DNA of 59,930 bases, counting the filler. It is 7 parts of 7 records of this genome, joined end to end, with 100 filler letters (N's around TTAATTAATTAA, not from the genome) between each part and the next. Parts side by side here need not be neighbours in the genome. Positions count along the whole stretch, not along the records: positions 1 to 8,427 come from SRR31156797_28901; 6 more parts are not named here. One strand, 5' to 3'. How positions within the stretch are numbered: position 1 is the first letter of the stretch; each line of letters opens with the position of its first letter. The notes under the pieces were generated by a model, which worked only from the letters and a program-made list of their open reading frames with translations, was not told the origin of the DNA and made no database searches. This document shows, piece by piece, positions 1-59,930 of this stretch. Made by a program: the position numbers and the translations under genes.

Positions 1-30
1 AACTAATGATAATTAGGAATTATGAATATG
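1..30 (+). repeat. Left copy of a perfect 30-bp terminal inverted repeat (AACTAATGATAATTAGGAATTATGAATATG), containing an RBS and codons M-N-M of the SIR2-STAND gene
   Basis: Exact reverse complement of 8398-8427; internal dyad CTAAT-gata-ATTAG at 3-16; AGGA just upstream of the ATG at 22. Confidence 0.97.
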
Positions 31-3000
31 CATAATGACAATGAGCGCTTTTTAAACTTTTTACTTACTGATCTTAAAGGTCCTGTGACTTTATTTTTAG
101 GAGCAGGAAGTTCTATGGAAGGTATAGATCGTAATGGAGAACCTTTCCCAAGTTTTGAATATATACAAAAACAAATTATAAACCGTTATGGTAATGATAT
201 ACAAAAAGAAAAAGCAAATGATGAAAATCAAAAAAATGTTTTTGAAATATTCCTTGAGGTAAATAAAGAACTCAGATCAGGAAAGATGGTTAACAGCGTT
301 CTCCTTGAGTACCTAAAAGGAAAACCAGGTTATGCGCATTATCAACTTGCTGCTTCTGTTTTTTCCTTTAAAGATAGTTTATACTTAACTCTAACTCCTA
401 ACTATGACAACCTTTTTAATCATGCAGTTGATAGGCTTTCATGCCACTCAAATAGCATTTTTCAATCATACACACCAGAAATCATCGAAGACAAAGACAT
501 TTCAAGTATAGTAAGAGAATATCCTATTATTATTAAGCTTTTTGGAGATTTAGGAGTTCATGAAAATTTATTTGATCCAAGGGAGCTTGATTGGCAAATA
601 TACAACCTTACAAAGCATGAATACTTTAAATCAAGCTTAAAATATCCAATATTGTTCATTGGATATTCATTTAGTGATAGACTATACGAAGACTTATTTG
701 GCGCTGATGGCAATACCGTGTATATCGTAAATCCTAATGAAATAAAGCTTGAAACTAAACGAAAGTGTATGCAGTTTTTTGGTACTTTTGGTGAATTCAT
801 GGGCGCTTTCCTTGATAAGTTAGAAGAAGATCATATTGATATTTTCGAAAATGTGAAAAACCTGCTATCTAAAATTGACCCAAATGATAAATTTCATCGT
901 TTAGCAGAAGTTATCCCTATAATGTTATCAATGAACAAGCGTGGAAAAGGTATTGTGGAGGATCGTTTTTTAATAAAAAAAGGAGATCAAGCTAGAAAAA
1001 AGTTTCTAATTACTCGTAAGGAAGCTACAAAATGGGTAGAAGAATTTTGTAAGTCAGACTTTCCTCTTATGCTTATTCTTGGAGAGTCAGGATTTGGCAA
1101 AAGTTGCTTTTTATATAACATATCCAATAAGCAAGATGATAATACGATAGTTTCTTTTTTTGCAGGCTCTGCACTTATTAATACTAGCGGGCTTTTGGGA
1201 AGAATTTGTCAGGAGTTTGGTAGTAATATTGACCATGCAAAGAGTCTTTTTAGTCACATAGATAAGTTATTAGGTAAAGAGCCCCAAAAGAAGCAGTGGT
1301 TGATTATTGTTGATGGAATCAACGAATCCCCTGACTATCACTATTTATTTGAAGATATTATAAAAATAGGGGAATGGAATTTTCCTAATATTAAGGTTCT
1401 TTATTCATGTCGTGCTATTTCATGGGAAAACAATTACTTGGCTAACGATTGCTTGAGAAACATGCATTTTTCTGGCTGGTCATGCATTATTGAAAACTTT
1501 ACTTCAGAAGAGAGAGAATTAGCATATGAGAGCTATCGCAGTATATTAGATATTCCTACCGCATATGATGATATTGATGATAGTGTTAAGCAGCATATGA
1601 CTAACCCTCTGATGATGAGAATGATAGTTTTAAGCTACCCTGGTGAGAAATTAATGGAATATGTCCCTAACACTGCGGTATTTGACAACTATTGGAAATT
1701 CCTAGAAGATAAATCAAAAAAAGACAATAACTCCCTAGATATGAACGTATTGCTGTCGCTTGCAAAATATAAAATTGCTCATTTTGCCGCAAGTAATATA
1801 AATAACAGTGATTTATTCTATTTGCGTGACCATCTTGGGGATCTACTGATAAATGAAAAGAATATTCTACCTTGGCAAGATGAGGGAGTTCTAGTTTGGG
1901 TCGATAATAAAGAAAAAAGCTTTCGATTTAGTTTTGATCGTTTTTATGAATATATACTTTCTCTGATTCTAATAGATGATTTTCGCAATAATAAGATAAA
2001 TAATCCTGTAACATGGGTTAATCTAACTCTTAAAGAATATAGTGAACAGCAGGCTCATTTCTCTTATACAGAAGCCCTTAAAGTGTTTTTGATTCATCAA
2101 GGATTGCAAAAACGTGACTTAGACTTACAAAGTTTAATAAATCAAATATCTGAAGGTACTTATCGTAATTTCGCAATACAGGTGCTTAGAGAACTTATAT
2201 TCGAAACTGATCAACCCGTTATGGAGGCTTTTGATAGTGTTATCTCGGTTGCACCTGAGGAGAACATAGATATTTACAAGGAAGCACAACTTACTATTGC
2301 TGCTAACTCATCTAAAATAATTGTTTCTGCTATCAGAGGCATCTTCAGTGGAGATGATAAACTTGCCCATAGGTGTATTCAGCTTCTTTGTACACTTTCA
2401 CCAGAAGATAAAAATGTTTTTACTGAGGATGTAAGAGCTTTTTTGGCAGACCTAGACTCCCTTAGTGAAAACTCTTCAAAGGGTTTCTTATATTTATATG
2501 TATTATATTTTTGCTGGCAGTTAAGATGTAATTCGACGATAGATTTATCCGATGTAAGTAGGGATTATTTTGACCTGATACAAACGTTTTCAAATCACAA
2601 AGATACTCTTATGAGTAGCTTCGTAAATCTTATTAAGCGCTGGGGATCACATTTTTTTAGTACGACAAGCCGTGGGAGTGAAGACCCTTTAAATTATCCG
2701 TGGAAACGCATGGGTACTCCTGAGCGAGCTTATGCACTAAGACTTAGTAAAGCTATAGGTAAGGAGTTTTCAGCATTAAATTCAGATGATATTGAAGCCA
2801 TAAGATTTTTTAGCTTAGAAACTCCAAAAGTTGATGAAATTACAAGCCCTAGACCTAGCGGTATTCCTCATAAATACCCAATCGAATCTATGTTAGGGCA
2901 ATGGGTATTAATTCGTCATGGGAAATCAAACTTCAATGAGATCATCAAAATGCTTGATGTGTTTATGAAAACACAAGATTTCTGCACTAGTGACTATTGC

Positions 3001-3702
3001 ATATGTATCCTTAGTGAGATCTTGAATTTTCATTATCAACCTTGTGATATTGAATATGGACAAGGATTCCAACAGCTTGTGAAGTGGGTTGATTACTTTT
3101 GTGAGAATGATGATTTCTTCTTTGATGTACTAAACAGACAGGATCCGTATAGCGATACGTATAATCCCCTGTGCAACACCGCTTCTATATTCGGAAAGCT
3201 TAATCCGGATAAGCCTAGTAATCAATACTTAGATAAATGGACAAACTCTGAAGATATTAGAAGAAAAAAACTTGGGCTATTTGCTGCTAGAAGACTATGG
3301 AGGAGATACGGAATACAGGTTCTGAACTCTGTTAGCTGTCTCTTTGATATTGATGAAAAGGACACCTATATTTGGTTAAATTACCTAATGAAAGAAGTGT
3401 CTTTGATAAATAGGAACCTTTTTGAACAGTACAGGGCTACGTTGAACTTGTCCGCAGAGAGATTACAGGAAATAGAAAGTACAAAAACCGTTTTAGCAAG
3501 TACAGAAAACTATAGTATTGAGCCAGTTTTAAGTTTACTTTTTAACTCTGGACTTAGTAATGTCAGAATAATTCAAGAGTGGCACAGCACGATCTACTCT
3601 TGTGATTCCCTAGATGATTTTTTGAAAAAACTATCAACACATTTGTATGAGTGGCAAAAAGACGAGTATCTAAATAGTAATTCTACCTTCTGCAACCCAT
3701 AA
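22..3702 (+). CDS. SIR2-like domain + STAND/NACHT-like NTPase + long helical C-terminal region; putative Avs/NLR-like anti-phage protein
   Basis: N-terminal LFLGAGSS, TPNYD, KLFGD and LFIGYSFSD (SIR2_2-like motifs); Walker A GESGFGKS at 1081-1104; Walker B WLIIVDGINE; NPLMMRM and FSFDRFYEY typical of STAND NTPases; 1226 aa. Confidence 0.8.
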   Translation: MNMHNDNERFLNFLLTDLKGPVTLFLGAGSSMEGIDRNGEPFPSFEYIQKQIINRYGNDIQKEKANDENQKNVFEIFLEVNKELRSGKMVNSVLLEYLKGKPGYAHYQLAASVFSFKDSLYLTLTPNYDNLFNHAVDRLSCHSNSIFQSYTPEIIEDKDISSIVREYPIIIKLFGDLGVHENLFDPRELDWQIYNLTKHEYFKSSLKYPILFIGYSFSDRLYEDLFGADGNTVYIVNPNEIKLETKRKCMQFFGTFGEFMGAFLDKLEEDHIDIFENVKNLLSKIDPNDKFHRLAEVIPIMLSMNKRGKGIVEDRFLIKKGDQARKKFLITRKEATKWVEEFCKSDFPLMLILGESGFGKSCFLYNISNKQDDNTIVSFFAGSALINTSGLLGRICQEFGSNIDHAKSLFSHIDKLLGKEPQKKQWLIIVDGINESPDYHYLFEDIIKIGEWNFPNIKVLYSCRAISWENNYLANDCLRNMHFSGWSCIIENFTSEERELAYESYRSILDIPTAYDDIDDSVKQHMTNPLMMRMIVLSYPGEKLMEYVPNTAVFDNYWKFLEDKSKKDNNSLDMNVLLSLAKYKIAHFAASNINNSDLFYLRDHLGDLLINEKNILPWQDEGVLVWVDNKEKSFRFSFDRFYEYILSLILIDDFRNNKINNPVTWVNLTLKEYSEQQAHFSYTEALKVFLIHQGLQKRDLDLQSLINQISEGTYRNFAIQVLRELIFETDQPVMEAFDSVISVAPEENIDIYKEAQLTIAANSSKIIVSAIRGIFSGDDKLAHRCIQLLCTLSPEDKNVFTEDVRAFLADLDSLSENSSKGFLYLYVLYFCWQLRCNSTIDLSDVSRDYFDLIQTFSNHKDTLMSSFVNLIKRWGSHFFSTTSRGSEDPLNYPWKRMGTPERAYALRLSKAIGKEFSALNSDDIEAIRFFSLETPKVDEITSPRPSGIPHKYPIESMLGQWVLIRHGKSNFNEIIKMLDVFMKTQDFCTSDYCICILSEILNFHYQPCDIEYGQGFQQLVKWVDYFCENDDFFFDVLNRQDPYSDTYNPLCNTASIFGKLNPDKPSNQYLDKWTNSEDIRRKKLGLFAARRLWRRYGIQVLNSVSCLFDIDEKDTYIWLNYLMKEVSLINRNLFEQYRATLNLSAERLQEIESTKTVLASTENYSIEPVLSLLFNSGLSNVRIIQEWHSTIYSCDSLDDFLKKLSTHLYEWQKDEYLNSNSTFCNP

Positions 3703-4605
3703 GTGATCATTAGCCCATCTTTTTTTATAAGCCTCTTCGCCTTTACCTAGGTCAAGGATAGGAATTCTTTTTTTTAGGCAATATCTTATTTGCATCATAA
3801 GCATAATTGAGCCTGGAGAATAGCTCTCAAAATTCTTATCATAGACTGTGTAGCATGTTTGAAATACATGAGATGACACACTGCCCATATGTAGTGCAAT
3901 TGGGCGCTCATCAGCAAAAAGCCCTGATAATATTCCACGACAAGAAATCTCTTGTGTATTTAATAGTTCATGCAGGAATGGTCTGACCCAAGGGGTAGCA
4001 AAATCATCCTTAACCTTATTCTCCTTAAATTGGTGACTTTTTAACTCTATCAATAAATCTAATATTTCCTTAGATTTTATAGATTGTTTAAAAACAACAT
4101 TATCGAAGTCCCTCTTTAGTCTACGCAACTTATTTTCAACCTCATGCCAAACCTTGCTCCCTTTTCGGCGCAGATCCCACCTATAATTCATCTCTCCTTT
4201 TGCAAGATTAATCAAACTTACTTTATGCCATGATAAATTAAGCGGCTTTATCTGTAACTCTGCCACTAAGTGATCAAAAACAAATTCTTTTATTTTAAGG
4301 TTATTTAGAAAACTCAAGTAGTCAGCTTTAGAATTATAGTTAAAAACAGGTCCATGGTAGTCACTGACTCCTAGTGCTATAGCTTCACACTTTCCGTCTG
4401 GGCAAGCGTGGAAAGGCATTACAGCCATAAGTTTCTGCTTATCCCAAAGCATTCCTACTTTAGTTGATGAATACGGAGCCAAAGCCTTTGTAAACCAAGG
4501 TGAGAAATTAGGATTGCGATATATTGGTGACTCAGTAAGCAACTGATCCCAAGCAACTAGCTTGTCATGCCCCAGTTCTAAAGCATCCCAAAGCTCATAT
4601 TTCAT
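3670..4605 (-). CDS. GNAT-family acyltransferase (CelD/BcsL-like, Acetyltransf_6 type)
   Basis: Motifs SDYHGP, YSPGSIM and LDLGKGEEAYKKRW; ATGA overlap with the upstream radical SAM gene. Confidence 0.8.
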   Translation of the reverse strand: MKYELWDALELGHDKLVAWDQLLTESPIYRNPNFSPWFTKALAPYSSTKVGMLWDKQKLMAVMPFHACPDGKCEAIALGVSDYHGPVFNYNSKADYLSFLNNLKIKEFVFDHLVAELQIKPLNLSWHKVSLINLAKGEMNYRWDLRRKGSKVWHEVENKLRRLKRDFDNVVFKQSIKSKEILDLLIELKSHQFKENKVKDDFATPWVRPFLHELLNTQEISCRGILSGLFADERPIALHMGSVSSHVFQTCYTVYDKNFESYSPGSIMLMMQIRYCLKKRIPILDLGKGEEAYKKRWANDHLWVAEGRITI

Positions 4606-5309
4606 ACAGTTCTCGCTTTAACATAATCTGAGCCATCACAGCGGGAGCATAGTAAACATGCTTCTTCTCTACTACCAGTCTTAAGAAGTTCTCTATACTT
4701 CTTAAAATTGCGACTTCCCCATATTTCCGGTATACTTTGTTTACTAATGTCACCCATTACATATTCACGGCCATAGTCCTGTACACACAAATACACTTCT
4801 CCGGTGTAGCCTATTATCAGCATCTCAGAAGGTGCGTAGCACGGTAGTTTTAAAGGTTTCTCAACAGCAGAAAGCCAACCTGCACGGGAACTGATCTCTA
4901 AGTCCTCAGGTTGTTTTAAAATAATCTTGGGATGTGGCTCAAAACCAATCCCTGAATGATCAGTCACAACCATTTGACTTATTCCAGAGCTGAATAAGTG
5001 TTGAGTTCGCCCATCTTCTAATAGGGTGCCGTTGCTATATAAGACTAGCTCAGCATCCGGTAGTTTTCGCTTTGCTAATTCCACTAAAGTATCCAAATCA
5101 TCTCTAAGGGTGGGCTCATTATAGCGATGAAAAGTAAGCATTCCTTTAAAATCTATTTTTTTTAACTCATTTAATACGTGATTGAAAAGTTCGTAAGTCA
5201 TATATTGATCTTCTTCAGGAGGATATTTAGATACAGGACAATACTTACATCTTAAATTGCAATCAACATTAACTTCAATTTCAATATGTAATATGCCTAT
5301 TGAGCACAT
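4602..5309 (-). CDS. Radical SAM/SPASM(twitch) enzyme, BtrN-like cyclitol dehydrogenase (copy 2)
   Basis: CNLRCKYC (CxxxCxxC), FHRYNEP, SNG, C-terminal CYAP...LCVQD...CSRC auxiliary-cluster cysteines; paralogue of 5297-6019. Confidence 0.85.
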   Translation of the reverse strand: MCSIGILHIEIEVNVDCNLRCKYCPVSKYPPEEDQYMTYELFNHVLNELKKIDFKGMLTFHRYNEPTLRDDLDTLVELAKRKLPDAELVLYSNGTLLEDGRTQHLFSSGISQMVVTDHSGIGFEPHPKIILKQPEDLEISSRAGWLSAVEKPLKLPCYAPSEMLIIGYTGEVYLCVQDYGREYVMGDISKQSIPEIWGSRNFKKYRELLKTGSREEACLLCSRCDGSDYVKARTV

Positions 5310-6019
5310 GTTATCTCTTTTGTTAATCCTGCAACCGGATAATCAATATTGTCACACAAGGCACAGAGATTCTTGATCTTGTTTCGTTTGCCGCTTGCTA
5401 ATAATTGCCTGGCTTCACTAAATGACTTACTAAACCATATTTCTTGTATGGTGCTATTCTGAAGGTTCCCCATTACTACTTTTTTCTTTGCATCTTCAAA
5501 ACAAAGCAAAACTTCACCATGGCAATTGATAATAAGCATCTCCATTGGAGCATAACACGGTATGTCAATTGGATGATTTAATTTATTAAGAAGTCCCCCT
5601 CTGTTTGTTAATTTAAGATTATTTTTAGTTAGCAATATCTGATTTTTACGCTTTGGGAATATTGCATCTTCATGAAGGGTAACAATAAACTGGTAAATGC
5701 CTGCATCCATCAAACTGCGATAGCGTTCATCTGTCAGTAGTGTACCGTTTGTAAACAATACTGGAACTGCCTTTGGAAGTATCTCTTTAACTTTTTGCAC
5801 AAAAAGTTCTAACTCTTCATGCAACAGTGGCTCATTATATAAATGAAATGAGAAGCGTCCATCAAACTTCATCTCTGCCAGCTGATTTAATATCTGATCA
5901 AATAAATCAGGGTCAATAAACTTTTCTTCTCTTTGCGGTAAAAAAAAGTTGGGACAATAAGGACACTTTAAATTACAAAGGCTATTAATCTCAACTTCTA
6001 CAACTATTGGAGCCTGCAT
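5297..6019 (-). CDS. Radical SAM/SPASM(twitch) enzyme, BtrN-like cyclitol dehydrogenase (copy 1)
   Basis: EVEINSLCNLKCPYCPN, GRFSFHLYNEPLL, TNG, NRGGLL, LCFED..KVVMGN, LCALC; size and motifs match butirosin BtrN as recalled. Confidence 0.85.
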   Translation of the reverse strand: MQAPIVVEVEINSLCNLKCPYCPNFFLPQREEKFIDPDLFDQILNQLAEMKFDGRFSFHLYNEPLLHEELELFVQKVKEILPKAVPVLFTNGTLLTDERYRSLMDAGIYQFIVTLHEDAIFPKRKNQILLTKNNLKLTNRGGLLNKLNHPIDIPCYAPMEMLIINCHGEVLLCFEDAKKKVVMGNLQNSTIQEIWFSKSFSEARQLLASGKRNKIKNLCALCDNIDYPVAGLTKEITCAQ

Positions 6020-8406
6020 TAAATAACACTCTCTATAGCATCTTCTATACGGTTCATATGCTCCTTATTTCCTAAAAACATACGGTGCGGAAAAGTTATC
6101 GTATTGTTTACAAAGTTCTCTACTACCGGCAAGTGAACATTACATTCGCGGAGTATATTGTTAATATGATCTTGTGGAAACCTGTTGCAAAACTGAGGCT
6201 TATATAAGCGGTGACGATATATAGGTAAATCAAAAGAAAATATTCGAACGCCGAGCATACTGGTAAGCTGCTCTGCAATTTTATTTACTTTTTCTTCAGA
6301 GAGGACTGGTAGGCTGACAGCATACTCATATATAGATGCCTTTATGTTATAATCATACTTAAAGTAAGTCTTGACATCTGGTAGCTTATTTAAGGATTCG
6401 TTAAGACTTAGGGCATTGCTAGCTCTTAATTTATTATCATCCATCAGATTTTCTAGTCCTGTACGCAATAACTTGCTTTGTATTTCACTAAGGCAATAGT
6501 TAAAACCTTGCTTTGTGCCTTTTTCTGCCAAATGAAAAGAGTACTGTTCTTGTACTGAGTTCCAGACTCTCCCGTCAGCTCGTAATTCTTGAAGAGTCTC
6601 ATAGTCTTCAAGATCATTACACAATACAACTCCACCTTCACCTGATGTCAGAACTTTTGTTTGCTGCATACTGAACGTTGAAAAACGACCGAAGGAGCCA
6701 ACTTTCCGCCCATTATATGTAGCGCCATGAGCTTGTGAACAATCTTCAATAAGCGGAATATTATATTTTTTAGAAAGCTTTATAAAACGATCAATATCTG
6801 CAACTGAACATAATGAGTGAACAATAATGATCGCTTTAACATTTTTATCAATTTTAGCTTCGGCCTCTTCAGGGCACATACACAGATTACTTGGATCTAA
6901 ATCACAAAAGACAGGGATGCCTCCTATTGATAACACAGATGAAGCACATGCGACCCATGGCGATGGCGGAACTAGTACTTTATTACCAAAGCATACTCCC
7001 GAAGCTTCCAGTGCTATTGATAACGCAGCAGAACCAGTTGAACAGGCAACCCCATATTTCATACCAATAAAGTCAGAAAACTCTTTGCAAAACAATTCTT
7101 CTTCAGTGTTGTTTTGTAAACGTTCACCACTTATTGCCATAGTGCCTACATCTAATATTTCTTCTAAAGCAGAACTTGGCAAACGATTTTGTTGTGGCCA
7201 TTTTGGCCAACCCCAGATATCGTTTATAACCTTTTTGTCACTACCAGTTTTTTGGTCTTTAAGTTTTTCAGCCCAGTTAAAAAGTCTTGCATACTGTATA
7301 TCAATATCATGTACTCTCTCCTGCCCGCTATTAGTCAAAGGAGTTTTATAAAAGTAGCCTAAACTGTCTAGTAATCCCTTGAAGCCTGCTGATTCTGCTT
7401 GAAAAATTAATCTTGCTAAATCTAAGACTGCAGGAGCAGCTAAAATTGAGTCCCACCCAAGCCAATTTAGTTTTAGCTGCATCTTTTGATTAAACATGCC
7501 AGAAAAGTCTATATTGTCCCATGCTTCCTTTGCATCGCCACGTGGCGGATAATAATGAATATTGACCTGATGGCTATATGAGCTGAGTTCATTTCCAGGA
7601 TCATAACCTAAAATTTCTGATAAACATTCACGTTTTGAATTAATCTTAGTTGCTACATTAGAGCTGTCTGAAAGTGTTAATCCATCACCGTTGCCTAGTA
7701 TGTTGGTACTGAACCAACCATCTATTTTAAAGTTTTTATCTCTGAATGCAGGTGCTAATAATGTTTTTAAAAAAGTTTGACCTGTTTTACCATCTCGTCC
7801 AGAGTAAATGGTCCCTTTTTTTAAAGACAAAGAGGCTAACGGTTCAATTTCACAGCAGTTAGGTGTGAAATTTATGAAATGTGCCCCAGACTCTATAGCA
7901 AAACGAAAATACAATCGTCCAGGAGTCACAGATGTATCCTGCCAGGACAAGTTATCAATATTTTCCCAATCAACATAATTTTCAATTACTTCAGGTTCAG
8001 TTGGGCAAAGATTAATAACCACTACACTCGTGATATTATTTTTATCTCTAAATTCATCAAGCCAGGAGAGTTCAATATTAAACCATTCTTTAATGTTAGT
8101 TATATTTGCTATAAGGCCATTTCGAAGCGGAATACTTTTAAGCTGACTTTCTGATAAGGATACTATTTTATCTGGAACACAGGCGTGATGTTTAACACTA
8201 CTCAAGACGTCTGTTTTGTTGACATCCCATCCTGTAATAGCTAGATCATCAAAATCATCAAAAGGAAGATTAAGTTTATTGAATTTTGGAGAATTGGTAA
8301 CCATACCCAGTTTGGCACTATTAGTGCCTCCATATGCAAGAGCGGTGGCTAAAGTGCTGCCAATTGCTCCTCCAAGTCCTGCTACTAAAAGTAATTTCAT
8401 ATTCAT
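6019..8406 (-). CDS. Fusion: myo-inositol-1-phosphate synthase (N-terminal) + DegT/DnrJ PLP aminotransferase of the BtrR/StsC inosose-aminotransferase type (C-terminal)
   Basis: Ino1 motifs GRDGKTGQT, NILGNGDG, YYPPRGDAKEAWD and DSILAAP; aminotransferase motifs WPKWPQ, IEDCSQAHG, FSMQQTKVLTSGEGG (PLP Lys), QELRADGR and QGFNYCLSE; single uninterrupted 795-aa ORF. Confidence 0.9.
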   Translation of the reverse strand: MNMKLLLVAGLGGAIGSTLATALAYGGTNSAKLGMVTNSPKFNKLNLPFDDFDDLAITGWDVNKTDVLSSVKHHACVPDKIVSLSESQLKSIPLRNGLIANITNIKEWFNIELSWLDEFRDKNNITSVVVINLCPTEPEVIENYVDWENIDNLSWQDTSVTPGRLYFRFAIESGAHFINFTPNCCEIEPLASLSLKKGTIYSGRDGKTGQTFLKTLLAPAFRDKNFKIDGWFSTNILGNGDGLTLSDSSNVATKINSKRECLSEILGYDPGNELSSYSHQVNIHYYPPRGDAKEAWDNIDFSGMFNQKMQLKLNWLGWDSILAAPAVLDLARLIFQAESAGFKGLLDSLGYFYKTPLTNSGQERVHDIDIQYARLFNWAEKLKDQKTGSDKKVINDIWGWPKWPQQNRLPSSALEEILDVGTMAISGERLQNNTEEELFCKEFSDFIGMKYGVACSTGSAALSIALEASGVCFGNKVLVPPSPWVACASSVLSIGGIPVFCDLDPSNLCMCPEEAEAKIDKNVKAIIIVHSLCSVADIDRFIKLSKKYNIPLIEDCSQAHGATYNGRKVGSFGRFSTFSMQQTKVLTSGEGGVVLCNDLEDYETLQELRADGRVWNSVQEQYSFHLAEKGTKQGFNYCLSEIQSKLLRTGLENLMDDNKLRASNALSLNESLNKLPDVKTYFKYDYNIKASIYEYAVSLPVLSEEKVNKIAEQLTSMLGVRIFSFDLPIYRHRLYKPQFCNRFPQDHINNILRECNVHLPVVENFVNNTITFPHRMFLGNKEHMNRIEDAIESVI

Positions 8407-8427
8407 AATTCCTAATTATCATTAGTT
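8398..8427 (-). repeat. Right copy of the 30-bp terminal inverted repeat, containing the RBS and codons M-N-M of the Ino1-aminotransferase gene
   Basis: CATATTCATAATTCCTAATTATCATTAGTT is the reverse complement of 1-30 and ends exactly at the contig edge. Confidence 0.97.
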
Positions 8428-8527
8428 NNNNNNNNNNNNNNNNNNNNNNNNNNNNNNNNNNNNNNNNNNNNTTAATTAATTAANNNNNNNNNNNNNNNNN
8501 NNNNNNNNNNNNNNNNNNNNNNNNNNN
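8428..8527. other. Artificial contig spacer (N run with TTAATTAATTAA six-frame stop)
   Basis: Identical 100-bp design repeated six times in the window. Confidence 0.99.
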
Positions 8528-8553
8528 GGAGCCTAATCTAATACGGTGGACAG

Positions 8554-9246
8554 ATGAGAGGATTTACCAATAGTTCCGAAATAAGGATGTACGCAGCCTT
8601 TGTGCTGATTCTGCTGCCAACTGCAGCTCTTTGCTATAAAGGAGAGCTGATCCTTGGAACAATAGGCTCCATACCACTAATGGTAATTCTTTTTGCAATG
8701 CTTGCTGGCTCTGTCATTGAGATCCCATTTGCAAAAATACGCTCCAAAAAGCCGGAACAACTTTTTAAGTATGCACCAATTCTCGAAGAGATATACTCAG
8801 TTCCAATCATAGAGGAACTTAACATCGGAAAACAGAGAGTATTTGATACAACACTCACCCTCAACCTTGGGGGGGCAGTCATTCCCTCGCTTGCATTGCT
8901 ATACCTTTTACTAACACAACCAAACAACACTGCTCTGGAGATAATGCTCATAGTCATCCTCGCAGTGACCATGCTAACAGAAATAATAGGAGGGGTCGGG
9001 AGCCTTATCAATGAATATATAGGATTGATAGCACTTCCGTTTGCATTATTAGTTGCCCCCGAAAACGCTGCCACAGTGACATTTATAGCAGGTGTCGGAG
9101 GTATCTTAGTAGGAAACGCCATATCAATTGCAGCATTCAACAAAGAAAGAACAGGGAGTGCCTTTTTAAGCATCGGCGGTGCAGGCAGCTTCAAATCAAT
9201 TTATGTTACAACGATTATTGCCAGCCTGATCTCATACTTCGCCTAA
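8554..9246 (+). CDS. DUF1614-family archaeal membrane protein
   Basis: Multiple hydrophobic helices; TLNLGGAVIP and LSIGGAGSF motifs. Confidence 0.7.
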   Translation: MRGFTNSSEIRMYAAFVLILLPTAALCYKGELILGTIGSIPLMVILFAMLAGSVIEIPFAKIRSKKPEQLFKYAPILEEIYSVPIIEELNIGKQRVFDTTLTLNLGGAVIPSLALLYLLLTQPNNTALEIMLIVILAVTMLTEIIGGVGSLINEYIGLIALPFALLVAPENAATVTFIAGVGGILVGNAISIAAFNKERTGSAFLSIGGAGSFKSIYVTTIIASLISYFA

Positions 9247-10134
9247 ATCACCAAGTCTTTCTGCCCTGCGTTTCTCAATCCTGTCCTGCAATACTTTAGA
9301 AGGAAGATTAAGAGCCCTGTATTTGGCTATGCCACTGTTTGTAAAACGGAATGGCTGAGGCGTATGATCAACACGAGTTGCCCTCATTTTTTGAACTGCC
9401 ATAACCGGCATGGGTGTCGTATCAATGTCATTAGTCTGGATGAAATCCAGGAAAATAACGCCATCACCCAGGAAATCAAAATCATCATACATCTTGGTTT
9501 CAATGCCATGTGACTTCTCAGTTACAAGAACAGCCGTAGTCATGTTCTTCTTTAACAACCTGTGAAGACCACGCCATGCAGCTGATGTACGAAAATCTGC
9601 CGGAGCCGTCAATACATTAAGAGAATCAAAAACAACTCGTTCAGGTTTATGCGAATCGATTATCTCCATCATTTCCTCAGAAGTCAGCATGGAAATACCG
9701 AATATTTCAAGATAACCATCATCAATATACTTTCCTACATCCCAGCCAAACCGTGCAAAATGCTGGACAAGTTGCTGTGCCCTTTCCTCAAATGAGAAAA
9801 AGATGCATCTTTCTCCATTTTTGACGCCTTCAACAAGATATTGCATTGAAAATGTTGTTTTTCCAGTACCAGGAGGACCAGTCACAATGATAGCAAATCC
9901 TTTAGGAAAGCCTCCTTCCAGAAAATCATCCATTCCAGGAATACCCGTAGGGACCCTTTTGATAAGACGATCTATATTCTGAGTGTCAAGTTTGGCTTTA
10001 AAACGTGTTGAATCAAGATTTAAAAGTGCTTTTTCCAAAACAACGTTTTTTGCTCCAAGCTCTTTCTCATATCGTTCAAGAACTTTTATTGCATCTGCAC
10101 TTAATGTAGTATGGATGGGGAACTTGGTTTTCAT
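9232..10134 (-). CDS. KaiC/RecA-superfamily ATPase with a short N-terminal extension
   Basis: RVPTGIPGMDDFLEGG, Walker A GPPGTGKT, FSFEE, RVVFDS and KMRAT. Confidence 0.9.
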   Translation of the reverse strand: MKTKFPIHTTLSADAIKVLERYEKELGAKNVVLEKALLNLDSTRFKAKLDTQNIDRLIKRVPTGIPGMDDFLEGGFPKGFAIIVTGPPGTGKTTFSMQYLVEGVKNGERCIFFSFEERAQQLVQHFARFGWDVGKYIDDGYLEIFGISMLTSEEMMEIIDSHKPERVVFDSLNVLTAPADFRTSAAWRGLHRLLKKNMTTAVLVTEKSHGIETKMYDDFDFLGDGVIFLDFIQTNDIDTTPMPVMAVQKMRATRVDHTPQPFRFTNSGIAKYRALNLPSKVLQDRIEKRRAERLGDLGEV

Positions 10135-10221
10135 CGCACCACCGTGTGTATGTACATACTATGCGATTATATATTTAAAAGGTTATGGTATTATGAACAT
10201 ATACAAAAAACTATGGACACA

Positions 10222-11598
10222 TCATTCTTCCTCATCCTCATTAGAGACCATGCCCCTGCCAGGAAGGAAATTCCCACGCCCGCGGGAAGCCATAATTTCA
10301 CCATCCCATACTATTTCACCTCTTGCAATAGTATACTCCGGGAAAATACCATCCATACCTTCATATGGTGTCCATCCGGCCTTGCTGTGAAGATTATCGC
10401 CCTTTATCTCCTGGACATTTGCAGGATCCACTATTATTAGATCCGCATCTGAGCCTTCAGCAAACGTGCCCTTAGAGAAACGACCAAGGCCAAATATCCT
10501 CGCAGGATTCCTGCTGGTCACATCAATCATGCGACCCAGGGGAAGAAGATTCCTTTTTACAGCAACCATCATGAGAGGCATTAATGTTTCAACACCAGGA
10601 ACTCCCGAAGGTGCACTCTTGATATCAGTGTCTTTTTCAGCCTCCGTGTGCGGAGCATGATCCGAAGCTACAACGTCAATAGTACCGTCATTCAATGAAT
10701 TCAAAAGCATTTTAACACTCCTGCGATCGCGCAGAGGAGGGTTCATCCTGCCATACGTGCCCAAATGATCCCAGTCCTTTGTAGAAAGGAACAGATGATG
10801 CGGAGCAGCCTCACTGGTTATTGTAGGAGCAATGCCATTTTTAGAATCCAGATACCGCTCCTTGCGCAGAAGTCCAACTGATTCAAGGGCACTTATGTGA
10901 CAGAAATGGGCCTTTGTTTCATTTTTTCTTATGAGCTTAATTGCTTTTTCAACGGCAAGTGCCTCGCAATAATTAGGACGTGCCTTTGAGTGAGATCCAG
11001 GAGACATGTCGTTTTTCAGATAAGCCTCACATTCAAGCCTGATCTTATCATCTTCAGCATGAATACATGGTAGTGCATCAAGCTGTTTGAGCACTGCCAG
11101 GGCATCATCAAGGCATTTTTCATCAATATTTAATGCACCTGTTGACTCTGCCATGAATATCTCACCAAAAGCAGTGGCCCCGTTTTCCCAGAGTTCAGGA
11201 AGCTTTTCAATGTTACCTGTGACTCCCCCATACAAACCAAAGTCAACAATGGAATTCCGATTTGCTATTTTCATCTTATCCTTGAAGGATTTACGATCAA
11301 TAGTCGGAGGGAGAGTATTGGGATGATCAATAACTGTAGTAATCCCGCCTGCGGCAGCTGAACAGGAACCAGTAAACCAGTCTTCCTTCTGGATCATGCC
11401 CGGATCCCTAAAATGGACATGAACATCAATACCTGCGGGGAGTGTAAGGGCTCCTTTGGCATTAATTACGTGATTCAGCCTCTGAGCATCGATTTCTTTT
11501 GCAATCCTGGAAATCTTTCCGTTGTCTATCAGGACTTCAGCAGATTGCAGGTAATTGTTAACAAAGACTTTTGTGTTCTTGATCAGAATATCAGGCAT
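10222..11598 (-). CDS. pyrC: Dihydroorotase
   Basis: DVHVHFRDPG, HPNT, HAED, HFCHIS, NPPLR and SDHAPH amidohydrolase motifs. Confidence 0.9.
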   Translation of the reverse strand: MPDILIKNTKVFVNNYLQSAEVLIDNGKISRIAKEIDAQRLNHVINAKGALTLPAGIDVHVHFRDPGMIQKEDWFTGSCSAAAGGITTVIDHPNTLPPTIDRKSFKDKMKIANRNSIVDFGLYGGVTGNIEKLPELWENGATAFGEIFMAESTGALNIDEKCLDDALAVLKQLDALPCIHAEDDKIRLECEAYLKNDMSPGSHSKARPNYCEALAVEKAIKLIRKNETKAHFCHISALESVGLLRKERYLDSKNGIAPTITSEAAPHHLFLSTKDWDHLGTYGRMNPPLRDRRSVKMLLNSLNDGTIDVVASDHAPHTEAEKDTDIKSAPSGVPGVETLMPLMMVAVKRNLLPLGRMIDVTSRNPARIFGLGRFSKGTFAEGSDADLIIVDPANVQEIKGDNLHSKAGWTPYEGMDGIFPEYTIARGEIVWDGEIMASRGRGNFLPGRGMVSNEDEEE

Positions 11599-11669
11599 AG
11601 AGAGTAATATCCCAGTAAAAGTATATGCATTTTATGATAAAGTCGCCAGCGCCACACCCCCCAGATAAA

Positions 11670-11707
11670 CTATATAGAAACATAGCTGCTATATAGAGAA
11701 CATAGCT
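11670..11707. promoter_or_regulatory. Tandem direct repeat CTATATAG(A/AG)AACATAGCT upstream of pstS; putative phosphate-regulon operator
   Basis: CTATATAGAAACATAGCT at 11670-11687 and CTATATAGAGAACATAGCT at 11689-11707; each holds the palindrome CTATATAG. Confidence 0.55.
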
Positions 11708-11814
11708 CACAATAGAAAATATACGAGTATATATTGTAAGGAGGTAAGCCTTATGTATCGATTTTGTTATGGTTCAGTGACTATTAATTGACCCACAAAA
11801 ATGGTGAACCACTT

Positions 11815-12735
11815 ATGATATCAGGAAATATATTGAAGAATATTACAACAGTTTTTGTTGTACTATTAATTATTGCAACCGCATTCGTTGGAATCGGTTG
11901 TGTTGACAATGAAGGTACAGATGAAGCTGCTGAAAAGACCGGAGACGCTCACACAGAAGATGCTGCAGAAGAAGAAAGTATCATGATCAAAGGATCAGAC
12001 ACAGTACTTCCACTTTCACAGGCAGAATCCGAAGAATTCATGTATGCAAACCCTGACAAAGCTATCACAGTAATCGGCGGAGGATCAGGAGTAGGCATTG
12101 CTGCACTCATCGATGGTGAAGTTGATATTGCAATGGCTTCAAGAGGAATCAAAGATTCAGAAAAGGAAAATGCAGAAGCAAACGGCATTAACCCTGTAGA
12201 ACACACAATTGCATGGGATGGAATTGCAGTAGTTGTAAACCCTGAAAACCCTGTAACAGAAATCTCATTTGAAGACCTTAAGGGCATCTATGACGGAAGC
12301 ATCAGCAACTGGGCAGACGTCGGTGGAGAAGACCTTACAATCACAGTAATTACCCGTGACAGCAGCTCAGGAACATACGGATACTTCCAGGAAGAAGTCC
12401 TCCTTGACGAAGAATATCGCCAGGATGCACTTGTCCAGCCAGCAACCGGTGCTATTGTTCAGGAAATTTCCCAGAACGCAGGAGCAATCGGATACATAGG
12501 TTATGCATACCTTGATGACAGCACAATGGCACTTTCACTTGATGCAGATGGTGAAGGAGCAATTGCAGCTACACCAGAAAACATCATAGCAGGTACATAC
12601 CCACTTGCAAGACCACTCTACTACTACACAGACGGTGAAGCAACAGGACTTGCAAAGGAATTCCTTGACTATGTCATGAGCTCAACCGGACAGGACATTG
12701 TTTCAGATGTCGGTTACTTCCCAGCAAGCAACTAA
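11815..12735 (+). CDS. pstS: Phosphate ABC transporter substrate-binding lipoprotein
   Basis: KGSDTV, GGGSGVG, RDSSSGT and YPLARPL; lipobox GIGC; ATG at 11815 follows a GGTGA RBS (the track start at 11788 is probably too long). Confidence 0.95.
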   Translation: MISGNILKNITTVFVVLLIIATAFVGIGCVDNEGTDEAAEKTGDAHTEDAAEEESIMIKGSDTVLPLSQAESEEFMYANPDKAITVIGGGSGVGIAALIDGEVDIAMASRGIKDSEKENAEANGINPVEHTIAWDGIAVVVNPENPVTEISFEDLKGIYDGSISNWADVGGEDLTITVITRDSSSGTYGYFQEEVLLDEEYRQDALVQPATGAIVQEISQNAGAIGYIGYAYLDDSTMALSLDADGEGAIAATPENIIAGTYPLARPLYYYTDGEATGLAKEFLDYVMSSTGQDIVSDVGYFPASN

Positions 12736-12759
12736 ATATTCTAGACATCAGAGGAATAG

Positions 12760-13647
12760 ATGTTAAACAGATACCTTAAGGAAAAGGGCATAGAGTCGCT
12801 CCTGTTTGCCTCTGGAGCAGTGGCTGTTATAGCCCTTTTCCTTCTTTGTATTTTTTTATTCCGCGACGGGATATTACTATTTGAAAATTATTCAATTATT
12901 GATTTCTTAACTGATACTAGCTGGTACCCAACATCAGAACCAGAACATTTCGGCCTTTTACCATTATTCTTTGGATCTTTAATCGTAACTGTTGGGGCAA
13001 TACTGTTCTCCGTCCCCCTTGGATTGGCAGCAGCAATATACATATCAGAACTTGCAGATCCAAAAGTAGCTGGTTTTCTCAAACCAGTCACTGAAATTCT
13101 TGCCGGGATCCCTTCTGTAGTATATGGCTTCTTTGGCCTCGTCGTACTTGTTCCACTTGTACAGAAAACACTTGGCATACCTACCGGCCAGACAGCACTT
13201 ACTGGTTCTATAATGCTTGGAATTATGGCATTGCCAACAATTATATCAATATCTGAAGATGCCATCAGTTCAGTTCCAAGAGCAATTAAAGAAGGATCAC
13301 TTGCACTGGGCTCTACACGATGGCAGACTATATATAAAGTAACAATTCCTGCAGCACTCTCAGGCATATCAGCAGCCGTGATGCTCGGAATTGGAAGAGC
13401 CATTGGCGAGACCATGACGGTCATGATGGTCACAGGAAACTCAGCTGTAATCCCAGGATTCCCCTCTGGCTTGTTTGCACCTGTGAGAACCATGACAGCT
13501 ACAATTGCCCTGGAGATGGGCGAAGTCCCACAGGGAAGCGACCACTTCCACGCGCTTTTTGCAATAGGTTCCGTACTTTTTATTACTACATTTATAATCA
13601 ATATCATAGCCAACTACATTAAAAGGAGATATAGGTTCGACCTGTGA
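12760..13647 (+). CDS. pstC: Phosphate ABC transporter permease
   Basis: LAGIPSVVYG and GRAIGETM; operon position. Confidence 0.95.
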   Translation: MLNRYLKEKGIESLLFASGAVAVIALFLLCIFLFRDGILLFENYSIIDFLTDTSWYPTSEPEHFGLLPLFFGSLIVTVGAILFSVPLGLAAAIYISELADPKVAGFLKPVTEILAGIPSVVYGFFGLVVLVPLVQKTLGIPTGQTALTGSIMLGIMALPTIISISEDAISSVPRAIKEGSLALGSTRWQTIYKVTIPAALSGISAAVMLGIGRAIGETMTVMMVTGNSAVIPGFPSGLFAPVRTMTATIALEMGEVPQGSDHFHALFAIGSVLFITTFIINIIANYIKRRYRFDL

Positions 13648-14510
13648 TAACCATGTTTTCCAATGCAAAACTCAATGAAAAAATAGCATTTGGGCTATTA
13701 AAAATCGCGACGGGAATGGTTGTTGCCTTTGTATTAGTAATTCTGTATTACATAGTATCCAATGGATTCAGCGCCCTGAGCATTGAATTCATAACCGAGA
13801 TGCCGCGAAACAGGATGACAGAGGGAGGAATATATCCCGCCATTGTCGGTACAACATACCTCATAATAGGTTCAATGGCTGTTGCCCTGCCACTGGGAAT
13901 GCTGGCTGCAATTTACCTGACAGAATACTCAAAACCAGGAAAGATGACCTGGGCAATCGAGATGGCAATTAGTAACCTTGCAGGTACCCCATCCGTTGTT
14001 TTCGGACTGTTCGGTCTTGCAATGTTTGTCAAGTATCTTGGTTTTGGACCTTCCGTCCTTTCTGCATCTTTAACACTTGCACTGCTTATATTGCCAGTAA
14101 TCATAAGAGCGAGCCAGGAAGCACTCCTTACAGTACCAAAGGAATACAGGGAAGCATCACTTGCACTGGGAGTTACCAAGTGGGAAACAATCAGGAGAGT
14201 AGTCCTCCCTGCTGCAATACCCGGAATGATAACCGGTGCTATACTTAGTATAGGAAGAGTTGCAGGAGAGACTGCACCGATATTGCTTACAGGAGCTGCC
14301 TACTTCCTTCCAAGACTCCCGGATTCAGTATACTCACAATTCATGGCACTGCCATACCACCTCTACGTACTTGCTACCTCAGGTACCAGCATTGCCCAGA
14401 CAAGACCCATACAATATGGTACAGCACTGATTTTGCTTACAATAGTACTGTGTGTAAATGTTGTCGCAGTAAGCTTAAGATCACACTATAGAAAGAAACT
14501 CAAAAGATGA
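13644..14510 (+). CDS. pstA: Phosphate ABC transporter permease
   Basis: NLAGTPSVVFGLFG, EASLALG and GRVAGETAP. Confidence 0.95.
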   Translation: MITMFSNAKLNEKIAFGLLKIATGMVVAFVLVILYYIVSNGFSALSIEFITEMPRNRMTEGGIYPAIVGTTYLIIGSMAVALPLGMLAAIYLTEYSKPGKMTWAIEMAISNLAGTPSVVFGLFGLAMFVKYLGFGPSVLSASLTLALLILPVIIRASQEALLTVPKEYREASLALGVTKWETIRRVVLPAAIPGMITGAILSIGRVAGETAPILLTGAAYFLPRLPDSVYSQFMALPYHLYVLATSGTSIAQTRPIQYGTALILLTIVLCVNVVAVSLRSHYRKKLKR

Positions 14511-14552
14511 CCATATCAAATCCCAATTCAAGATCAGACACGAGGATAACAT

Positions 14553-15323
14553 ATGCCAGAAAACTACGAAAATGGTACCGAAATAGAGGTTAAGGACCTT
14601 AATCTCTGGTACGGAGACAACCATGCCCTCCACGACATATCAATAGACATTCCAAAAAACAGTGTCACAGCATTCATAGGCCCCTCAGGATGTGGAAAGT
14701 CTACATTCCTCAGATGCCTTAACAGGATGAACGACCTGATTCCAACCTGTAAGATAGAAGGTCATGTCAATATCAGCGGAGAGGACATATATTCTAAGGA
14801 AACTGATGTTGTAGACCTTAGAAAAAAGGTAGGAATGGTATTCCAGAAACCAAACCCATTCCCAATGTCCATATTTGACAATATATCATATGGACCCCGC
14901 ATTCATGGCATGAGCAAGAAAGAAATGCCAGGAATTGTCGAAAAAGCATTGCATTCCGGAGCACTCTGGGCAGAGGTCTCCGACAGACTTGATGTTTCTG
15001 CCCTGGACCTTAGTGGCGGTCAACAACAAAGGTTGTGTATCGCAAGAACACTTGCAGTAAAACCTGAAGTAATACTATTTGACGAGCCCTGCAGTGCACT
15101 GGATCCTATATCCACAAGTAAGATCGAAGATCTTATAATGGAACTCAAGAAAGATTATACAATTGTTATTGTTACACATAATATGCAACAAGCTGCCAGG
15201 ATATCTGACTATACAGCTTTCTTCCTGCTGGGAGACCTTATTGAGTTCGGAAAGACGAACCAGATATTTGAAAACCCACAGGAGAAAGAAACAGAGGATT
15301 ATATTACCGGCAGATTCGGGTGA
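14553..15323 (+). CDS. pstB: Phosphate ABC transporter ATPase
   Basis: [31 protein letters not shown] and YITGRFG. Confidence 0.97.
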
Positions 15324-15329
15324 AGTTAA

Positions 15330-15980
15330 ATGGCAAGGGATCAATTCCAGCAAAATCTGGAAACGCTTAAAGAATTCGTTATTGAAATGGGAAAATTATC
15401 CCATAACGCAATTGTTGACTCAATGCAGGTCCTCAGATCGCAAGATGCCGAGCTTGCAGAGAAGATATACCAGGGTGACGAGAAAATCGATGAGTATGAA
15501 CTGAAAATCGAGAAATGTGCCACGCAACTTATTGCACGGCAGAATCCAACTGCAGGAGATATGAGACTTGTTATATCCTGCTTTAAGATAGCAATTGATC
15601 TTGAGAGAATGAGTGACCTTGCTGTTGACATCGCCAATGTTGCCAAATGCATGGAAGGAAAGGATAATGAACCTATTGATAACATACTCAAAATGGCAGA
15701 GCTTTGCGATGAGATGTTGCAGCAGTCTATCAAAGCCTTCGCGACATTGAATAGAAAACTGGCACATGATACAGCACTGAAGGACGATGAAATTGACAAA
15801 CTCTTTTACGGAACACAAAATCGCCTTATTGAAATGATGATAGAGGACAAGGCAGTTATCAGCGATGCATCACACCTTCTGCTGGTACTTCGCTACCTCG
15901 AAAGATGCGGCGATCACGCATGTAATATATGTGAAAGTATCGTTTACATGGCAGCAGGCCAGAGAGTTAATCTCAATTGA
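15330..15980 (+). CDS. phoU: Phosphate signalling protein PhoU
   Basis: DLERMSD and LERCGDHACNICE repeats. Confidence 0.95.
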   Translation: MARDQFQQNLETLKEFVIEMGKLSHNAIVDSMQVLRSQDAELAEKIYQGDEKIDEYELKIEKCATQLIARQNPTAGDMRLVISCFKIAIDLERMSDLAVDIANVAKCMEGKDNEPIDNILKMAELCDEMLQQSIKAFATLNRKLAHDTALKDDEIDKLFYGTQNRLIEMMIEDKAVISDASHLLLVLRYLERCGDHACNICESIVYMAAGQRVNLN

Positions 15981-16016
15981 TTTCCGGGCATCTAATAACA
16001 GGACAGTATTCCTGCG

Positions 16017-16052
16017 ACCTCTCTAAAAAGGAGGTAAAACTTTTTCTTTTTT
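16017..16052 (+). terminator. Hairpin + T-tract terminator after pstSCAB-phoU
   Basis: ACCTC...GAGGT stem followed by TTTTTCTTTTTT. Confidence 0.55.
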
Positions 16053-16156
16053 GAAGTTTTAGAAGCCATCACAGCCTTTGTGCTGAATGCAAAAATAACT
16101 CGCCAATGCGTTTTCAAAAAAAGCACATCTGACATACCACCAACATAAATATATAC

Positions 16157-16176
16157 AATATATAGCACTATATATT
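16157..16176. promoter_or_regulatory. Inverted repeat AATATATAG-ca-CTATATATT upstream of the second phoU; putative operator
   Basis: Perfect 9-bp arms; shares the TATATAG half-site with the pstS upstream repeat. Confidence 0.5.
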
Positions 16177-16348
16177 ATATGTATATGTGCCTGGCTGCTT
16201 TTAGGAATGAACATACATAATTATCATATGAAACGCTCCACTGACCAGAGCTAAAATTTCCAGCCTACAACACGATTAACAATATTCAGCGCATACCTGA
16301 AACTATACAACACTACTGAATGATAATAACAATAAGAGTTGGTTCAAA

Positions 16349-16999
16349 ATGACACGTACAAAATACCATGAAACCCTGGATATCCTTAGAAATGATATCA
16401 CAGACATGGGAAAACTGGCAAATGAAGCCATAAACAACTCCATTATAGCTCTAAAAGAGATTGACAAAGATCTTGCAAAAACTATTATTGATGGCGATGA
16501 GGCAATTGATGACTATGAGATGAAAATCGAGAAATCAATTTCCCGGATCATAGCGCTTCAAAGTCCTACTGCAAAGGACATGAGACTTGTCACAGCATGC
16601 CTTAAAATAGCAATTGATATTGAAAGGATGAGTGACCTTGCAGTAAATATCGCAGAAATAGCATTGAACATGGAAGGAGACCATGTAAAACCCCTTGTGG
16701 ACATACCCATAATGGCAGAAACAGCCAACGGTATGCTCGAGCAGGCAATAGAGGCTTTTACAAACAATGATGCTAAACTGGCAGAAGCAACCGCAAAGAT
16801 AGATGATAAAGTTGACAGTTCTTTCTATACAATAGAAAAAGAACTAATTGAGATGATGATAGAGGATGACAGCATAATAACCAATGCATCACATCTTTTG
16901 TTTGTACTACGCTATATTGAGAGAATAGGCGACCATGCCTGCAATATATGTGAAAGCATAGTGTACATCGTTGAAGGCCAGAGAGAAGACCTCAACTGA
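16349..16999 (+). CDS. phoU: Second PhoU paralogue
   Basis: DIERMSD and IERIGDHACNICE; colinear with 15330-15980. Confidence 0.95.
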   Translation: MTRTKYHETLDILRNDITDMGKLANEAINNSIIALKEIDKDLAKTIIDGDEAIDDYEMKIEKSISRIIALQSPTAKDMRLVTACLKIAIDIERMSDLAVNIAEIALNMEGDHVKPLVDIPIMAETANGMLEQAIEAFTNNDAKLAEATAKIDDKVDSSFYTIEKELIEMMIEDDSIITNASHLLFVLRYIERIGDHACNICESIVYIVEGQREDLN

Positions 17000-17028
17000 C
17001 CTTAAGAATATTATTGCATAAGACCCGG

Positions 17029-18253
17029 CTAAAAGTCAAACAATGAGCTCTGGGATTTTTTATCACCAGATGTTTGCTGTGGCTGGGATTTTACATCTGT
17101 TTCCTTTTTCTTGAAGCTATTTACAGGAGATTCCTGAGGTTTGTCCGAGAAATCAAACAGACCTTTCTGTTTTGAGTCATAGTCAAGGTTTGCTATATCT
17201 ACCCCAAACACACCCAGTATTCGTTCCACAGGAGGCAATAACTGTTTCTTGACATAATAATCTACATCAATAGTAAGATTATTCTCCTTGACATATTCAG
17301 GGTCTTCAGCCCTGTTGACGAACATATCTTTGCCTGCTATGATCACAAAGGGTATGCGTTCCCCCACAGGCGGAGGAGAACCGGTCCTGCGCTCTATCTT
17401 CTCAGCTACGGTTAGATGTGGCTGTTTATTCTTGTAACTGGAAGCTTTTTTAGAGAACATACGTGTCATGGTCAGATCTTCAATGATGTCAGAATCTTTC
17501 TTCACATCAAGATTTCTCACACCATCTACAACACTTCGCACATGCTGGACCGCACCCTCAACATCGCCTTCCTTAAGTACCATTTTAAGAATCCTGTTGA
17601 GAGTCTTAGAAGTCATTTCACACCAGTCTCTACGAACTGTTTCCATGCCCTTAACCTTTATACCATCCTTCCAACCGTCACCTGATGGCTCAAAGACCCA
17701 TATAGCATAACGCTTCTTGGCAATGAACAGGGCACGCTTTGCAATTGACTCGAACTCCAGCTCCATTGGGTCAGGAAGTGAGTCTGAAACAGTTGCCGCA
17801 ATCCTGCTGCCTACAAGACCTGCATCATCGAGAGATATTTCTTTTTTAGAACTGCACTGGACAAACACACTGTCCGTATCACCATAGACCACTGAAAGAG
17901 AGACTATGTTGTCATCAGGATTTATTGAAGAAAGCTCCTCTGTGAAATATGCCTTGTCATCTCTCAAGATGACCTTACTAATAGTGCCGTTTATAAGAGA
18001 GCGTGTGTTCAGGATATTGTTCCTTCCAAAACTGGTTACAGCATTAGCAAGAGCCATGCTGTACAACCTTGCCCTTGTGTATCCTGAATAACCATAGAAA
18101 CTGTTCAGCAATATTTTCAGGGCAAGCTGAGTGGCATCAAGTACACGATACTCGGAGTCATTTGATGCATTTTTCATCTTTTGCTTGGTTTCCACCCTTC
18201 TCTGTAACAAGCTTTCAAGAATTGATGGCATTATTCCTTTGGAAACTTCAGCA
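17029..18253 (-). CDS. polB: Family B DNA polymerase, C-terminal part (5' end truncated by contig edge)
   Basis: QLALKILLNSFYGY, YGDTDS, KKRYA and KGMETVRRDW. Confidence 0.95.
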
Positions 18254-18353
18254 NNNNNNNNNNNNNNNNNNNNNNNNNNNNNNNNNNNNNNNNNNNNTTA
18301 ATTAATTAANNNNNNNNNNNNNNNNNNNNNNNNNNNNNNNNNNNNNNNNNNNN
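18254..18353. other. Artificial contig spacer
   Basis: N run with TTAATTAATTAA. Confidence 0.99.
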
Positions 18354-18692
18354 TTCCATCATCATGGCCACCAGGTTTTTTCCGATGTCGTGAAGGTCTC
18401 CCTTTACGGTTCCGATGATCACGGAGCCGCCCGATGCGCCTTCACCCTCTCCCAGCATGGGTTTTAAAATAGTCACACAGGCGCCCATGGCCTGGGCTGC
18501 CATAAGGACTTCCGGGATGAACATATCACCGGATTCCATTTTTTCACCGACAATATCCATGCCTGCGATGAGGCCGTTATTCAGGATCTCATTGGCGGGT
18601 GTATCTTCCGCCAGGGCGGCGTTTACCAGTCCATTCAGTTTCTCTGCGTCACAGGACACCAAGGCGTCGGTCATTGCGTTAAAATCTGTCAT
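18354..18692 (-). CDS. Corrinoid (B12-binding) methyl-carrier protein, MttC/MtgC-like (3' end truncated)
   Basis: MFIPEVLMAA cap domain and GTVKGDLHDIGKNLV (DxHxxG). Confidence 0.92.
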
Positions 18693-18706
18693 TTTTTTCT
18701 CTTTCT

Positions 18707-20158
18707 CTAAAAGTTATTTATTGTCAACTGTGTTTGAACATCAACGTTGGTCTTTTCGGGCAACATGTATGACCTGAATACCGGGCACTTGCTGGCAAGG
18801 TAGTAGGCGGCTGCGCTGGTTATGACTGACCAGCCCGTGGCCGTGCAGACATAAAATATCTTCTGCCTGGGCATGATGTTTATTGAATCATAGCAGGACA
18901 GGTAAGCGATAACGCCGATGGCGAAGCAGGCCAGCGATATCAGGTTAAATCCTCCGGTATACCGATACCTTCGGTTGCCTTTGATCATGTATGCATCTTT
19001 CATCGATATTTTTTGATGCCGGACGAAAAAATAATCCGTAATAATCAAGGCCAGGATCGGGCCGACTATAACCCCCACCACGCCTAAAAACGCATTGTAA
19101 TACGTCCAGATTCCTCCCCAGAAGAGCAGGAGCAGAATAAATGAGGACCATCCAAGGCAAACCAACTTGAAGTCTGCTGTGGGCCTGAGGATTTTTGAAC
19201 TGACGGTAACGCTGTACAGATCTATGGCTGTTGTGGTCACATTGGCAATGGCCACAACAAAAACGGACATCATGCCCAGATAGGCCCCACCGAGGCTGAT
19301 GAGCCATTCTGTGGGGTCCAGGCTGACCACGCCGGTTTTTGCGGCCATGACCAGGCCGGTCATACCGCCTAAAATGACGAATCCGCCCATGATGACGCTA
19401 AAGCCAACAACATGCCCCCAATAGGATATCCTTTCGGATTTGGCAAATCTGGGGATGACCCCCAGTACCGATATCCAGGAAAGGACATAGGCCAGGTTCC
19501 ATTCAACGGCAATGCTGTATGGGGTCATGACAGACTCGGCATCAATGGGCGTCAGGTTAGTCAGCCCATTCCAAGTCATATTGTTTAACAATAGAATCAT
19601 CATGACGCCCCCCACAGCAAGGAGGCTCGGCACCATGATGCGGGTGGCCCATTTCACAACAATTGGCCCCCTGACTGCTAAAGCGGTCCCGATCACCACA
19701 CATGTTGATCCAAGCCAGGGCGTCCAGGAGGAACTGATCTCAATACCTGCCGCAGCCAGAATCTTAATGAAAGAGTTGGCATACAATTGGGCATTGATTG
19801 CAGAATAGCCCCACCCGGAAATAAAAATGAGGAAGGTCATGATCACCATGCCTTTTTCTCCAAAGATGGCCCTCATAAAGAAAAACACATCCATACCGTG
19901 ACGGCATGAAATAATGGTTAATGTATAGGCGAACAGCCCGCCTAAAATGTATACAAATAAAGTTGAAAAAACGAGTTGTTTAAAATTGAGTATGGAGGCC
20001 AGCCATCCGCCCTGCACATAGCACCAACTGGCGATGGCGTATCCCCCGGTCAGCCACACCATGTCCCAGAAGGAGTAGATGCGTTCCCCAGGGATGTTCA
20101 GGGTCGGGATGGTGCCGTAAAAGGCTTCTTTTGAAGCTGCCGAATTAATATTTTTCAT
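18707..20158 (-). CDS. NCS1-family (purine-cytosine/hydantoin permease-like) transporter
   Basis: About 12 TM segments; RAIFGEKG, ANVTT and IITDYFFVR...Y.YTGGFN motifs. Confidence 0.75.
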   Translation of the reverse strand: MKNINSAASKEAFYGTIPTLNIPGERIYSFWDMVWLTGGYAIASWCYVQGGWLASILNFKQLVFSTLFVYILGGLFAYTLTIISCRHGMDVFFFMRAIFGEKGMVIMTFLIFISGWGYSAINAQLYANSFIKILAAAGIEISSSWTPWLGSTCVVIGTALAVRGPIVVKWATRIMVPSLLAVGGVMMILLLNNMTWNGLTNLTPIDAESVMTPYSIAVEWNLAYVLSWISVLGVIPRFAKSERISYWGHVVGFSVIMGGFVILGGMTGLVMAAKTGVVSLDPTEWLISLGGAYLGMMSVFVVAIANVTTTAIDLYSVTVSSKILRPTADFKLVCLGWSSFILLLLFWGGIWTYYNAFLGVVGVIVGPILALIITDYFFVRHQKISMKDAYMIKGNRRYRYTGGFNLISLACFAIGVIAYLSCYDSINIMPRQKIFYVCTATGWSVITSAAAYYLASKCPVFRSYMLPEKTNVDVQTQLTINNF

Positions 20159-20198
20159 AATTTATTCTCTGCCGCGGCATATACCGCCATACAGCCCC

Positions 20199-20450
20199 TT
20201 AAAAGGTTGCACCCCATAGAATCAGTCCCAGCATGATGCCGGCCAGAATCCAAACGAACAGCACATCGGATAGAGGGAAGCGGGGGACAGGGGTATAATC
20301 CGGTGACTGGATTATACGGATCCGCCTGACAAGCTCTCTTTCCAGGCTCTCCTTATAAGACTCACCGGTGTCGTACCCGTCGTCCGCCTTCGCTGGTGAA
20401 CAATTCCGGCCATCTTTGCCTTTTGCGCCTATGCGTCTCTTTTCTACCAT
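20199..20450 (-). CDS. Small single-TM protein upstream of the NCS1 permease
   Basis: GGAGGGG RBS, C-terminal hydrophobic helix, in-operon spacing. Confidence 0.55.
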   Translation of the reverse strand: MVEKRRIGAKGKDGRNCSPAKADDGYDTGESYKESLERELVRRIRIIQSPDYTPVPRFPLSDVLFVWILAGIMLGLILWGATF

Positions 20451-20502
20451 GCCCCCCCTCCCTATTTTGGGTATCAGAACAGTTTATCCTGCTGTTTCAT
20501 GG

Positions 20503-21870
20503 CTACCCGGCCTCTTTAACCGCCAATGTGTCCCGTTTATCCTCTATATGGACCCTGTACCAGTATAATGGAATCGCCATCAATGTTGCGACAATTCCAT
20601 ATAAAATGTTTTTTACCCCATAAGGAATCGTCCCGACAATAAGCAGGGCCAAAAAGAAAAAGGAGGCCGCGACACTCATCCAGCAAATCAGATCGGGGGT
20701 CCTATAGGGGCGTTCAGAATCGGGAAAGTCTTTTCTCATCACCGGAACGGCAAGGCCGGCAAAGAACACCATTAAAAAATAGGAAATCCCTCCGGCAACC
20801 ACCATAAAGGTCGGCTGCTCACCGCCTGTTGTCAGCAGGAAAAGGAAGTTGACCGCATAAATGGAGACAATGGCGATGACAGGCACCTGATTTTTGCTGA
20901 GCCTGCCAAAGCATTTTGGCATCAATCCGCTCTTGGAGGCTTCAAAAAGCACCCGGGAGGCCGGCAGGAAACAGGCGTTTGCACCGATGACCAGCCCCAG
21001 GATGAGAAAGAAACCAAAGACCTTGGTAAACCACGCACCGTATACGGCATCGGCGAGGGGCAACAGGGGGGTGTACGGATCATTTAATACCACATCCAGG
21101 GGGAGAAACCAGGTCATTGACGCGCAAATAGCCAGCGTCATGACCAGCATGACCAGTGCACTTGAAGACAACGCCTTTTTGGTATCTTTTTCAGGTTTTT
21201 TATATTCGGCGATAAGCGTCAGAACCGCTTCCAAGGCACAGGCCGACCAACCGACCAGAAAACATGCACTGAGGAATACGCTGGCCGGATTGGCATCTGC
21301 CCCGTTGATCTGAACACCGGAGAAATCAGGGGAAAGGGTCGGCAGTTTGATGAATGCACCGATAATGACCAGCACGGTCAGGCCGAACAGAACAAATATC
21401 AGGCTTTGTATTTTTTCAATCAGGTCAATACTGATCAGGTTGATCAGAAAAACCCCCGTTAAAATACCGATGGCCACATAATTGATATAATCGTCGGGAA
21501 ATGGAATGAAGTATTGAATAAAATAGCTGGCAAATGCGGCAATGGCACCGACGGCCAGTCCCCACCCCGTCACATACCCCCATTGGGATATTACGGCAAA
21601 GATCGGGTGACGTTTTTTAAACCCTTGAATGATGCAGGTGGCCAGTCCGCCCGCCTTATCTGGAAACATGAGCAGAATTTCCAGCGAGGAATAGCAGATC
21701 ACGGCAATGGCCAGAACCGTACTCAACCAGGCCAAAGGCGCCCATACACCGACTTTCTCCACCGCAGGGCCGCTAAGATAGGTCCAATCGAGTATGCCTG
21801 TCAGTATAATTGACACACCCAGTTTCCAGGTTGCACTTCGTTTTAATTTTTGCGTACTATTTTCAGTCAT
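20503..21870 (-). CDS. APC-family amino acid permease
   Basis: FPDKAGG, AEYKKPEKD, SRVLFEASKSGLMP and RPYRTP; AGGAG RBS favours the ATG at 21870. Confidence 0.85.
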   Translation of the reverse strand: MTENSTQKLKRSATWKLGVSIILTGILDWTYLSGPAVEKVGVWAPLAWLSTVLAIAVICYSSLEILLMFPDKAGGLATCIIQGFKKRHPIFAVISQWGYVTGWGLAVGAIAAFASYFIQYFIPFPDDYINYVAIGILTGVFLINLISIDLIEKIQSLIFVLFGLTVLVIIGAFIKLPTLSPDFSGVQINGADANPASVFLSACFLVGWSACALEAVLTLIAEYKKPEKDTKKALSSSALVMLVMTLAICASMTWFLPLDVVLNDPYTPLLPLADAVYGAWFTKVFGFFLILGLVIGANACFLPASRVLFEASKSGLMPKCFGRLSKNQVPVIAIVSIYAVNFLFLLTTGGEQPTFMVVAGGISYFLMVFFAGLAVPVMRKDFPDSERPYRTPDLICWMSVAASFFFLALLIVGTIPYGVKNILYGIVATLMAIPLYWYRVHIEDKRDTLAVKEAG

Positions 21871-21964
21871 AATCACTCCTGGGTAACTAACGAGTTATTT
21901 TTATCCCCGCTGACGACACCCATGGATTTCCATGAAGGAAGAATGTCGCCATCGGTCTGTGGAT

Positions 21965-23437
21965 TTACCAGCGGCCGCAGTCCGCCCGCATGTCTTCGGC
22001 GGAGAGTTCAATCTTAAAGGTACTTCGAATTATGGCATCCAGATCAGGATCAATGTAAACCGGATAATGTTCTGAGAGCAGCTTTTGGGTCTTTGCCCTG
22101 GCTTTCTGTCTGATATCCGGCTCCCCTTTTCCTTTCCACTGGCTGATCAAGGTCCGGTCTGCAAACTGGGGATATTCATATTCCGACCGCATATACTTCA
22201 ATGTCAGGGGATGGTAAAGGAAATTCCCCGAGCCCTGTTTGACCACATCCGCCACCATTGAAAAGCCCAGGGTCTCTTCATTAACGACAATGCCGCGCTG
22301 GAGGCGGTTGATGAAAGAGAGCATATCCTGGTCAAGTACAAAGGCCTCAAAGGAAGCACCCATAAGGCTGCCCTGCATGCCGGCGGCCTCACCGACAAAG
22401 GTGCCTCCGCCCAAAGCGGCAAGGGCAACGGAGATGCCCTTTTCGTATCCGGATTGAACGTCGATGAGCTTGGAATCGGTCATACCGGAGGGTACCGTCC
22501 CCTCAATACCGTACCACTTGATCATCTGCGCCGCGGCAGCGGAAAGCAGCGGGCCCTCGGACGCGCCCCCTGCAAAGCCCCCGGTACGAAGGTCCGCCAC
22601 AAAAGGCCAGATCCCAAGAAGCGTGGGGTGACCCGGGGACAGCAATTGAATTGCAGCAAGGACGCCGAGGGCTTCGGCCACCGTCATTGCCAGGGCGCCG
22701 GCAAGGGTGGCCGGTGCCGCCGCACCCGACATCGGAGCGATGAGCGGGGTGACCGGATATCCTTTTTTGACCACATCCAGGCACATGGACATGTATTTTT
22801 TCTCATAGTTGAGGGGGGAGGTCGTGGGGCAGTAAATAAAGGTTACCGGAGAATCGATGCCTTTTTTATCTGTTCCGATGACCATTTCCAGAAGCTGGAT
22901 CATGGGTTCAAGCTGGGCTTGATCCGCCATGTCCACAATGGCATGTTTATTGGTTGCGGATAGAATGGCGTAAAGGGTGTTTACGCCGATGCTGCCGGAA
23001 TCCGAAATATTGGTGGCGGAGACGGGAACGTCGCCGGTAGACATTCCGGGCAGGGCGTCAAAAAGCCGGTTTAAATCGTAGAGATCCGTCAACGTGGACT
23101 CTCTGTATTCACCGGTTTTAAAATCCACCACCGAGGGCGCAACGCCGATGTGACCGAAATGGGCAAACCCGTCATAAAGTTCCACCTGGGCGCCGCCGCG
23201 GGACGGAAGCACTTTTCTTGGGACACACCCTGAAATAATATCTTCAACCAAAGATTTAGGGAAGCAAAGGCGCCCTTCATCGGATATGGTGCAGCCCTTT
23301 TCCACGGCCAGGGCTTTTAGTTCTTCCGGCGGCTTTCCCATGCCGATTTTTTCCAGAATCTCCAGTGCCGTGTGATGTACCTGCTCAATTTCGGATACAG
23401 AAAGCGGCCAGGCCAGTTTTGTCATTTCTTTTTTCAT
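21965..23437 (-). CDS. MttB-superfamily (trimethylamine methyltransferase-like) corrinoid methyltransferase, non-pyrrolysine
   Basis: PMSGAAAPATLAG, GMTDSKLIDVQSGYEK and GNFLYHPLT; no in-frame amber codon. Confidence 0.88.
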   Translation of the reverse strand: MKKEMTKLAWPLSVSEIEQVHHTALEILEKIGMGKPPEELKALAVEKGCTISDEGRLCFPKSLVEDIISGCVPRKVLPSRGGAQVELYDGFAHFGHIGVAPSVVDFKTGEYRESTLTDLYDLNRLFDALPGMSTGDVPVSATNISDSGSIGVNTLYAILSATNKHAIVDMADQAQLEPMIQLLEMVIGTDKKGIDSPVTFIYCPTTSPLNYEKKYMSMCLDVVKKGYPVTPLIAPMSGAAAPATLAGALAMTVAEALGVLAAIQLLSPGHPTLLGIWPFVADLRTGGFAGGASEGPLLSAAAAQMIKWYGIEGTVPSGMTDSKLIDVQSGYEKGISVALAALGGGTFVGEAAGMQGSLMGASFEAFVLDQDMLSFINRLQRGIVVNEETLGFSMVADVVKQGSGNFLYHPLTLKYMRSEYEYPQFADRTLISQWKGKGEPDIRQKARAKTQKLLSEHYPVYIDPDLDAIIRSTFKIELSAEDMRADCGRW

Positions 23438-23556
23438 TTTTTCCTCAATTCATCTGCATCTATATAAAATCCTTTGATCGGCCTTCGACGGTAGCGCTAC
23501 CTGTTTTTGTACCGCCACCAACCGATCCACCTCCGTTGCAACGAAAAAGCATAAGA

Positions 23557-23571
23557 ACAAGAAGCATGCCA
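23557..23571 (-). promoter_or_regulatory. Sigma54 (-24/-12) promoter for the mttB operon
   Basis: Minus strand TGGCATGCTTCTTGT versus consensus TGGCACGNNNNTTGC (correct spacing, GT at -12); adjacent gene encodes a sigma54 activator. Confidence 0.7.
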
Positions 23572-23678
23572 TATAGGCGACCAAACTTGTAACTCGCTTA
23601 ATTTACAGAATTTATGAGCCGTGTGGGGAAAAGACAAAAATGTGGTTTGTAAAACGTTGCCTGCCATTCGTCTTTTTA

Positions 23679-23854
23679 GGGACGATATATCGCCCCGCTC
23701 TTTTATTCTCCAACCTTATTCTCACTGGTAAATTTCTTTCAGCCCCCTTCTATTCAATATTTGGGATTATACAGCCATTACCCATTGATAGTATTGTCTT
23801 TGTTCTCGCGGTGCGATATATAACCCCTATTGTTAATTGGGGACGATATATCGT
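23679..23854. promoter_or_regulatory. Repeated palindromic sites GGGACGATATATCG; putative enhancer (UAS) for the sigma54 activator
   Basis: Identical 14-mers at 23679-23692 and 23840-23853 with palindromic core CGATATATCG; partial copy CGATATAT at 23814-23821. Confidence 0.65.
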
Positions 23855-23883
23855 TTTTAAATTAGTTTCAATTGGAGCGGATC

Positions 23884-26800
23884 ATGGAAATTGAAGGGTA
23901 TAGGATAGAAAAGACGCTGCTGAAAACCGGCCGGTTAAGCGTCCATCTTGCCAGCAAGGACGCCGGAACGGACCGGTTTCTTTTGAAAACGGTATTAAAA
24001 AAGAAATCGGACCCTGATTTCGAGGCCCGGCTTCTCTGCGAATTCGATGTCGCTAAAAAGGCGGCCTCCTTAAACGGGATTCTTTACCCCATCACCCTTG
24101 TGCAGAATGCAAAACTCATGGGGCTTGTCTATGCCGACGCGGATTTACTCCCCCTGTCACAATGCCTCAGTCGAGTCGAAGATAGGATCCTCTTTGCGTT
24201 GCAGGTTGGATTTCAGCTTTCCCATATCATTTTCAGACTGCACAAAGCAGGCTTTACCCATCATGAGATTTCCCCTGACACCATTTGGCTGGACCCCAAA
24301 AAACAAATCGTAAAACTGATGGGCTGCGGCATCTCAGCGGCTGTGGATAATGCGTCCAACCGATCCGGCTTCGACACCAAAGCCTATTGGCTGTATAAAT
24401 CCCCTGAACAAGCCGGCCGGCTGAGCAAAACAGTTGATCGGAGAACGGACTTTTATTCCCTGGGAGCGGTTCTTTTTACTATCCTGGCAGGCCGCCCGCC
24501 ATTTGATGGCAAAGATGCCTTCGAAGTCATTCATAGCCATATTGCCAAAAGCATCCCCGACCTAAAGGAAATTGTTCCCCAGACGCCCCCTGTCCTTTCG
24601 GATATCATCCGGAAACTGATGTCAAAATCGGCCGATGACCGGTATCAACAATCCGCAAGTATTATGGTGGATTTAAAAAGATGCTTAGATGCCCTTGCGG
24701 ACAACACGGCGATTCCAAGGTTCCGGCTGGATATACTTTTCGATTCCAATCTTTTTGAATACCCCAATGCGATTTACGGCAGGGATGCGGAGTTGGCCAG
24801 CCTTTCTGATGCCCTCGATCATGTGGTCGGAGGCGCCAGTTCATTTGCCATGGTTTCCGGATACTCGGGGGTAGGAAAAACATCTCTGATTAAATCATTT
24901 GGCGGAAACATTCCGTTGGACAAGGGATATTTTGCCGTGGGCAAATATGAACCTATTACCTCAACCATACCCTACAGCGGCATTTTAAAGGCGCTTGAGC
25001 ACATTGCCAGGCTTATTCTGATGGAAACCGACGCGGTTTATCAACGAATAAGGGAGCAATTGATAAGCGGTTTAGGAGGAAATGTCGGTGTTATCACCAA
25101 TCTTATTCCTCAGTTTGAACCCATTTTGGGAAAAGCGCCTTTCCGTTCCGATGTGGCGGTCATCGAATCGAGAAGCAGGCTTCATAAATGCATAAAAACA
25201 ATCATAGAGGTATTATGCGCCCCCAAAGAATTTATGGTTATTTTTCTCGATGACTTGCAGTGGGTTGACCAGGCCTCCCTTGAATTGATTAATAGTATTG
25301 CGGGCAGCGAAGGTCTTTTTCTAATCGGGGCCTACAGGGAAAACGAGGTCCCTTCCACCCACATCTTAAAAAAAACGCTCTCCAAAATTGAAAAAAGGGG
25401 GGTGCCGGTTAATGCCCTGTCCCTTGACGGCCTTGGCCTGAAAAATATTGAACAGATATTTAAAGAGGCCTTAAGCCTCAAAGAAAATGAATGTGCCTCC
25501 CTGGCCAGGACCGTCTACGACAAAACAGGCGGGAATCCGATTATTACAAAAGAATTCATTGAGTTGCTGGTAAAAAAGAAGCAGATTCACCTCAATGACC
25601 GGATGGAGTGGGCATGGCATATCGATGAAATAGAACGGATCGAAATAAATCAGGACCTTGATACGCTTGCCCGTCAGAAACTCAATCGACTGGAAAAGAA
25701 AACCGGTCACACTATTTCAGTTGCAGCCGTCATTGGAAACACCTTCCATGAAGATGAACTGGCCACCCAAAAGGAAACCTCCATAGAGGAAATAAGAGGG
25801 CAGCTTGAGATGGCCTGCAAGAATAATGTGCTGATTTCACTGGGAAAGGGGCTATACCAGTTTGAGCATGACAGGTTGCAGGAAGCGGCCTATAAAATGA
25901 TACCGGATCATGAAAAAGAGCAGATCCATCTCCGACTGGGCAAATCCATTGCCAAAGATGCGAACCGGGACAAAAACAACATTTTCAGACATATCACCCA
26001 TCTGAATTTTGCCCACCACCTGATGAACGAAAAAAATGAAAAGATTCAACTGGCGAGGCTGAATCTGACCGCCGGGAAACAGGCCAAAGATGTTGCCGCC
26101 TTTAGTGAGAGTTACAGGTATTTTATCACCGGCATCAAGATTTTGGGAGAACGCGCCTGGGAGCAGAGTTATGCCCTTACCCTGGAGCTTTATTTCCAGG
26201 CATCTATTTTAGCCTATCTGAGTGGTTCTTTTGAAGAATCCGAACAGATGTCCCAGGCCATTATCCAAAATGGGGTGACGGATATCGACAGAACGCTGGG
26301 CTATGAGGGCCAGATCGAATGTGCCATCTTTTTGGACAACCCGGATAAGGCCGTTCGGGTACTGCTTCACGCGCTGAACCGCTTGGGTATTTCAATGCCA
26401 TCTCCGGAATCCCGTGAAGCGGTCATTAAAGAGACCTTAAAGCTGAAAAAAATAGCCCATTTGATCCTGGAAGTCCCCTGTTCCCAAGTCAGCCCAATGA
26501 CAGATACCAAATTCCAGACGGTGATGCGGCTTCTGGGCTATGGGGTAAAGGCAACCGGGTGGCATGATTATCTATACTATTGGATTTTTGTGGGCAAGAT
26601 GCTGAAGATCACCCAGGAGCATGGATTTACCGATGAATCAGCATTCGGACTGGTGGCGGCGGGAGGCGCTTTTTGTCATCTGCTTGAGGAATATTCCCTG
26701 GGCCGCCGGGTGGCGGAGTACGGTCTGGAATACATAGAAAAAAGCAAGAGCACGAAGTGGCACCTGGACGCCCAGACCTACTTTCATGAAGAGATCACCT

Positions 26801-29280
26801 GCCTGACATCCCCTCCGGAAATTACCATCAATGAGTTGACCCAAGTCTACTACCAGTCCATAGAAAGCGGCAATATCATGACCGCCATAGAAAGTGCCCA
26901 TACCGCCTGCCTGACCGGCCTTTTCGGGAACATGAACCTCGCAAAACTCAGTCAACTGGTTGCAAAATTCGACGAGATTATTTCCCTTTCCCTTCCAGGC
27001 ATCAAATCCCTTCAATCCAACCTGAAAATGATAAGCAGTATTATTCAAGGCCTGTCTTCTCCCCATGAACCTAAAGAAAATATGGCGGGCTTCGGTCTTG
27101 ATAAAAGCGTTACAACGAAAGAACTGCCGATCAACATCCGTCTTTTTTTAAACATTATATTCAGACGGACGGATGCTGCCGCAGAAGATGCAAAAGCGCT
27201 GCTGAAGTATGGCAGCAACTATATCATGATTCCCACAGCATTTTATTCTTTACTTGCGTTGCAGACCAAATCCGATGGCGTAAACGCGGGCGTTCTGGAC
27301 AAATCATACGGACAGATCAAGCGCCGTTCAGAATTCTGCCAAGATAATTATGCCCACAGGCATCACTTGATCCTTGCTGAGCGGTTTAGATTGAAAAAAC
27401 AAACCGACTTAGCGCTGAACCATTACGAGAAGGCGATTTTCCTGGCAAGGGAAAAAGGATTTACCATGGATCAAGCCATTGCATGGGAACTGGCTGCTGA
27501 TCTCCTTAAAGACCTCGGCCTTGAGAAATTATCGGAAATCTATCTGAAAGAAGCCTTTTTAGCATATGAAAAATGGGGAGCCGGCGCAAAACTTCGGCAG
27601 ATTCGGAAATCCAATACATTTTTGTCCAATGAAGCCCCTGTCAATCCAAGTACGCAAAACGCAAGTGCATCACAAGACACAAACAGTTTAATGGACATGC
27701 GCAGCATTGACAGAGCCATCGTGACCCTGGTCAGTGCAGAGGACGGGAATAAACTGCTTCAGCAATTGATGCGCATTCTCCTTCAGAATTCCGGTTCTGA
27801 AAGGGGGTATTTATTGTCCTGCTGGAAAGAAAAAATCATTGTTGAATCCTATGTGTCCATCGAAGAGGAACCGGTTCCCCTGCCGCCGGGAACGCTCATC
27901 GAAAAATACGAATCCATCAGCCACAGCATTGCAAGATTTGTCTGCAGGACAAACAAAAAGGTATTGGCCTCCGATATTACCCAAAATATTCAATTTTCAA
28001 ACACGGCCTATGTCCGGGAAACCGGCTTAAAGTCTGTTCTCTGCATGCCAATTGCCTATCAGAATAAAACGGTGGCCTTTATTTATCTTGAAAATCACCA
28101 GGTAAAAAACAGCTTTAGCGAAAAGCGGTTTCATGTCATTCAGCTCTTGTCCAACCAAATTGCGGCAGCCATGGAAAGGAACCGCCTGAATCGGGAATTG
28201 ATCCAGGAAATAGAGAACAGAAAAAGCAAGGAACGGGAATTACAAATTACGGTTAACCGGCTCAACAAGCTGAAGAACTCACTTAATGAAGAAAATCAAT
28301 ACCTAAAGGAAGAGATAAGAAACACCCACGGATTTAAAGATATTATCGGCAACAGTTCTGAATTGAAAAAAACATTATACCTGGTAAAACAGGTCATTTC
28401 CTTCGATACCACGACACTTATCCTGGGAGAGTCCGGTACGGGAAAAGAATTGATTGCAAGAAGCATCCATGATTTGAGCCCCCGTAAGGACCGTCCCATG
28501 GTCAAGGTAAACTGCGCGGCACTGCCCGCCACATTAATTGAAAGCGAGCTGTTCGGATATGAAAAGGGCGCATTTACCGGTGCTGTTAAATCTAAAAAGG
28601 GGCGTTTCCTCATGGCCGACGGCGGCACCCTTTTCCTAGATGAAATTGGTGATATGCCCATGGAAGTGCAAGTCAAATTATTGCGGGTGCTTCAGGAGGG
28701 GACCTTTGAACCCCTCGGTTCGGATGAAACCGTAAAGGTTGATGTCCGTGTGGTCGCTGCAACCAACAAAGATCTTGAACAATCCATTCTAAAAGGAAGC
28801 TTCAGGGAAGATTTGTATTACCGCCTCAGTATTTTCCCCATCAACGTACCGGCTTTAAGAGACCGGAAAGAAGATATTCCATTGCTGGTCAGCTATTTTT
28901 TAGAAAAGAAAAACAAAGTGCTGAATAAAAACATCAATCAAGTTTCAAGCCAGGTTATGAAAGCATTAACAGATTATAACTGGCCTGGAAACATAAGAGA
29001 ACTTGAAAATTTCATTGAACGCGCAATGATTCTTTCACAAGGTAGCAGCCTAAGCATTGACCACAATTTCAACAGCTTGTCCGCAGCGCCTTCCCATCTC
29101 TCGGATACAAACTTCAATTCAGCCATGGCGTCCCATATCGTCCACGTTTTGAATATGTGCGGATGGAAGATCAAAGGTGAGGGAAATGCCGCAGATAGAC
29201 TCGGACTGCATCCAAGCACCTTGCGATCAAAAATGAAAAAATTGGGGATTAGACCTGAAAGCCTTTTATATTCGTCCTAA
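23884..29280 (+). CDS. Multidomain sigma54-dependent activator: degenerate Ser/Thr kinase - STAND-type AAA - helical repeats - GAF - sigma54 AAA+ - Fis HTH
   Basis: YKSPEQAGR and DFYSLG (kinase fold); GYSGVGKT and FLDDLQWVD; KSVLCMPI...IYLEN (GAF); GESGTGKE, ESELFGYEKGAFTGA, FLDEIG and WPGNIREL; AADRLGLHPSTLRSKMKKLGI. ATG at 23884 follows GGAG. Confidence 0.9.
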   Translation: MEIEGYRIEKTLLKTGRLSVHLASKDAGTDRFLLKTVLKKKSDPDFEARLLCEFDVAKKAASLNGILYPITLVQNAKLMGLVYADADLLPLSQCLSRVEDRILFALQVGFQLSHIIFRLHKAGFTHHEISPDTIWLDPKKQIVKLMGCGISAAVDNASNRSGFDTKAYWLYKSPEQAGRLSKTVDRRTDFYSLGAVLFTILAGRPPFDGKDAFEVIHSHIAKSIPDLKEIVPQTPPVLSDIIRKLMSKSADDRYQQSASIMVDLKRCLDALADNTAIPRFRLDILFDSNLFEYPNAIYGRDAELASLSDALDHVVGGASSFAMVSGYSGVGKTSLIKSFGGNIPLDKGYFAVGKYEPITSTIPYSGILKALEHIARLILMETDAVYQRIREQLISGLGGNVGVITNLIPQFEPILGKAPFRSDVAVIESRSRLHKCIKTIIEVLCAPKEFMVIFLDDLQWVDQASLELINSIAGSEGLFLIGAYRENEVPSTHILKKTLSKIEKRGVPVNALSLDGLGLKNIEQIFKEALSLKENECASLARTVYDKTGGNPIITKEFIELLVKKKQIHLNDRMEWAWHIDEIERIEINQDLDTLARQKLNRLEKKTGHTISVAAVIGNTFHEDELATQKETSIEEIRGQLEMACKNNVLISLGKGLYQFEHDRLQEAAYKMIPDHEKEQIHLRLGKSIAKDANRDKNNIFRHITHLNFAHHLMNEKNEKIQLARLNLTAGKQAKDVAAFSESYRYFITGIKILGERAWEQSYALTLELYFQASILAYLSGSFEESEQMSQAIIQNGVTDIDRTLGYEGQIECAIFLDNPDKAVRVLLHALNRLGISMPSPESREAVIKETLKLKKIAHLILEVPCSQVSPMTDTKFQTVMRLLGYGVKATGWHDYLYYWIFVGKMLKITQEHGFTDESAFGLVAAGGAFCHLLEEYSLGRRVAEYGLEYIEKSKSTKWHLDAQTYFHEEITCLTSPPEITINELTQVYYQSIESGNIMTAIESAHTACLTGLFGNMNLAKLSQLVAKFDEIISLSLPGIKSLQSNLKMISSIIQGLSSPHEPKENMAGFGLDKSVTTKELPINIRLFLNIIFRRTDAAAEDAKALLKYGSNYIMIPTAFYSLLALQTKSDGVNAGVLDKSYGQIKRRSEFCQDNYAHRHHLILAERFRLKKQTDLALNHYEKAIFLAREKGFTMDQAIAWELAADLLKDLGLEKLSEIYLKEAFLAYEKWGAGAKLRQIRKSNTFLSNEAPVNPSTQNASASQDTNSLMDMRSIDRAIVTLVSAEDGNKLLQQLMRILLQNSGSERGYLLSCWKEKIIVESYVSIEEEPVPLPPGTLIEKYESISHSIARFVCRTNKKVLASDITQNIQFSNTAYVRETGLKSVLCMPIAYQNKTVAFIYLENHQVKNSFSEKRFHVIQLLSNQIAAAMERNRLNRELIQEIENRKSKERELQITVNRLNKLKNSLNEENQYLKEEIRNTHGFKDIIGNSSELKKTLYLVKQVISFDTTTLILGESGTGKELIARSIHDLSPRKDRPMVKVNCAALPATLIESELFGYEKGAFTGAVKSKKGRFLMADGGTLFLDEIGDMPMEVQVKLLRVLQEGTFEPLGSDETVKVDVRVVAATNKDLEQSILKGSFREDLYYRLSIFPINVPALRDRKEDIPLLVSYFLEKKNKVLNKNINQVSSQVMKALTDYNWPGNIRELENFIERAMILSQGSSLSIDHNFNSLSAAPSHLSDTNFNSAMASHIVHVLNMCGWKIKGEGNAADRLGLHPSTLRSKMKKLGIRPESLLYSS

Positions 29281-29464
29281 TTGAGGCTGCATTAAAATTG
29301 ATGATCAAAATGATATATTTTAGGCTGACATCCTTGAAAAAAGTTAGTAATTTAAATGTACTGGTATTAGCCGTCGTTTCTTCTCCCAATCCCCAACCAC
29401 AACATATGGTATGTGTTTATATTCTAAACTTGGGGCCCAAAAATCAAGATTATGCCCTGTTTAA

Positions 29465-29564
29465 NNNNNNNNNNNNNNNNNNNNNNNNNNNNNNNNNNNN
29501 NNNNNNNNTTAATTAATTAANNNNNNNNNNNNNNNNNNNNNNNNNNNNNNNNNNNNNNNNNNNN
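29465..29564. other. Artificial contig spacer
   Basis: N run with TTAATTAATTAA. Confidence 0.99.
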
Positions 29565-29565
29565 T

Positions 29566-32205
29566 GGTATTGGTACAATTAACAATAGTGATCCTTTATA
29601 CATTGTAGATGGAATGGCAGTTGATGGAGGTATCAATTATCTTAACCCATCAGATATTCTATCTGTTGAGGTATTGAAAGATGCTGCTTCTTCGGCAATT
29701 TATGGTGCCAGAGGTGCGAATGGTGTTATTTTGGTAACAACAAAATCTGGTAAACAGGGGAAAGCAACTGTTAGTTACGATTTTTCTTATGGTTTCCAGA
29801 ATCCATGGACTAAAAAATCGGTTTTAAATGCACAGGAATACATGGTTATCATGAATGAAATGCAATTAAACGATGGTAATTCTGCAACTTATACTCCAGA
29901 GCAGGTTGCTAATGCAGGTGAAGGAACCGATTGGCAAGATGAGACGTTTAATTATGATGCGCCAGTTCAAAATCATCAAGTTAGTATAAGTGGAGGAACA
30001 GATAAGTCTAATTATTTTGTGTCTTTTGGTTATTTCAATCAAGAAGGTATTGTTGGAGGTAATTTTGATAAATCAAACTTTGAGCGTTATAGTTTACGTG
30101 TAAATAATACATATAATATTTTTGATGAGGATCGTCAACTTTTTAAGAGTTTGAAGGTTGGAATCAACTCAGGTTATACAAGAATAAAATCTACAGGAAT
30201 TGAAACCAATTCTGAGTATGGTTCAGTTTTGGGAAGTGCATTGGCATTCGATCCAAGTGTATCTGTATATGCTGCCGATCCTGATGCTGTTTTAGCTGCT
30301 CACCCAACTGCAGTAACCGATTCAAAAGGAAGAGTATTTTCACTTCCTCCATCAGGTTTCCAGGAAATTGCTAACCCAGTTGCAATGTTAAATGCTCCTG
30401 ATAATTCAGAAGATAATTCCGATAAATTCGTAGCTACACTTTGGGCTGAATTGGAAATCATTAAGGACTTAAAATTCAAATCCAGCTATGGTGTTGATTT
30501 GGCATTTTGGGGGAATGATGGATATAGATTTGCTTACTATCTAACTTCACAAGGAAAAAATTACGATCGTAGTTCAGTTTGGTCTAGTATGAATAGAGGT
30601 TACAACTGGCAGATCGAGAATACATTGCATTATACAAAAACAATTAATGAGAAGCATAACTTCTCAGCTTTGTTGGGGCAATCTTCTAAGGAATATACTT
30701 ATAGAAACTTGTCGGGAACCGATTATGATTTATTAGAAGAGAATCCTTCAAAGGCAGTAATTGATTATGCAATTGCTGATCAGGATGATGAAACTGTTTC
30801 AGGTGGAACCGGTGGTTATACTTCTAAAACCTTGGCATCTTATTTTGCACGTGTAGATTATAATTTTGATGAAAAATATATGTTTCAAGCAACTGTCCGT
30901 CGCGATGGTTCTTCGAACTTTGGTCCAAACAATAAGTGGGCAACTTTCCCATCATTTTCGGTAGGTTGGAATGTAACCAATGAATCCTTTATGGATGGAA
31001 TGCCAGAATGGTTAGATTATTTGAAAGTACGTGCCAGCTGGGGGAGAAATGGTAATGAAAATATTGATGCTTTCTCATACACAAGTTTGATGGATGGTGG
31101 AACTAACTATTATTTCGGTTCTGGTGATTATTCAACAATGCAGTATGGATCTAATGCTTCAAGAATTGCGAATCCAGATGTAAAATGGGAAGAGTCAGAG
31201 CAAATTGATGTTGGATTTGATTTGAGATTATTCAATCATGCACTATCGATTGGTTTCGATTACTTTAAGAAAGATACTGAGGGAATGTTGATTGCTCAGC
31301 CAATTCCTAGCTACGTTGGAAAAGGTGCTCCTATGGCCAATGCAGGTGATATGGAAAATCAAGGAATTGAATTTGAAATTACTTGGAAAGATAATATCGG
31401 AGACCTGAATTACTCAGTTAGTGCACAAGCATCATATATCAAGAATAAGTTGGTTGATATGGGTAATGATTCAGGTGAAGCTATTTATGAGAGTAATAGT
31501 ACATCAGGTATTGGTAGCTACGTAAAAGGACAGAACGGTGAAGTTTTCCCATATTTCTATGGATTTAAAACTGATGGGCTAATACAGAATGATGCAGAAG
31601 CAGCATTATATAACAACGCCTTTGGTGAATCTGCAATGCCAGGAGATGTTCGTTTTGTTGATTATAACAATGATGGTTTAATTAATGATGACGACAGAAC
31701 CAAAATTGGTAAAGGAATGGCAGATTGGACATTCGGTTTAAACATTACTGCAGACTATAAAAATTTCGATTTTGCAGCTTTCTTCCAGGGAAGTTATGGT
31801 AATGATATCTACGATTTTTCTCAAAGAGCTGATATTCCTAATATGAACCGTGCATCATGGATTTTGAATCGTTGGAGAGGAGAAGGAACATCTAATTCTA
31901 TTCCAAGGGTAACTTCTGAAGATCCAAATAACAACTCACGCTCTTCTGACCTGTATGTTAAAGATGGATCATATATCAGATTAAAGACTATTCAGTTAGG
32001 ATATACAATTCCTTCTTCAATAATAAGTAAAGATATTATTAAAAAATTCAGAGTTTATGTAGCAGCAGAGAACTTGTTTACATTAACTGATTATGAAGGG
32101 TTTGAGCCGGAAGTTGCTTCTGGAAGTTATACTACTATTGGTGTTGATAAAGGAGTTTATCCACAATCACGCACCATTACATTTGGAGCAAACATTACTT
32201 TCTAA
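29566..32205 (+). CDS. susC: SusC/RagA TonB-dependent transporter (5' end truncated)
   Basis: DPLYIVDG, LKDAASSAIYGARGANGVILVTTK, RRDGSSNFG and C-terminal YPQSRTITFGANITF. Confidence 0.95.
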   Translation, partial: GIGTINNSDPLYIVDGMAVDGGINYLNPSDILSVEVLKDAASSAIYGARGANGVILVTTKSGKQGKATVSYDFSYGFQNPWTKKSVLNAQEYMVIMNEMQLNDGNSATYTPEQVANAGEGTDWQDETFNYDAPVQNHQVSISGGTDKSNYFVSFGYFNQEGIVGGNFDKSNFERYSLRVNNTYNIFDEDRQLFKSLKVGINSGYTRIKSTGIETNSEYGSVLGSALAFDPSVSVYAADPDAVLAAHPTAVTDSKGRVFSLPPSGFQEIANPVAMLNAPDNSEDNSDKFVATLWAELEIIKDLKFKSSYGVDLAFWGNDGYRFAYYLTSQGKNYDRSSVWSSMNRGYNWQIENTLHYTKTINEKHNFSALLGQSSKEYTYRNLSGTDYDLLEENPSKAVIDYAIADQDDETVSGGTGGYTSKTLASYFARVDYNFDEKYMFQATVRRDGSSNFGPNNKWATFPSFSVGWNVTNESFMDGMPEWLDYLKVRASWGRNGNENIDAFSYTSLMDGGTNYYFGSGDYSTMQYGSNASRIANPDVKWEESEQIDVGFDLRLFNHALSIGFDYFKKDTEGMLIAQPIPSYVGKGAPMANAGDMENQGIEFEITWKDNIGDLNYSVSAQASYIKNKLVDMGNDSGEAIYESNSTSGIGSYVKGQNGEVFPYFYGFKTDGLIQNDAEAALYNNAFGESAMPGDVRFVDYNNDGLINDDDRTKIGKGMADWTFGLNITADYKNFDFAAFFQGSYGNDIYDFSQRADIPNMNRASWILNRWRGEGTSNSIPRVTSEDPNNNSRSSDLYVKDGSYIRLKTIQLGYTIPSSIISKDIIKKFRVYVAAENLFTLTDYEGFEPEVASGSYTTIGVDKGVYPQSRTITFGANITF

Positions 32206-32212
32206 CTCAAAA

Positions 32213-33745
32213 ATGAAAAATATTATGAATAAATATATAAAAACATTATTCTTTGCTGCTTTGATAGGATTTACATCCTGCAGCGATGACTTTTTAACCG
32301 TGGAGCCCACTTCTTCACAAGAGGCAGGGGGAGATGCTACAAATGGAGCGATCTTATCGAATTTAGGTTCTGCATATCAAATTCTATTATTTGATAGTTA
32401 TGCTGATTTTCAATACAACAGTGTGCCGTTGATGTCAGATCTAATGTCTGATGATATTTATAAAGGTGGTGGATCTGCAGGAGACCAGCAGGTATTATAT
32501 AATATGTCTCAGTACAATTTAAATGGCGATTTAACTGCAAGCGGTCTTTGGAATATTTATTTTGCTGGCTTAAGTCGTTGTAATGGTGTAATTACTGCTT
32601 GCGAAAATGCGGTTGGTGTTGATGAAACAAGTTTGAATCAATATAAAGCTGAGGCTCATTTCCTAAGAGCATATTATGTGCATTGGTTGTGGAAATTCTG
32701 GGGTAACATTCCTTATTTCGAAGAAGAATTGGAAGCACCTTATTTCGCTCCTCAGTTAACTGCAGATCAGATTTATGCGGAGTTGATTGAAGATGTAGAC
32801 TTTGCAATTGCTGGAGATAAGTTGCCATTGCAAACAACTGCTTCTAACGATGGTAGAGCTACTAAAGCTGCCGCAATGATGCTAAAGGCAAGAATCGTAA
32901 TGTATCAAAAAGATCAAAGTAAATATGCTGAGGTTTTAGCAGATATGGAAGCGATTTATAATAGTTCAGAATTCCAATTGGCAGATTATGCCTCTATTTG
33001 GGATAGAAGTGGTGAATTTGGTTCAGGATCTATTTTTGAAGCAAATCATTTACCTGAGGGTAAAGATTGGGGTGCTGCATGGACAGGTTACGGAACTAAC
33101 CTACCTACATTTATTTCTCCTAACGAATTAGGTGGTACCGATTTGTTAAGTGGATCAACAGACTATCAAGGTGGATGGGGATTTGCTCCCGTTCGTGCTG
33201 AGATAGTAGATATTTTCGAAGGTGGAGATACAAGATTGGCTGCCTCAGTTAATCAGTTCGAAGATGGAACTTACACTGCTCGTTTTCAGAATACTGGTTA
33301 CTTTATGGCAAAATATGCCGCTCGTAAGGAGTACAATGATGCACCATATACTGGAGATTTGAATTATGAGAACAATGTACGTATTTTTCGCTATGCTGAA
33401 GCATTATTAAATGCTGCAGAGCTAATTGTTATTCACGGACAAGCTGCCACTACGGGGCTTACTGCAGAAATTTGCATGGATGCTATTAGAGCCAGAGCTG
33501 GAGTAGCTTCTATTCCTGCAACAGCTGAGAATATTAAGCTAGAGCGTAGAAGAGAGTTTATTGGAGAAGGAATGCGTTACTGGGATTTGGTACGATGGGG
33601 AGATACAAGTGTATTAACTGAGAGTAATCCTGACTTTTCTACAGAAAGAACATGGGATGAAACTAGAAAATACTTCCCAATTCCTCAGTCTGAGATCGAT
33701 AAAACTTACGGTGAGTACAAGTTAGTACAAAACTCAGGTTACTAA
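32213..33745 (+). CDS. susD: SusD/RagB glycan-binding lipoprotein
   Basis: Lipobox FTSC, EAHFLRAYY, RYAEALLNAAE, ERRREFIGEGMRYWDLVRW and FPIPQSEI; start moved to MKNIMNK. Confidence 0.93.
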   Translation: MKNIMNKYIKTLFFAALIGFTSCSDDFLTVEPTSSQEAGGDATNGAILSNLGSAYQILLFDSYADFQYNSVPLMSDLMSDDIYKGGGSAGDQQVLYNMSQYNLNGDLTASGLWNIYFAGLSRCNGVITACENAVGVDETSLNQYKAEAHFLRAYYVHWLWKFWGNIPYFEEELEAPYFAPQLTADQIYAELIEDVDFAIAGDKLPLQTTASNDGRATKAAAMMLKARIVMYQKDQSKYAEVLADMEAIYNSSEFQLADYASIWDRSGEFGSGSIFEANHLPEGKDWGAAWTGYGTNLPTFISPNELGGTDLLSGSTDYQGGWGFAPVRAEIVDIFEGGDTRLAASVNQFEDGTYTARFQNTGYFMAKYAARKEYNDAPYTGDLNYENNVRIFRYAEALLNAAELIVIHGQAATTGLTAEICMDAIRARAGVASIPATAENIKLERRREFIGEGMRYWDLVRWGDTSVLTESNPDFSTERTWDETRKYFPIPQSEIDKTYGEYKLVQNSGY

Positions 33746-33766
33746 TCACAATTAAATTAAAAAATC

Positions 33767-34996
33767 ATGAAAAATATTATAAAATCAGGATTTGGAATTG
33801 CATTGGCAATGCTGATGATGTTGGTTGCCTGTGATCCAAATGAATTTGATAAATCGGAATTAAATGTTGGTACAGCTCCAACTGCCGATGAAATGAGCTT
33901 TACAGTAACTCAAGGTGAGGATGCTTTTCACTATAAACTGGAAAATTTAACTAATATTTCGGGAGTTGCTACAGTGAAGTGGGATTTCGGAAATGGTTCT
34001 AGTGGAGAGGGAAATAATGTAGTTGCATATTATCCATTACCAGGAGATTATGAAATAACACTAACTATTTCGGCTACCGATGGAACTTCAGGTGTAAAAA
34101 CAATGAGCTTGGAGCAAACCGAAACGGATTATGCATTTCTGGATAGCCCTGTGTTGACAATGATTTCTGGTGGAGCTTCTGTAACAGAAGGAAAGACTTG
34201 GGTAGTGGATAGTTTAGCTTCTGCACATTATGGAATTGGACCAGCAAGTGGAAATTGGCCGGAATGGTGGGCTGCATCTCCTTTGCAGAAAACGGGTTCA
34301 GGATCTTATGATGACGAATTTACATTTAAAATGGTTGATTTTATTTTTGACTATGTAAACAATGGAAATTCGTATGCAAAAGACTACCGTTTAGATGATC
34401 CTAACTATTCTAACCCTGTAGAAGTTGATGGTACTGATGCAAAAGTTGATTTTACGCCTGCCGCTGCAAACTGGTCGTTTTCAGAAACAGATGGTACATA
34501 TTACATTACACTTTCATCAGATAAACCTTCGTTTTTCGGATTTGATTACGGTGCAGTAAACAATGAATATAGAATTGAATCGATTACTGAAACTAACATT
34601 ACCTTAAGTTGTATTGGTGGTGATGGTAACAGGTGGTATAATGGTTTAGTTTTAAAAGGATATGTGAAGCCAACTGTAACTTTTAATGTTGATGTTCAAG
34701 CAACAGGTGAAGAAAATACATGGGCTGTTAGTTTAACAGATCTTGTAATTCCTGATGGATTATTTGTAAATGGTTTCTCTGTTGATTTTGGTGACGGTAG
34801 TGAAGTTATGGAATCGGATGATGCAACAGCATCTCTTGAGAACACCTACATGAGAAAAGGTACTTACCCGATAAGCGTTACTGTTAAGGCATCTAATGAA
34901 GATTTAGCATCTACAAGTTCGATAACTGTTGACAATCATCATTCTGCTTATGTGCCATTTTTACTAGATATGATGGTAATGTATGTTGATAATAGT
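33767..34996 (+). CDS. PKD-domain surface lipoprotein of the PUL (3' end truncated)
   Basis: Lipobox LVAC; two PKD signatures (WDFGNG...GDYEITLT and VDFGDG...GTYPISVT). Confidence 0.8.
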
Positions 34997-35096
34997 NNNN
35001 NNNNNNNNNNNNNNNNNNNNNNNNNNNNNNNNNNNNNNNNTTAATTAATTAANNNNNNNNNNNNNNNNNNNNNNNNNNNNNNNNNNNNNNNNNNNN
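34997..35096. other. Artificial contig spacer
   Basis: N run with TTAATTAATTAA. Confidence 0.99.
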
Positions 35097-37420
35097 CAGC
35101 CGATGCTCCGGCTCCGCTTCCCGTCCCGGAAGGCGAAGTCCCCGGGAAGCCTCAGTTCGAGGGAGCGCCCGGCCGGCTCGCTCTCGGCTCTCGCGGTCTT
35201 CCGTATCTCCAGTCGCCCTTCCCCCTCCTTCATTTCCAGCAGAATGGCATAGCGGTTGTGGCTGCCCTCGCAAAAACAATCCTCACCTTCGTCCTCAACA
35301 TACTCCCTGACCGTCCGGCCTTCGGCGGGATAGAGGTCCCAGACAAGGTTTTCAAAATACCCCGTATCCAGCTTGCGGCAGCCGGGCGCCCGGAACACGA
35401 CCGAGCCTTCCCGTACCAGATAGCGCACGCCCCGGCAGGGAGAATCCAGGGAGACCGTCCGGCCTCCCTCCAGGAACTGTTGGGCCTCGGGATCGTACCA
35501 GCGCTGCCCCCCGGGCAGATAGCAGTCGACCCGGTCCTCCCCCTCCTCCACTGCCGAGAGAACCAGAATATCGTCTCCGAACATATAGTGGACGCAGTCG
35601 GGCTCCACACGGGGATCTTCGGGAAAGACCAGTACCATGGGCCTTTCCATGGGGATGCCCGTCGCCGCGGCCCGTATGGCCGTGTTGTAGATGTAGGGCA
35701 TGAACTCGTAGTGGATCTCCACCAGCTCCCGGATCACATCCAGGGCGGCGGGATAGGACCAGGGCTCGGTGGGCTGCCCGTCGGGATTCCAGGAGTGGAT
35801 GACGAATCGGGGCTGAAAGACGGCGGACTGGCACCAGCGTATGAACTGGGTCTCGTCGGGACGGTCCCCGAAGAAGCCGCCGATATCGTGTCCGTAGAAG
35901 GGGATGCCGCTCAGGCCCAGGCCCAGGCCCATGAAGGTGTTGTACTTCAGGCTCTCCCAGTCGGAGACGTTGTCCCCCGACCAGGTGCGGGCGTAGCTCT
36001 GTATGCCCGTGCTGCCCGAGCGGCTGATGATCCAGGGCCTCTTGCCGGGATTCACCTCGCGCATCACATCCCAGGAGGCCTTTGACATGAGCACGGGGTA
36101 GTGGGGCCGCATCTTCTGGGCCTCCAGGCTGCGGTCCTCCAGCTCGCACTCGTTGTTGTCGTTCCAGATGCCGGTCACGCCGTAGTCCAGAAAGCGTTCC
36201 TTGAGCTGGCTCTTCCACCAGGCCAGGGCTTCGGGATTGGTGAAGTCCAGGAAGGAGGCGTTGTTCCCCCAGTAGTATTCCTTGTACGAGTTGCCTTCGC
36301 CGTCCTTGATAAAATAGCCTTTGGCGCTCAGCTCATCGTAGCGAGGGTGGGTAACCAGAAAGCCCGGCTTGATATTGCAGGCGATATGGTAGCCCCTCTC
36401 CCGAAACCGTCCGATGGAGCGGGCGGGATCGGGAAACTTCTTTTCGTTCCACTCGAAGGTGTAACGCTCCCCGTTGTCGGCCAGCACATAGCCCGAGGAG
36501 AAGTAGAATCCCTCGCAGGGGATGCGGTGTTCTTCGATGCTGTCGAAGTAGCCCCCCACCCTCTCGTCCGCATCGTCGGGGTCGGTGTAGTTCATGGAGG
36601 AGCCCAGGAATCCGAAGGTGAACAGAGGCGGCAGGGAGGGCCGTCCGGTGAGCCATGTATAGGCGTCCAGGATGTCCCAGGGCTCGTCTCCGGTGAAGAG
36701 CACATAGGAAAAGGGGGCTCCCGTCATCTCGACGGAGAAGTAGTAGTCGCTCTCCCGTCCCAGATCGATCTCTCCCAGACAGGGCAGGGGAAAGAAGAGG
36801 CCCGAGACGGTCCCCTCCTCCCGGTTCTGCTTTATCAGGAAGGGGACGGACTTGTAGAGGGGATCGGAGAAGGAGGCGTGATAGCCCAGGGCGTCGCGGT
36901 TGAACATATGGTAGCGTTCCCCCCGCTTGTTCAGCCCTCCGGTCTTGTCTCCCAGTCCGTAAAAGAGATCCCTCTCTTCCATTCTGAAGTTGAGCCGTCC
37001 CCGGGCTTCCTCTCCCCGGCCGCCCAGGATGCGGAAGGGATAGCGGGGCAGGACGGTGTCGCTTGAGCCGATCTCCCCTCCGTGTATCCTCTTCCCGTTC
37101 CGGAAGACCGTAACGACACCGTGGGTGCGGCCGATGTCCACCCGGTCCTCTCCGCAGCTGAGGACGTAGGCGTCCTCTCTCTCTTCGGACAGGCTCCAGC
37201 CGCTCTCCTCCCGGGAGCGATCCCTGTCCCCGTCGAAAAAGATCTCCGAGGCCTCAGTGAAGGCGGGGGTGGCGGGAAAATCATCCAGGGAGTAGGCGAC
37301 CCTGTAGACCCCCCTTCCCAGCGCGCTCAGTCTGAGTTCTCCGTTCTCCCCTTTCAGGACGGCGGAGGGGCCTTCTATCCTGCAACTGTCCAGGCTATGG
37401 ACGGCACGTGCGTGTTTCAA
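35097..37420 (-). CDS. Glycoside hydrolase family 31 (alpha-glucosidase-like), 3' end truncated
   Basis: DPLYKSVPF, GIWNDNNE (nucleophile), TWSGDN, GHDIGGF and PRFVIHS; probable TTG start at 37420 after GGAGGAG, overlapping the permease stop. Confidence 0.9.
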
Positions 37421-38226
37421 TATTTTACTCCTCCCGATGTCATGCCCTTGATAAAGTACTTCTGGAAGATCAGGAAGACGGCCACCAGGGGAATGATGGA
37501 TATGACGGTCATGGACAGGAGCTTGGACCAGTCCACGTCGTACTGACCGACAAAGTTTGCCAGGGCCAGCTGAAGGGTGTACTTCTTCTGCTTGGCGATG
37601 ACGATAAAGGGCCACAGAAAATCGTTCCACCTCCACATAAAGGAGAAGATGGCCAGGGTGGCGATGATGGGCTTGGCCAGGGGAAGGATGATCCTCCGGA
37701 AGATGAACCACTCACCTCCCCCGTCGATCCGGGCGGCCTCGATCAGGGAGTTGGGTATGGTCATCATGTACTGGCGGGCCAGAAAGATCCCCGTCGGCGT
37801 GGCCGCCGGAGGGATGATGATGCCCCACAGGGTATTCAGCAGGCCCAGATTCTTCTCCAGGATAAATATGGGAACCATGATGACCTGCAGAGGGATCATC
37901 AGGGTGGCGATCATGATAAAGAAAATGGCGTCCCGCCCCTTGAAGATATACTTGGACAGGGCGTATCCGGCCATGGTGTTGATCAGAACGGTGACGAACG
38001 TGGCCGTGACGGCAACGAAAAGGGAGTTGTTGAAGAAGCGGGCGAAATCACCTGTCCTCAGGGCCGCCCTGTAGTTCTCCAGGGTGGGATCGGCGGGCAG
38101 AATGGTCAGAGGATAGGAGAATAGCTCGGACTGGTTCTTCAATGACGAGAGGAAGATCCAGACGATGGGGAAGAAGAAGATCAGGATGAGGAGGACCTTC
38201 AGCCCGCCGCGGATATGCTTATTCAT
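37417..38226 (-). CDS. Carbohydrate ABC transporter permease (MalG-like)
   Basis: EAARIDG and WRWNDFLWP. Confidence 0.93.
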   Translation of the reverse strand: MNKHIRGGLKVLLILIFFFPIVWIFLSSLKNQSELFSYPLTILPADPTLENYRAALRTGDFARFFNNSLFVAVTATFVTVLINTMAGYALSKYIFKGRDAIFFIMIATLMIPLQVIMVPIFILEKNLGLLNTLWGIIIPPAATPTGIFLARQYMMTIPNSLIEAARIDGGGEWFIFRRIILPLAKPIIATLAIFSFMWRWNDFLWPFIVIAKQKKYTLQLALANFVGQYDVDWSKLLSMTVISIIPLVAVFLIFQKYFIKGMTSGGVKY

Positions 38227-39112
38227 TGCTGTACTCCTTTCTGTTCATCCTGAACTGCATTATGGTCAACAGGCCGATCACGACCATCAGGACGATGGCC
38301 ATGGAGGAGGCGTAGCCCATGCGGTCCTCTTCGAAGGCGATCTGGTAGATGGTCTGAACCAGGAATTTGGTGGAGACGCCGGGGCCGCCCTTGGTCAGAA
38401 CGAAGATCAGCTCGAAGGCCTTGAAGGCGTTGATGGTCGCCAGAACCAGGACCACCAGCATGGTGGGGCGGATCATGGGAAGCTTGATCCTGGTGAAGAT
38501 CTGAAAGGGACTGGCGCCGTCGATCTCCGCCGCCTCGAAAAGGCTGTCCGGGATGGCCTGCAGACCGCCTACGAACATAACCATGTAGAATCCGGTCTGG
38601 GCCCATACGGTTATGAAGATCAGGGAGAAATTGGCCATGCCGGGGGTGGTCAGCCATTTGACGCCCTCTCCGCCCGCGAGACGCAGAACGTAGTTGACGA
38701 TGCCGATCTCATCTCCCAGGAGCCATCTCCATATGATGCCGACGATGACAAAGCTCAGCATGGTGGGCAGGTAATAGAAGCCCCGGAAGAAACCCTCAAA
38801 ACGTCCCTGACCGCTCACAAGCAGCGCTACGGCTAGAGCGGAGGCGGTCAGCAGGGGCACCACCAGCAGCACATAGCGCAGGGTATTCCCCAGAGAGCGC
38901 CAGAACATCTCATCTCCCCCCAGCTCCATGAAGTTATGGAAGAGGACAAAGGACTTATCCCCCAGGATGCTCCAGTCATAGAACGCCATCCTCAGTCCCG
39001 ATACGGCGGGCAGGATGATAAAGATGAAAAAGATCAGCATATTGGGCGCCAGAAAGAGCAGAGGGGCCCTGACCTGATGGAAAGAGCTGTGCACCTTCCT
39101 CTGTTTTGCCAT
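38219..39112 (-). CDS. Carbohydrate ABC transporter permease (MalF-like)
   Basis: LFEAAEIDGAS, LTKGGPG and MGYASS. Confidence 0.93.
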   Translation of the reverse strand: MAKQRKVHSSFHQVRAPLLFLAPNMLIFFIFIILPAVSGLRMAFYDWSILGDKSFVLFHNFMELGGDEMFWRSLGNTLRYVLLVVPLLTASALAVALLVSGQGRFEGFFRGFYYLPTMLSFVIVGIIWRWLLGDEIGIVNYVLRLAGGEGVKWLTTPGMANFSLIFITVWAQTGFYMVMFVGGLQAIPDSLFEAAEIDGASPFQIFTRIKLPMIRPTMLVVLVLATINAFKAFELIFVLTKGGPGVSTKFLVQTIYQIAFEEDRMGYASSMAIVLMVVIGLLTIMQFRMNRKEYSNE

Positions 39113-39158
39113 GTGATACTCCTGTTTTGTAATGTGGTGAGTGCGAATCGTCGAAGGG

Positions 39159-39185
39159 GGAGGACCCCGCGATGCGGAGCCCTCC
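39159..39185 (-). terminator. GC-rich stem-loop between the binding-protein and permease genes (partial terminator or mRNA stabiliser)
   Basis: GGAGG..CCGC-gat-GCGG..CCTCC imperfect hairpin. Confidence 0.45.
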
Positions 39186-39203
39186 AGAGACTTATTGTGA
39201 ATA

Positions 39204-40463
39204 TCAGAAAAAGGAATTACCCTTATCGTGAATGTTTTTCGCCGTATCTTCCATGGTCTGGTTTTCCAGGAGCCCCTCGATGATCTGCTCTCTGATATAG
39301 GAGTAGATCTTATTCAGTTCGGGGCTCTTCCAGTCCTGGGCGGTGATGGCGGGGGTTACGGCCAGATCGGCGGCCATGGCATTGAAGTCCTCGTTCCGCG
39401 CGGCATAGGTAATGTTCGCGTCGGTCCTGGCGGACAGGTTGTAGGTTTCTTTGCAGTACATGGCGTTGTGCTTCTGGTCGGAGAAATGAAGCATCAGGTC
39501 CAGGGCGGCGTCCTCGTTCTCGGCTCCCTGGAAAACGCCTACGAACTTGCCGCCCGCAACGGATGAGCGGATCTTTCTCTTGGGCATGTTTACGGCGGCC
39601 CATTCGAAATCCTTGATATCGCTGGTGTACTTGTTGATGACCCAGGAGCCGCCGATATGGCTGGCAACGATCTGTGCCTTGAAGAGTTCCTGGGGATTCT
39701 CGGATCCCATCCATACGGAGCTGGGGACCAGGCCGTCGTCGTGAAGCTTCTTGAAGAAGTTCAGGGCGTCCAGGGCTTCGGGGCTGTCGAAGGCCATCCC
39801 GCTTCCGTCGGCTTTGACGAAGCGTCCGCCCGCTTCGTAGAGCAGGGTGGACCATCTGTGGGGGCTGAAGTCGTAGCCCAGGCCGTACTCGAGGCCGTCG
39901 TTGGCGACCACGACCTTCTTCATGGCGTCGTACCACTGGTCCCAGGTCCAGGTCTTGGAGAGTTCGCGGACATCGATTCCGGCTTTCTCATACATATCCA
40001 CATTGACGATCATGCCGTTGGCAGTGGCCTCGGTGGGAAGGGCCACGAGCTTGCCGTTTCCGTCGGTGGCGAAGGCCAGGGAGGCCTTGTTGAATCCTTC
40101 GACAACGCTGTCGAAGTTGTCTACCCGGTCGTTCAGAGCGACCAGGTTGTCGGCGAACATGGCCACATGGTTGTTGGTGACCCGGGCCAGATCGGGGGGA
40201 TTGCCGCCGGCCACCATCAGCTTCAGCCTCTTCTCGTAGTCGCCGAAGGGGATGAGCTGCATATCGATTTTAACATTGGGATTGGCCGCGAGGTAGTCGG
40301 AGACGGTATTGAGAAAAACCTCGGACTCGTTGCCGTCGTTGAACCACAGAACGGAGAGAGTAAGGTCTTCCGCCTCTGCGGGACCGGCCTCTTCCTGTCC
40401 TCCGGCAGCCCAGAGAAAACCCGTCAGAAACAGAACCATAACCAATAGAATCGGCTTTTTCAT
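39204..40463 (-). CDS. Sugar ABC transporter substrate-binding protein
   Basis: Spirochaete-style signal peptide LWAAGGQEE; AGGNPPDL and VNVDMYEKAG. Confidence 0.9.
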   Translation of the reverse strand: MKKPILLVMVLFLTGFLWAAGGQEEAGPAEAEDLTLSVLWFNDGNESEVFLNTVSDYLAANPNVKIDMQLIPFGDYEKRLKLMVAGGNPPDLARVTNNHVAMFADNLVALNDRVDNFDSVVEGFNKASLAFATDGNGKLVALPTEATANGMIVNVDMYEKAGIDVRELSKTWTWDQWYDAMKKVVVANDGLEYGLGYDFSPHRWSTLLYEAGGRFVKADGSGMAFDSPEALDALNFFKKLHDDGLVPSSVWMGSENPQELFKAQIVASHIGGSWVINKYTSDIKDFEWAAVNMPKRKIRSSVAGGKFVGVFQGAENEDAALDLMLHFSDQKHNAMYCKETYNLSARTDANITYAARNEDFNAMAADLAVTPAITAQDWKSPELNKIYSYIREQIIEGLLENQTMEDTAKNIHDKGNSFF

Positions 40464-40478
40464 TGAACACTCCTTTTA

Positions 40479-40554
40479 ATCAAAACGATTTGATAAAATC
40501 TACCATAAACCCGTTTTTCCCAGAGGTCAAGGAAATTCATCAAATCGATTTGAT
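40479..40554. promoter_or_regulatory. Two LacI-type operators flanking a sigma70 promoter of the sugar operon
   Basis: ATCAAAACGATTTGAT at 40479-40494 and perfect palindrome ATCAAATCGATTTGAT at 40539-40554; minus-strand TTGACC (40530-40525), 17 bp, TATGGT (40507-40502). Confidence 0.75.
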
Positions 40555-40609
40555 TTTTAACAAAAGAACCATCCTCATCAGCTGAAAGATGGTATGCGGT
40601 CCTGTTGCA

Positions 40610-41089
40610 TCAGGATTTCCGGGCCCTCCGGAAGCGCTCTTCCCTGAGGAGGCGCGTAAACTCCCGGTCAAAGCAATCGGCGAATTTCTTCAGCTCCTTC
40701 GGGCCGTAGTTCCTTCCCCGGTCCTGCTCCAGACCGGCCTCTCTCATCATCTGCATAAAATCCCGTTCCGCAAGACGCTCCCTGATATCCGAGGCGGTGA
40801 AGCGGGTGCCCCGGTCGTTGATCACGGTACGCTCCGATTCCACCAGCCTCGCGGCCAGAGGGATGTCCCGCGTGATGACGAGGTCCCCCTTTGCGGCGTG
40901 CCCGGCGATATGGTCGTCGGCGCTCCCCTCCTCCGCCCCGGTGAGGATCATTTCGATCCCCTCGGCTTCGGGCAGGGGAACAGGCCGGTTGGCCACATAG
41001 CGGAGCGGAACCTTCTCATTGGTGCAGCGGGAGTTGAGGAGCTCCCGCACCTGCTTCGGGCAGGAGTCGCCGTCAACCCAGACCGTCAT
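40610..41089 (-). CDS. YaiI/YqxD (DUF188) PIN-like protein
   Basis: MTVWVDGDSCP, SADDHI and DLVITRDIPLAA; ATGA overlap with manA gives start 41089. Confidence 0.88.
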   Translation of the reverse strand: MTVWVDGDSCPKQVRELLNSRCTNEKVPLRYVANRPVPLPEAEGIEMILTGAEEGSADDHIAGHAAKGDLVITRDIPLAARLVESERTVINDRGTRFTASDIRERLAERDFMQMMREAGLEQDRGRNYGPKELKKFADCFDREFTRLLREERFRRARKS

Positions 41090-41844
41090 ACGCGCGGCGC
41101 CCTGGCCAGAAAGGCCCTTCCCGGCCCCTTGAGGGTGCGCTCGCAGGCACCGGCGGGAAGGAAGCAGGCCTCTCCCGGCTTCAGTTCCAGAGAAAGATCC
41201 CCGTCGCTCAGCGCAAGCTCCCCTTCCAGGACCACAAGGATGGAGACCGGATAATCCTCGGCCAGGCTCAGGGAGCCGGCCCCGCATTCCAGCACCACAA
41301 GCTCGAACTCCCGGGAGGGCGTCCTGTAGATCCCGGAACCGTCGGACTGGGCCTCGGGCTTCAGCCTGTCCGCCTTCGAGGGGTGGAACACCAGGGTTTT
41401 CTCCAGCTCGGCCAGGTCCATGTGCTTGGGCGTCAGGCCTCCGCGCAGGACATTGTCGGAGTTGGCCATAAGCTCCACTCCGAATCCCCGCAGGTAGGCG
41501 TGCAGCTCGCCGGCGGGCAGATAGAGGGCCTCGCCGGGCCGCAGGCAGAGGGTGTTGAGATAGAGGGGAGCCAGGATGCTCCGGTCCCCGGGGTATTTGT
41601 CCTGAAGCCTGACGACCCAGCGGCAGGCGTCGTCATCCTGTCCGGCGCACCAGGCGAGGGCCGCCTCCAGAAGGGCGTCCTTATTATCCTCTTCCAGGTT
41701 CATAAAGGAGAGGAAGAAGCCCTTCAGCCGCTCCTCGTCGCTTCCCGAACCGGGGAAGAGACGCTCCCGAAGTCCGTCGGGACACCAGGGACGGAAGTAA
41801 TCCTCCACAGCAGCGGGAGTCCGGAAGCCCTTCATAGCCCAGTA
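41086..41844 (-). CDS. manA: Mannose-6-phosphate isomerase class I (5' end truncated)
   Basis: LRPGEALYLPAGELHAYL and ELMANSDNVLRGGLTPKH. Confidence 0.92.
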   Translation of the reverse strand, partial: YWAMKGFRTPAAVEDYFRPWCPDGLRERLFPGSGSDEERLKGFFLSFMNLEEDNKDALLEAALAWCAGQDDDACRWVVRLQDKYPGDRSILAPLYLNTLCLRPGEALYLPAGELHAYLRGFGVELMANSDNVLRGGLTPKHMDLAELEKTLVFHPSKADRLKPEAQSDGSGIYRTPSREFELVVLECGAGSLSLAEDYPVSILVVLEGELALSDGDLSLELKPGEACFLPAGACERTLKGPGRAFLARAPRV

Positions 41845-41944
41845 NNNNNNNNNNNNNNNNNNNNNNNNNNNNNNNNNNNNNNNNNNNNTTAATTAATTAA
41901 NNNNNNNNNNNNNNNNNNNNNNNNNNNNNNNNNNNNNNNNNNNN
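41845..41944. other. Artificial contig spacer
   Basis: N run with TTAATTAATTAA. Confidence 0.99.
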
Positions 41945-42076
41945 CCCGATGATCTCCTTGATCTTCAGAATGCCGATGCCATACTCCTCTTCGGCCAGGG
42001 AGAAGCTGAGGTATTTTCCTTCCTTTTCGACCATGGCTTTTGCTGTGTTCTCTGTTTCTTTGATTTCTTCTGACAT
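41945..42076 (-). CDS. cheW: CheW chemotaxis coupling protein, N-terminal fragment (not in the ORF track)
   Basis: Manual translation MSEEIKETENTAKAMVEKEGKYLSFSLAEEEYGIGILKIKEIIG; GGAGG RBS at 42090-42086. Confidence 0.85.
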
Positions 42077-42561
42077 TTGAAGGCACCTCCTTTTGATGGG
42101 TATGACTTTTTATCGCTTTATAGAATCCCCCTTGCATCACCCGGTCCGGCGCCACAGCCCTTGCCGCATCAGGGTCACAAGGGCAAGCGATCCCTTTGGA
42201 AACGCATCCGGGAACGGCGTTATCTTCTCGTCAAGGGTGAAAGTGCAATTAAAAACAATTGGAACGCTCATCAAACAGAACGATTGTCATGCCTGCGCTT
42301 TGGAAGAAAAGGATATTTGTCAGTACAATTGATTTGGAGAAGTCAACGATAAGAGATCCAGGGCATCGCTTGAGGTAATGAATTTCGCAAATCCCGATGG
42401 CAGATCATCCTGTTGACAACATTCTAGGCATGATACATAGATTAAACCCCAATATCAAATCATTTATTCGGAACATCCCTATTTTTAAGAAAAAAATACC
42501 GTCCGCCATAATTATCAACGGAGCGCCCGGATTATCTACCCCCTTATTTGACCACAATGAA

Positions 42562-43515
42562 TCACTTCCATGGGGGGAAGACCATGGCCGGCAGGCTGAA
42601 CCGCGGCATTCGGTCAAAGGAGAGAGGGGTGTGGTTGGATATCGCCCCTGCCGCGGCAATCCCGCTTGTTACGGCGGCAAAGATCCCCTCGCCCATGTCA
42701 AGGGTGGACAGGCCTGCGGCATCGCCGACGACAACGGCGTTGCCGATCCTCGGCCGAAGGAAGGGTTGCCTGAGATAGTAGGTGTGGCCCCTGGGCGCGG
42801 GGGGCGCCGACCGGATCAGGCCCTGATGATAAAGGGTGTCAATGAATCGCCGCCAGTGGTCCATGATGGTCCGGCCCTGTTGCCTCAGCCGGGCAAGTTT
42901 TCCGCCGATGCCGATGTTCAGGTAGCCGCCTGCCTTGGGAAGGTACCAGGCATACCCGGGAAGGGAGTCGTGGAACAACCAGATATGGCATCGCCGGTCG
43001 CGGCTGTGGCAAGGATACTCCGCTTCAACGGCGGCGACCAGGGCGTTTTCGCACCGGGGGCGGACAGGATTGAAAAAGGTCTTCCGGACAGGGCAAAAGG
43101 TGCCGCCCGCGCCGATCAGGTAGCGGCAGCTGTAGGTGCCGTCAATGATGTAGCGCCCCTTTTTCCGGATAATGGTTTCGACCTTGTGGGTGCGGACCGG
43201 CACCCCGGCCCTGGCGATCATCCAGGCGTCGAACTCGTATCGCCGGATGGCGTACTGGCAGGTCCTGACAGGGAGGGTACGTCCCCCAAAATGGAACAGA
43301 AGCCGGTCAAACCGGGTCATGGCATAGGGGTACCGCGCCGGTGCAAGGGCAAGCAGGTCAAGCACCCGGGGGGTAATCCATCCGGCACACACCTTGTGCC
43401 GGGGAAACGGCGACCGGTCAAGCACAAGGGTCGGCATCGACCGTTGCTTCAGCTCAAAGGCGCAGGCCGCACCGGCCGGTCCTGCGCCCACAACGATGGC
43501 TTCAAACGCGATCAC
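42562..43515 (-). CDS. FAD-dependent oxidoreductase, geranylgeranyl-reductase-like (TmpA-like)
   Basis: VVGAGPAG, FPRHKVCAG, IRRYEFD, GYAWYLPK and GDAAGL...GEGI. Confidence 0.82.
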   Translation of the reverse strand: MIAFEAIVVGAGPAGAACAFELKQRSMPTLVLDRSPFPRHKVCAGWITPRVLDLLALAPARYPYAMTRFDRLLFHFGGRTLPVRTCQYAIRRYEFDAWMIARAGVPVRTHKVETIIRKKGRYIIDGTYSCRYLIGAGGTFCPVRKTFFNPVRPRCENALVAAVEAEYPCHSRDRRCHIWLFHDSLPGYAWYLPKAGGYLNIGIGGKLARLRQQGRTIMDHWRRFIDTLYHQGLIRSAPPAPRGHTYYLRQPFLRPRIGNAVVVGDAAGLSTLDMGEGIFAAVTSGIAAAGAISNHTPLSFDRMPRFSLPAMVFPPWK

Positions 43516-43527
43516 GGCTACCCCCCC

Positions 43528-44649
43528 TCATGGGATCCGGCATTTCGGCCGGGGTCGCCCCTGTTTGGTCATGACGATCTGCCACAGCTGCATGGTCCTT
43601 GAACGAAATCCCCCGGCCGAGCTCAACAGGTAATAATCCCACATGCGACGGAACCGTTCGCCGTAACTCTTTTCAAGATCCGGCCACGCCCGGGTGAAAT
43701 TATCATGCCAGGCCATCAGGGTCTTGTCGTAATCTTCGCCAAAATTGTGCCAGTCCTCCATGACAAAAAGGCCCTCCATGGCCTTTGCCAGCTGGGAGAT
43801 GGAGGGAATCATGCCGTTTGGGAAAATATACTTGGTGGTCCAGGGGTTGCTGGTGACATTGCTGACATTGCTGCCGATGGTGTGGATAAATGCGATGCCC
43901 TCCTCTTTTAACAGGTCGGAGGCAAGCTTCATGTAAGTGCGATAGTTCTTGTATCCCACATGCTCCATGATCCCGATGGAGACGACCCGATCAAACCGTC
44001 CCCGGGCCTTGCGGAAATCCGCAAGCTCGATGGTAACGGGAAGTCCCCTGCAGTACTCTCTGGCGAATTTTGCCTGCTCCCTGGAGATGGTGTAGCCGAT
44101 CACACGGGTCCCATAATGCTCTGCCGCATACCGCGCAAACCCGCCAAACCCGCAGCCGAGCTCGATGACCTCCATGCCCGGCTCAAGGGCCAGCTTATCA
44201 CAGATCAGCCGCAGCTTTGCCTCCTGGGCCCGGTCAAGGTCAGCGGTATCCTTGAAATAGGCACAGGAGTACTGCATCCGTTTGTCCAGCATCCGCTGGT
44301 AAAGATCGTTGCCAATGTCGTAGTGCACCCTGCCGACCTTAAACGCAAGCCCCGGGCGCTGGAGGTTGAACATCGCCGCCTTGGCGATCTCCCAGGCGGT
44401 GGTCCAGTCCTGCCTCAACCGCTCCCGGATGTTCATGCGCAGGATCTTTTCAAAGAACTGGTCAATGGCGTTGCACTCCCACCACTTGTCCATGTAAGAC
44501 TCGCCAAGGCCCAAGGCCCTCTGGCTCAGCACCCGCTGGTAAAAGCCGTCGTTGTTGACCCTGATATCAAAGGGCCGGTCCCCGTTGACGGTGATGCCTG
44601 CGAACGCCATCAATCGCGATACGGTCTCTTTTTCCCTGTTTCCGGTCAT
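43528..44649 (-). CDS. cfa: Cyclopropane-fatty-acyl-phospholipid synthase-family SAM methyltransferase (Cfa/TmpB-like)
   Basis: HYDIGNDLY, MQYSCAY, ELGCGFGG, EHVG, KYIFPNG and RMWDYYL. Confidence 0.9.
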   Translation of the reverse strand: MTGNREKETVSRLMAFAGITVNGDRPFDIRVNNDGFYQRVLSQRALGLGESYMDKWWECNAIDQFFEKILRMNIRERLRQDWTTAWEIAKAAMFNLQRPGLAFKVGRVHYDIGNDLYQRMLDKRMQYSCAYFKDTADLDRAQEAKLRLICDKLALEPGMEVIELGCGFGGFARYAAEHYGTRVIGYTISREQAKFAREYCRGLPVTIELADFRKARGRFDRVVSIGIMEHVGYKNYRTYMKLASDLLKEEGIAFIHTIGSNVSNVTSNPWTTKYIFPNGMIPSISQLAKAMEGLFVMEDWHNFGEDYDKTLMAWHDNFTRAWPDLEKSYGERFRRMWDYYLLSSAGGFRSRTMQLWQIVMTKQGRPRPKCRIP

Positions 44650-44663
44650 GTTATCGTCCTTCT

Positions 44664-45134
44664 CTATTGAGGTTGTCTGCCCGTGTCGATCTTTTTCTGC
44701 AGAAGCGCAACCAGGGCGTCCTGGTCATTGGTTCCCACGCGAACCGCCCCCTGGGCCATCTGGATCCTTACGCACTTGAATCCCCAGATGTTATAGGTCC
44801 ACCCCCGCCAGGGAATATAGTGGATTCCCCATCCATCCAGGAAGGAGGAGCGTGCCCGGTCCACCCCGGTGATCTCGGAGTAAACAATATAGGCCCTGAA
44901 GACCGGCACGGGACCGAAGATAAGGCTCAGGTGATCCCCGGCGTCACGAACGGTCAATGTGCTGAAAAAAAGGGAGACAAAGAACAAAACCAGGGTCAAC
45001 AGAAACAGGGTGGCCCCTGCCACGGTTCTGTCCGTGAACAGCATGGCGAGGATCATCAGACCAACGCCTGCCGCGGTAAGGGTCCAGCCCAACCATGATC
45101 TCTGGGTATGTTCGTAGCCCATGGTGTCCTCCAA
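44664..45134 (-). CDS. Small membrane protein, unknown function
   Basis: Two TM helices followed by GWGIHY and VGTND; start may be the second Met (MGYEHTQ). Confidence 0.65.
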   Translation of the reverse strand: MEDTMGYEHTQRSWLGWTLTAAGVGLMILAMLFTDRTVAGATLFLLTLVLFFVSLFFSTLTVRDAGDHLSLIFGPVPVFRAYIVYSEITGVDRARSSFLDGWGIHYIPWRGWTYNIWGFKCVRIQMAQGAVRVGTNDQDALVALLQKKIDTGRQPQ

Positions 45135-45282
45135 TGCCCAAAGGTTCCGGGATAAACAGGATCGCCATTCTATTTCTATTGGTGAGTGATGATAAATTGT
45201 AGCATGGAACCGCGATGTTTAAAATCCCTTTTTCGCATTATCGTATATCACTGCGTTTCCTGCGACCTTAGGAACGACACGG

Positions 45283-46845
45283 TCATCTCAGCCCGGATTT
45301 GTCCGCTTCCTTTCTAAGCATCCGGAACAGGGAGACCGCCATGGCGAGAATGACAACGGCAAAGGGCGCGCCGGCGATGATCGAGGCTTTCTGGAGAGCT
45401 TTGAGGCCACCGCCGGCCAGCAGCACCAGGGCCAGGGACCCGATAACGGTTCCCCAGACAAACTTCATGGCGTTGGTGGGCTCGGTCTCGCCGTTGGACA
45501 TCTGCATGGCCACGAAAAACGAGGCCGAATCCGCCGAGGTGATCAGGAAGACGATCAGATTGACCAGCACGATGAAGCAGACAGCGCTGCCCCAAGGATA
45601 GGTGGAAAGCAGCACATAGATCCCCGAGCCCATATCCTGGGCAAGGGCGCCCGCAAGGTCTGCGGCCCCGGTTATCTGGGCGTGCTGGGAGGCGCCGCCC
45701 ACGATACTGAACCAGGCAATGCCCACCAGGGTCGGCACCAGGACAACCCCCAGGGCAAACTCCCTCAGGGTTCTGCCCCGGGAAATCCGGGCCAGGAAAC
45801 CGCCGCAAAAGGGGCCCCAGGAGATCCACCAGATCCAGTAGAAGACCGTCCACCAGTTGAGCCATTCCCCTTTTGTCCCGTTGGCGTCGGTCCACAGGCT
45901 CGTGTAGACAAAATTGCTGACATAGCTGCCCGCGCTCTGAACCATGAGATTCAAAAGATCGGTGGTGGGGCCGGAAAAAAGGATGAACCCGCCCCAGCAA
46001 AAGGCGATGACCACATTGACGGTGGAGAGGGTCTTGACCCCCTTGTCAAGGCCCGACACGGCCGAGAGGACATAGCAAACCATGAGAAAAACCATGAACA
46101 GGAGCTGGCCCGGGATGCCAAGGCCGGCACCGAAGATATGCCGGATACCGGCATTGATGCTGATGATCCCAAGTCCCAGACCCGTGGACACCCCCGCAAT
46201 GGTGGCAAAGGCGGCCAGGGCCTCCACCAGCCGTCCCAGGGGACTGTTGATGATCCTGTCGCCAAAGATACCGTAAAGGGAGATGGAGACGTTCATGGGT
46301 TTTCCCAGGCGATAGGCGGGAAAGGCGATGGCAAGCCCCACCAGGGCAAAGATGGCCCAGGCGTGGACGCCCCAGTGCATGATCACGATCTGGATGGCCA
46401 CCACCCGTGCCCCGGGAGAGCCGGACGGGGCCAGGTAGGGGGTGTTGAGGTAGTGAAGGATGGGCTCGCCCACGGCCCAGAAGGCGTATCCCGCCCCCAC
46501 ACCGCAGCTGAAAAGCATGGCGATCCAGGCAAAGGTGGAGAATTCCGGCCGGTCCTCCTCCCGGCCCAGCTTCAACTCCCCGTACCGGCCAAAGGCGATC
46601 ACCAGGGTGATGATGAGAATCAGGGTGACGGAGAGGATGAAGAACCAGGAAAACCGGGTGGTGATAAAGGTCTGGATGCCCGTCAGGACGGCGTCGAGCC
46701 CCTGGGGCGCGACACAGCCAAAGGTCACGGCGGCAAGGGTGACGGCAAGGGTGACAAGGAAGAGGCGCCGGTCGACCTTTCCCAGGGCCGGGGCGGGGAG
46801 ATGAGGGGCCATGGTTCCCGTTGCGGTTTCAGTATGACGTGTCAT
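45283..46845 (-). CDS. BCCT-family (betaine/carnitine/choline) transporter
   Basis: WIAMLFSCGVG, HWGVHAW, WTVFYWIWWISWGPF.GGFLARISRGRT and TSADS. Confidence 0.93.
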   Translation of the reverse strand: MTRHTETATGTMAPHLPAPALGKVDRRLFLVTLAVTLAAVTFGCVAPQGLDAVLTGIQTFITTRFSWFFILSVTLILIITLVIAFGRYGELKLGREEDRPEFSTFAWIAMLFSCGVGAGYAFWAVGEPILHYLNTPYLAPSGSPGARVVAIQIVIMHWGVHAWAIFALVGLAIAFPAYRLGKPMNVSISLYGIFGDRIINSPLGRLVEALAAFATIAGVSTGLGLGIISINAGIRHIFGAGLGIPGQLLFMVFLMVCYVLSAVSGLDKGVKTLSTVNVVIAFCWGGFILFSGPTTDLLNLMVQSAGSYVSNFVYTSLWTDANGTKGEWLNWWTVFYWIWWISWGPFCGGFLARISRGRTLREFALGVVLVPTLVGIAWFSIVGGASQHAQITGAADLAGALAQDMGSGIYVLLSTYPWGSAVCFIVLVNLIVFLITSADSASFFVAMQMSNGETEPTNAMKFVWGTVIGSLALVLLAGGGLKALQKASIIAGAPFAVVILAMAVSLFRMLRKEADKSGLR

Positions 46846-46907
46846 GCCGGGTCCTTTCCCATGGGGTGGAGGGGACGCCCGGGGCGCCCCCGTGTGTAAA
46901 AATTCGA

Positions 46908-47226
46908 TCAGGCCTTGATGTCGCCGGCCCTGACCGCCTTGAGATAATTCATGCAGAAGCTGTCGTTGCCCTTGATCATGTCCGCGGTTTTCATGGCCGC
47001 CATGATCTCCGTGTCAAGGGGGTCCATGATGGCGGAGTCGAAGCCCACCTTCATCATCATGGCCAGGAAGATGCGGTTGATGATCTTTCGCTGGGGAAGC
47101 CCATAGGAGATGTTGGACAGCCCCCCGGTGGTGTGCACCCCTTCAAGGTCCGTCATGATGGCCGCGACCGCATCCATGGCCATGTTGCCGTTATTGGCGT
47201 CAACGCTCATGGGCTGGATCAGGGGA
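46908..47226 (-). CDS. Methyl-tetrahydrofolate:corrinoid methyltransferase (AcsE/MtgA-like pterin-binding), C-terminal fragment
   Basis: GGLSNISYGLP.RK.IN and DSAIMDPLD. Confidence 0.85.
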
Positions 47227-47326
47227 NNNNNNNNNNNNNNNNNNNNNNNNNNNNNNNNNNNNNNNNNNNNTTAATTAATTAANNNNNNNNNNNNNNNNNN
47301 NNNNNNNNNNNNNNNNNNNNNNNNNN
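47227..47326. other. Artificial contig spacer
   Basis: N run with TTAATTAATTAA. Confidence 0.99.
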
Positions 47327-47361
47327 AGCTGTAAATCATCTTTATACTTAATACTTAAGTA

Positions 47362-47877
47362 ATGAAAACAACCTTAACGCAATTTATCGCCTATCTCGAG
47401 AACCTGGCTTCTATTAATGCTGATATTGCCCATCATCCGGAAACGCATCCGGCCTTTATCCGCTTTTATGAAACAAAGGAACCTGAGAAAGCAGCACGCA
47501 ATAAAATCAAGAATTTCCCATGCATATTGGTAAAGGATTATGATTTCAGATTCGTTGATAATAAGTCGGACAATGTTTTAAAGGCGCGTGAAATTGAGTT
47601 CCTGGTACTGGATAAAATTGGACGTAAAAATGCTGAAGAGGATGTGTATTTACTTTGGGAGCGAACCGAAGAAATAGGAGACGAATTTGTTATCCGGATG
47701 AAGCATGACAAAGCTGCCATGACAAATATGGCTATTGTAGATCTTGATTTAAATAAGGTGCATGGCGTTCCGGTTGATCTGCTGCCGGTAGGTATGTATG
47801 GAACATCTTACACCATTCCCATCAGCAGTGTGCGAACAAATGATCCTGAACCAACTAAATGGAGTGATATGTTATGA
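47362..47877 (+). CDS. Phage hypothetical protein (possible tail terminator/completion)
   Basis: 171-aa ORF with ATGA coupling to the next gene; context only. Confidence 0.5.
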   Translation: MKTTLTQFIAYLENLASINADIAHHPETHPAFIRFYETKEPEKAARNKIKNFPCILVKDYDFRFVDNKSDNVLKAREIEFLVLDKIGRKNAEEDVYLLWERTEEIGDEFVIRMKHDKAAMTNMAIVDLDLNKVHGVPVDLLPVGMYGTSYTIPISSVRTNDPEPTKWSDML

Positions 47878-49442
47878 GTGTAGTTTTATACAAAGCCCCC
47901 AATACCATTGATTTGGTAAATAATAAGCTCTTTTTTAAGGTAAAGGGTACTGATTACATTATTACAGAAGGTGAGAAAGCCGGCTTATATATGATAGCTC
48001 ATTCAATGCCAGCTGAAGATGAACAGATGGCATTAACCTTTTTAGGGCAAAGTCATATTTTTCAATTTACAAGTGATACAACACAAGTTCTTCCTGAAGG
48101 TGTTCATTGCTGGTTGCCCCGATCGAGCTATCAGGATATTTATATTCATCTTTCAAATTATCTGCCAATAAGCCAATCTTATAATGTGTCATTTAATAAT
48201 GCCAACTTATTTGTTTTATCGGCTTTAGTTGGAGGAACTGCTTACAATATCACTTTCGATTTGATTACAGCTTGGGAATTGGTTTCTCAGGATGGAACGC
48301 AGGGAGATTATCGCCCAAATTATCATTTTTTAGTACAGTTTTTTGTAAACAGTTTGTCTGACACCGGGACGTTTACAGCTTTGCCGGAATTCAGGATTGA
48401 TCCGGACAATGATCAGATTTCAAATATTGAAGTTGGCCAGCTGATTAAACCTCGTTTCCGTAATAATTTTGAGTTGCCAGATTTTAGCCTGGCATTACCC
48501 AGTAAGGCATTAATTCCAACGCTATCTTATTATATGATAGTAAAAGAAATGAGTGGCGTTAACCTGGTCAGTTCTTTAACTACATCAACTTTTAAGGCTA
48601 TCAACGGAAAGGTAAACAATGCCGATCATCCTCGATTTAATTTGCGCACCTGGATAAATGCACAAAAGAAATTTTTAAGCAATATGCCTTCTCAGGTGTA
48701 TACCTGGTATGGAGCCAAACACTATTTAAACTATTTATCTCCGTTTGCTAACACAACAAACCTGAGAGTTAAGATTGAGATAAACAGCAAAAACAGCGAA
48801 GATCCGCAGGAATATATTTCGGATACCATCGCTATGAATCAGGACGAAATATTAATTGTTCCGGTTACGCAAATGCTGGCCGATGTGGCTACACCCGAAA
48901 AATTAGTGTATGCTTCGGTATCACTTATTAATGATGCTGATGGAACTGTAGCCGATGCCATTACCTTCTTTTACCTAAACAAAACCTTATACAATCGTGC
49001 CTTTTTATTCCAGAACCGATTGGGAGGTTTCGATACCATTATTACCAGCGTTCAGGCCAATACTTTTAAGGTAAAAAAGACAGAGAAAAGGCAGATACTT
49101 ACACCGGATTACAGCCCGTACATTGGCGACCTGTCCTCGGATGAACCCGAATTAGAAGATACTTTTACAGCAGAAACGGTTCCGGTAAGCGGAGCCATGG
49201 CACAGCATTATAAAGAAATGGCTGCCAGTAATGTGGTGTTTTTGCAAAGTGATGACCGCTTTATACGTGTATATGTTGAACCGGGAAGCTTTAAAGCAGT
49301 GGATGAAGACAAGGATTTGCATCCATTTAAATTTAAATACAAACCAATGTTCGATGGTGATATACTAAGCACAGAACTGAACTTACCAGAACCACCACAC
49401 GAGGATTACAGCCAGGAATATTTAAAAACCGACTATCTGTAG
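47874..49442 (+). CDS. Phage structural protein (tail/baseplate region), function unassigned
   Basis: 522 aa, beta-rich; FLFQNRLGGFDT motif recalled from Bacteroidota phage tail-region proteins. Confidence 0.55.
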   Translation: MSVVLYKAPNTIDLVNNKLFFKVKGTDYIITEGEKAGLYMIAHSMPAEDEQMALTFLGQSHIFQFTSDTTQVLPEGVHCWLPRSSYQDIYIHLSNYLPISQSYNVSFNNANLFVLSALVGGTAYNITFDLITAWELVSQDGTQGDYRPNYHFLVQFFVNSLSDTGTFTALPEFRIDPDNDQISNIEVGQLIKPRFRNNFELPDFSLALPSKALIPTLSYYMIVKEMSGVNLVSSLTTSTFKAINGKVNNADHPRFNLRTWINAQKKFLSNMPSQVYTWYGAKHYLNYLSPFANTTNLRVKIEINSKNSEDPQEYISDTIAMNQDEILIVPVTQMLADVATPEKLVYASVSLINDADGTVADAITFFYLNKTLYNRAFLFQNRLGGFDTIITSVQANTFKVKKTEKRQILTPDYSPYIGDLSSDEPELEDTFTAETVPVSGAMAQHYKEMAASNVVFLQSDDRFIRVYVEPGSFKAVDEDKDLHPFKFKYKPMFDGDILSTELNLPEPPHEDYSQEYLKTDYL

Positions 49443-49445
49443 GAT

Positions 49446-50405
49446 ATGAATTTAGCCTCATTATACGATTACATCGATCAGGAGATCAATACCAAAACAG
49501 GCACGGCCAAAATTACAGGTGCTCAGCATAATGCCGTATTAAAAGAAGTTGTGGCCAGCTTAATTGAAATTACGGGAACCGGTTTTGGTGGAGATTTAGC
49601 TCCTGATGATGATCCGGGTTCGCAAACAAGCCCTATTTACTTTTTGGCCAGTGCTATTGGTACATTTACCTATTGCGGAGGTATAGAAGTTACGGCATTG
49701 CCGGCTTTTATTATCTGGAATGGCTCTGCCTGGACACTCAATCAAATTGGTGTTCCCACCGAAGAAACCACAGATAACGGCTTGCGTGGTATTGCCAGTA
49801 GTGGCGATGCTGAACCAACAAACCCACAGCTTGGCGATTGGTATGTGTATTTAGAAAGTACGGCTTTGGAATGGGCATCTCAATCTGGCATTGCCAAACC
49901 AGGTATTGTGCGCCTCGAAAGTATTACGCCTTCCAATAATTGGGTGCTTACGCCGTTTGGTGATGAGAATACTGGAGGAAGCATTACAATTGATGAAGCT
50001 CCAACAGAAGATAGCGAAAATGCAGTTAGCTCAGGAGGTGTTTATACAGAACTGGCTAAAAAGGTATCAAGAGTGGCGAAGGCTCTAACTATTGTTTCTA
50101 CGGTTATTGATTTAGATTTTGAAAACTTCACTCAATTAGTCGCTAACAACATTTTGGCTATAGCTGCCAATGCTTCATTTACATATAGTAATGTTCCAAA
50201 CGAAGGAGAATGCCAGTTTCGTTTCGATGTTACAAACACTATAGAGTTGACATTTCCTGCCTTTACATACATGCAGGACTTTGATGATAGATGGAATGAT
50301 GCTACTAACGTGCTATCGCTTGATGATGGCAAATATGAGGCTGTAATAACAGTTGTCGAAGGAGAATATAGTTTAAAAGTTTCATCAAAACTGATAGGCT
50401 CATGA
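49446..50405 (+). CDS. Putative tail fibre/receptor-binding protein
   Basis: ITGAQHNAVL N-terminus, IIWNGSAW and IDEAPTEDSENAVSSGGVY linker typical of fibre proteins. Confidence 0.55.
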   Translation: MNLASLYDYIDQEINTKTGTAKITGAQHNAVLKEVVASLIEITGTGFGGDLAPDDDPGSQTSPIYFLASAIGTFTYCGGIEVTALPAFIIWNGSAWTLNQIGVPTEETTDNGLRGIASSGDAEPTNPQLGDWYVYLESTALEWASQSGIAKPGIVRLESITPSNNWVLTPFGDENTGGSITIDEAPTEDSENAVSSGGVYTELAKKVSRVAKALTIVSTVIDLDFENFTQLVANNILAIAANASFTYSNVPNEGECQFRFDVTNTIELTFPAFTYMQDFDDRWNDATNVLSLDDGKYEAVITVVEGEYSLKVSSKLIGS

Positions 50406-51067
50406 TTGGTAATAATGGGATGTTTTTAAATCCAAATGTGAGTGATATTCCCCAAAATGGTATGGTAGGAGAGTGGTTGTTTAATTCAGGAAATGCTACT
50501 GATACCAGCGGTAATGGAAATGATGGTGTTGTATCAGGAGCTACATTGGTTAACGACAGACATGGGAATGCTAATAGCGCTTATTATTTTAATGGAGGTT
50601 CGTATATCAATTTAGGTAGCGATTCAATACTAAAACCAGCTCACGTAACTGTTTCATGTTGGTTTAAACCTACTGCTTCTGTAAATAATTTAGGCCGAAT
50701 AATTTCATGTGATGTATCTGGTGGTAACGCTGGGTATAAAATGCTAAGAAGAGGATTTGCAGAGAGTTTATCCTTATCGGTGGTTACAATTGATTCTGGT
50801 TTAAGTGCTGAAGTAAGCCTCGATGATACTACTTCTTGGCGACATTTAGTTTTAACATACGATGAGTCAACTTTTAAAGGGTACGTAGATAACGTTCTTG
50901 TAGAAGAAATATCATCGACAGCTGCAATCGATTATACAGATACAACTCAGGTTTGTATAGGTGCCAGACAGATTTCTTATAATAGATTAATAGGATCTGT
51001 TGATGATGTTAGAATATACAATAGAGCTTTAAACGCTTCCGAAATAAGTCAATTATACAACGAATAA
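50402..51067 (+). CDS. LamG/concanavalin A-like lectin domain protein
   Basis: WLFNSGNATDTSGNGNDG, DRHGNANSAYYFNG, WRHLVLTYD and GSVDDVRIYNRAL. Confidence 0.88.
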   Translation: MIGNNGMFLNPNVSDIPQNGMVGEWLFNSGNATDTSGNGNDGVVSGATLVNDRHGNANSAYYFNGGSYINLGSDSILKPAHVTVSCWFKPTASVNNLGRIISCDVSGGNAGYKMLRRGFAESLSLSVVTIDSGLSAEVSLDDTTSWRHLVLTYDESTFKGYVDNVLVEEISSTAAIDYTDTTQVCIGARQISYNRLIGSVDDVRIYNRALNASEISQLYNE

Positions 51068-51078
51068 ATTCAATTCAT

Positions 51079-51492
51079 ATGTTACCACAAAAAGAACTGA
51101 AACTAATTAATAACACAGGTTTTAAGCAGCTTGTATTGTCGTCCATCGGACGCCATATTAAAACCGAGTTAGATCGTTTAACAGTTGATGCCACTCCTTC
51201 AACTGTTGCAGACGAAAAGCTTCTGGAATGGCTTCGTAATATTATGCGAAATGGAGGAATACAAGATATCAGTAATCCTCTCCAGGCTAAAAGTCAACAT
51301 GTAGCTGCTTTGCTTTCAATGTTTGATGATACCTCAGGAGATGATATCACCTATTCGCAGGATGATGAAAGTGCCTTGGTTGTTGATTGGGATGCTTCTA
51401 AACCGATTCTCATTACAAAGATTAAGGATAATAACTATTTCTATGGGCTGGCTGCCTGCACCAAAGAAGATTTTGAAACCGCAGTAAGCTAA
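51079..51492 (+). CDS. Phage hypothetical protein
   Basis: 137-aa ORF in the tightly packed operon. Confidence 0.55.
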   Translation: MLPQKELKLINNTGFKQLVLSSIGRHIKTELDRLTVDATPSTVADEKLLEWLRNIMRNGGIQDISNPLQAKSQHVAALLSMFDDTSGDDITYSQDDESALVVDWDASKPILITKIKDNNYFYGLAACTKEDFETAVS

Positions 51493-51493
51493 C

Positions 51494-53653
51494 ATGCTCC
51501 AAATCCTTGTCAATAAAACGCCTCTTATCCTGGACCCGAAAACAAAGATTCGGCTGGAGATGAATACCTCATACTTTGATGTAGATGAAATTAAAGGTGA
51601 TGTGGTATGGCATTTCGATGTGCCGGCACAAGGAAACGAGGAAACCTTTGAGTATGCTAATTTTATTATTGTTCGCAATAAAAAACGAGCTTACGATTGC
51701 ATTATCAAACTGCATGAAATACCTATTGGTCGTGGTAAAATGGTGATTAGTAAGTCTACCAAAAAAACATTTAGGGTAACGGTTTCTTTAAATAGCTTTG
51801 GGGTAGATTTTGACGGTGTAAGTCTTAAAGATGCACCTTACCAGGAAGAAACCATTGGCGGCACTCCGCACGATGAAGCCAATGTACTGCAGCATGCTAC
51901 CGATGTAAACAGTGGCAGCATTGAGCGCGATTATCGTTTCCCAATGATTTATGCACCCTTGTTTTATGGTGAGGATACTACATTTTACAATCTGGCAGGT
52001 GAACACCCGGAGTTTAATCCGGATTATTTACGATTTCTAAACCACTGGCAAAGCGGGGCTTTTCTTACCAATGATATTGATACTATCATGGTTAACAGGC
52101 AAAGCATGGTTCCTTTTCCCATGCTAATACCAACAATTAAAAAAGCGCTTACATTAAAAGATTATACCTTAAGTGGCGCTTTGGCTGATAATACAGCGCT
52201 CAACAATTTGTTGGTTTTTAATAATGTGTCGCTGGATGATTTTCTAACCAACTGGTTTTGTTTGGCTACTTCAGATATTTATATGCATTGGTTTACACCA
52301 TACCAGTATCATGTAGTTCCTTTGGAATTGGAAGTGAAAGACGAATATGATTGTTTTTTAAATGATACGTATCTGGTAAGAGAAGCGGGTGCCTACAATG
52401 TAAATACAGTTGTAATGGCTTGTGGCCCTCAGGTAAGAGTTATTCATGATGTAGTTTATGTTGGAGCAGCAAAAGGCAGAGTAGCCATTTTTAAAAATGA
52501 TGTGGCCATTCGAGAAGTAAGCTTCGATGAACCTTACCAAAAGGCTTATCCTCCGGAAACCGTTATTGGTATTCAAACAGATTGCGAGGTTGGTGATACT
52601 ATTAATGTTAGGGTAATATACGATGAAGCTCCTAATGGTTGTGGTATTGTTATGGGGAGAAAATCGTACCTGCAGGTTTATAAACAAATAACTACGCCAG
52701 GCAAAAACGTACACCTAAACAGATTTAACCTGGTTGATTGCTTGCCGGATATTAAGCTCACTACGTTGGTAAACTCATTGCGTAATTCTTTTTTCCTTTC
52801 AGTGTTTTTTGATGACGAAAACAAGGTGGTTTATACCGAAAGTTTAAAAGATATCCTGGCTAATGCGTATGTGGTTGATGTGAGTAATCACATGATTGAA
52901 GACTCCTCTGAAGTTACTCCGGTTGATGATAATAATGTAAGATTAGATTGGGAGCATAATGAAGACTTAAACGATGTTGAAGCTTCAAAGCTATTATCAA
53001 ACACCTATTTTAGTGATTTGGTGGCGCAGTATCAAAAGGCTTATTCATTATTAACCGGCTGTAATGCAGTGTATGTTTATGATACACCTGAAGGTGAATC
53101 AGATCCGGTTTGGAGTTTTTATCGCCAAAATTTTAAAGGGTATGGTTTAGAGGATAGTTCTTTAAAGCCATCCATTAAGTTTTGTCCAATGCCTACACAG
53201 GAGGTAGATAGTAAGATTTATCCTTACACAACTAAAAAAGGAGTATCTGAAAAAATACCTGATTCAAACGAGAGTATAGGCATTCAGCTGCTTCATTGGT
53301 ATGGTGTTTTAGATATTCCATATGCATCTCCTTTAGCCACTCGCGAAGGTGGTGAGGTTTTAGGTCCTGTTAGTATCGATTTTAATGGAGCCAATGGTAT
53401 TGTGGCTAATTCAGGTTCTGAGTGGTTATCCTTCCTGGCACAAAGCGAAGAATTCAGAGTACTGCTCACTAATATTGATATTTGGAAACTCCTGGAAATC
53501 CAAAGCCTGTTTCTTCCTAAAAAGAAAGCCGATCATCCACGTTGGGTATTGGCCGATAATGTAAAAGCATTACCGCGCCAAGCTACTGCAGAAATTGATA
53601 TATCGGGCAAAATAACTGCCTTTGAAATGAAACTGGTTAAAAGCGCACAATAA
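51494..53653 (+). CDS. Putative phage tail tip/hub protein
   Basis: 719 aa; N-terminal L.LDP.T.I.LE...FDVPA and YRFPMIY; LPDIKLTTLVNSL...F.LSVFFD pattern typical of tail-hub proteins. Confidence 0.55.
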   Translation: MLQILVNKTPLILDPKTKIRLEMNTSYFDVDEIKGDVVWHFDVPAQGNEETFEYANFIIVRNKKRAYDCIIKLHEIPIGRGKMVISKSTKKTFRVTVSLNSFGVDFDGVSLKDAPYQEETIGGTPHDEANVLQHATDVNSGSIERDYRFPMIYAPLFYGEDTTFYNLAGEHPEFNPDYLRFLNHWQSGAFLTNDIDTIMVNRQSMVPFPMLIPTIKKALTLKDYTLSGALADNTALNNLLVFNNVSLDDFLTNWFCLATSDIYMHWFTPYQYHVVPLELEVKDEYDCFLNDTYLVREAGAYNVNTVVMACGPQVRVIHDVVYVGAAKGRVAIFKNDVAIREVSFDEPYQKAYPPETVIGIQTDCEVGDTINVRVIYDEAPNGCGIVMGRKSYLQVYKQITTPGKNVHLNRFNLVDCLPDIKLTTLVNSLRNSFFLSVFFDDENKVVYTESLKDILANAYVVDVSNHMIEDSSEVTPVDDNNVRLDWEHNEDLNDVEASKLLSNTYFSDLVAQYQKAYSLLTGCNAVYVYDTPEGESDPVWSFYRQNFKGYGLEDSSLKPSIKFCPMPTQEVDSKIYPYTTKKGVSEKIPDSNESIGIQLLHWYGVLDIPYASPLATREGGEVLGPVSIDFNGANGIVANSGSEWLSFLAQSEEFRVLLTNIDIWKLLEIQSLFLPKKKADHPRWVLADNVKALPRQATAEIDISGKITAFEMKLVKSAQ

Positions 53654-54090
53654 TGGATGCAGATAAACTGATAGCTTCCATGGAAGCCTACAACAAAGAT
53701 GTTCAGAAATGGACGTATCGTGTACGTGGTAAGTTAGCCCGTAATGTGCGCAGCCATGCCACAGATGGCAACGGCGATTTAGCTGAAGGTATCCGAAGTA
53801 ATATTCGTAAAGATTTTGGGGAGATTGATAGTGTTAGCTATAAATTCCCCAGGCATGGTGTTTTTTACCAAAAAGGTGTTGGTCGTGGTCATGTTATGGC
53901 CGGTAATAAAGTGGTACGTGGCGTTAGAGACAATAAAGTTATTCGTCCTCTCGATGGTAATGTTAATCGTAAACCTCAGGATTGGTTTAACTCTACGCTT
54001 GATACAGAAGTACAAATACTCGCCGATATTGTTGCCGATCACAAAGCTGATGAAGCTGCAGTTAATGCTTCCGGGATGAAGATTCGTTGA
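53653..54090 (+). CDS. Putative tail-completion/neck protein (HK97 gp10-like)
   Basis: 145 aa; GDLAEGIR, HGVFYQKGVG and RKPQDWFN pattern. Confidence 0.5.
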   Translation: MDADKLIASMEAYNKDVQKWTYRVRGKLARNVRSHATDGNGDLAEGIRSNIRKDFGEIDSVSYKFPRHGVFYQKGVGRGHVMAGNKVVRGVRDNKVIRPLDGNVNRKPQDWFNSTLDTEVQILADIVADHKADEAAVNASGMKIR

Positions 54091-54144
54091 GTCGTGCGAC
54101 GACTACGAGTAGTTGAATGGTAACTCGTTGCGGCTCGCAGCCGC
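54090..54144. repeat. Three abutting hairpins (REP-like element)
   Basis: AGTCGT-gcg-ACGACT, ACGAGT-12nt-ACTCGT and GCGGCT-cgc-AGCCGC. Confidence 0.6.
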
Positions 54145-54201
54145 TGTCCTTTTTCTAGCCATTAAAGACCTGCAATTTCGCCTAAAACACACATTTAGGC
54201 G

Positions 54202-57200
54202 ATGGCGCAAAACTCCACATACACAAGGCGAATAAACCTCTATATAAATGGTAAAGAGGTTAAAAATGATGTAAAAAGCATTACTGCAGAAATGCGTAAA
54301 GCGATTACTGCCCAAAGTAAAATGACTATTGGCAGTAAAGAGTATATCGCTCAAGGCAAAAAAATACAGCTATTAAACTCCATCCTTAAAAAGCACAAGC
54401 AGGAGCTTTACCAAACAGCAACCGGATGGGGATCTTTATCTACAGCTGCTAATAAATTCAATCAGTACTTTGGAATGATCAGTGCCGGTATTGCCTCGCT
54501 TACCGGAGTTGCCTTTGGTTTTCGTAAAGCTGCCGATGCCTTTAATACATTTGAAGAGCGCTTGGATAACCTATCTGCATTAACCGGATTAGAAGGTGAT
54601 GAATTAAACTGGCTAGGCGATCAGGCCAAAGCTACTTCTGTAAAAGTCACGGAAGCCGGTATTAAAATAAAACAAGGGGCTTCCGATATTCTCGACGCTT
54701 ATACGCTCGTAGGATCTCAACGCCCGGAGCTGCTTAAAAACAAAGAAGCCCTGGCACAAGTAACCGAAAATGCCATCATCCTGAGCGAAGCTGCTAAAGG
54801 AGACTTAAAACCTGCAGCTGAAGCGTTGACCAATACGATGAATCAGTTTAATCTTTCTGCAGATCAAAGTGAGCGCGTTATCAATGTGCTGGCTGCCGGA
54901 TCTAAAGAAGGTGCAGCTAATATTCCATACTTATCTCAAGCCATTGAAAAAATGGGTACCACTTTTAATTTAATGGGTGGAGAGGTTGAACAGGCTGTTG
55001 GTATAATTGAAGCTGTAGCACCTAAATTTAAAAAGGCAGAAATGGCCGGTAATAGCCTGGACAAAGTGCTGCTTAAAATGAAAGCCAAACAAATAGGTTA
55101 TAAAGATGGTGTATTTGATATTAACCAGGCTTTATTGGAGTTGGAAGCCCGATTTAAAAAAGGTGAATCTGCAGTAGATGTTTTTGGTGAAGAACATGCT
55201 AAAATGGTAGAAGTACTTATCCAGTCCCGAACTGAAGTACAACGTTATACCGATGCTGTTACCAATACCAACATTGCAGAAGAGCAAGCCCGTAAAAATA
55301 CCAATAACCGAGCTGCAGAATTAGCCCAGGCTAAAAACAGAGTTCAGCTGTTGGCTATTGAATTAGGTGAGGAATTAAGCCCGGCCATGACTAAATCTAT
55401 TCTAGGTTTCTCAACCTTATTAAAGGTAGCCATTAAACTGCCTAAGATTATTAAAGACAATCAAACGCTGCTGATTGCTTTAACGGGTGCATTATTGGCC
55501 TACAATGCTAAATTAATTACCTCGATAGCTTTACAAACCAAAGATAAAACCGTTCGCCTGGCATCCATGGCCATAGAAAAAGGTCAAATGGTTTTAAGAG
55601 CTGCACAAGTATTAGGATTAAAAGCCTGGATTGCAGTTACCGGTCAAGCCACAATGGCACAAAAGCGCTGGATGGTAAGCATGCGCCAAATGGGTGTGGC
55701 TATGAGTGCCAATCCATTGGGAGCTATTATTACGGGTATAACTGCGCTTTACCTGGCACTCAAAGCCTACGATAAATATAATGCTGGAGCTATTCGCAGG
55801 GAAAAAGAAAAGAAAATTGCCGTTGAAAATTTAGCCAAAGCAAATGATGCTTTAAAAGAATCCTATGAGCAGATCAATGGTCAGCTTTCCAAACTGAATA
55901 CATTAAGTATTCAACAGAAAAAAGACCTGCAGGATCAGATTGAGAATACAATCTTATTGGCTGAAGCTGAATTGGAACTACAAAAAACCAGACAGGAAGA
56001 AATAAAAGAAAACAATACACGAGTAACTGCCTGGTCGTTTGTGAAAAACTCGGTGCTTTCTGCAGGTAATTCCATAACAATGGCTGGCAAACTTACAGCT
56101 GAAGCAATGAAGAAAGGGAGCGAGGCTGCAGCTGAAATGGATGAAGGTATTAATAACCTACAAATGCGCCTGCAGAGTCTAAAACGTCAGCAAACAGATT
56201 TAGGTGATATATTAAATGCTGAGCAATTGGGCGATCAGATTGGCACTGAAACATTGGCCAACCTGGAGGAGAAAATGAGTAAATATCAAACAGCTCTTAA
56301 GCATGCAGCTAAAGGAGGTGAAGACTATTTGCGTATCCAAAAGAAAATAGCCCAGGTGCAAAAGGAAATGGAAGCTTACACGCCTGACATTGATAATCCG
56401 GAGGATGAAAAAGCTATGAAGAAAATGGCCGATAATAAGGCCAAAGCCGAAAAAGACCTGGCTAACAAAGTAAGTGAGATCCGCAGGCGCTTGCATCTCG
56501 ATACGCTCGACCAGGAAGCAAAAGAAATTCAGGTTATCAAGGATAAATATGCCGATTTATACGCCATTGCTCAGGAATATGGGATTGATACCACAGAACT
56601 CGAAGCGCTACAGAATCAAGAGATTGAGGCCAAACAGGCTGAACATGGAGCTAAGCGTCAAAAGCTAAAGGCCGAAATAGAGCAAAAGCTCTTTGATATG
56701 AGCCTGAATGATTTTGAGCGCGAAAAGCAAGCCAAAATCAGGCAATATGAAGAGCTGCTTAAAATGGCTGAAGAAAATGGCCTGGCTACTTCTGAATATT
56801 ATCTGCTTATGCTTCAGGAGCTGGAGAATATCCGTAACTCCGAAGAGCCTACCGATATTTTTGGCATGACTCAGGAAGATTGGGATAACCTTATGGTTAA
56901 TGTAGAAATGGCCAGAGCTGCACTTGATGAAGTGGGTAGTTCATGGGCAGCCATAAACACCATTCAGAATAATAAAGACAAAAAGGAGCTTAAAACATTT
57001 GAGCGTAATACCAACAAGAAAAAGGATCTATTAAATGATCAGCTGGAGAAAGGTCTGATTTCCCAGGAACAATACAATGCTAAAACGGCTAAACTGGATG
57101 CTGATTTAGATAAGAAGAAAGAAGAAATTGCCATTAATCAAGCTAAACGAGAGAAAGCTCTAGGTTTGTTTCAAGTTGCTGTAAATACCGCAATGGCAGT

Positions 57201-57759
57201 AATGAAAATATGGGCAGAAGTTCCTAAGGCTGATTTTGGTATTTCAACAGGTATTTTAGCCGCTTTAGCACTAACTACCGGCGCTTTACAAGCAGCTGCA
57301 ATTGCTAGTGCTCCACTACCTGCTTACGCAACCGGAGGTTTTACCGATGGTGATAGAATTTACCGTGCAGGTGAGGAAGGTACCGAATGGATTGCTACCA
57401 ATAGTATGGTAAAAGATCCTTATACGGGTCCTGTAATTGCAGCCCTGGAAGCTGTTCGAAAAGGCAAAGCTCCTGCCAGTATGTTCGGAGGTGTTACGCC
57501 TGATTTTGCAGCCATGCAGGATATTCCTGCTTTTGCCAATGGTGGATTTTCGAACCAAGCAGCAGCACCTGTTGTAAATGTTCCTCAGGCTGATAATACG
57601 GCCTTATTAGAACGGGTAGATAGAATGACCGAGCAAATTGAAATGTTAACCGGTTATTTAAGCGATCCGCAAAACCGTAAAGCTTATATTACAAACTCCG
57701 ATTTAGATGATAAAGTCAGGGAAGATGAAGAAAGAAGCGCTATTGCAGGTATTCAGTAA
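54202..57759 (+). CDS. Phage tail tape measure protein (TP901-like core)
   Basis: 1185 aa, Ala-rich and helical; LSALTG, LTNTMNQF...INVLAAGSKEG, long coiled coils, C-terminal YATGGFT...AGEEGTEW. Confidence 0.9.
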   Translation: MAQNSTYTRRINLYINGKEVKNDVKSITAEMRKAITAQSKMTIGSKEYIAQGKKIQLLNSILKKHKQELYQTATGWGSLSTAANKFNQYFGMISAGIASLTGVAFGFRKAADAFNTFEERLDNLSALTGLEGDELNWLGDQAKATSVKVTEAGIKIKQGASDILDAYTLVGSQRPELLKNKEALAQVTENAIILSEAAKGDLKPAAEALTNTMNQFNLSADQSERVINVLAAGSKEGAANIPYLSQAIEKMGTTFNLMGGEVEQAVGIIEAVAPKFKKAEMAGNSLDKVLLKMKAKQIGYKDGVFDINQALLELEARFKKGESAVDVFGEEHAKMVEVLIQSRTEVQRYTDAVTNTNIAEEQARKNTNNRAAELAQAKNRVQLLAIELGEELSPAMTKSILGFSTLLKVAIKLPKIIKDNQTLLIALTGALLAYNAKLITSIALQTKDKTVRLASMAIEKGQMVLRAAQVLGLKAWIAVTGQATMAQKRWMVSMRQMGVAMSANPLGAIITGITALYLALKAYDKYNAGAIRREKEKKIAVENLAKANDALKESYEQINGQLSKLNTLSIQQKKDLQDQIENTILLAEAELELQKTRQEEIKENNTRVTAWSFVKNSVLSAGNSITMAGKLTAEAMKKGSEAAAEMDEGINNLQMRLQSLKRQQTDLGDILNAEQLGDQIGTETLANLEEKMSKYQTALKHAAKGGEDYLRIQKKIAQVQKEMEAYTPDIDNPEDEKAMKKMADNKAKAEKDLANKVSEIRRRLHLDTLDQEAKEIQVIKDKYADLYAIAQEYGIDTTELEALQNQEIEAKQAEHGAKRQKLKAEIEQKLFDMSLNDFEREKQAKIRQYEELLKMAEENGLATSEYYLLMLQELENIRNSEEPTDIFGMTQEDWDNLMVNVEMARAALDEVGSSWAAINTIQNNKDKKELKTFERNTNKKKDLLNDQLEKGLISQEQYNAKTAKLDADLDKKKEEIAINQAKREKALGLFQVAVNTAMAVMKIWAEVPKADFGISTGILAALALTTGALQAAAIASAPLPAYATGGFTDGDRIYRAGEEGTEWIATNSMVKDPYTGPVIAALEAVRKGKAPASMFGGVTPDFAAMQDIPAFANGGFSNQAAAPVVNVPQADNTALLERVDRMTEQIEMLTGYLSDPQNRKAYITNSDLDDKVREDEERSAIAGIQ

Positions 57760-57764
57760 TTTGT

Positions 57765-57772
57765 TAAGTTTG
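57765..57772 (+). promoter_or_regulatory. Bacteroidota sigmaA -7 element (TAnnTTTG) in front of the moron gene
   Basis: TAAGTTTG; ATTG at 57742-57745 in the -33 position. Confidence 0.45.
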
Positions 57773-57798
57773 AGTATTGAAAACTTAAACATATTTAA

Positions 57799-58140
57799 AT
57801 GGACACTGAACTATTACAAGAGTTGGCTATTATTAGCGCAATTATTAATGTTGTTATGATTGTTTTATTTTTCGTTTTGGTAAACAATGTTTCTAAAATT
57901 AAACGAAGATTAGATCAACAGAAAGGATTAGAGGTCAAATTCAAAGCTGATTCGGCTGAATTCAGGAATGACCCAAAGAAACTGAATTATTTTATGGACT
58001 ATATATATTTCACACATATCAGATCCAGTATACCTGTAAAGCAAAAGAAAACTTTAATAAAGGAATACTACGATAGAATTAAGGAAATTGGTGGTGAGGA
58101 CTTTGTTCCTGAATATATAAAGACTGAATATAAACTGTAA
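57799..58140 (+). CDS. Small N-terminally anchored membrane protein (moron)
   Basis: TM helix LAIISAIINVVMIVLFFVLV; own promoter-like element. Confidence 0.65.
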   Translation: MDTELLQELAIISAIINVVMIVLFFVLVNNVSKIKRRLDQQKGLEVKFKADSAEFRNDPKKLNYFMDYIYFTHIRSSIPVKQKKTLIKEYYDRIKEIGGEDFVPEYIKTEYKL

Positions 58141-58169
58141 AAAGTTTATAATTTCTATATCTTTACAAA

Positions 58170-58305
58170 GTCGCACCATTTACACAGTAGTAATGGGCAA
58201 TATTGCCCGGTCGGAAGTAGGGAGCGAGACCCTATACATTCCCATTATTGTGTGAAGAGTGCGACAGTTCGACCGGGTTCTTTTACCCAATAAAAACTGT
58301 CGCAC
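58170..58305 (+). ncRNA. Highly structured leader with mutually exclusive pairings (C4/CI-like antisense or riboregulator candidate)
   Basis: GTCGCAC (58170-76) and AACTGTCGCAC (58295-305) are both complementary to GTGCGAC(AGTT) (58259-69); CCCGGTCG (58206-13) pairs with CGACCGGG (58270-77); further internal stems. Confidence 0.55.
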
Positions 58306-58542
58306 ATGGAAAGTATTTTAGAAGAATTGCTCAACATATTTGAAAAGCGATACCAACCTGCTTTTAATATTGTTGAGAGTGATGAGCAGCTATCTTCAAC
58401 AGAGATAATGACTTTGTTTAACTCAGCCGCAAAGTTCACTAAACATGAAATTTACGAAGGTCTGCGTTCCAGAGATTTCGTTATGAAATTGGTTGGTGGC
58501 CAGTTCTTATGGCTGGTAAAAGAAAACAAAAGCCCCAGATAA
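58306..58542 (+). CDS. Small hypothetical protein (possible winged-helix)
   Basis: 78 aa, starting immediately after the structured leader and ending in the terminator. Confidence 0.6.
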   Translation: MESILEELLNIFEKRYQPAFNIVESDEQLSSTEIMTLFNSAAKFTKHEIYEGLRSRDFVMKLVGGQFLWLVKENKSPR

Positions 58543-58553
58543 TGGGGCTTTTG
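58527..58553. terminator. Bidirectional rho-independent terminator
   Basis: CAAAAGCCCCA-gataa-TGGGGCTTTTG between convergent genes. Confidence 0.85.
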
Positions 58554-58555
58554 CT

Positions 58556-59767
58556 TTATAAACGAGGATAGTTCTTTCTTATACTTTCAATTCTTCTTCC
58601 TCCTTTTTGCTTTAGATATGTTGATGTAGTTCTTAAATCAGTATGTCCCATCTGATCACTAATATCTTTTTCGGGGATATTTGCTTCACTTGCTAAAACA
58701 CCTCCTGTATGTTTCCAGGAATAAAATTTATATTCTTCAGGCATATTTAAAGCTTTGCGATATTTTACAAATCTAAATCTAAGATTGTTTTTGCCCAGAT
58801 GCTCTGGTCCCGGTTTGTAATCCTTACCAATTACATAATGATCCCTTGGAAATGTATGCAGTTGATATACGTTTCTTAGTTTTAATAGAAAATGTTCCGG
58901 TATTTCCTTTACATTTTCTCTTCTGGTTTTAAAGTTGGCTCTATTAATATGTATTATACCTCTGGCAAAATCGATATCGCCAATCTTCAACATTCTTAAT
59001 TCATGCCCTGGACGTATGTAGCAATAGAACTCAAATTCAATAGCCATCCATAGTTGCGGATCATTTTCCTTGATGTATTTCTTAAATGGCTCAATATCGA
59101 ATTTTTGAATAGGACGTGGAGCCTGGTCATTAATTCTGTCTGTTGTAGGAATTTTATATACAGGATTTATTTTCAGAGCTTTTTCTTCAACAATAGTTTC
59201 GAAAAGATTGAAAATAATCTGCCTGTATTTTTGAATACTCCTTTTTGATAATGTTCTTTCATCAATTAAAAAATTAAAGAACTCAATTATTGTATTATTA
59301 TCAATTGCAGTTACATCAGCATCAGCAAATCCTTTCGCATTTAGCCAGGCATTAAATGTGCGTAATTTACTTCGGTAAGTGTTGGCTGTTCCGTGCGAGT
59401 TCTTTTTAATAACCTGCTCCATAAACAAACTACCAAAATAATTGATAGTTCTGTTTTTGTTTTTCTTAGTGTTGTAAATATCTACAATATGTCTGTACTC
59501 CAGCTGATCTTCATAAATACCTTTACTGGTATCTTCAAAAGGAGTCCATCCGTTTTCTAATTTATCCAGATACTCTTCAGCTTTCTTATTGGCAGCTTCT
59601 AGCCGTTCATCGAAGTCCTTATACTTATGAAGGCCTTTGTAATCTTTAAAGCGCTCCATCTTTCCGGTTCGTGGATTTCTAACAGAATAGTAAACGAACC
59701 ATTTCTTTAAAAGATCACCTCCGCAGGTATTCACCTTCGGAGGGATCGCAATCTTCATTCTTGACAT
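58556..59767 (-). CDS. int: Tyrosine recombinase / phage integrase
   Basis: N-terminal arm-binding region (KWFVYY), SAM-like domain, YIRPGHELR, FKT, YSWKHTG and QMGHTDLRTTSTY. Confidence 0.92.
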   Translation of the reverse strand: MSRMKIAIPPKVNTCGGDLLKKWFVYYSVRNPRTGKMERFKDYKGLHKYKDFDERLEAANKKAEEYLDKLENGWTPFEDTSKGIYEDQLEYRHIVDIYNTKKNKNRTINYFGSLFMEQVIKKNSHGTANTYRSKLRTFNAWLNAKGFADADVTAIDNNTIIEFFNFLIDERTLSKRSIQKYRQIIFNLFETIVEEKALKINPVYKIPTTDRINDQAPRPIQKFDIEPFKKYIKENDPQLWMAIEFEFYCYIRPGHELRMLKIGDIDFARGIIHINRANFKTRRENVKEIPEHFLLKLRNVYQLHTFPRDHYVIGKDYKPGPEHLGKNNLRFRFVKYRKALNMPEEYKFYSWKHTGGVLASEANIPEKDISDQMGHTDLRTTSTYLKQKGGRRIESIRKNYPRL

Positions 59768-59822
59768 AACTACTGAAATTTATGTTTCGTTCCCCAACGC
59801 TCATTAAATCTCAAATCGTTAT

Positions 59823-59866
59823 ATGTCTACTTTTTGTCCACCACAATAAAAAAATGTCTACTTTTT
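59823..59866. repeat. Direct repeat ATGTCTACTTTTT x2; probable integrase arm-type sites
   Basis: Copies at 59823-59835 and 59854-59866, plus a related TGTCCAC at 59835-59841, lying between int and the tRNA. Confidence 0.7.
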
Positions 59867-59902
59867 AGTGTAACTGTTTGATATTGAGGTGTCATTTTGT
59901 TT

Positions 59903-59930
59903 TGGTCGGGATGACAGGATTTGAACCTGC
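59903..59930 (-). tRNA. 3' end of tRNA-Pro-like sequence (T-arm, acceptor stem, CCA); prophage att site, truncated by window end
   Basis: Minus strand GCAGGTTCAAATCCTGTCATCCCGACCA; anticodon not visible, so Pro is inferred from the acceptor stem. Confidence 0.8.

Follow-up and report, generated by a model that had tools for sequence, protein, structure and literature searches.

Two convergent gene arms and their borders

The window analyzed here is a stretch of DNA of 59,930 nucleotides, made of seven contigs with N spacers between them. The cassette under study corresponds to contig 1 (8.4 kb, metagenomic). Two arms read inward from its ends, a single long gene on the plus strand (arm 1) and four genes on the minus strand (arm 2), and each end carries one copy of an inverted repeat:

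1..30, plus strand: repeat, left arm (30 of about 32 nt), with AGGA at 15-18 and the likely start ATG at 28-30
9..23, plus strand: 15-nt core ATAATTAGGAATTAT, with the dyad ATAAT-N5-ATTAT; candidate crossover or binding site
28..3702, plus strand: arm 1, SIR2-like and P-loop NTPase (STAND-like) protein, 1224 aa (Pfam, alignments)
3670..3702, no strand assigned: convergent 3'-end overlap of 33 nt, with no terminator room between the arms
3670..4605, minus strand: arm 2 gene 4, Acetyltransf_6 (FemAB-like GNAT; domain search)
4602..5309, minus strand: arm 2 gene 3, radical SAM/SPASM (domain search, PADLOC)
5297..6019, minus strand: arm 2 gene 2, radical SAM/SPASM (domain search; PADLOC pVip matches weak only)
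6019..8400, minus strand: arm 2 gene 1, fusion of a myo-inositol-1-phosphate-synthase-like domain and a DegT/StrS-type PLP aminotransferase (Pfam)
8398..8427, minus strand: repeat, right arm, identical to 1-30 when read inward; core at 8405-8419, start ATG at 8400-8398

The arm 1 reading frame is also open from ATG-22 (22..3702, 1226 aa). Its protein scores below the Pfam cut-offs for SIR2_2 (23.6 bits, cut-off 24.5), NPHP3_N (24.3 versus 24.8) and AAA_22 (19.6 versus 27). The Walker A motif GESGxGKS and a D...NE block are invariant in the aligned family, and about 19 of the 150 representative clusters listed span both the SIR2-like and the NTPase domains. No repeat-type sensor domain was detected in the arm 1 protein, and PADLOC returned 0 families at E<=0.01 for the 1226-aa form. 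Among solved structures, the SIR2-domain NADase KomC (PDB 8zsf) is closest to the N-terminal domain, over about 200 residues (E 2.8e-07), and its SIR2-like fold signature, GAGxS ... TNYD ... FIGYSLSD, aligns with the arm 1 protein. However, KomC has His146 (in FHGD; its mutant entry is titled H146N) where the arm 1 family has Phe (LFGD), invariant in 7/7 and 6/6 aligned family members. The family also differs from KomC in carrying the P-loop NTPase and a 550-aa tail. The arm 1 family thus lacks the catalytic His of SIR2 NADase defence effectors (ThsA, DSR and KomC type). Since the catalytic His of KomC is replaced, the label of an "NLR-like SIR2" effector, given in the original prediction, is not secure.

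The first protein of arm 2 matches Pfam NAD_binding_5, Inos-1-P_synth and DegT_DnrJ_EryC1, both domains being in one 795-aa protein. An inositol-phosphate or inosose synthase together with a StrS/DegT-type aminotransferase is the pair expected of aminocyclitol biosynthesis, for which arm 2 is a candidate operon. All NCBIfam aminotransferase families score under their cut-offs on it, and no equivalog passed. The 33-bp overlap reported between the last genes of the two arms is present, as the reading frames 22..3702 (plus strand) and 3670..4605 (minus strand) share 3670-3702. Likewise, no recombinase lies inside the cassette, none of its five proteins having such a domain.

Positions 1-30 and 8398-8427 were confirmed to be exact reverse complements of each other. 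The second-best inverted pair within contig 1 spans 29 nt at 76%. Allowing up to 3 mismatches, the 30-mer has only 2 sites in the 59,930-base window, and at least 2 matches were obtained in 0/100 shuffles. Neither genome_contigs nor metagenome_contigs contains it (0 matches each). The elements described within the repeat (CTAAT-GATA-ATTAG, AGGA and ATG-AAT-ATG) are each found there. The claim that two proteins both begin M-N-M is likely wrong: the first residues of homologues (MKLILVAG.., MHENND..) correspond to the third codon, and AGGA precedes ATG-28 by 9 nt. Hence, the repeat probably ends at the start ATG, and no M-N-M peptide would be common to the two arms.

Both sides of the contig do stop at one and the same repeat base, but this comes from the k=31 assembly. 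The two outermost repeat bases lie beyond the contig 1 ends. Run X1 (k=31), from which this DNA may come, contains an identical 8427-nt contig at a depth of 18.7, together with a 32-nt contig at a depth of 36. Bases 3-32 of the latter equal window 1-30, and it fits at two places of the stretch. In the X1 graph, this 32-nt node at 2x depth connects both ends of the 8427-nt contig. The 30 nt therefore correspond to the k-1 overlap of a k=31 assembly, and the true repeat is about 32 nt long, with two copies per genome. The other contigs have no matching ends, as had been noted: comparison with the outer 60 nt at each side of contig 1 gave 0/6 with a common 15-mer, and the terminal inverted repeats of these six do not exceed 2 nt.

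An assembly artefact could also explain why both contig ends coincide exactly with the repeat: the contig might be chimeric or folded back on itself, or the repeat might terminate an insertion sequence present in many copies. In addition, the sole matching run, X1, may itself be the source of this DNA. However, a k=31 graph yields such ends for any inverted repeat of at least 30 nt, the depth of the repeat node is 2x and not many-fold, the 30-mer has no further site in the window and none in either contig collection, and the same architecture, with the repeat internal, is found in independent assemblies from other samples and assemblers. A chimera or a multi-copy IS end is thus largely refuted, and we consider an artefact highly improbable. 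A longer inverted duplication with a promoter on each side, which had been offered as an alternative, is excluded: the common node is 32 nt, and conservation in the relatives ends at the core.

A conserved core at both borders of related loci

Six full-length loci were compared: the window, L001-L004, from MAGs labelled Bacteroidota, Binataceae, Chthoniobacterales and Acidobacteriota (four phyla), and L006, one metagenome contig. In 6/6, a SIR2-NTPase gene converges on an enzyme operon, and an inverted repeat is positioned at both start codons. Inverted sites bounding two inward-reading promoterless arms, as in the original prediction, are thus a conserved design. The L001-L003 assemblies (k=127-141 according to contig names) pass straight through both repeats. 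The 3' ends of the arms overlap by 88, 45, 93 and 17 nt in the relatives, L001 having a 2-nt gap. In the other five loci, the enzyme arm encodes a methyltransferase-glycosyltransferase and a GINT1-like protein and is wholly different from that of the window lineage, and the core is retained. The three cassette genes co-evolve in step, both arms being co-inherited.

Two further loci were considered. L005 encodes a 492-aa SIR2 protein without the cassette architecture and was left out of the counts; its single 3-mismatch motif match is at chance level (53/200 shuffles). L007 contains a member of the SIR2 family (43% identity over 97 aa to L006) that adjoins an Xer-like recombinase gene and diverges from it, the opposite arrangement, in a single case. 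No core motif was found in L007 within 3 mismatches.

The core ATAAYYARKRATTAT (window 9-23) lies 1-13 nt upstream of both start codons. With 0-3 changes, it precedes both arms in L002, L003, L004 and L006, and a variant is found in L001. The conserved dyad among relatives is ATAAT-TAGGA-ATTAT (9-23) instead of the CTAAT-gata-ATTAG first proposed. DNA conservation begins sharply at the core on both sides. The core is identical in L002, L003 and L006 despite proteins that are just 36-37% identical, and the changes seen in L004, L001 and the window are mirrored across both arms of each locus. In every arm compared, the core contains the ribosome-binding site. The gap between core and start codon is 1-13 nt in 10 arms, and 2-5 nt in L001. 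This leaves no space for an internal promoter in the window or the relatives, in agreement with the original prediction, and transcription must therefore enter the arms from outside.

In genomes G002-G004, a search with the 16-mer (up to 2 mismatches) returned both borders and one additional site each, with 0 matches for the reversed control pattern; the third sites are intragenic and were set aside. Among 301 genomes of the order of G003, the core pair occurs in G003 only; two single 1-mismatch matches in this set were rejected, as neither precedes a long ORF. Similarly, none of 43 single 16-mer matches in viral contigs is upstream of a long ORF of the SIR2-NTPase family. One group that seemed to diverge after the motif proved to have a 250-aa ORF with the motif at its 3' end, and was attributed to chance.

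The adjacent tyrosine recombinase and the proposed inversion

In L001, L002 and L006, the gene immediately beyond the enzyme-arm repeat encodes a protein with Phage_integrase and SAM_1 domains; L003 has a partial gene for it there. A tyrosine recombinase gene thus adjoins the cassette in 4/4 relatives with an enzyme-side flank, L004 stopping at the repeat. A candidate for the invertase expected in the flanks is therefore present in these relatives, the flanks of contig 1 itself lying beyond the assembled sequence. The enzyme arm is on the recombinase side in 4/4 motif-bearing relatives with flank. The Pfam Phage_integrase E-values range from 1e-34 to 3e-43, and the alignment of three recombinases shows that R154, K178, H247, R250, H273 and Y282 are invariant, so that R, K, H-x-x-R, H and Y are kept. 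Judged from these residues, the relatives' recombinase is a catalytically intact, Xer-like tyrosine recombinase. The best NCBIfam models are XerD/XerC (200-255 bits versus cut-offs of 330-335); as these scores are under the equivalog cut-offs, the protein is Xer-like and was not assigned to XerC/XerD proper. Each MAG has two better-scoring Xer candidates elsewhere, which indicates that the adjacent gene is an extra paralogue. An integron was rejected, since the integrase model scores 115-123 bits for a cut-off of 265 and the two sites are inverted and identical. No recombinase was found in the other six contigs of the window, where one weak, unrelated integrase match lies at 58562-58723. In G004, a candidate cassette-type recombinase, 46% identical to that of L007, is located on a separate contig, and a link to L004 could not be made.

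The cassette is probably a reversible genetic switch, since relatives in several phyla keep the repeat beside a recombinase gene. Under this reading, contig 1 would form the body of a flip cassette that is recombinase-bounded. Its two promoterless units are unrelated, converge and each lie directly behind one copy of an inverted repeat of about 32 nt. A flank beyond contig 1 would carry the recombinase. By pairing the two inverted sites, the recombinase would invert the whole cassette, and each arm would alternate between two sets of expression signals, one from the left flank and one from the recombinase side. We lean, by a narrow degree, towards this mechanism, in which inversion of a promoterless cassette swaps which arm meets which outside expression signal. 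It supposes that inversion occurs, that the outside signals differ and that expression is either/or. Strong transcription of one arm would also oppose the other, since their 3' ends overlap and no terminator separates them.

Several observations were counted against the switch. Geometry alone makes any repeat ahead of two convergent genes an inverted one. In addition, the enzyme arm keeps a constant side, the k=127-141 assemblies read through the repeats, L007 lacks the motif, and the common core in relatives is only 15-19 nt. Many tyrosine-recombinase core sites are longer than this. Inward-reading genes are present on both flanks of L001 and L006, so both arms could be expressed simultaneously. 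In L002 and L003, promoter and terminator scans gave counts no higher than shuffles, with no inward promoter-like site on either flank.

Alternatively, the core could be an operator or translation signal that co-regulates both arms, the recombinase being part of the surrounding mobile DNA. The 5-5-5 dyad with its ribosome-binding site and near-fixed spacing to the start codons fits such a shared cis-regulatory element. So do the co-evolution of the three cassette genes, as in a single system, their same orientation relative to the recombinase in 4/4 loci, and the inward-reading flanks of L001 and L006. However, no cassette encodes a DNA-binding regulator, and the window repeat is identical over about 32 nt, far past the conserved core. 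Nor did the leader give an RNA structure signal (no Rfam match at E<=0.1; fold z-scores of -0.73 to +0.64). Moreover, a regulatory element leaves unexplained the adjacency of a recombinase in 4/4 loci, across four phyla with otherwise unrelated flanks. We find this explanation quite unlikely.

The inverted Xer-type sites could also be the ends of a mobile module that is moved or exchanged between replicons, as was proposed for Acinetobacter dif modules, inversion being incidental. Several features point in this direction: the cassette proteins are 69-75% identical between the Binataceae- and Chthoniobacterales-labelled MAGs, cassette GC is under flank GC in L002, L003 and L006, the enzyme arm of the window lineage is completely unlike that of the five other loci with the core kept, and the recombinase is Xer-like. 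There is also a precedent in the dif modules of Acinetobacter, in which genes lie between inversely oriented XerC/XerD sites, with evidence of horizontal spread (PMC13141974, PMC9947245). As described there, these modules resemble the cassette in both respects, but they are plasmid-borne, rely on the host XerC/D and have sites without a fixed relation to start codons. In contrast, the cassette has a dedicated recombinase paralogue next to it (in relatives) and sites that carry a ribosome-binding site. Although located outside the sites, the recombinase accompanies the cassette (57% identity over 98 aa for L002 versus L003), and mobility alone does not explain ribosome-binding-site-bearing sites 1-13 nt before the start codons in every arm. 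In addition, tblastn with the SIR2-NTPase gave no match in 72,556 plasmids or 50,697 phage records, and no relatives were found in viral contigs. A mobile module seems unlikely.

Comparison with known invertible systems

The invertible segments of phages Mu (G) and P1 (C) and of cryptic prophages (P) are flipped by the serine invertases Gin, Cin and Pin. In each, repeats some 30 nt in length bound a few kb of DNA in which two gene sets converge; expression signals lie outside and the recombinase gene is beside one repeat. These systems swap homologous tail-fibre variants with a common constant N-terminal part. PinQ is described among such invertases (PMC12529663). The cassette resembles these systems in segment size, repeat length, convergent gene sets, expression signals that would lie outside and, in relatives, a recombinase beside one repeat. 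It differs from them by its tyrosine recombinase, its unrelated arms and a candidate crossover site upstream of the start codon.

In phase-variable type I restriction systems, hsdS shufflons undergo programmed inversions at inverted repeats through an adjacent tyrosine recombinase, PsrA (PMC7096588). A tyrosine recombinase adjoining inverted repeats is common to both cases, here in the relatives. However, the shufflon repeats are inside the coding sequence and the exchanged parts are domains of one gene family, whereas whole unrelated units are proposed to be exchanged here.

The original prediction that no described system has such an arrangement has to be revised, as the geometry has a precedent in the mba/UU376 switch of Ureaplasma, with its XerC-type recombinase (PMC3599477). 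In Ureaplasma parvum, the mba locus, along with the UU172 element, is reported to be inverted by an XerC-type tyrosine recombinase at short inverted repeats, alternating two oppositely oriented genes (PMC3599477). Common to both systems are thus short inverted repeats that mark the 5' ends of two opposed genes and an Xer-type recombinase, here in the relatives. In the Ureaplasma case as reported, single surface-antigen genes are alternated and the recombinase gene is elsewhere in the genome. In the window, inversion is proposed, the arms are 3.7-4.7 kb long (one is a four-gene operon) and contain cytoplasmic enzyme/NTPase genes, and relatives have the recombinase adjacent.

No description of a SIR2-NTPase/enzyme-operon cassette was found in the literature searched. 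The text of Milman et al. 2023 has 0 occurrences of SIR2, its supplementary tables might list such loci, and its filter is described as requiring one repeat to fall inside a coding sequence (PMC9881135). Altogether, the geometry of the switch is already known, and the cargo and its pairing with the recombinase appear new.

A broader, tentative reading would make these loci self-contained flip cassettes spread across phyla, each with a dedicated Xer-like recombinase, a segment of 6-8.4 kb, sites bearing the ribosome-binding site, one outside promoter, an either/or output and an exchangeable enzyme arm. The output of this binary heritable switch would be a giant SIR2-like/NTPase protein in one state and a sugar/inositol-modifying pathway in the other. 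We hold this extension to be possible but doubtful.

Known programmed inversions flip promoters or reshuffle variants within one gene family. On a practical level, k-1 terminal inverted repeats on k=31 contigs can flag elements of the present kind. If the proposed inversion is true, a short portable recombinase-and-site pair would be gained, and an uncharacterised SIR2-like/NTPase family would be tied to a small-molecule or glycan pathway. The known range of phase variation would then extend to a conserved switch that exchanges, behind one translation start, two entire modules unrelated to each other.

Terminal inverted repeat and genes of contig 1

The first and final 30 bases of contig 1, the cassette under study (1-30 and 8398-8427), are perfect reverse complements of each other. 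The runner-up inverted pair in this contig is 29 nt long (76%). Across the window, the 30-mer with ≤3 mismatches matches the two ends of contig 1 only, and at least two matches were obtained in 0 of 100 shuffles. Direct comparison thus confirms the perfect terminal inverted repeat of the original prediction; the other six contigs share no 15-mer with these ends, in agreement with its claim that they lack matching ends. The seven contigs are linked through six spacers (the first at 8428-8527) made of N's around TTAATTAATTAA; they have GC contents of 0.36, 0.42, 0.48, 0.37, 0.60, 0.58 and 0.39, and probably come from several organisms.

Among the k=31 contigs of the public run X1, which contains the stretch and is possibly where it comes from, an identical 8427-nt record has a depth of 18.7, whereas a 32-nt record, whose bases 3-32 correspond to window 1-30 and which fits two places in the stretch, has a depth of 36. 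Hence, the 30 nt represent the k-1 overlap of the de Bruijn graph. Therefore, the inverted repeat is truly about 32 nt long and present in two copies per genome, with flanks that differ beyond it. A long duplicated promoter region, the alternative raised in the original prediction, is thereby eliminated. That the repeat is an artefact of assembly is very improbable. The k=31 graph is compatible with either orientation of the contig or with both.

As originally described, two ORFs read inward and the last genes of the arms overlap:

22..3702 (likely start ATG-28), plus strand: SIR2-NTPase ORF, arm 1, 1224/1226 aa
6019..8406, minus strand: first ORF of arm 2, a myo-inositol-1-phosphate-synthase-like domain fused to a DegT/StrS-type aminotransferase
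remainder of arm 2 (four genes in all): two radical SAM/SPASM proteins and one Acetyltransf_6 protein
3670-3702: 33-nt overlap of the last genes of both arms

The arm 1 protein combines a SIR2-like N-terminal domain with a P-loop NTPase (Pfam scores at or just below the cut-offs), and PADLOC models gave no match to it. For what arm 2 makes, the aminocyclitol of the original prediction is a reasonable guess but not established. Both proteins had also been thought to begin with M-N-M. However, homologues of both end genes have their first residue opposite codon 3 of these ORFs (MKLILVAG.., MHENND..), and AGGA lies 9 nt ahead of ATG-28 but just 3 nt ahead of ATG-22. These starts and this spacing make it most likely that the end of the repeat coincides with the start codon, leaving no peptide common to both arms.

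Relatives of the cassette and their conserved core

Relatives of both end proteins are all metagenomic. Four full-length relatives of the fusion enzyme were found (60-62% identity); the SIR2-NTPase has four relatives at 50-52% and two at 26%. For one relative of each, the longest contig measures 8019 nt, which hints weakly at a similar cassette cut at both ends. A SIR2-NTPase profile search identified five loci in species-representative genomes, four of them full-length, in MAGs labelled Bacteroidota (L001), Binataceae (L002), Chthoniobacterales (L003) and Acidobacteriota (L004), and two in JGI metagenomes, the full-length L006 and the fragment L007. With 94 representative clusters at E≤1e-30, the family is rare; about 19 of the 150 representative clusters listed cover both domains, and no relatives were found on the plasmids, phages and viral contigs searched. 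Members P0130 and P0133-P0136 have an N-terminal extension of 210-440 aa, or a total length of up to 2058 aa, which suggests fused forms.

In all five full-length relatives, a two-gene operon encoding a methyltransferase-glycosyltransferase-2 fusion and a GINT1_N-like protein faces the SIR2-NTPase convergently, with 3' ends overlapping by 17-93 nt in four and separated by 2 nt in one. Divergence proceeds in parallel in the three cassette proteins (72, 75 and 69% identity between L002 and L003; 40, 43 and 46% between L001 and L006), and the GC of the cassette is below that of its flanks in L002, L003 and L006. The cassette is thus a single unit of inheritance and of horizontal movement.

Every full-length relative carries an inverted repeat directly before both start codons. 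Ten aligned arms have in common ATAAYYARKRATTAT (window 9-23), a dyad ATAAT-N5-ATTAT around the ribosome-binding site; the originally noted dyad, CTAAT-gata-ATTAG, does occur in the window, but conservation does not fall on it. L001 has the variant ATAACTAATTATTAT in both arms, and changes to the core are mirrored, both arms of one locus being altered together. L002, L003 and L006 have an identical core despite a protein identity of 36-37%, and between L002 and L003 DNA conservation starts abruptly at the core on both sides. In each of three MAGs, the 16-mer (≤2 mismatches) matches at the two borders and at one intragenic position, the reversed control giving 0 matches; among 301 genomes of one order, the core pair occurs only in the known genome. 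Placed before both arms, the core could be a shared regulatory element, which we consider quite unlikely; an RNA-leader role for the repeat region was looked for and found no support.

Viral contigs L032, L034, L038, L049, L052, L053 and L061 also contain the 16-mer; there it coincides with the 3' end of a conserved ORF of 250 aa, and the sequence diverges right after the motif. As a recombination site it was rejected, since a motif at this gene end looks like a chance match.

Adjacent recombinase and a candidate inversion switch

A tyrosine recombinase gene (306-322 aa) lies directly outside the enzyme-arm repeat in the four loci with any flank there, L004 ending at the repeat. It reads inward in L001 and L006, its stop codon ≤8 nt from the repeat, and outward in L002; in L003 the first 98 codons only are present. 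The catalytic R, K, H-x-x-R, H and Y are conserved in the alignment, and the best family matches are XerD/XerC, below cut-offs. Two Xer candidates that score better are present elsewhere in each MAG, so the cassette-side recombinase is a dedicated extra Xer-like paralogue.

L007, a 1850-nt fragment of a SIR2-NTPase family member (43% identity over 97 aa), instead has an Xer-like recombinase beside the SIR2 arm, diverging from the SIR2 gene; the core was not found in it with ≤3 mismatches. The Acidobacteriota MAG (G004) encodes an Xer-like recombinase (L065, contig C990, 275-1255) that shares 46% identity with the L007 enzyme; it lies on another contig than the cassette, which ends at the repeat, and the two could not be linked. 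In L001, neighbours typical of defence islands or mobile DNA (188-1075, 14415-17375, 18247-19821) comprise a SLATT_2 protein, a 986-aa AAA_11/AAA_12 helicase adjoining the recombinase, RadC and DUF5712. L006 has a second, outer inverted repeat (9058-9091 and 18595-18628; 34 nt at 82%). Between its two copies, which may be the termini of a larger mobile element, lie the cassette and the recombinase together with a nitrobindin-like gene and an ORF of 536 aa that has no Pfam match. In contig 7 of the window, 58562-58723 (minus strand) weakly resembles a tyrosine integrase (30% identity over 54 aa) but is not related to the recombinase of the cassette, and the last 40 bases (59891-59930) are tRNA-like by eye.

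Because the inverted sites are identical, the recombinase adjacent to them in relatives is dedicated, the arms lack promoter room and their 3' ends overlap, we lean slightly towards a site-specific inversion switch. The lack of promoter room, part of the original prediction, is borne out by the core lying 1-13 nt before the start codons in ten arms. However, in 4/4 motif-bearing relatives the recombinase neighbours the enzyme arm, long-k assemblies run through the repeats, and the flanks of L001 and L006 both read inward, making co-expression of the arms possible. Promoter scans were uninformative for a switch. A mobile module bounded by Xer sites, which is compatible with inversion, is an unlikely reading.

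The layout is of a geometric kind known from invertible segments of phages and prophages, contrary to the original view that no such arrangement had been described. Further examples of this kind are hsdS shufflons and a switch in Ureaplasma, where an Xer-type recombinase is known to alternate two genes of opposite orientation (PMC3599477). What appears to be new is the cargo, the position of the site where translation of two unrelated units begins, and the conserved cross-phylum pairing with an Xer-like paralogue. No description of such a cassette was found in the literature searched; the systematic inversion survey PMC9881135 filtered out repeats wholly upstream of coding sequence.

Possible functions of the two arms

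Among solved structures, the NADase KomC is the closest to the SIR2-like domain (E 2.8e-07). The His of a KomC mutant entry (FHGD) aligns with the Phe of KLFGD (residues ~170-175 of the window protein); all family members in the alignment have this Phe, and the canonical catalytic His is absent. Hence, the domain should not be taken to cleave NAD+; it may instead bind a nucleotide without cleaving it. A defence role of the cassette is conjecture. The SIR2-NTPase is always paired with sugar/inositol-modifying enzymes, in two different versions, which suggests a functional link between them, whether as alternatives or as partners.

Follow-up and report, generated by a model that had tools for sequence, protein, structure and literature searches.

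What could tie a short operon of aminocyclitol-type enzymes to an NLR-like protein gene that faces it between identical inverted sites? The answer that we favour, with moderate confidence, is an invertible cassette in which an aminocyclitol pathway is paired with the NLR-like protein, probably for defence; the product, the flipping of this particular cassette, and the anti-phage role are what we infer. The window, i.e., the whole stretch of DNA analysed (59,930 nt), consists of seven unrelated contigs with GC contents ranging from 35.5 to 59.5%, and their linkers (N44, TTAATTAATTAA, N44) were found six times. Everything past position 8427 belongs to other contigs, so only positions 1–8427 (SRR31156797_28901, hereafter the cassette contig) counted as context. 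This contig carries five genes in total (Table 1), with no flanks and no recombinase gene. It ends at the repeat on both sides; the break was considered as a sign of flipping and rejected, being an assembly effect at k = 31.

Table 1. Features of the cassette contig, in window coordinates
Feature	Position	Strand	Remarks
Left arm, inverted repeat	1..30	.	inner end = ATG 28–30; core GATAATTAGGAATTATG at 8–24
STAND (NLR-like) NTPase	22..3702	+	1226 aa; convergent with operon
3′-end overlap of the two convergent units	3670..3702	.	33 nt; no space for terminator
Tandem-GNAT protein	3670..4605	-	311 aa; Acetyltransf_6 PF13480 5.8e-21
BtrN-type radical SAM dehydrogenase, paralogue 2	4602..5309	-	235 aa; Radical_SAM + SPASM
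BtrN-type radical SAM dehydrogenase, paralogue 1	5297..6019	-	240 aa; Radical_SAM + SPASM
Aminotransferase domain, BtrR/BtrS-type, glutamine-dependent	6019..7212	-	aa ~399–795; PF01041 3.2e-67
myo-Inositol-3-phosphate synthase (Ino1) domain	7252..8406	-	aa 1 to ~385; PF07994, PF01658
Right arm, inverted repeat	8398..8427	.	core at 8404–8420

The four minus-strand open reading frames that the first-pass annotation had described as an aminocyclitol operon were all present (6019–8406, encoding 795 aa, and the three listed in Table 1), as were their junctions: TAATG at 6019, a 13-nt overlap at 5297–5309, and a 4-nt overlap at 4602–4605. No glycosyltransferase, phosphatase, exporter, or NAD dehydrogenase was found among the five genes of the contig, again as described. 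The enzyme families behind this reading held up; two of its parts did not, namely a repeat-bounded unit of four genes that might be the whole pathway and the last protein as a GNAT. The repeat brackets the operon together with the fifth gene, which encodes the STAND NTPase, and in Foldseek searches the model of the last protein resembles a Fem-type aminoacyl-tRNA transferase more than a plain N-acetyltransferase. The suggested anti-phage role gains context from the Avs-like STAND partner and from TIR, SIR2, CHAT, and Mrr effector domains at sister loci.

The operon begins with a fusion protein (Pfam: NAD_binding_5 1.1e-27, Inos-1-P_synth 3.5e-30, DegT_DnrJ_EryC1 3.2e-67) whose homologues begin with MKL; translation therefore probably starts at its third codon, the ATG at 8400. 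Its Ino1 domain matched PDB entry 7nwr (2.3e-49) and the A. fulgidus enzyme (1.4e-39), and D205, N235, L237, K254, K258, K293, D319, and K354 align to what we take to be the catalytic residues of the latter. Judged by this alignment, the domain is intact, with the synthase's catalytic residues kept, in agreement with the earlier assignment. The best PDB matches of the aminotransferase domain were 5w70, 5w71, and 2c7t (5e-77 to 8e-71), all of them L-glutamine:2-deoxy-scyllo-inosose aminotransferases, with BtrR among the closest solved ones, as had been proposed; PDB sugar aminotransferases matched at 1e-38 or weaker, and the solved glutamine-scyllo-inositol transaminase 7b0d at 1.9e-38.

Both radical SAM proteins proved to be full-length BtrN homologues, as claimed: paralogue 1 matched PDB BtrN over residues 6–226 (6.6e-49; next match 9e-4) and paralogue 2 matched it (4m7s) over residues 9–226 (3e-36; next best match about 1e-3), with a CX3CX2C motif and four more cysteines invariant in the homologue alignment of paralogue 2. 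The tree placed the BtrN-like proteins of the module, paralogue 1 included, in one clade with those of 2-deoxy-scyllo-inosose-synthase clusters. The operon enzymes grouped with neither sugar/O-antigen aminotransferases nor generic SPASM proteins, the placements that the earlier note had named as adverse to its reading. Bacteriovoracaceae BtrN-like genes sit among GT1 and carbamoyltransferase genes.

For the tandem-GNAT protein, which also gave a weak Pfam ATE_C match (1.9e-5), the AlphaFold model (pLDDT 93.2) had as its top Foldseek hits FemX (TM 0.68), MprF aminoacyl-PG synthase domains, and the aa-tRNA-dependent peptide synthases Sba18 and Sbb17, solved with streptothrisamine (TM 0.61–0.68); acetyl-CoA tandem GNATs scored lower (TM 0.41–0.56). 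The model accordingly predicts that the 311-aa protein acts in product tailoring, as a Fem-type aminoacyl-tRNA-dependent transferase.

The STAND protein comprises a SIR2-like N-domain (~nt 79–801), a P-loop (~nt 1081–1104), and a long C-terminal region. Its Pfam matches were all at or under the cut-off (SIR2_2 5.9e-5, NPHP3_N 4e-5, AAA_22 1.2e-3), and the Walker A residues G354, G357, G359, K360, and S361 are invariant in six homologues. Since F174 takes the place of the catalytic H146 in the alignment to the KomC SIR2 NADase, the catalytic histidine is absent, and on this alignment the SIR2-like domain probably serves for binding or as an adaptor rather than as an NADase. No PADLOC model matched the protein, and no recognisable active effector domain was found in the window's cassette. 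Homologues in L001, L005, L082, L091, and L120 share 22–27% identity over >96% of the length. Only 16 relatives of this protein (the STAND1 family) were found among 5.8 billion clusters; the close ones appear to share contigs with operon genes (records of the same size, 22734 and 8019), and none was found in a known context apart from the operon.

The two arms of the repeat are 100% complementary (2 matches vs 0 expected). A 32-nt Logan record covers 1–30 plus 2 nt outward at a depth of 36, against 18.7 for the contig, so the repeat measures 32 nt and has two copies. Its 17-nt core, GATAA-N7-TTAT, is a 5-7-5 palindrome with an AGGA ribosome-site-like spacer inside, and also provides the ribosome site and start codon for both arms; a promoter scan performed no better than shuffled sequence. 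The core occupies the same place in eight other loci, lying 4–50 nt ahead of the two start codons. Wherever both upstream regions were present (8/8 loci), the complete unit is enclosed by inverted repeats that share this core. Central and some flanking site bases are identical within a locus and different between loci. In two whole genomes, the core occurs exactly twice per genome, at the module flanks only.

An aminotransferase, a BtrN-like protein, and a convergent STAND gene occur together in nine loci: the window, L001, L005, L082, L085, L091, L094, L096, and L120. The eight besides the window come from several phyla and share the aminotransferase, the BtrN-like protein, a tailoring enzyme, the convergent STAND gene, and the inverted core, with convergent 3′ ends that overlap or lie ≤67 nt apart. 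The module is rare and patchy (1/130, 2/184, and 1/401 genomes). Across the nine loci, the STAND proteins form two families that are unrelated to each other, and the tailoring enzymes are of four kinds, the aminoglycoside-type ones in sister loci being an APH(2'')-like kinase (1.8e-23), a GT2-like protein, and a carbamoyltransferase. L096 and L094 have no Ino1 inside the unit. L085, from Azospirillum brasilense ATCC 49958, has a different, mycothiol-type Ino1 (4e-127) at another operon position, suggesting that selection acts on inositol-phosphate synthesis. 2-Deoxy-scyllo-inosose synthase was found in 0 of the 9 module loci, vs 15 of the other loci. Effector domains recur across the sister loci (TIR, SIR2, CHAT, and Mrr): the STAND N-domains are SIR2-like, CHAT, or Mrr, with an Mrr_cat domain in STAND2, and effector genes lie inside the biosynthetic operon in L120 (a TIR protein matching CBASS/Pycsar TIR effectors at 5e-28) and L085 (an effector-like SIR2 protein). 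STAND homologues gave partial Avs2 matches (1e-14 and 1e-9). An Xre-type HTH gene adjoins the right arm in L001.

A gene for an Xer-like tyrosine recombinase lies within 4 kb in 5/6 loci that have flanks, abutting the site on the operon side (L120, L085) or on the STAND side (L096); the two flanks of L082, covered for 7.4 kb and 5.2 kb, contain none. These recombinases share 32–51% identity with one another and fall under the XerC and XerD cut-offs. The family was detected in 23/184 Arcobacteraceae genomes, where 11/12 neighbourhoods analysed carried the site and an inverted partner 1.6–4.0 kb off, enclosing two-arm cassettes other than the aminocyclitol one. Between L181 and L182, the cassette is inverted at 94.6% identity and the recombinase is collinear at 90%, and the same pattern was seen between L173 and L183. 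The aminocyclitol cassette was found in both orientations only between distant loci (L120 and L085 vs L096), not within a population or between close relatives. Cargos of this recombinase platform vary (RM genes, GNAT + methyltransferase, RNase T2 + NACHT), and a parallel set of cassettes pairs an ATP-grasp enzyme with a STAND protein, suggesting a general enzyme-plus-STAND logic.

These observations fit a self-contained cassette (1–8427) in which two arms, each beginning at one of a pair of identical 32-nt inverted sites, read towards each other. Arm 1 (8406–3670) would encode a short aminocyclitol pathway, with steps deduced from family membership. The Ino1 domain would cyclise glucose-6-phosphate to inositol-3-phosphate, a BtrN-type radical SAM dehydrogenase would turn a ring hydroxyl into a ketone, and the fused BtrR-type aminotransferase would convert the ketone to an inosamine with glutamine as the donor. 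The second BtrN paralogue could permit a second round leading to a streptamine-like diamine, and the Fem-type transferase would acylate an amine, probably with an amino acid from aminoacyl-tRNA; dephosphorylation, if any, would need a host enzyme. The route may run with one dehydrogenase or with two, an ambiguity that weighs against this reading. Arm 2 (22–3702) encodes an Avs-like STAND NTPase. The inverted sites, with their dif-like core, are most likely targets of an Xer-like tyrosine recombinase encoded just beyond the contig, and flipping would determine which of the arms comes under an outside promoter. Given the 3′-end overlap, transcription running past the end of the active arm would work against its partner. 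The pairing across phyla and the effector domains of the sister loci point to a module for conflict or defence that is phase-variable and relies on joint action of the aminocyclitol and the STAND protein. We favour the compound as a ligand or co-factor of the STAND protein and its effectors; alternatively, it would be an antiviral agent itself. Expression of only one arm at a time would make such cooperation hard to see, and promoters on both flanks are possible.

Several features recall the butirosin/neomycin 2-deoxystreptamine pathway (BtrC, BtrR/BtrS, BtrN), including the BtrR-type glutamine aminotransferase, the BtrN-type dehydrogenase, and the order cyclase, aminotransferase, dehydrogenase. 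The ring former of the module, however, is inositol-3-phosphate synthase instead of a dehydroquinate-synthase-like 2-deoxy-scyllo-inosose synthase, and the window has two dehydrogenases, lacks a glycosyltransferase, deacetylase, and exporter, and partners its operon with a STAND gene between inverted sites. The streptidine (StrI, StsC, StsE) and rhizopine (IolG, MosB) routes to scyllo-inosamine start from myo-inositol, which is oxidised by NAD-dependent dehydrogenases and then transaminated. The route proposed for the module is likewise inositol-based, with oxidation before transamination, and the APH-family kinase found at sister loci parallels StsE; in contrast, the module would oxidise by radical SAM enzymes, has Ino1 built into the operon, and uses an aminotransferase nearer to the 2-deoxy-scyllo-inosose enzymes than to 7b0d.

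Like Avs and other antiviral STAND proteins, the window's STAND protein has an effector-type domain at its N-terminus, then a P-loop NTPase and an extended C-terminal region, but it differs in its lack of a PADLOC match and of the SIR2 catalytic histidine, and in every case a multi-enzyme pathway for a small molecule accompanies the module's STAND protein. Thoeris, CBASS, and Pycsar also place small-molecule synthesis beside TIR/SIR2 NAD-consuming effector domains, as seen in sister loci; the molecule proposed here is a multi-step aminocyclitol and not a one-step nucleotide signal, and the analysis turned up neither a cyclase nor a TIR synthase nor any known sensor domain (SAVED, SLOG, Macro). 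Invertible segments with an outside recombinase include the phage Mu G segment with Gin, hsdS invertons, and pdif modules (inverted Xer sites). These likewise have two inward-reading units between short inverted sites with the recombinase just outside, and the arms of the module site share the inner ATAA...TTAT shape of dif-like sites. Unlike Gin, a serine invertase, the recombinase here is an Xer-like tyrosine recombinase; the module sites hold a ribosome site and start codon, and the cargo is whole genes or operons (1.6–10 kb) instead of alternative gene segments.

That the operon and the STAND gene are independent cargo which happen to share an exchangeable cassette, the aminocyclitol acting by itself as a chemical defence or antibiotic and the STAND protein as an ordinary Avs-like sensor, seems unlikely to us. 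The many unrelated cargos of the platform, the general clustering of defence genes, and the reported inhibition of phage infection by aminoglycosides would all fit it, but the pairing holds in nine loci despite two STAND families and four tailoring kinds, STAND1 was not met in known contexts off the operon, TIR and SIR2 genes lie within the biosynthetic operon, and the ATP-grasp cassettes suggest a shared logic. Rather less probable is a role of the repeats as two copies of a promoter-operator and ribosome-site element that co-regulates the arms, with the recombinase merely marking a mobile island. A palindromic core with a ribosome site before both starts, the Xre-type gene in L001, and the L082 flanks agree with co-regulation; against it, asymmetric central and some flanking bases are fixed within each locus and vary between loci, the loci have no regulator gene in common, each of the two whole genomes has just two copies of the core, and the same site and recombinase family bracket cassettes inverted between close relatives.

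We consider it very improbable that the enzymes act on a nucleotide sugar or surface glycan (capsule, LPS, or flagellin glycan), giving a phase-variable surface and no free aminocyclitol. Glycan loci often contain DegT aminotransferases, GNATs, methyltransferases, and ATP-grasp enzymes, NCBIfam ranks sugar aminotransferases first for the aminotransferase domain (each of them far under cut-off; PseC 158 bits vs 423), and Bacteriovoracaceae BtrN-like genes have GT1 and carbamoyltransferase genes as neighbours. Yet inosose aminotransferases match about 40 orders of magnitude better than sugar ones, the domain is fused to an intact inositol-phosphate synthase, the BtrN-like proteins group with 2-deoxystreptamine-type clusters, the partner is a cytoplasmic STAND NTPase, and nucleotidyltransferase, flippase, polymerase, and glycosyltransferase are all absent from the cassette. 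A small aminoglycoside-like antibiotic cluster with the STAND protein as its regulator, comparable to the large ATP-binding regulators of actinomycete clusters, is at least as improbable. STAND-class regulators do occur in biosynthetic clusters, and the tailoring enzymes look like those of aminoglycoside self-resistance, e.g., APH(2''), but domain searches of the STAND proteins found none with a DNA-binding domain and showed N-domains of the SIR2-like, CHAT, or Mrr nuclease type, no exporter is present, and the window lacks a resistance gene.

The reading that we prefer remains a paired, invertible cassette. No description of an invertible aminocyclitol operon with an NLR-like gene was found in the literature; an aminocyclitol operon and a STAND gene in one invertible segment form an undescribed combination, which may represent a new kind of phage-defence module.

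Six linkers, in each of which two runs of 44 N enclose a six-frame stop motif of 12 nt, divide the window into seven contigs with GC contents of 35.5, 42, 48, 37, 59.5, 58 and 39%, respectively. Because the linkers separate contigs, genes past position 8527 are not neighbours of the operon, and readings resting on adjacency across a joint are invalid; the DUF1614, KaiC-like and dihydroorotase genes beyond this position were rejected as operon context, as they lie on another contig. Positions 1–8427 matched a single Logan contig of exactly 8427 nt with a depth of 18.7, and a separate 32-nt Logan record with a depth of 36 covered positions 1–30 plus two bases outward (run X1). These records indicate a terminal repeat of 32 nt with two copies per genome, and the contig ends at this repeat because repeats of this kind are merged in an assembly graph with k = 31. 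The contig break was thus discarded as a sign of flipping, since the k = 31 Logan assembly and the double-depth record account for it. In two independent assemblies, the contigs of the comparison loci L005 (metagenome; 9504 nt) and L094 (SAR324 MAG; 7096 nt) consist of the cassette alone and end in or beside the inverted sites, a weak hint that assemblies break at these sites.

Positions of the features discussed, in the window unless a locus is named
Feature	Position	Strand	Matches or remarks
STAND gene, 1226 aa	22–3702	+	convergent with the operon, 3' ends overlapping by 33 nt
Tandem-GNAT protein, 311 aa	3670–4605	-	Pfam Acetyltransf_6 5.8e-21, weak ATE_C
BtrN-type protein, 235 aa	4602–5309	-	Pfam Radical_SAM and SPASM
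BtrN-type protein, 240 aa	5297–6019	-	Pfam Radical_SAM and SPASM
Ino1-aminotransferase fusion, 795 aa	6019–8406	-	Pfam NAD_binding_5 1.1e-27, Inos-1-P_synth 3.5e-30, DegT (PF01041) 3.2e-67
Inverted repeat of contig 1	1–30, 8398–8427		perfect
Linkers	8428–8527, 18254–18353, 29465–29564, 34997–35096, 41845–41944, 47227–47326		
ATP-grasp/STAND cassettes	L176:2954–6222, L178:12147–15983, L174:2980–6510, L179:2978–6436		Arcobacteraceae
Ino1 fusion variant	L120:5615–8038		Halarcobacter
GFO/IDH/MocA oxidoreductase (inositol dehydrogenase family)	L096:7075–8307		divergent, just outside the left site
Shared 66-nt segment	L082:4357–4422, L091:17275–17340		83% identical
SIR2-like-CHAT protein, 521 aa	L001:6304–7869		outside the inverted sites, between recombinase and module
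BtrN-like gene and adjoining BtrR-like aminotransferase gene	L090:10001–12092		Promethearchaeota (Asgard) MAG

The four minus-strand reading frames and their junctions agreed with the first-pass annotation, which had read them as an aminocyclitol operon combining streptidine- and butirosin-type enzymes. The start codon of the fusion is probably the ATG at 8400, since its homologues begin at MKL. Promoter and terminator scans gave the same counts as in shuffled sequence. Against all PDB sequences, both radical SAM proteins aligned end to end with BtrN (E = 6.6e-49 over residues 6–226 of the 240-aa protein and 3e-36 over residues 9–226 of the 235-aa protein), and for both the next match lay only near 1e-3. 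The CX3CX2C cluster motif near the N-terminus (C15, C19 and C22) is invariant in an alignment of BtrN-like proteins and aligns to the BtrN motif; C155, C173, C219 and C222 of the short C-terminal auxiliary-cluster domain, which we take to be the cysteines binding the second cluster of BtrN, are also invariant. The best PDB matches of the aminotransferase domain were the three solved L-glutamine:2-deoxy-scyllo-inosose aminotransferases, BtrR included (5w70, 5w71 and 2c7t; 5e-77 to 8e-71), and all other DegT enzymes, among them a glutamine-scyllo-inositol transaminase and many sugar aminotransferases, matched at 1e-38 or weaker.

The Ino1 domain, in which PF07994 and PF01658 are both present, matched inositol-3-phosphate synthases at 2.3e-49 and 1.4e-39 and is approximately 35% identical to named bacterial synthases. 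Its residues D205, N235, L237, K254, K258, K293, D319 and K354 align to D225, N255, L257, K274, K278, K306, D332 and K367, presumably the catalytic residues of the solved Archaeoglobus enzyme; the K367 column holds Ala in 3qvx, the K367A entry. The sole NCBIfam match was to another subtype, the mycothiol-type TIGR03450, at 15.8 bits against a cut-off of 638. Fusion of Ino1 to an aminotransferase is rare: of the 120 best homologues listed, just 6 had it, all of them metagenomic. Elsewhere, Ino1 domains are fused to an SHMT-like PLP domain (~805 aa) or a nucleotidyltransferase domain (658 aa), and the fusion variants include a Halarcobacter gene and proteins P0009, P0011, P0012, P0029 and P0035.

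A tree was built for BtrN-like proteins, with 90 sequences drawn from 83 loci, by a quick search that left many open forks. In it, all 11 BtrN-like proteins of STAND-linked modules fell into one 35-row clade (SH-aLRT 94), which also includes those from clusters with 2-deoxy-scyllo-inosose synthase. The other half of the tree holds Paenibacillus butirosin-type enzymes and many Bacteriovoracaceae sequences. The enzymes thus do not group with NDP-sugar or O-antigen aminotransferases or with generic SPASM proteins, the outcome named at first as speaking against the aminocyclitol reading. The BtrN-like protein of the Asgard MAG grouped with bacterial sequences of 2-deoxy-scyllo-inosose-synthase clusters.

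The tandem-GNAT protein has no sequence relative in the PDB. Its predicted structure (pLDDT 93.2) most closely resembles FemX (TM 0.68, E = 2e-10) and the aminoacyl-phosphatidylglycerol synthase domain of MprF, and also two peptide synthases that depend on aminoacyl-tRNA and whose structures were determined with streptothrisamine, an aminosugar (TM 0.61–0.68 throughout). Aminoacyl-tRNA-dependent enzymes made up nine of the ten top-ranked chains, whereas tandem GNATs that use acetyl-CoA matched less well (TM 0.41–0.56). A plain N-acetyltransferase thus fits the model less well than a Fem-type transferase, and the predicted last step is more likely to be aminoacylation than acetylation.

Classical aminoglycoside clusters have a 2-deoxy-scyllo-inosose synthase or an NAD-dependent inositol dehydrogenase, together with glycosyltransferases and exporter or resistance genes, whereas the 8.4-kb contig carries none of them; reading frames and Pfam matches confirmed the earlier remark that glycosyltransferase, exporter and NAD-dependent dehydrogenase are missing from it. 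Clusters of the 2-deoxystreptamine type, by contrast, are conserved in insect-associated Enterobacterales, namely Xenorhabdus and Photorhabdus (L100–L103, L107 and L110) and the Sodalis praecaptivus plasmid pHS1 (L165), with a 2-deoxy-scyllo-inosose synthase, BtrN-like protein, GT4, PIG-L deacetylase, GMC oxidoreductase, class-III aminotransferase and ABC exporter. BtrN-like proteins are also numerous, often two per locus, in predatory Bdellovibrionota, mostly Bacteriovoracaceae and Halobacteriovoraceae (L113, L117, L121–L137, L139–L141, L144–L149, L151–L152 and L154–L161), where the clusters hold further SPASM and B12 radical SAM enzymes, GT1, carbamoyltransferases and an S74-chaperone-domain protein.

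The perfect inverted repeat at the ends of contig 1 had been described as bounding only the four operon genes; it encloses the fifth, convergent STAND gene as well, and the inner end of each repeat arm is exactly an ATG of the outer gene. The same pairing recurred elsewhere. Among the best 80 loci of 318 relatives in a JGI metagenome scan, L001 and L005 carry, in the same order as the operon, Ino1, an aminotransferase, one or two BtrN-like proteins and a tailoring enzyme, followed by a convergent homologue of the window STAND gene; the upstream motif is shared by a third, short contig, L002. A one-genome-per-species scan with the BtrN-like alignment yielded six modules among the best 80 loci of 111 relatives, giving nine in all with the window, L001 and L005.

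Gene content of the nine modules
Locus	Biosynthetic arm	STAND partner
Window (Logan contig)	Ino1-aminotransferase fusion, two BtrN-type, Fem-like GNAT	STAND1
L001 (metagenome)	Ino1, aminotransferase, two BtrN-type, APH-family kinase	STAND1
L005 (metagenome)	Ino1, aminotransferase, BtrN-type, GT2-like, APH(2'')-like kinase	CHAT-SIR2-NACHT form of STAND1
L091 (Holophagales MAG)	Ino1, aminotransferase, BtrN-type, GT2-like, APH(2'')-like kinase	CHAT-SIR2-NACHT form of STAND1
L082 (Acidobacteriota MAG)	Ino1, aminotransferase, BtrN-type, GT2-like, no kinase	CHAT-SIR2-NACHT form of STAND1
L120 (Halarcobacter)	Ino1 fused to SHMT-like domain, Cap12-like TIR protein, aminotransferase, BtrN-type, Fem-like GNAT	STAND1
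L085 (Azospirillum brasilense ATCC 49958)	aminotransferase, BtrN-type, Fem-like GNAT, mycothiol-type Ino1, SIR2 protein	STAND2
L096 (Devosiaceae MAG)	aminotransferase, BtrN-type, Fem-like GNAT	STAND2
L094 (SAR324 MAG)	aminotransferase, BtrN-type, carbamoyltransferase	STAND2

The module is sporadic: 1 of 130 genomes of the Azospirillum family has it, as do 2 of the 184 from Arcobacteraceae and 1 of the 401 sampled from Acidobacteriota. Viral collections gave one Ino1-only locus (alignment A1) and nothing with the BtrN-like alignment, phage records gave nothing, and plasmids gave only the classical 2-deoxystreptamine-type cluster of Sodalis pHS1 and partial Edwardsiella matches. The Devosiaceae module, which has no Ino1, is flanked by an oxidoreductase gene of the inositol dehydrogenase family. 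The two Acidobacteriota MAGs L082 and L091 share a 66-nt segment on opposite flanks of their modules.

STAND1 and STAND2 share no sequence relationship. STAND1 is rare, as 5.8 billion protein clusters contain just 16 members; four close relatives are on contigs of 22734, 8019, 7152 and 5180 nt, the same sizes as the contigs of close relatives of the fusion or GNAT proteins, and we infer that these are one and the same contigs. The Walker A motif is invariant in six homologues. In the window protein, the Pfam models NPHP3_N (24.3 against a cut-off of 24.8) and AAA_22 (19.6 against 27) fall below threshold; its homologues match NACHT and Avs2 models only in part. With PADLOC, no model matched the window protein, partial Avs2 matches were obtained for the L001 and L005 STAND proteins, and effector models clearly matched the TIR protein of L120 (5e-28) and the SIR2 protein of L085 (1.5e-22).

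The N-terminal domain of STAND2 is an Mrr-type nuclease (PF04471, 8e-6 in L094), and its reading as a degenerate SIR2 domain was rejected (hhalign probability 0.1). That of STAND1 is SIR2-like and is preceded by a CHAT domain in three loci. The domain alone matched no PDB sequence; a five-sequence profile used instead aligned to the SIR2 NADase KomC, placing F174 of the window protein in the column of H146, the residue replaced in the KomC(H146N) entry. Phe or Trp occupies this catalytic position in all six STAND1 proteins, three of which also have no conserved Asn, whereas the separate SIR2 protein of L085 retains both residues. The window domain is thus, judging from its residues, probably not an NADase. 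With the catalytic His lost, the window cassette has no recognisable active effector, which raises the suspicion that the SIR2-like domain binds something rather than cleaves NAD. In L001, a 521-aa protein encoded outside the inverted sites is paralogous to the N-terminal part of the STAND protein (HMM 3.5e-70) and also has no catalytic His.

An inverted repeat of 16–39 nt encloses the whole unit in all eight module loci with both upstream regions; L094, which stops 15–19 nt short on both sides, is outside these eight. All module repeats have a 17-nt core in common, GATAA-N7-TTAT(C/G) read inward, whose seven central bases are the same in both copies of a locus and different among loci. In low-GC loci, AGGA lies in the core centre, and the start ATG forms the end of the inner arm. 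The iron-regulator box has arms similar to those of the core. In the 3.6-Mb Halarcobacter and 6.9-Mb Azospirillum genomes, the exact core is present in two copies, only at the module, which speaks against a host regulon; a global operator such as that box was rejected on this count and because the arm spacing differs.

A XerC/XerD-type tyrosine recombinase, below both equivalog cut-offs, was found near the unit in five of the six loci with flanks; L082 yielded none in its flanks. An integron integrase was rejected, as this match was well below those to XerC and XerD. The recombinase gene ends ≤35 nt from the site on the operon side in L120 and L085; in L096, its end falls inside the STAND-side site, and in L001 and L091 it is 1.6–3.6 kb from the unit. 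These recombinases are 32–51% identical across phyla.

The recombinase family is present at 28 places in 23 of 184 Arcobacteraceae genomes, of which 16 places were retrieved and 12 analysed in detail; L185–L188 are outside the oriented comparison, in which the recombinase was set on the plus strand. At 11 of the 12 places, a core lies within approximately 50 nt after the recombinase gene and an inverted copy (≤2 mismatches) 1.6–4.0 kb further on. The cargo comprises a D-Ala-D-Ala-ligase-like ATP-grasp enzyme against a STAND-like NTPase (four loci), an ATP-grasp enzyme against a pentapeptide-repeat protein (L177), a GNAT against a methyltransferase (L181, L182 and L184), a methyltransferase against an unknown protein (L173 and L183), or a restriction-modification N6 methylase with the specificity subunit HsdS (L180). 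In the ATP-grasp/STAND cassettes, which could be a second enzyme-plus-STAND type, the ATP-grasp gene is convergent with that of a 707–823-aa STAND-like NTPase inside inverted 17-nt sites, and the STAND arm adjoins the recombinase in three and the ATP-grasp arm in one. PADLOC gave no match to these cassettes except a weak mad3 hit (0.00024, 18.8 bits) to the L176 STAND protein.

Segments bounded by these sites do invert between sister cassettes of Arcobacteraceae. Between L181 and L182, the recombinase is collinear (90.2%, 986 nt) and the cassette inverted (94.6%, 1710 nt); between L173 and L183, the recombinase is again collinear (69.8%) and the cassette inverted (75.5%, 1594 nt). L184 is inverted relative to L181 and collinear with L182. 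Extrapolated from these sisters, the aminocyclitol cassette may itself flip, because it has the same site, a related recombinase, and an arrangement in L120 and L085 opposite to that in L096, both orientations being seen only between these distant loci. The flanks of L002 and L001, compared for inversion, are too diverged (70% identity).

The data show the gene content, family membership, conserved pairing, conserved inverted sites and sister-cassette inversion, whereas the way in which such a unit works is inferred. The product would be an inosamine with one dehydrogenase or a streptamine-like diamine with two, and each locus would go on to modify it by aminoacylation, phosphorylation, glycosylation or carbamoylation. 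The window cassette would be flipped by a recombinase encoded outside the contig, and the arm facing an outside promoter would be expressed; where recombinase gene and arm abut, the former reads straight into the latter. The arms may also antagonise each other via their overlapping 3' ends.

We favour a functional link between the arms, with the compound either serving the STAND system as its ligand or co-factor, or acting as the antiviral agent, because the pairing outlasts replacement of the STAND family, the Ino1 type and the tailoring enzyme, two loci have effector genes within the biosynthetic operon, the nucleotide-binding fold of STAND1 is catalytically dead, and the ATP-grasp/STAND cassettes show the enzyme-plus-STAND pattern again. 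A toggle exposing one arm at a time is ill-suited to cooperation within a cell, so that linked arms would imply either promoters on both flanks or population-level states. A wider reading, which we regard as rather unlikely, is that the modules form a new class of bacterial immune module, one that ties an NLR-like STAND protein to a whole pathway for a small molecule. As its product, the aminocyclitol would be a ligand of the protein, a second messenger, a guard metabolite or an antiviral pro-drug, and a Xer-like invertase would toggle between 'make the compound' and 'sense and kill', giving division of labour or bet-hedging in a clone; the ATP-grasp/STAND cassettes would be further members.

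Each component is of a known kind, and a full-text literature search, in which candidate-system tables in supplements could still list it, found no description of the combination. If the chemistry is right, no shorter genetic route to an aminocyclitol than this operon would be known, with four genes, no need for an NAD-dependent dehydrogenase and Ino1 in place of the usual cyclase, and the operon would be of use in pathway engineering and in probing the roles of free aminocyclitols in cells. Further cassettes can be sought by a simple rule, a Xer-like gene followed by the 17-nt core and an inverted partner 1.6–10 kb away, and the recombinase and its sites make it testable whether whole-cassette inversion switches defence genes. 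Azospirillum brasilense ATCC 49958 is culturable and has a complete module, so experiments are feasible. Overall, the conserved pairing with an NLR-like protein raises the testable question of whether bacterial STAND immunity may be coupled to a home-made metabolite.
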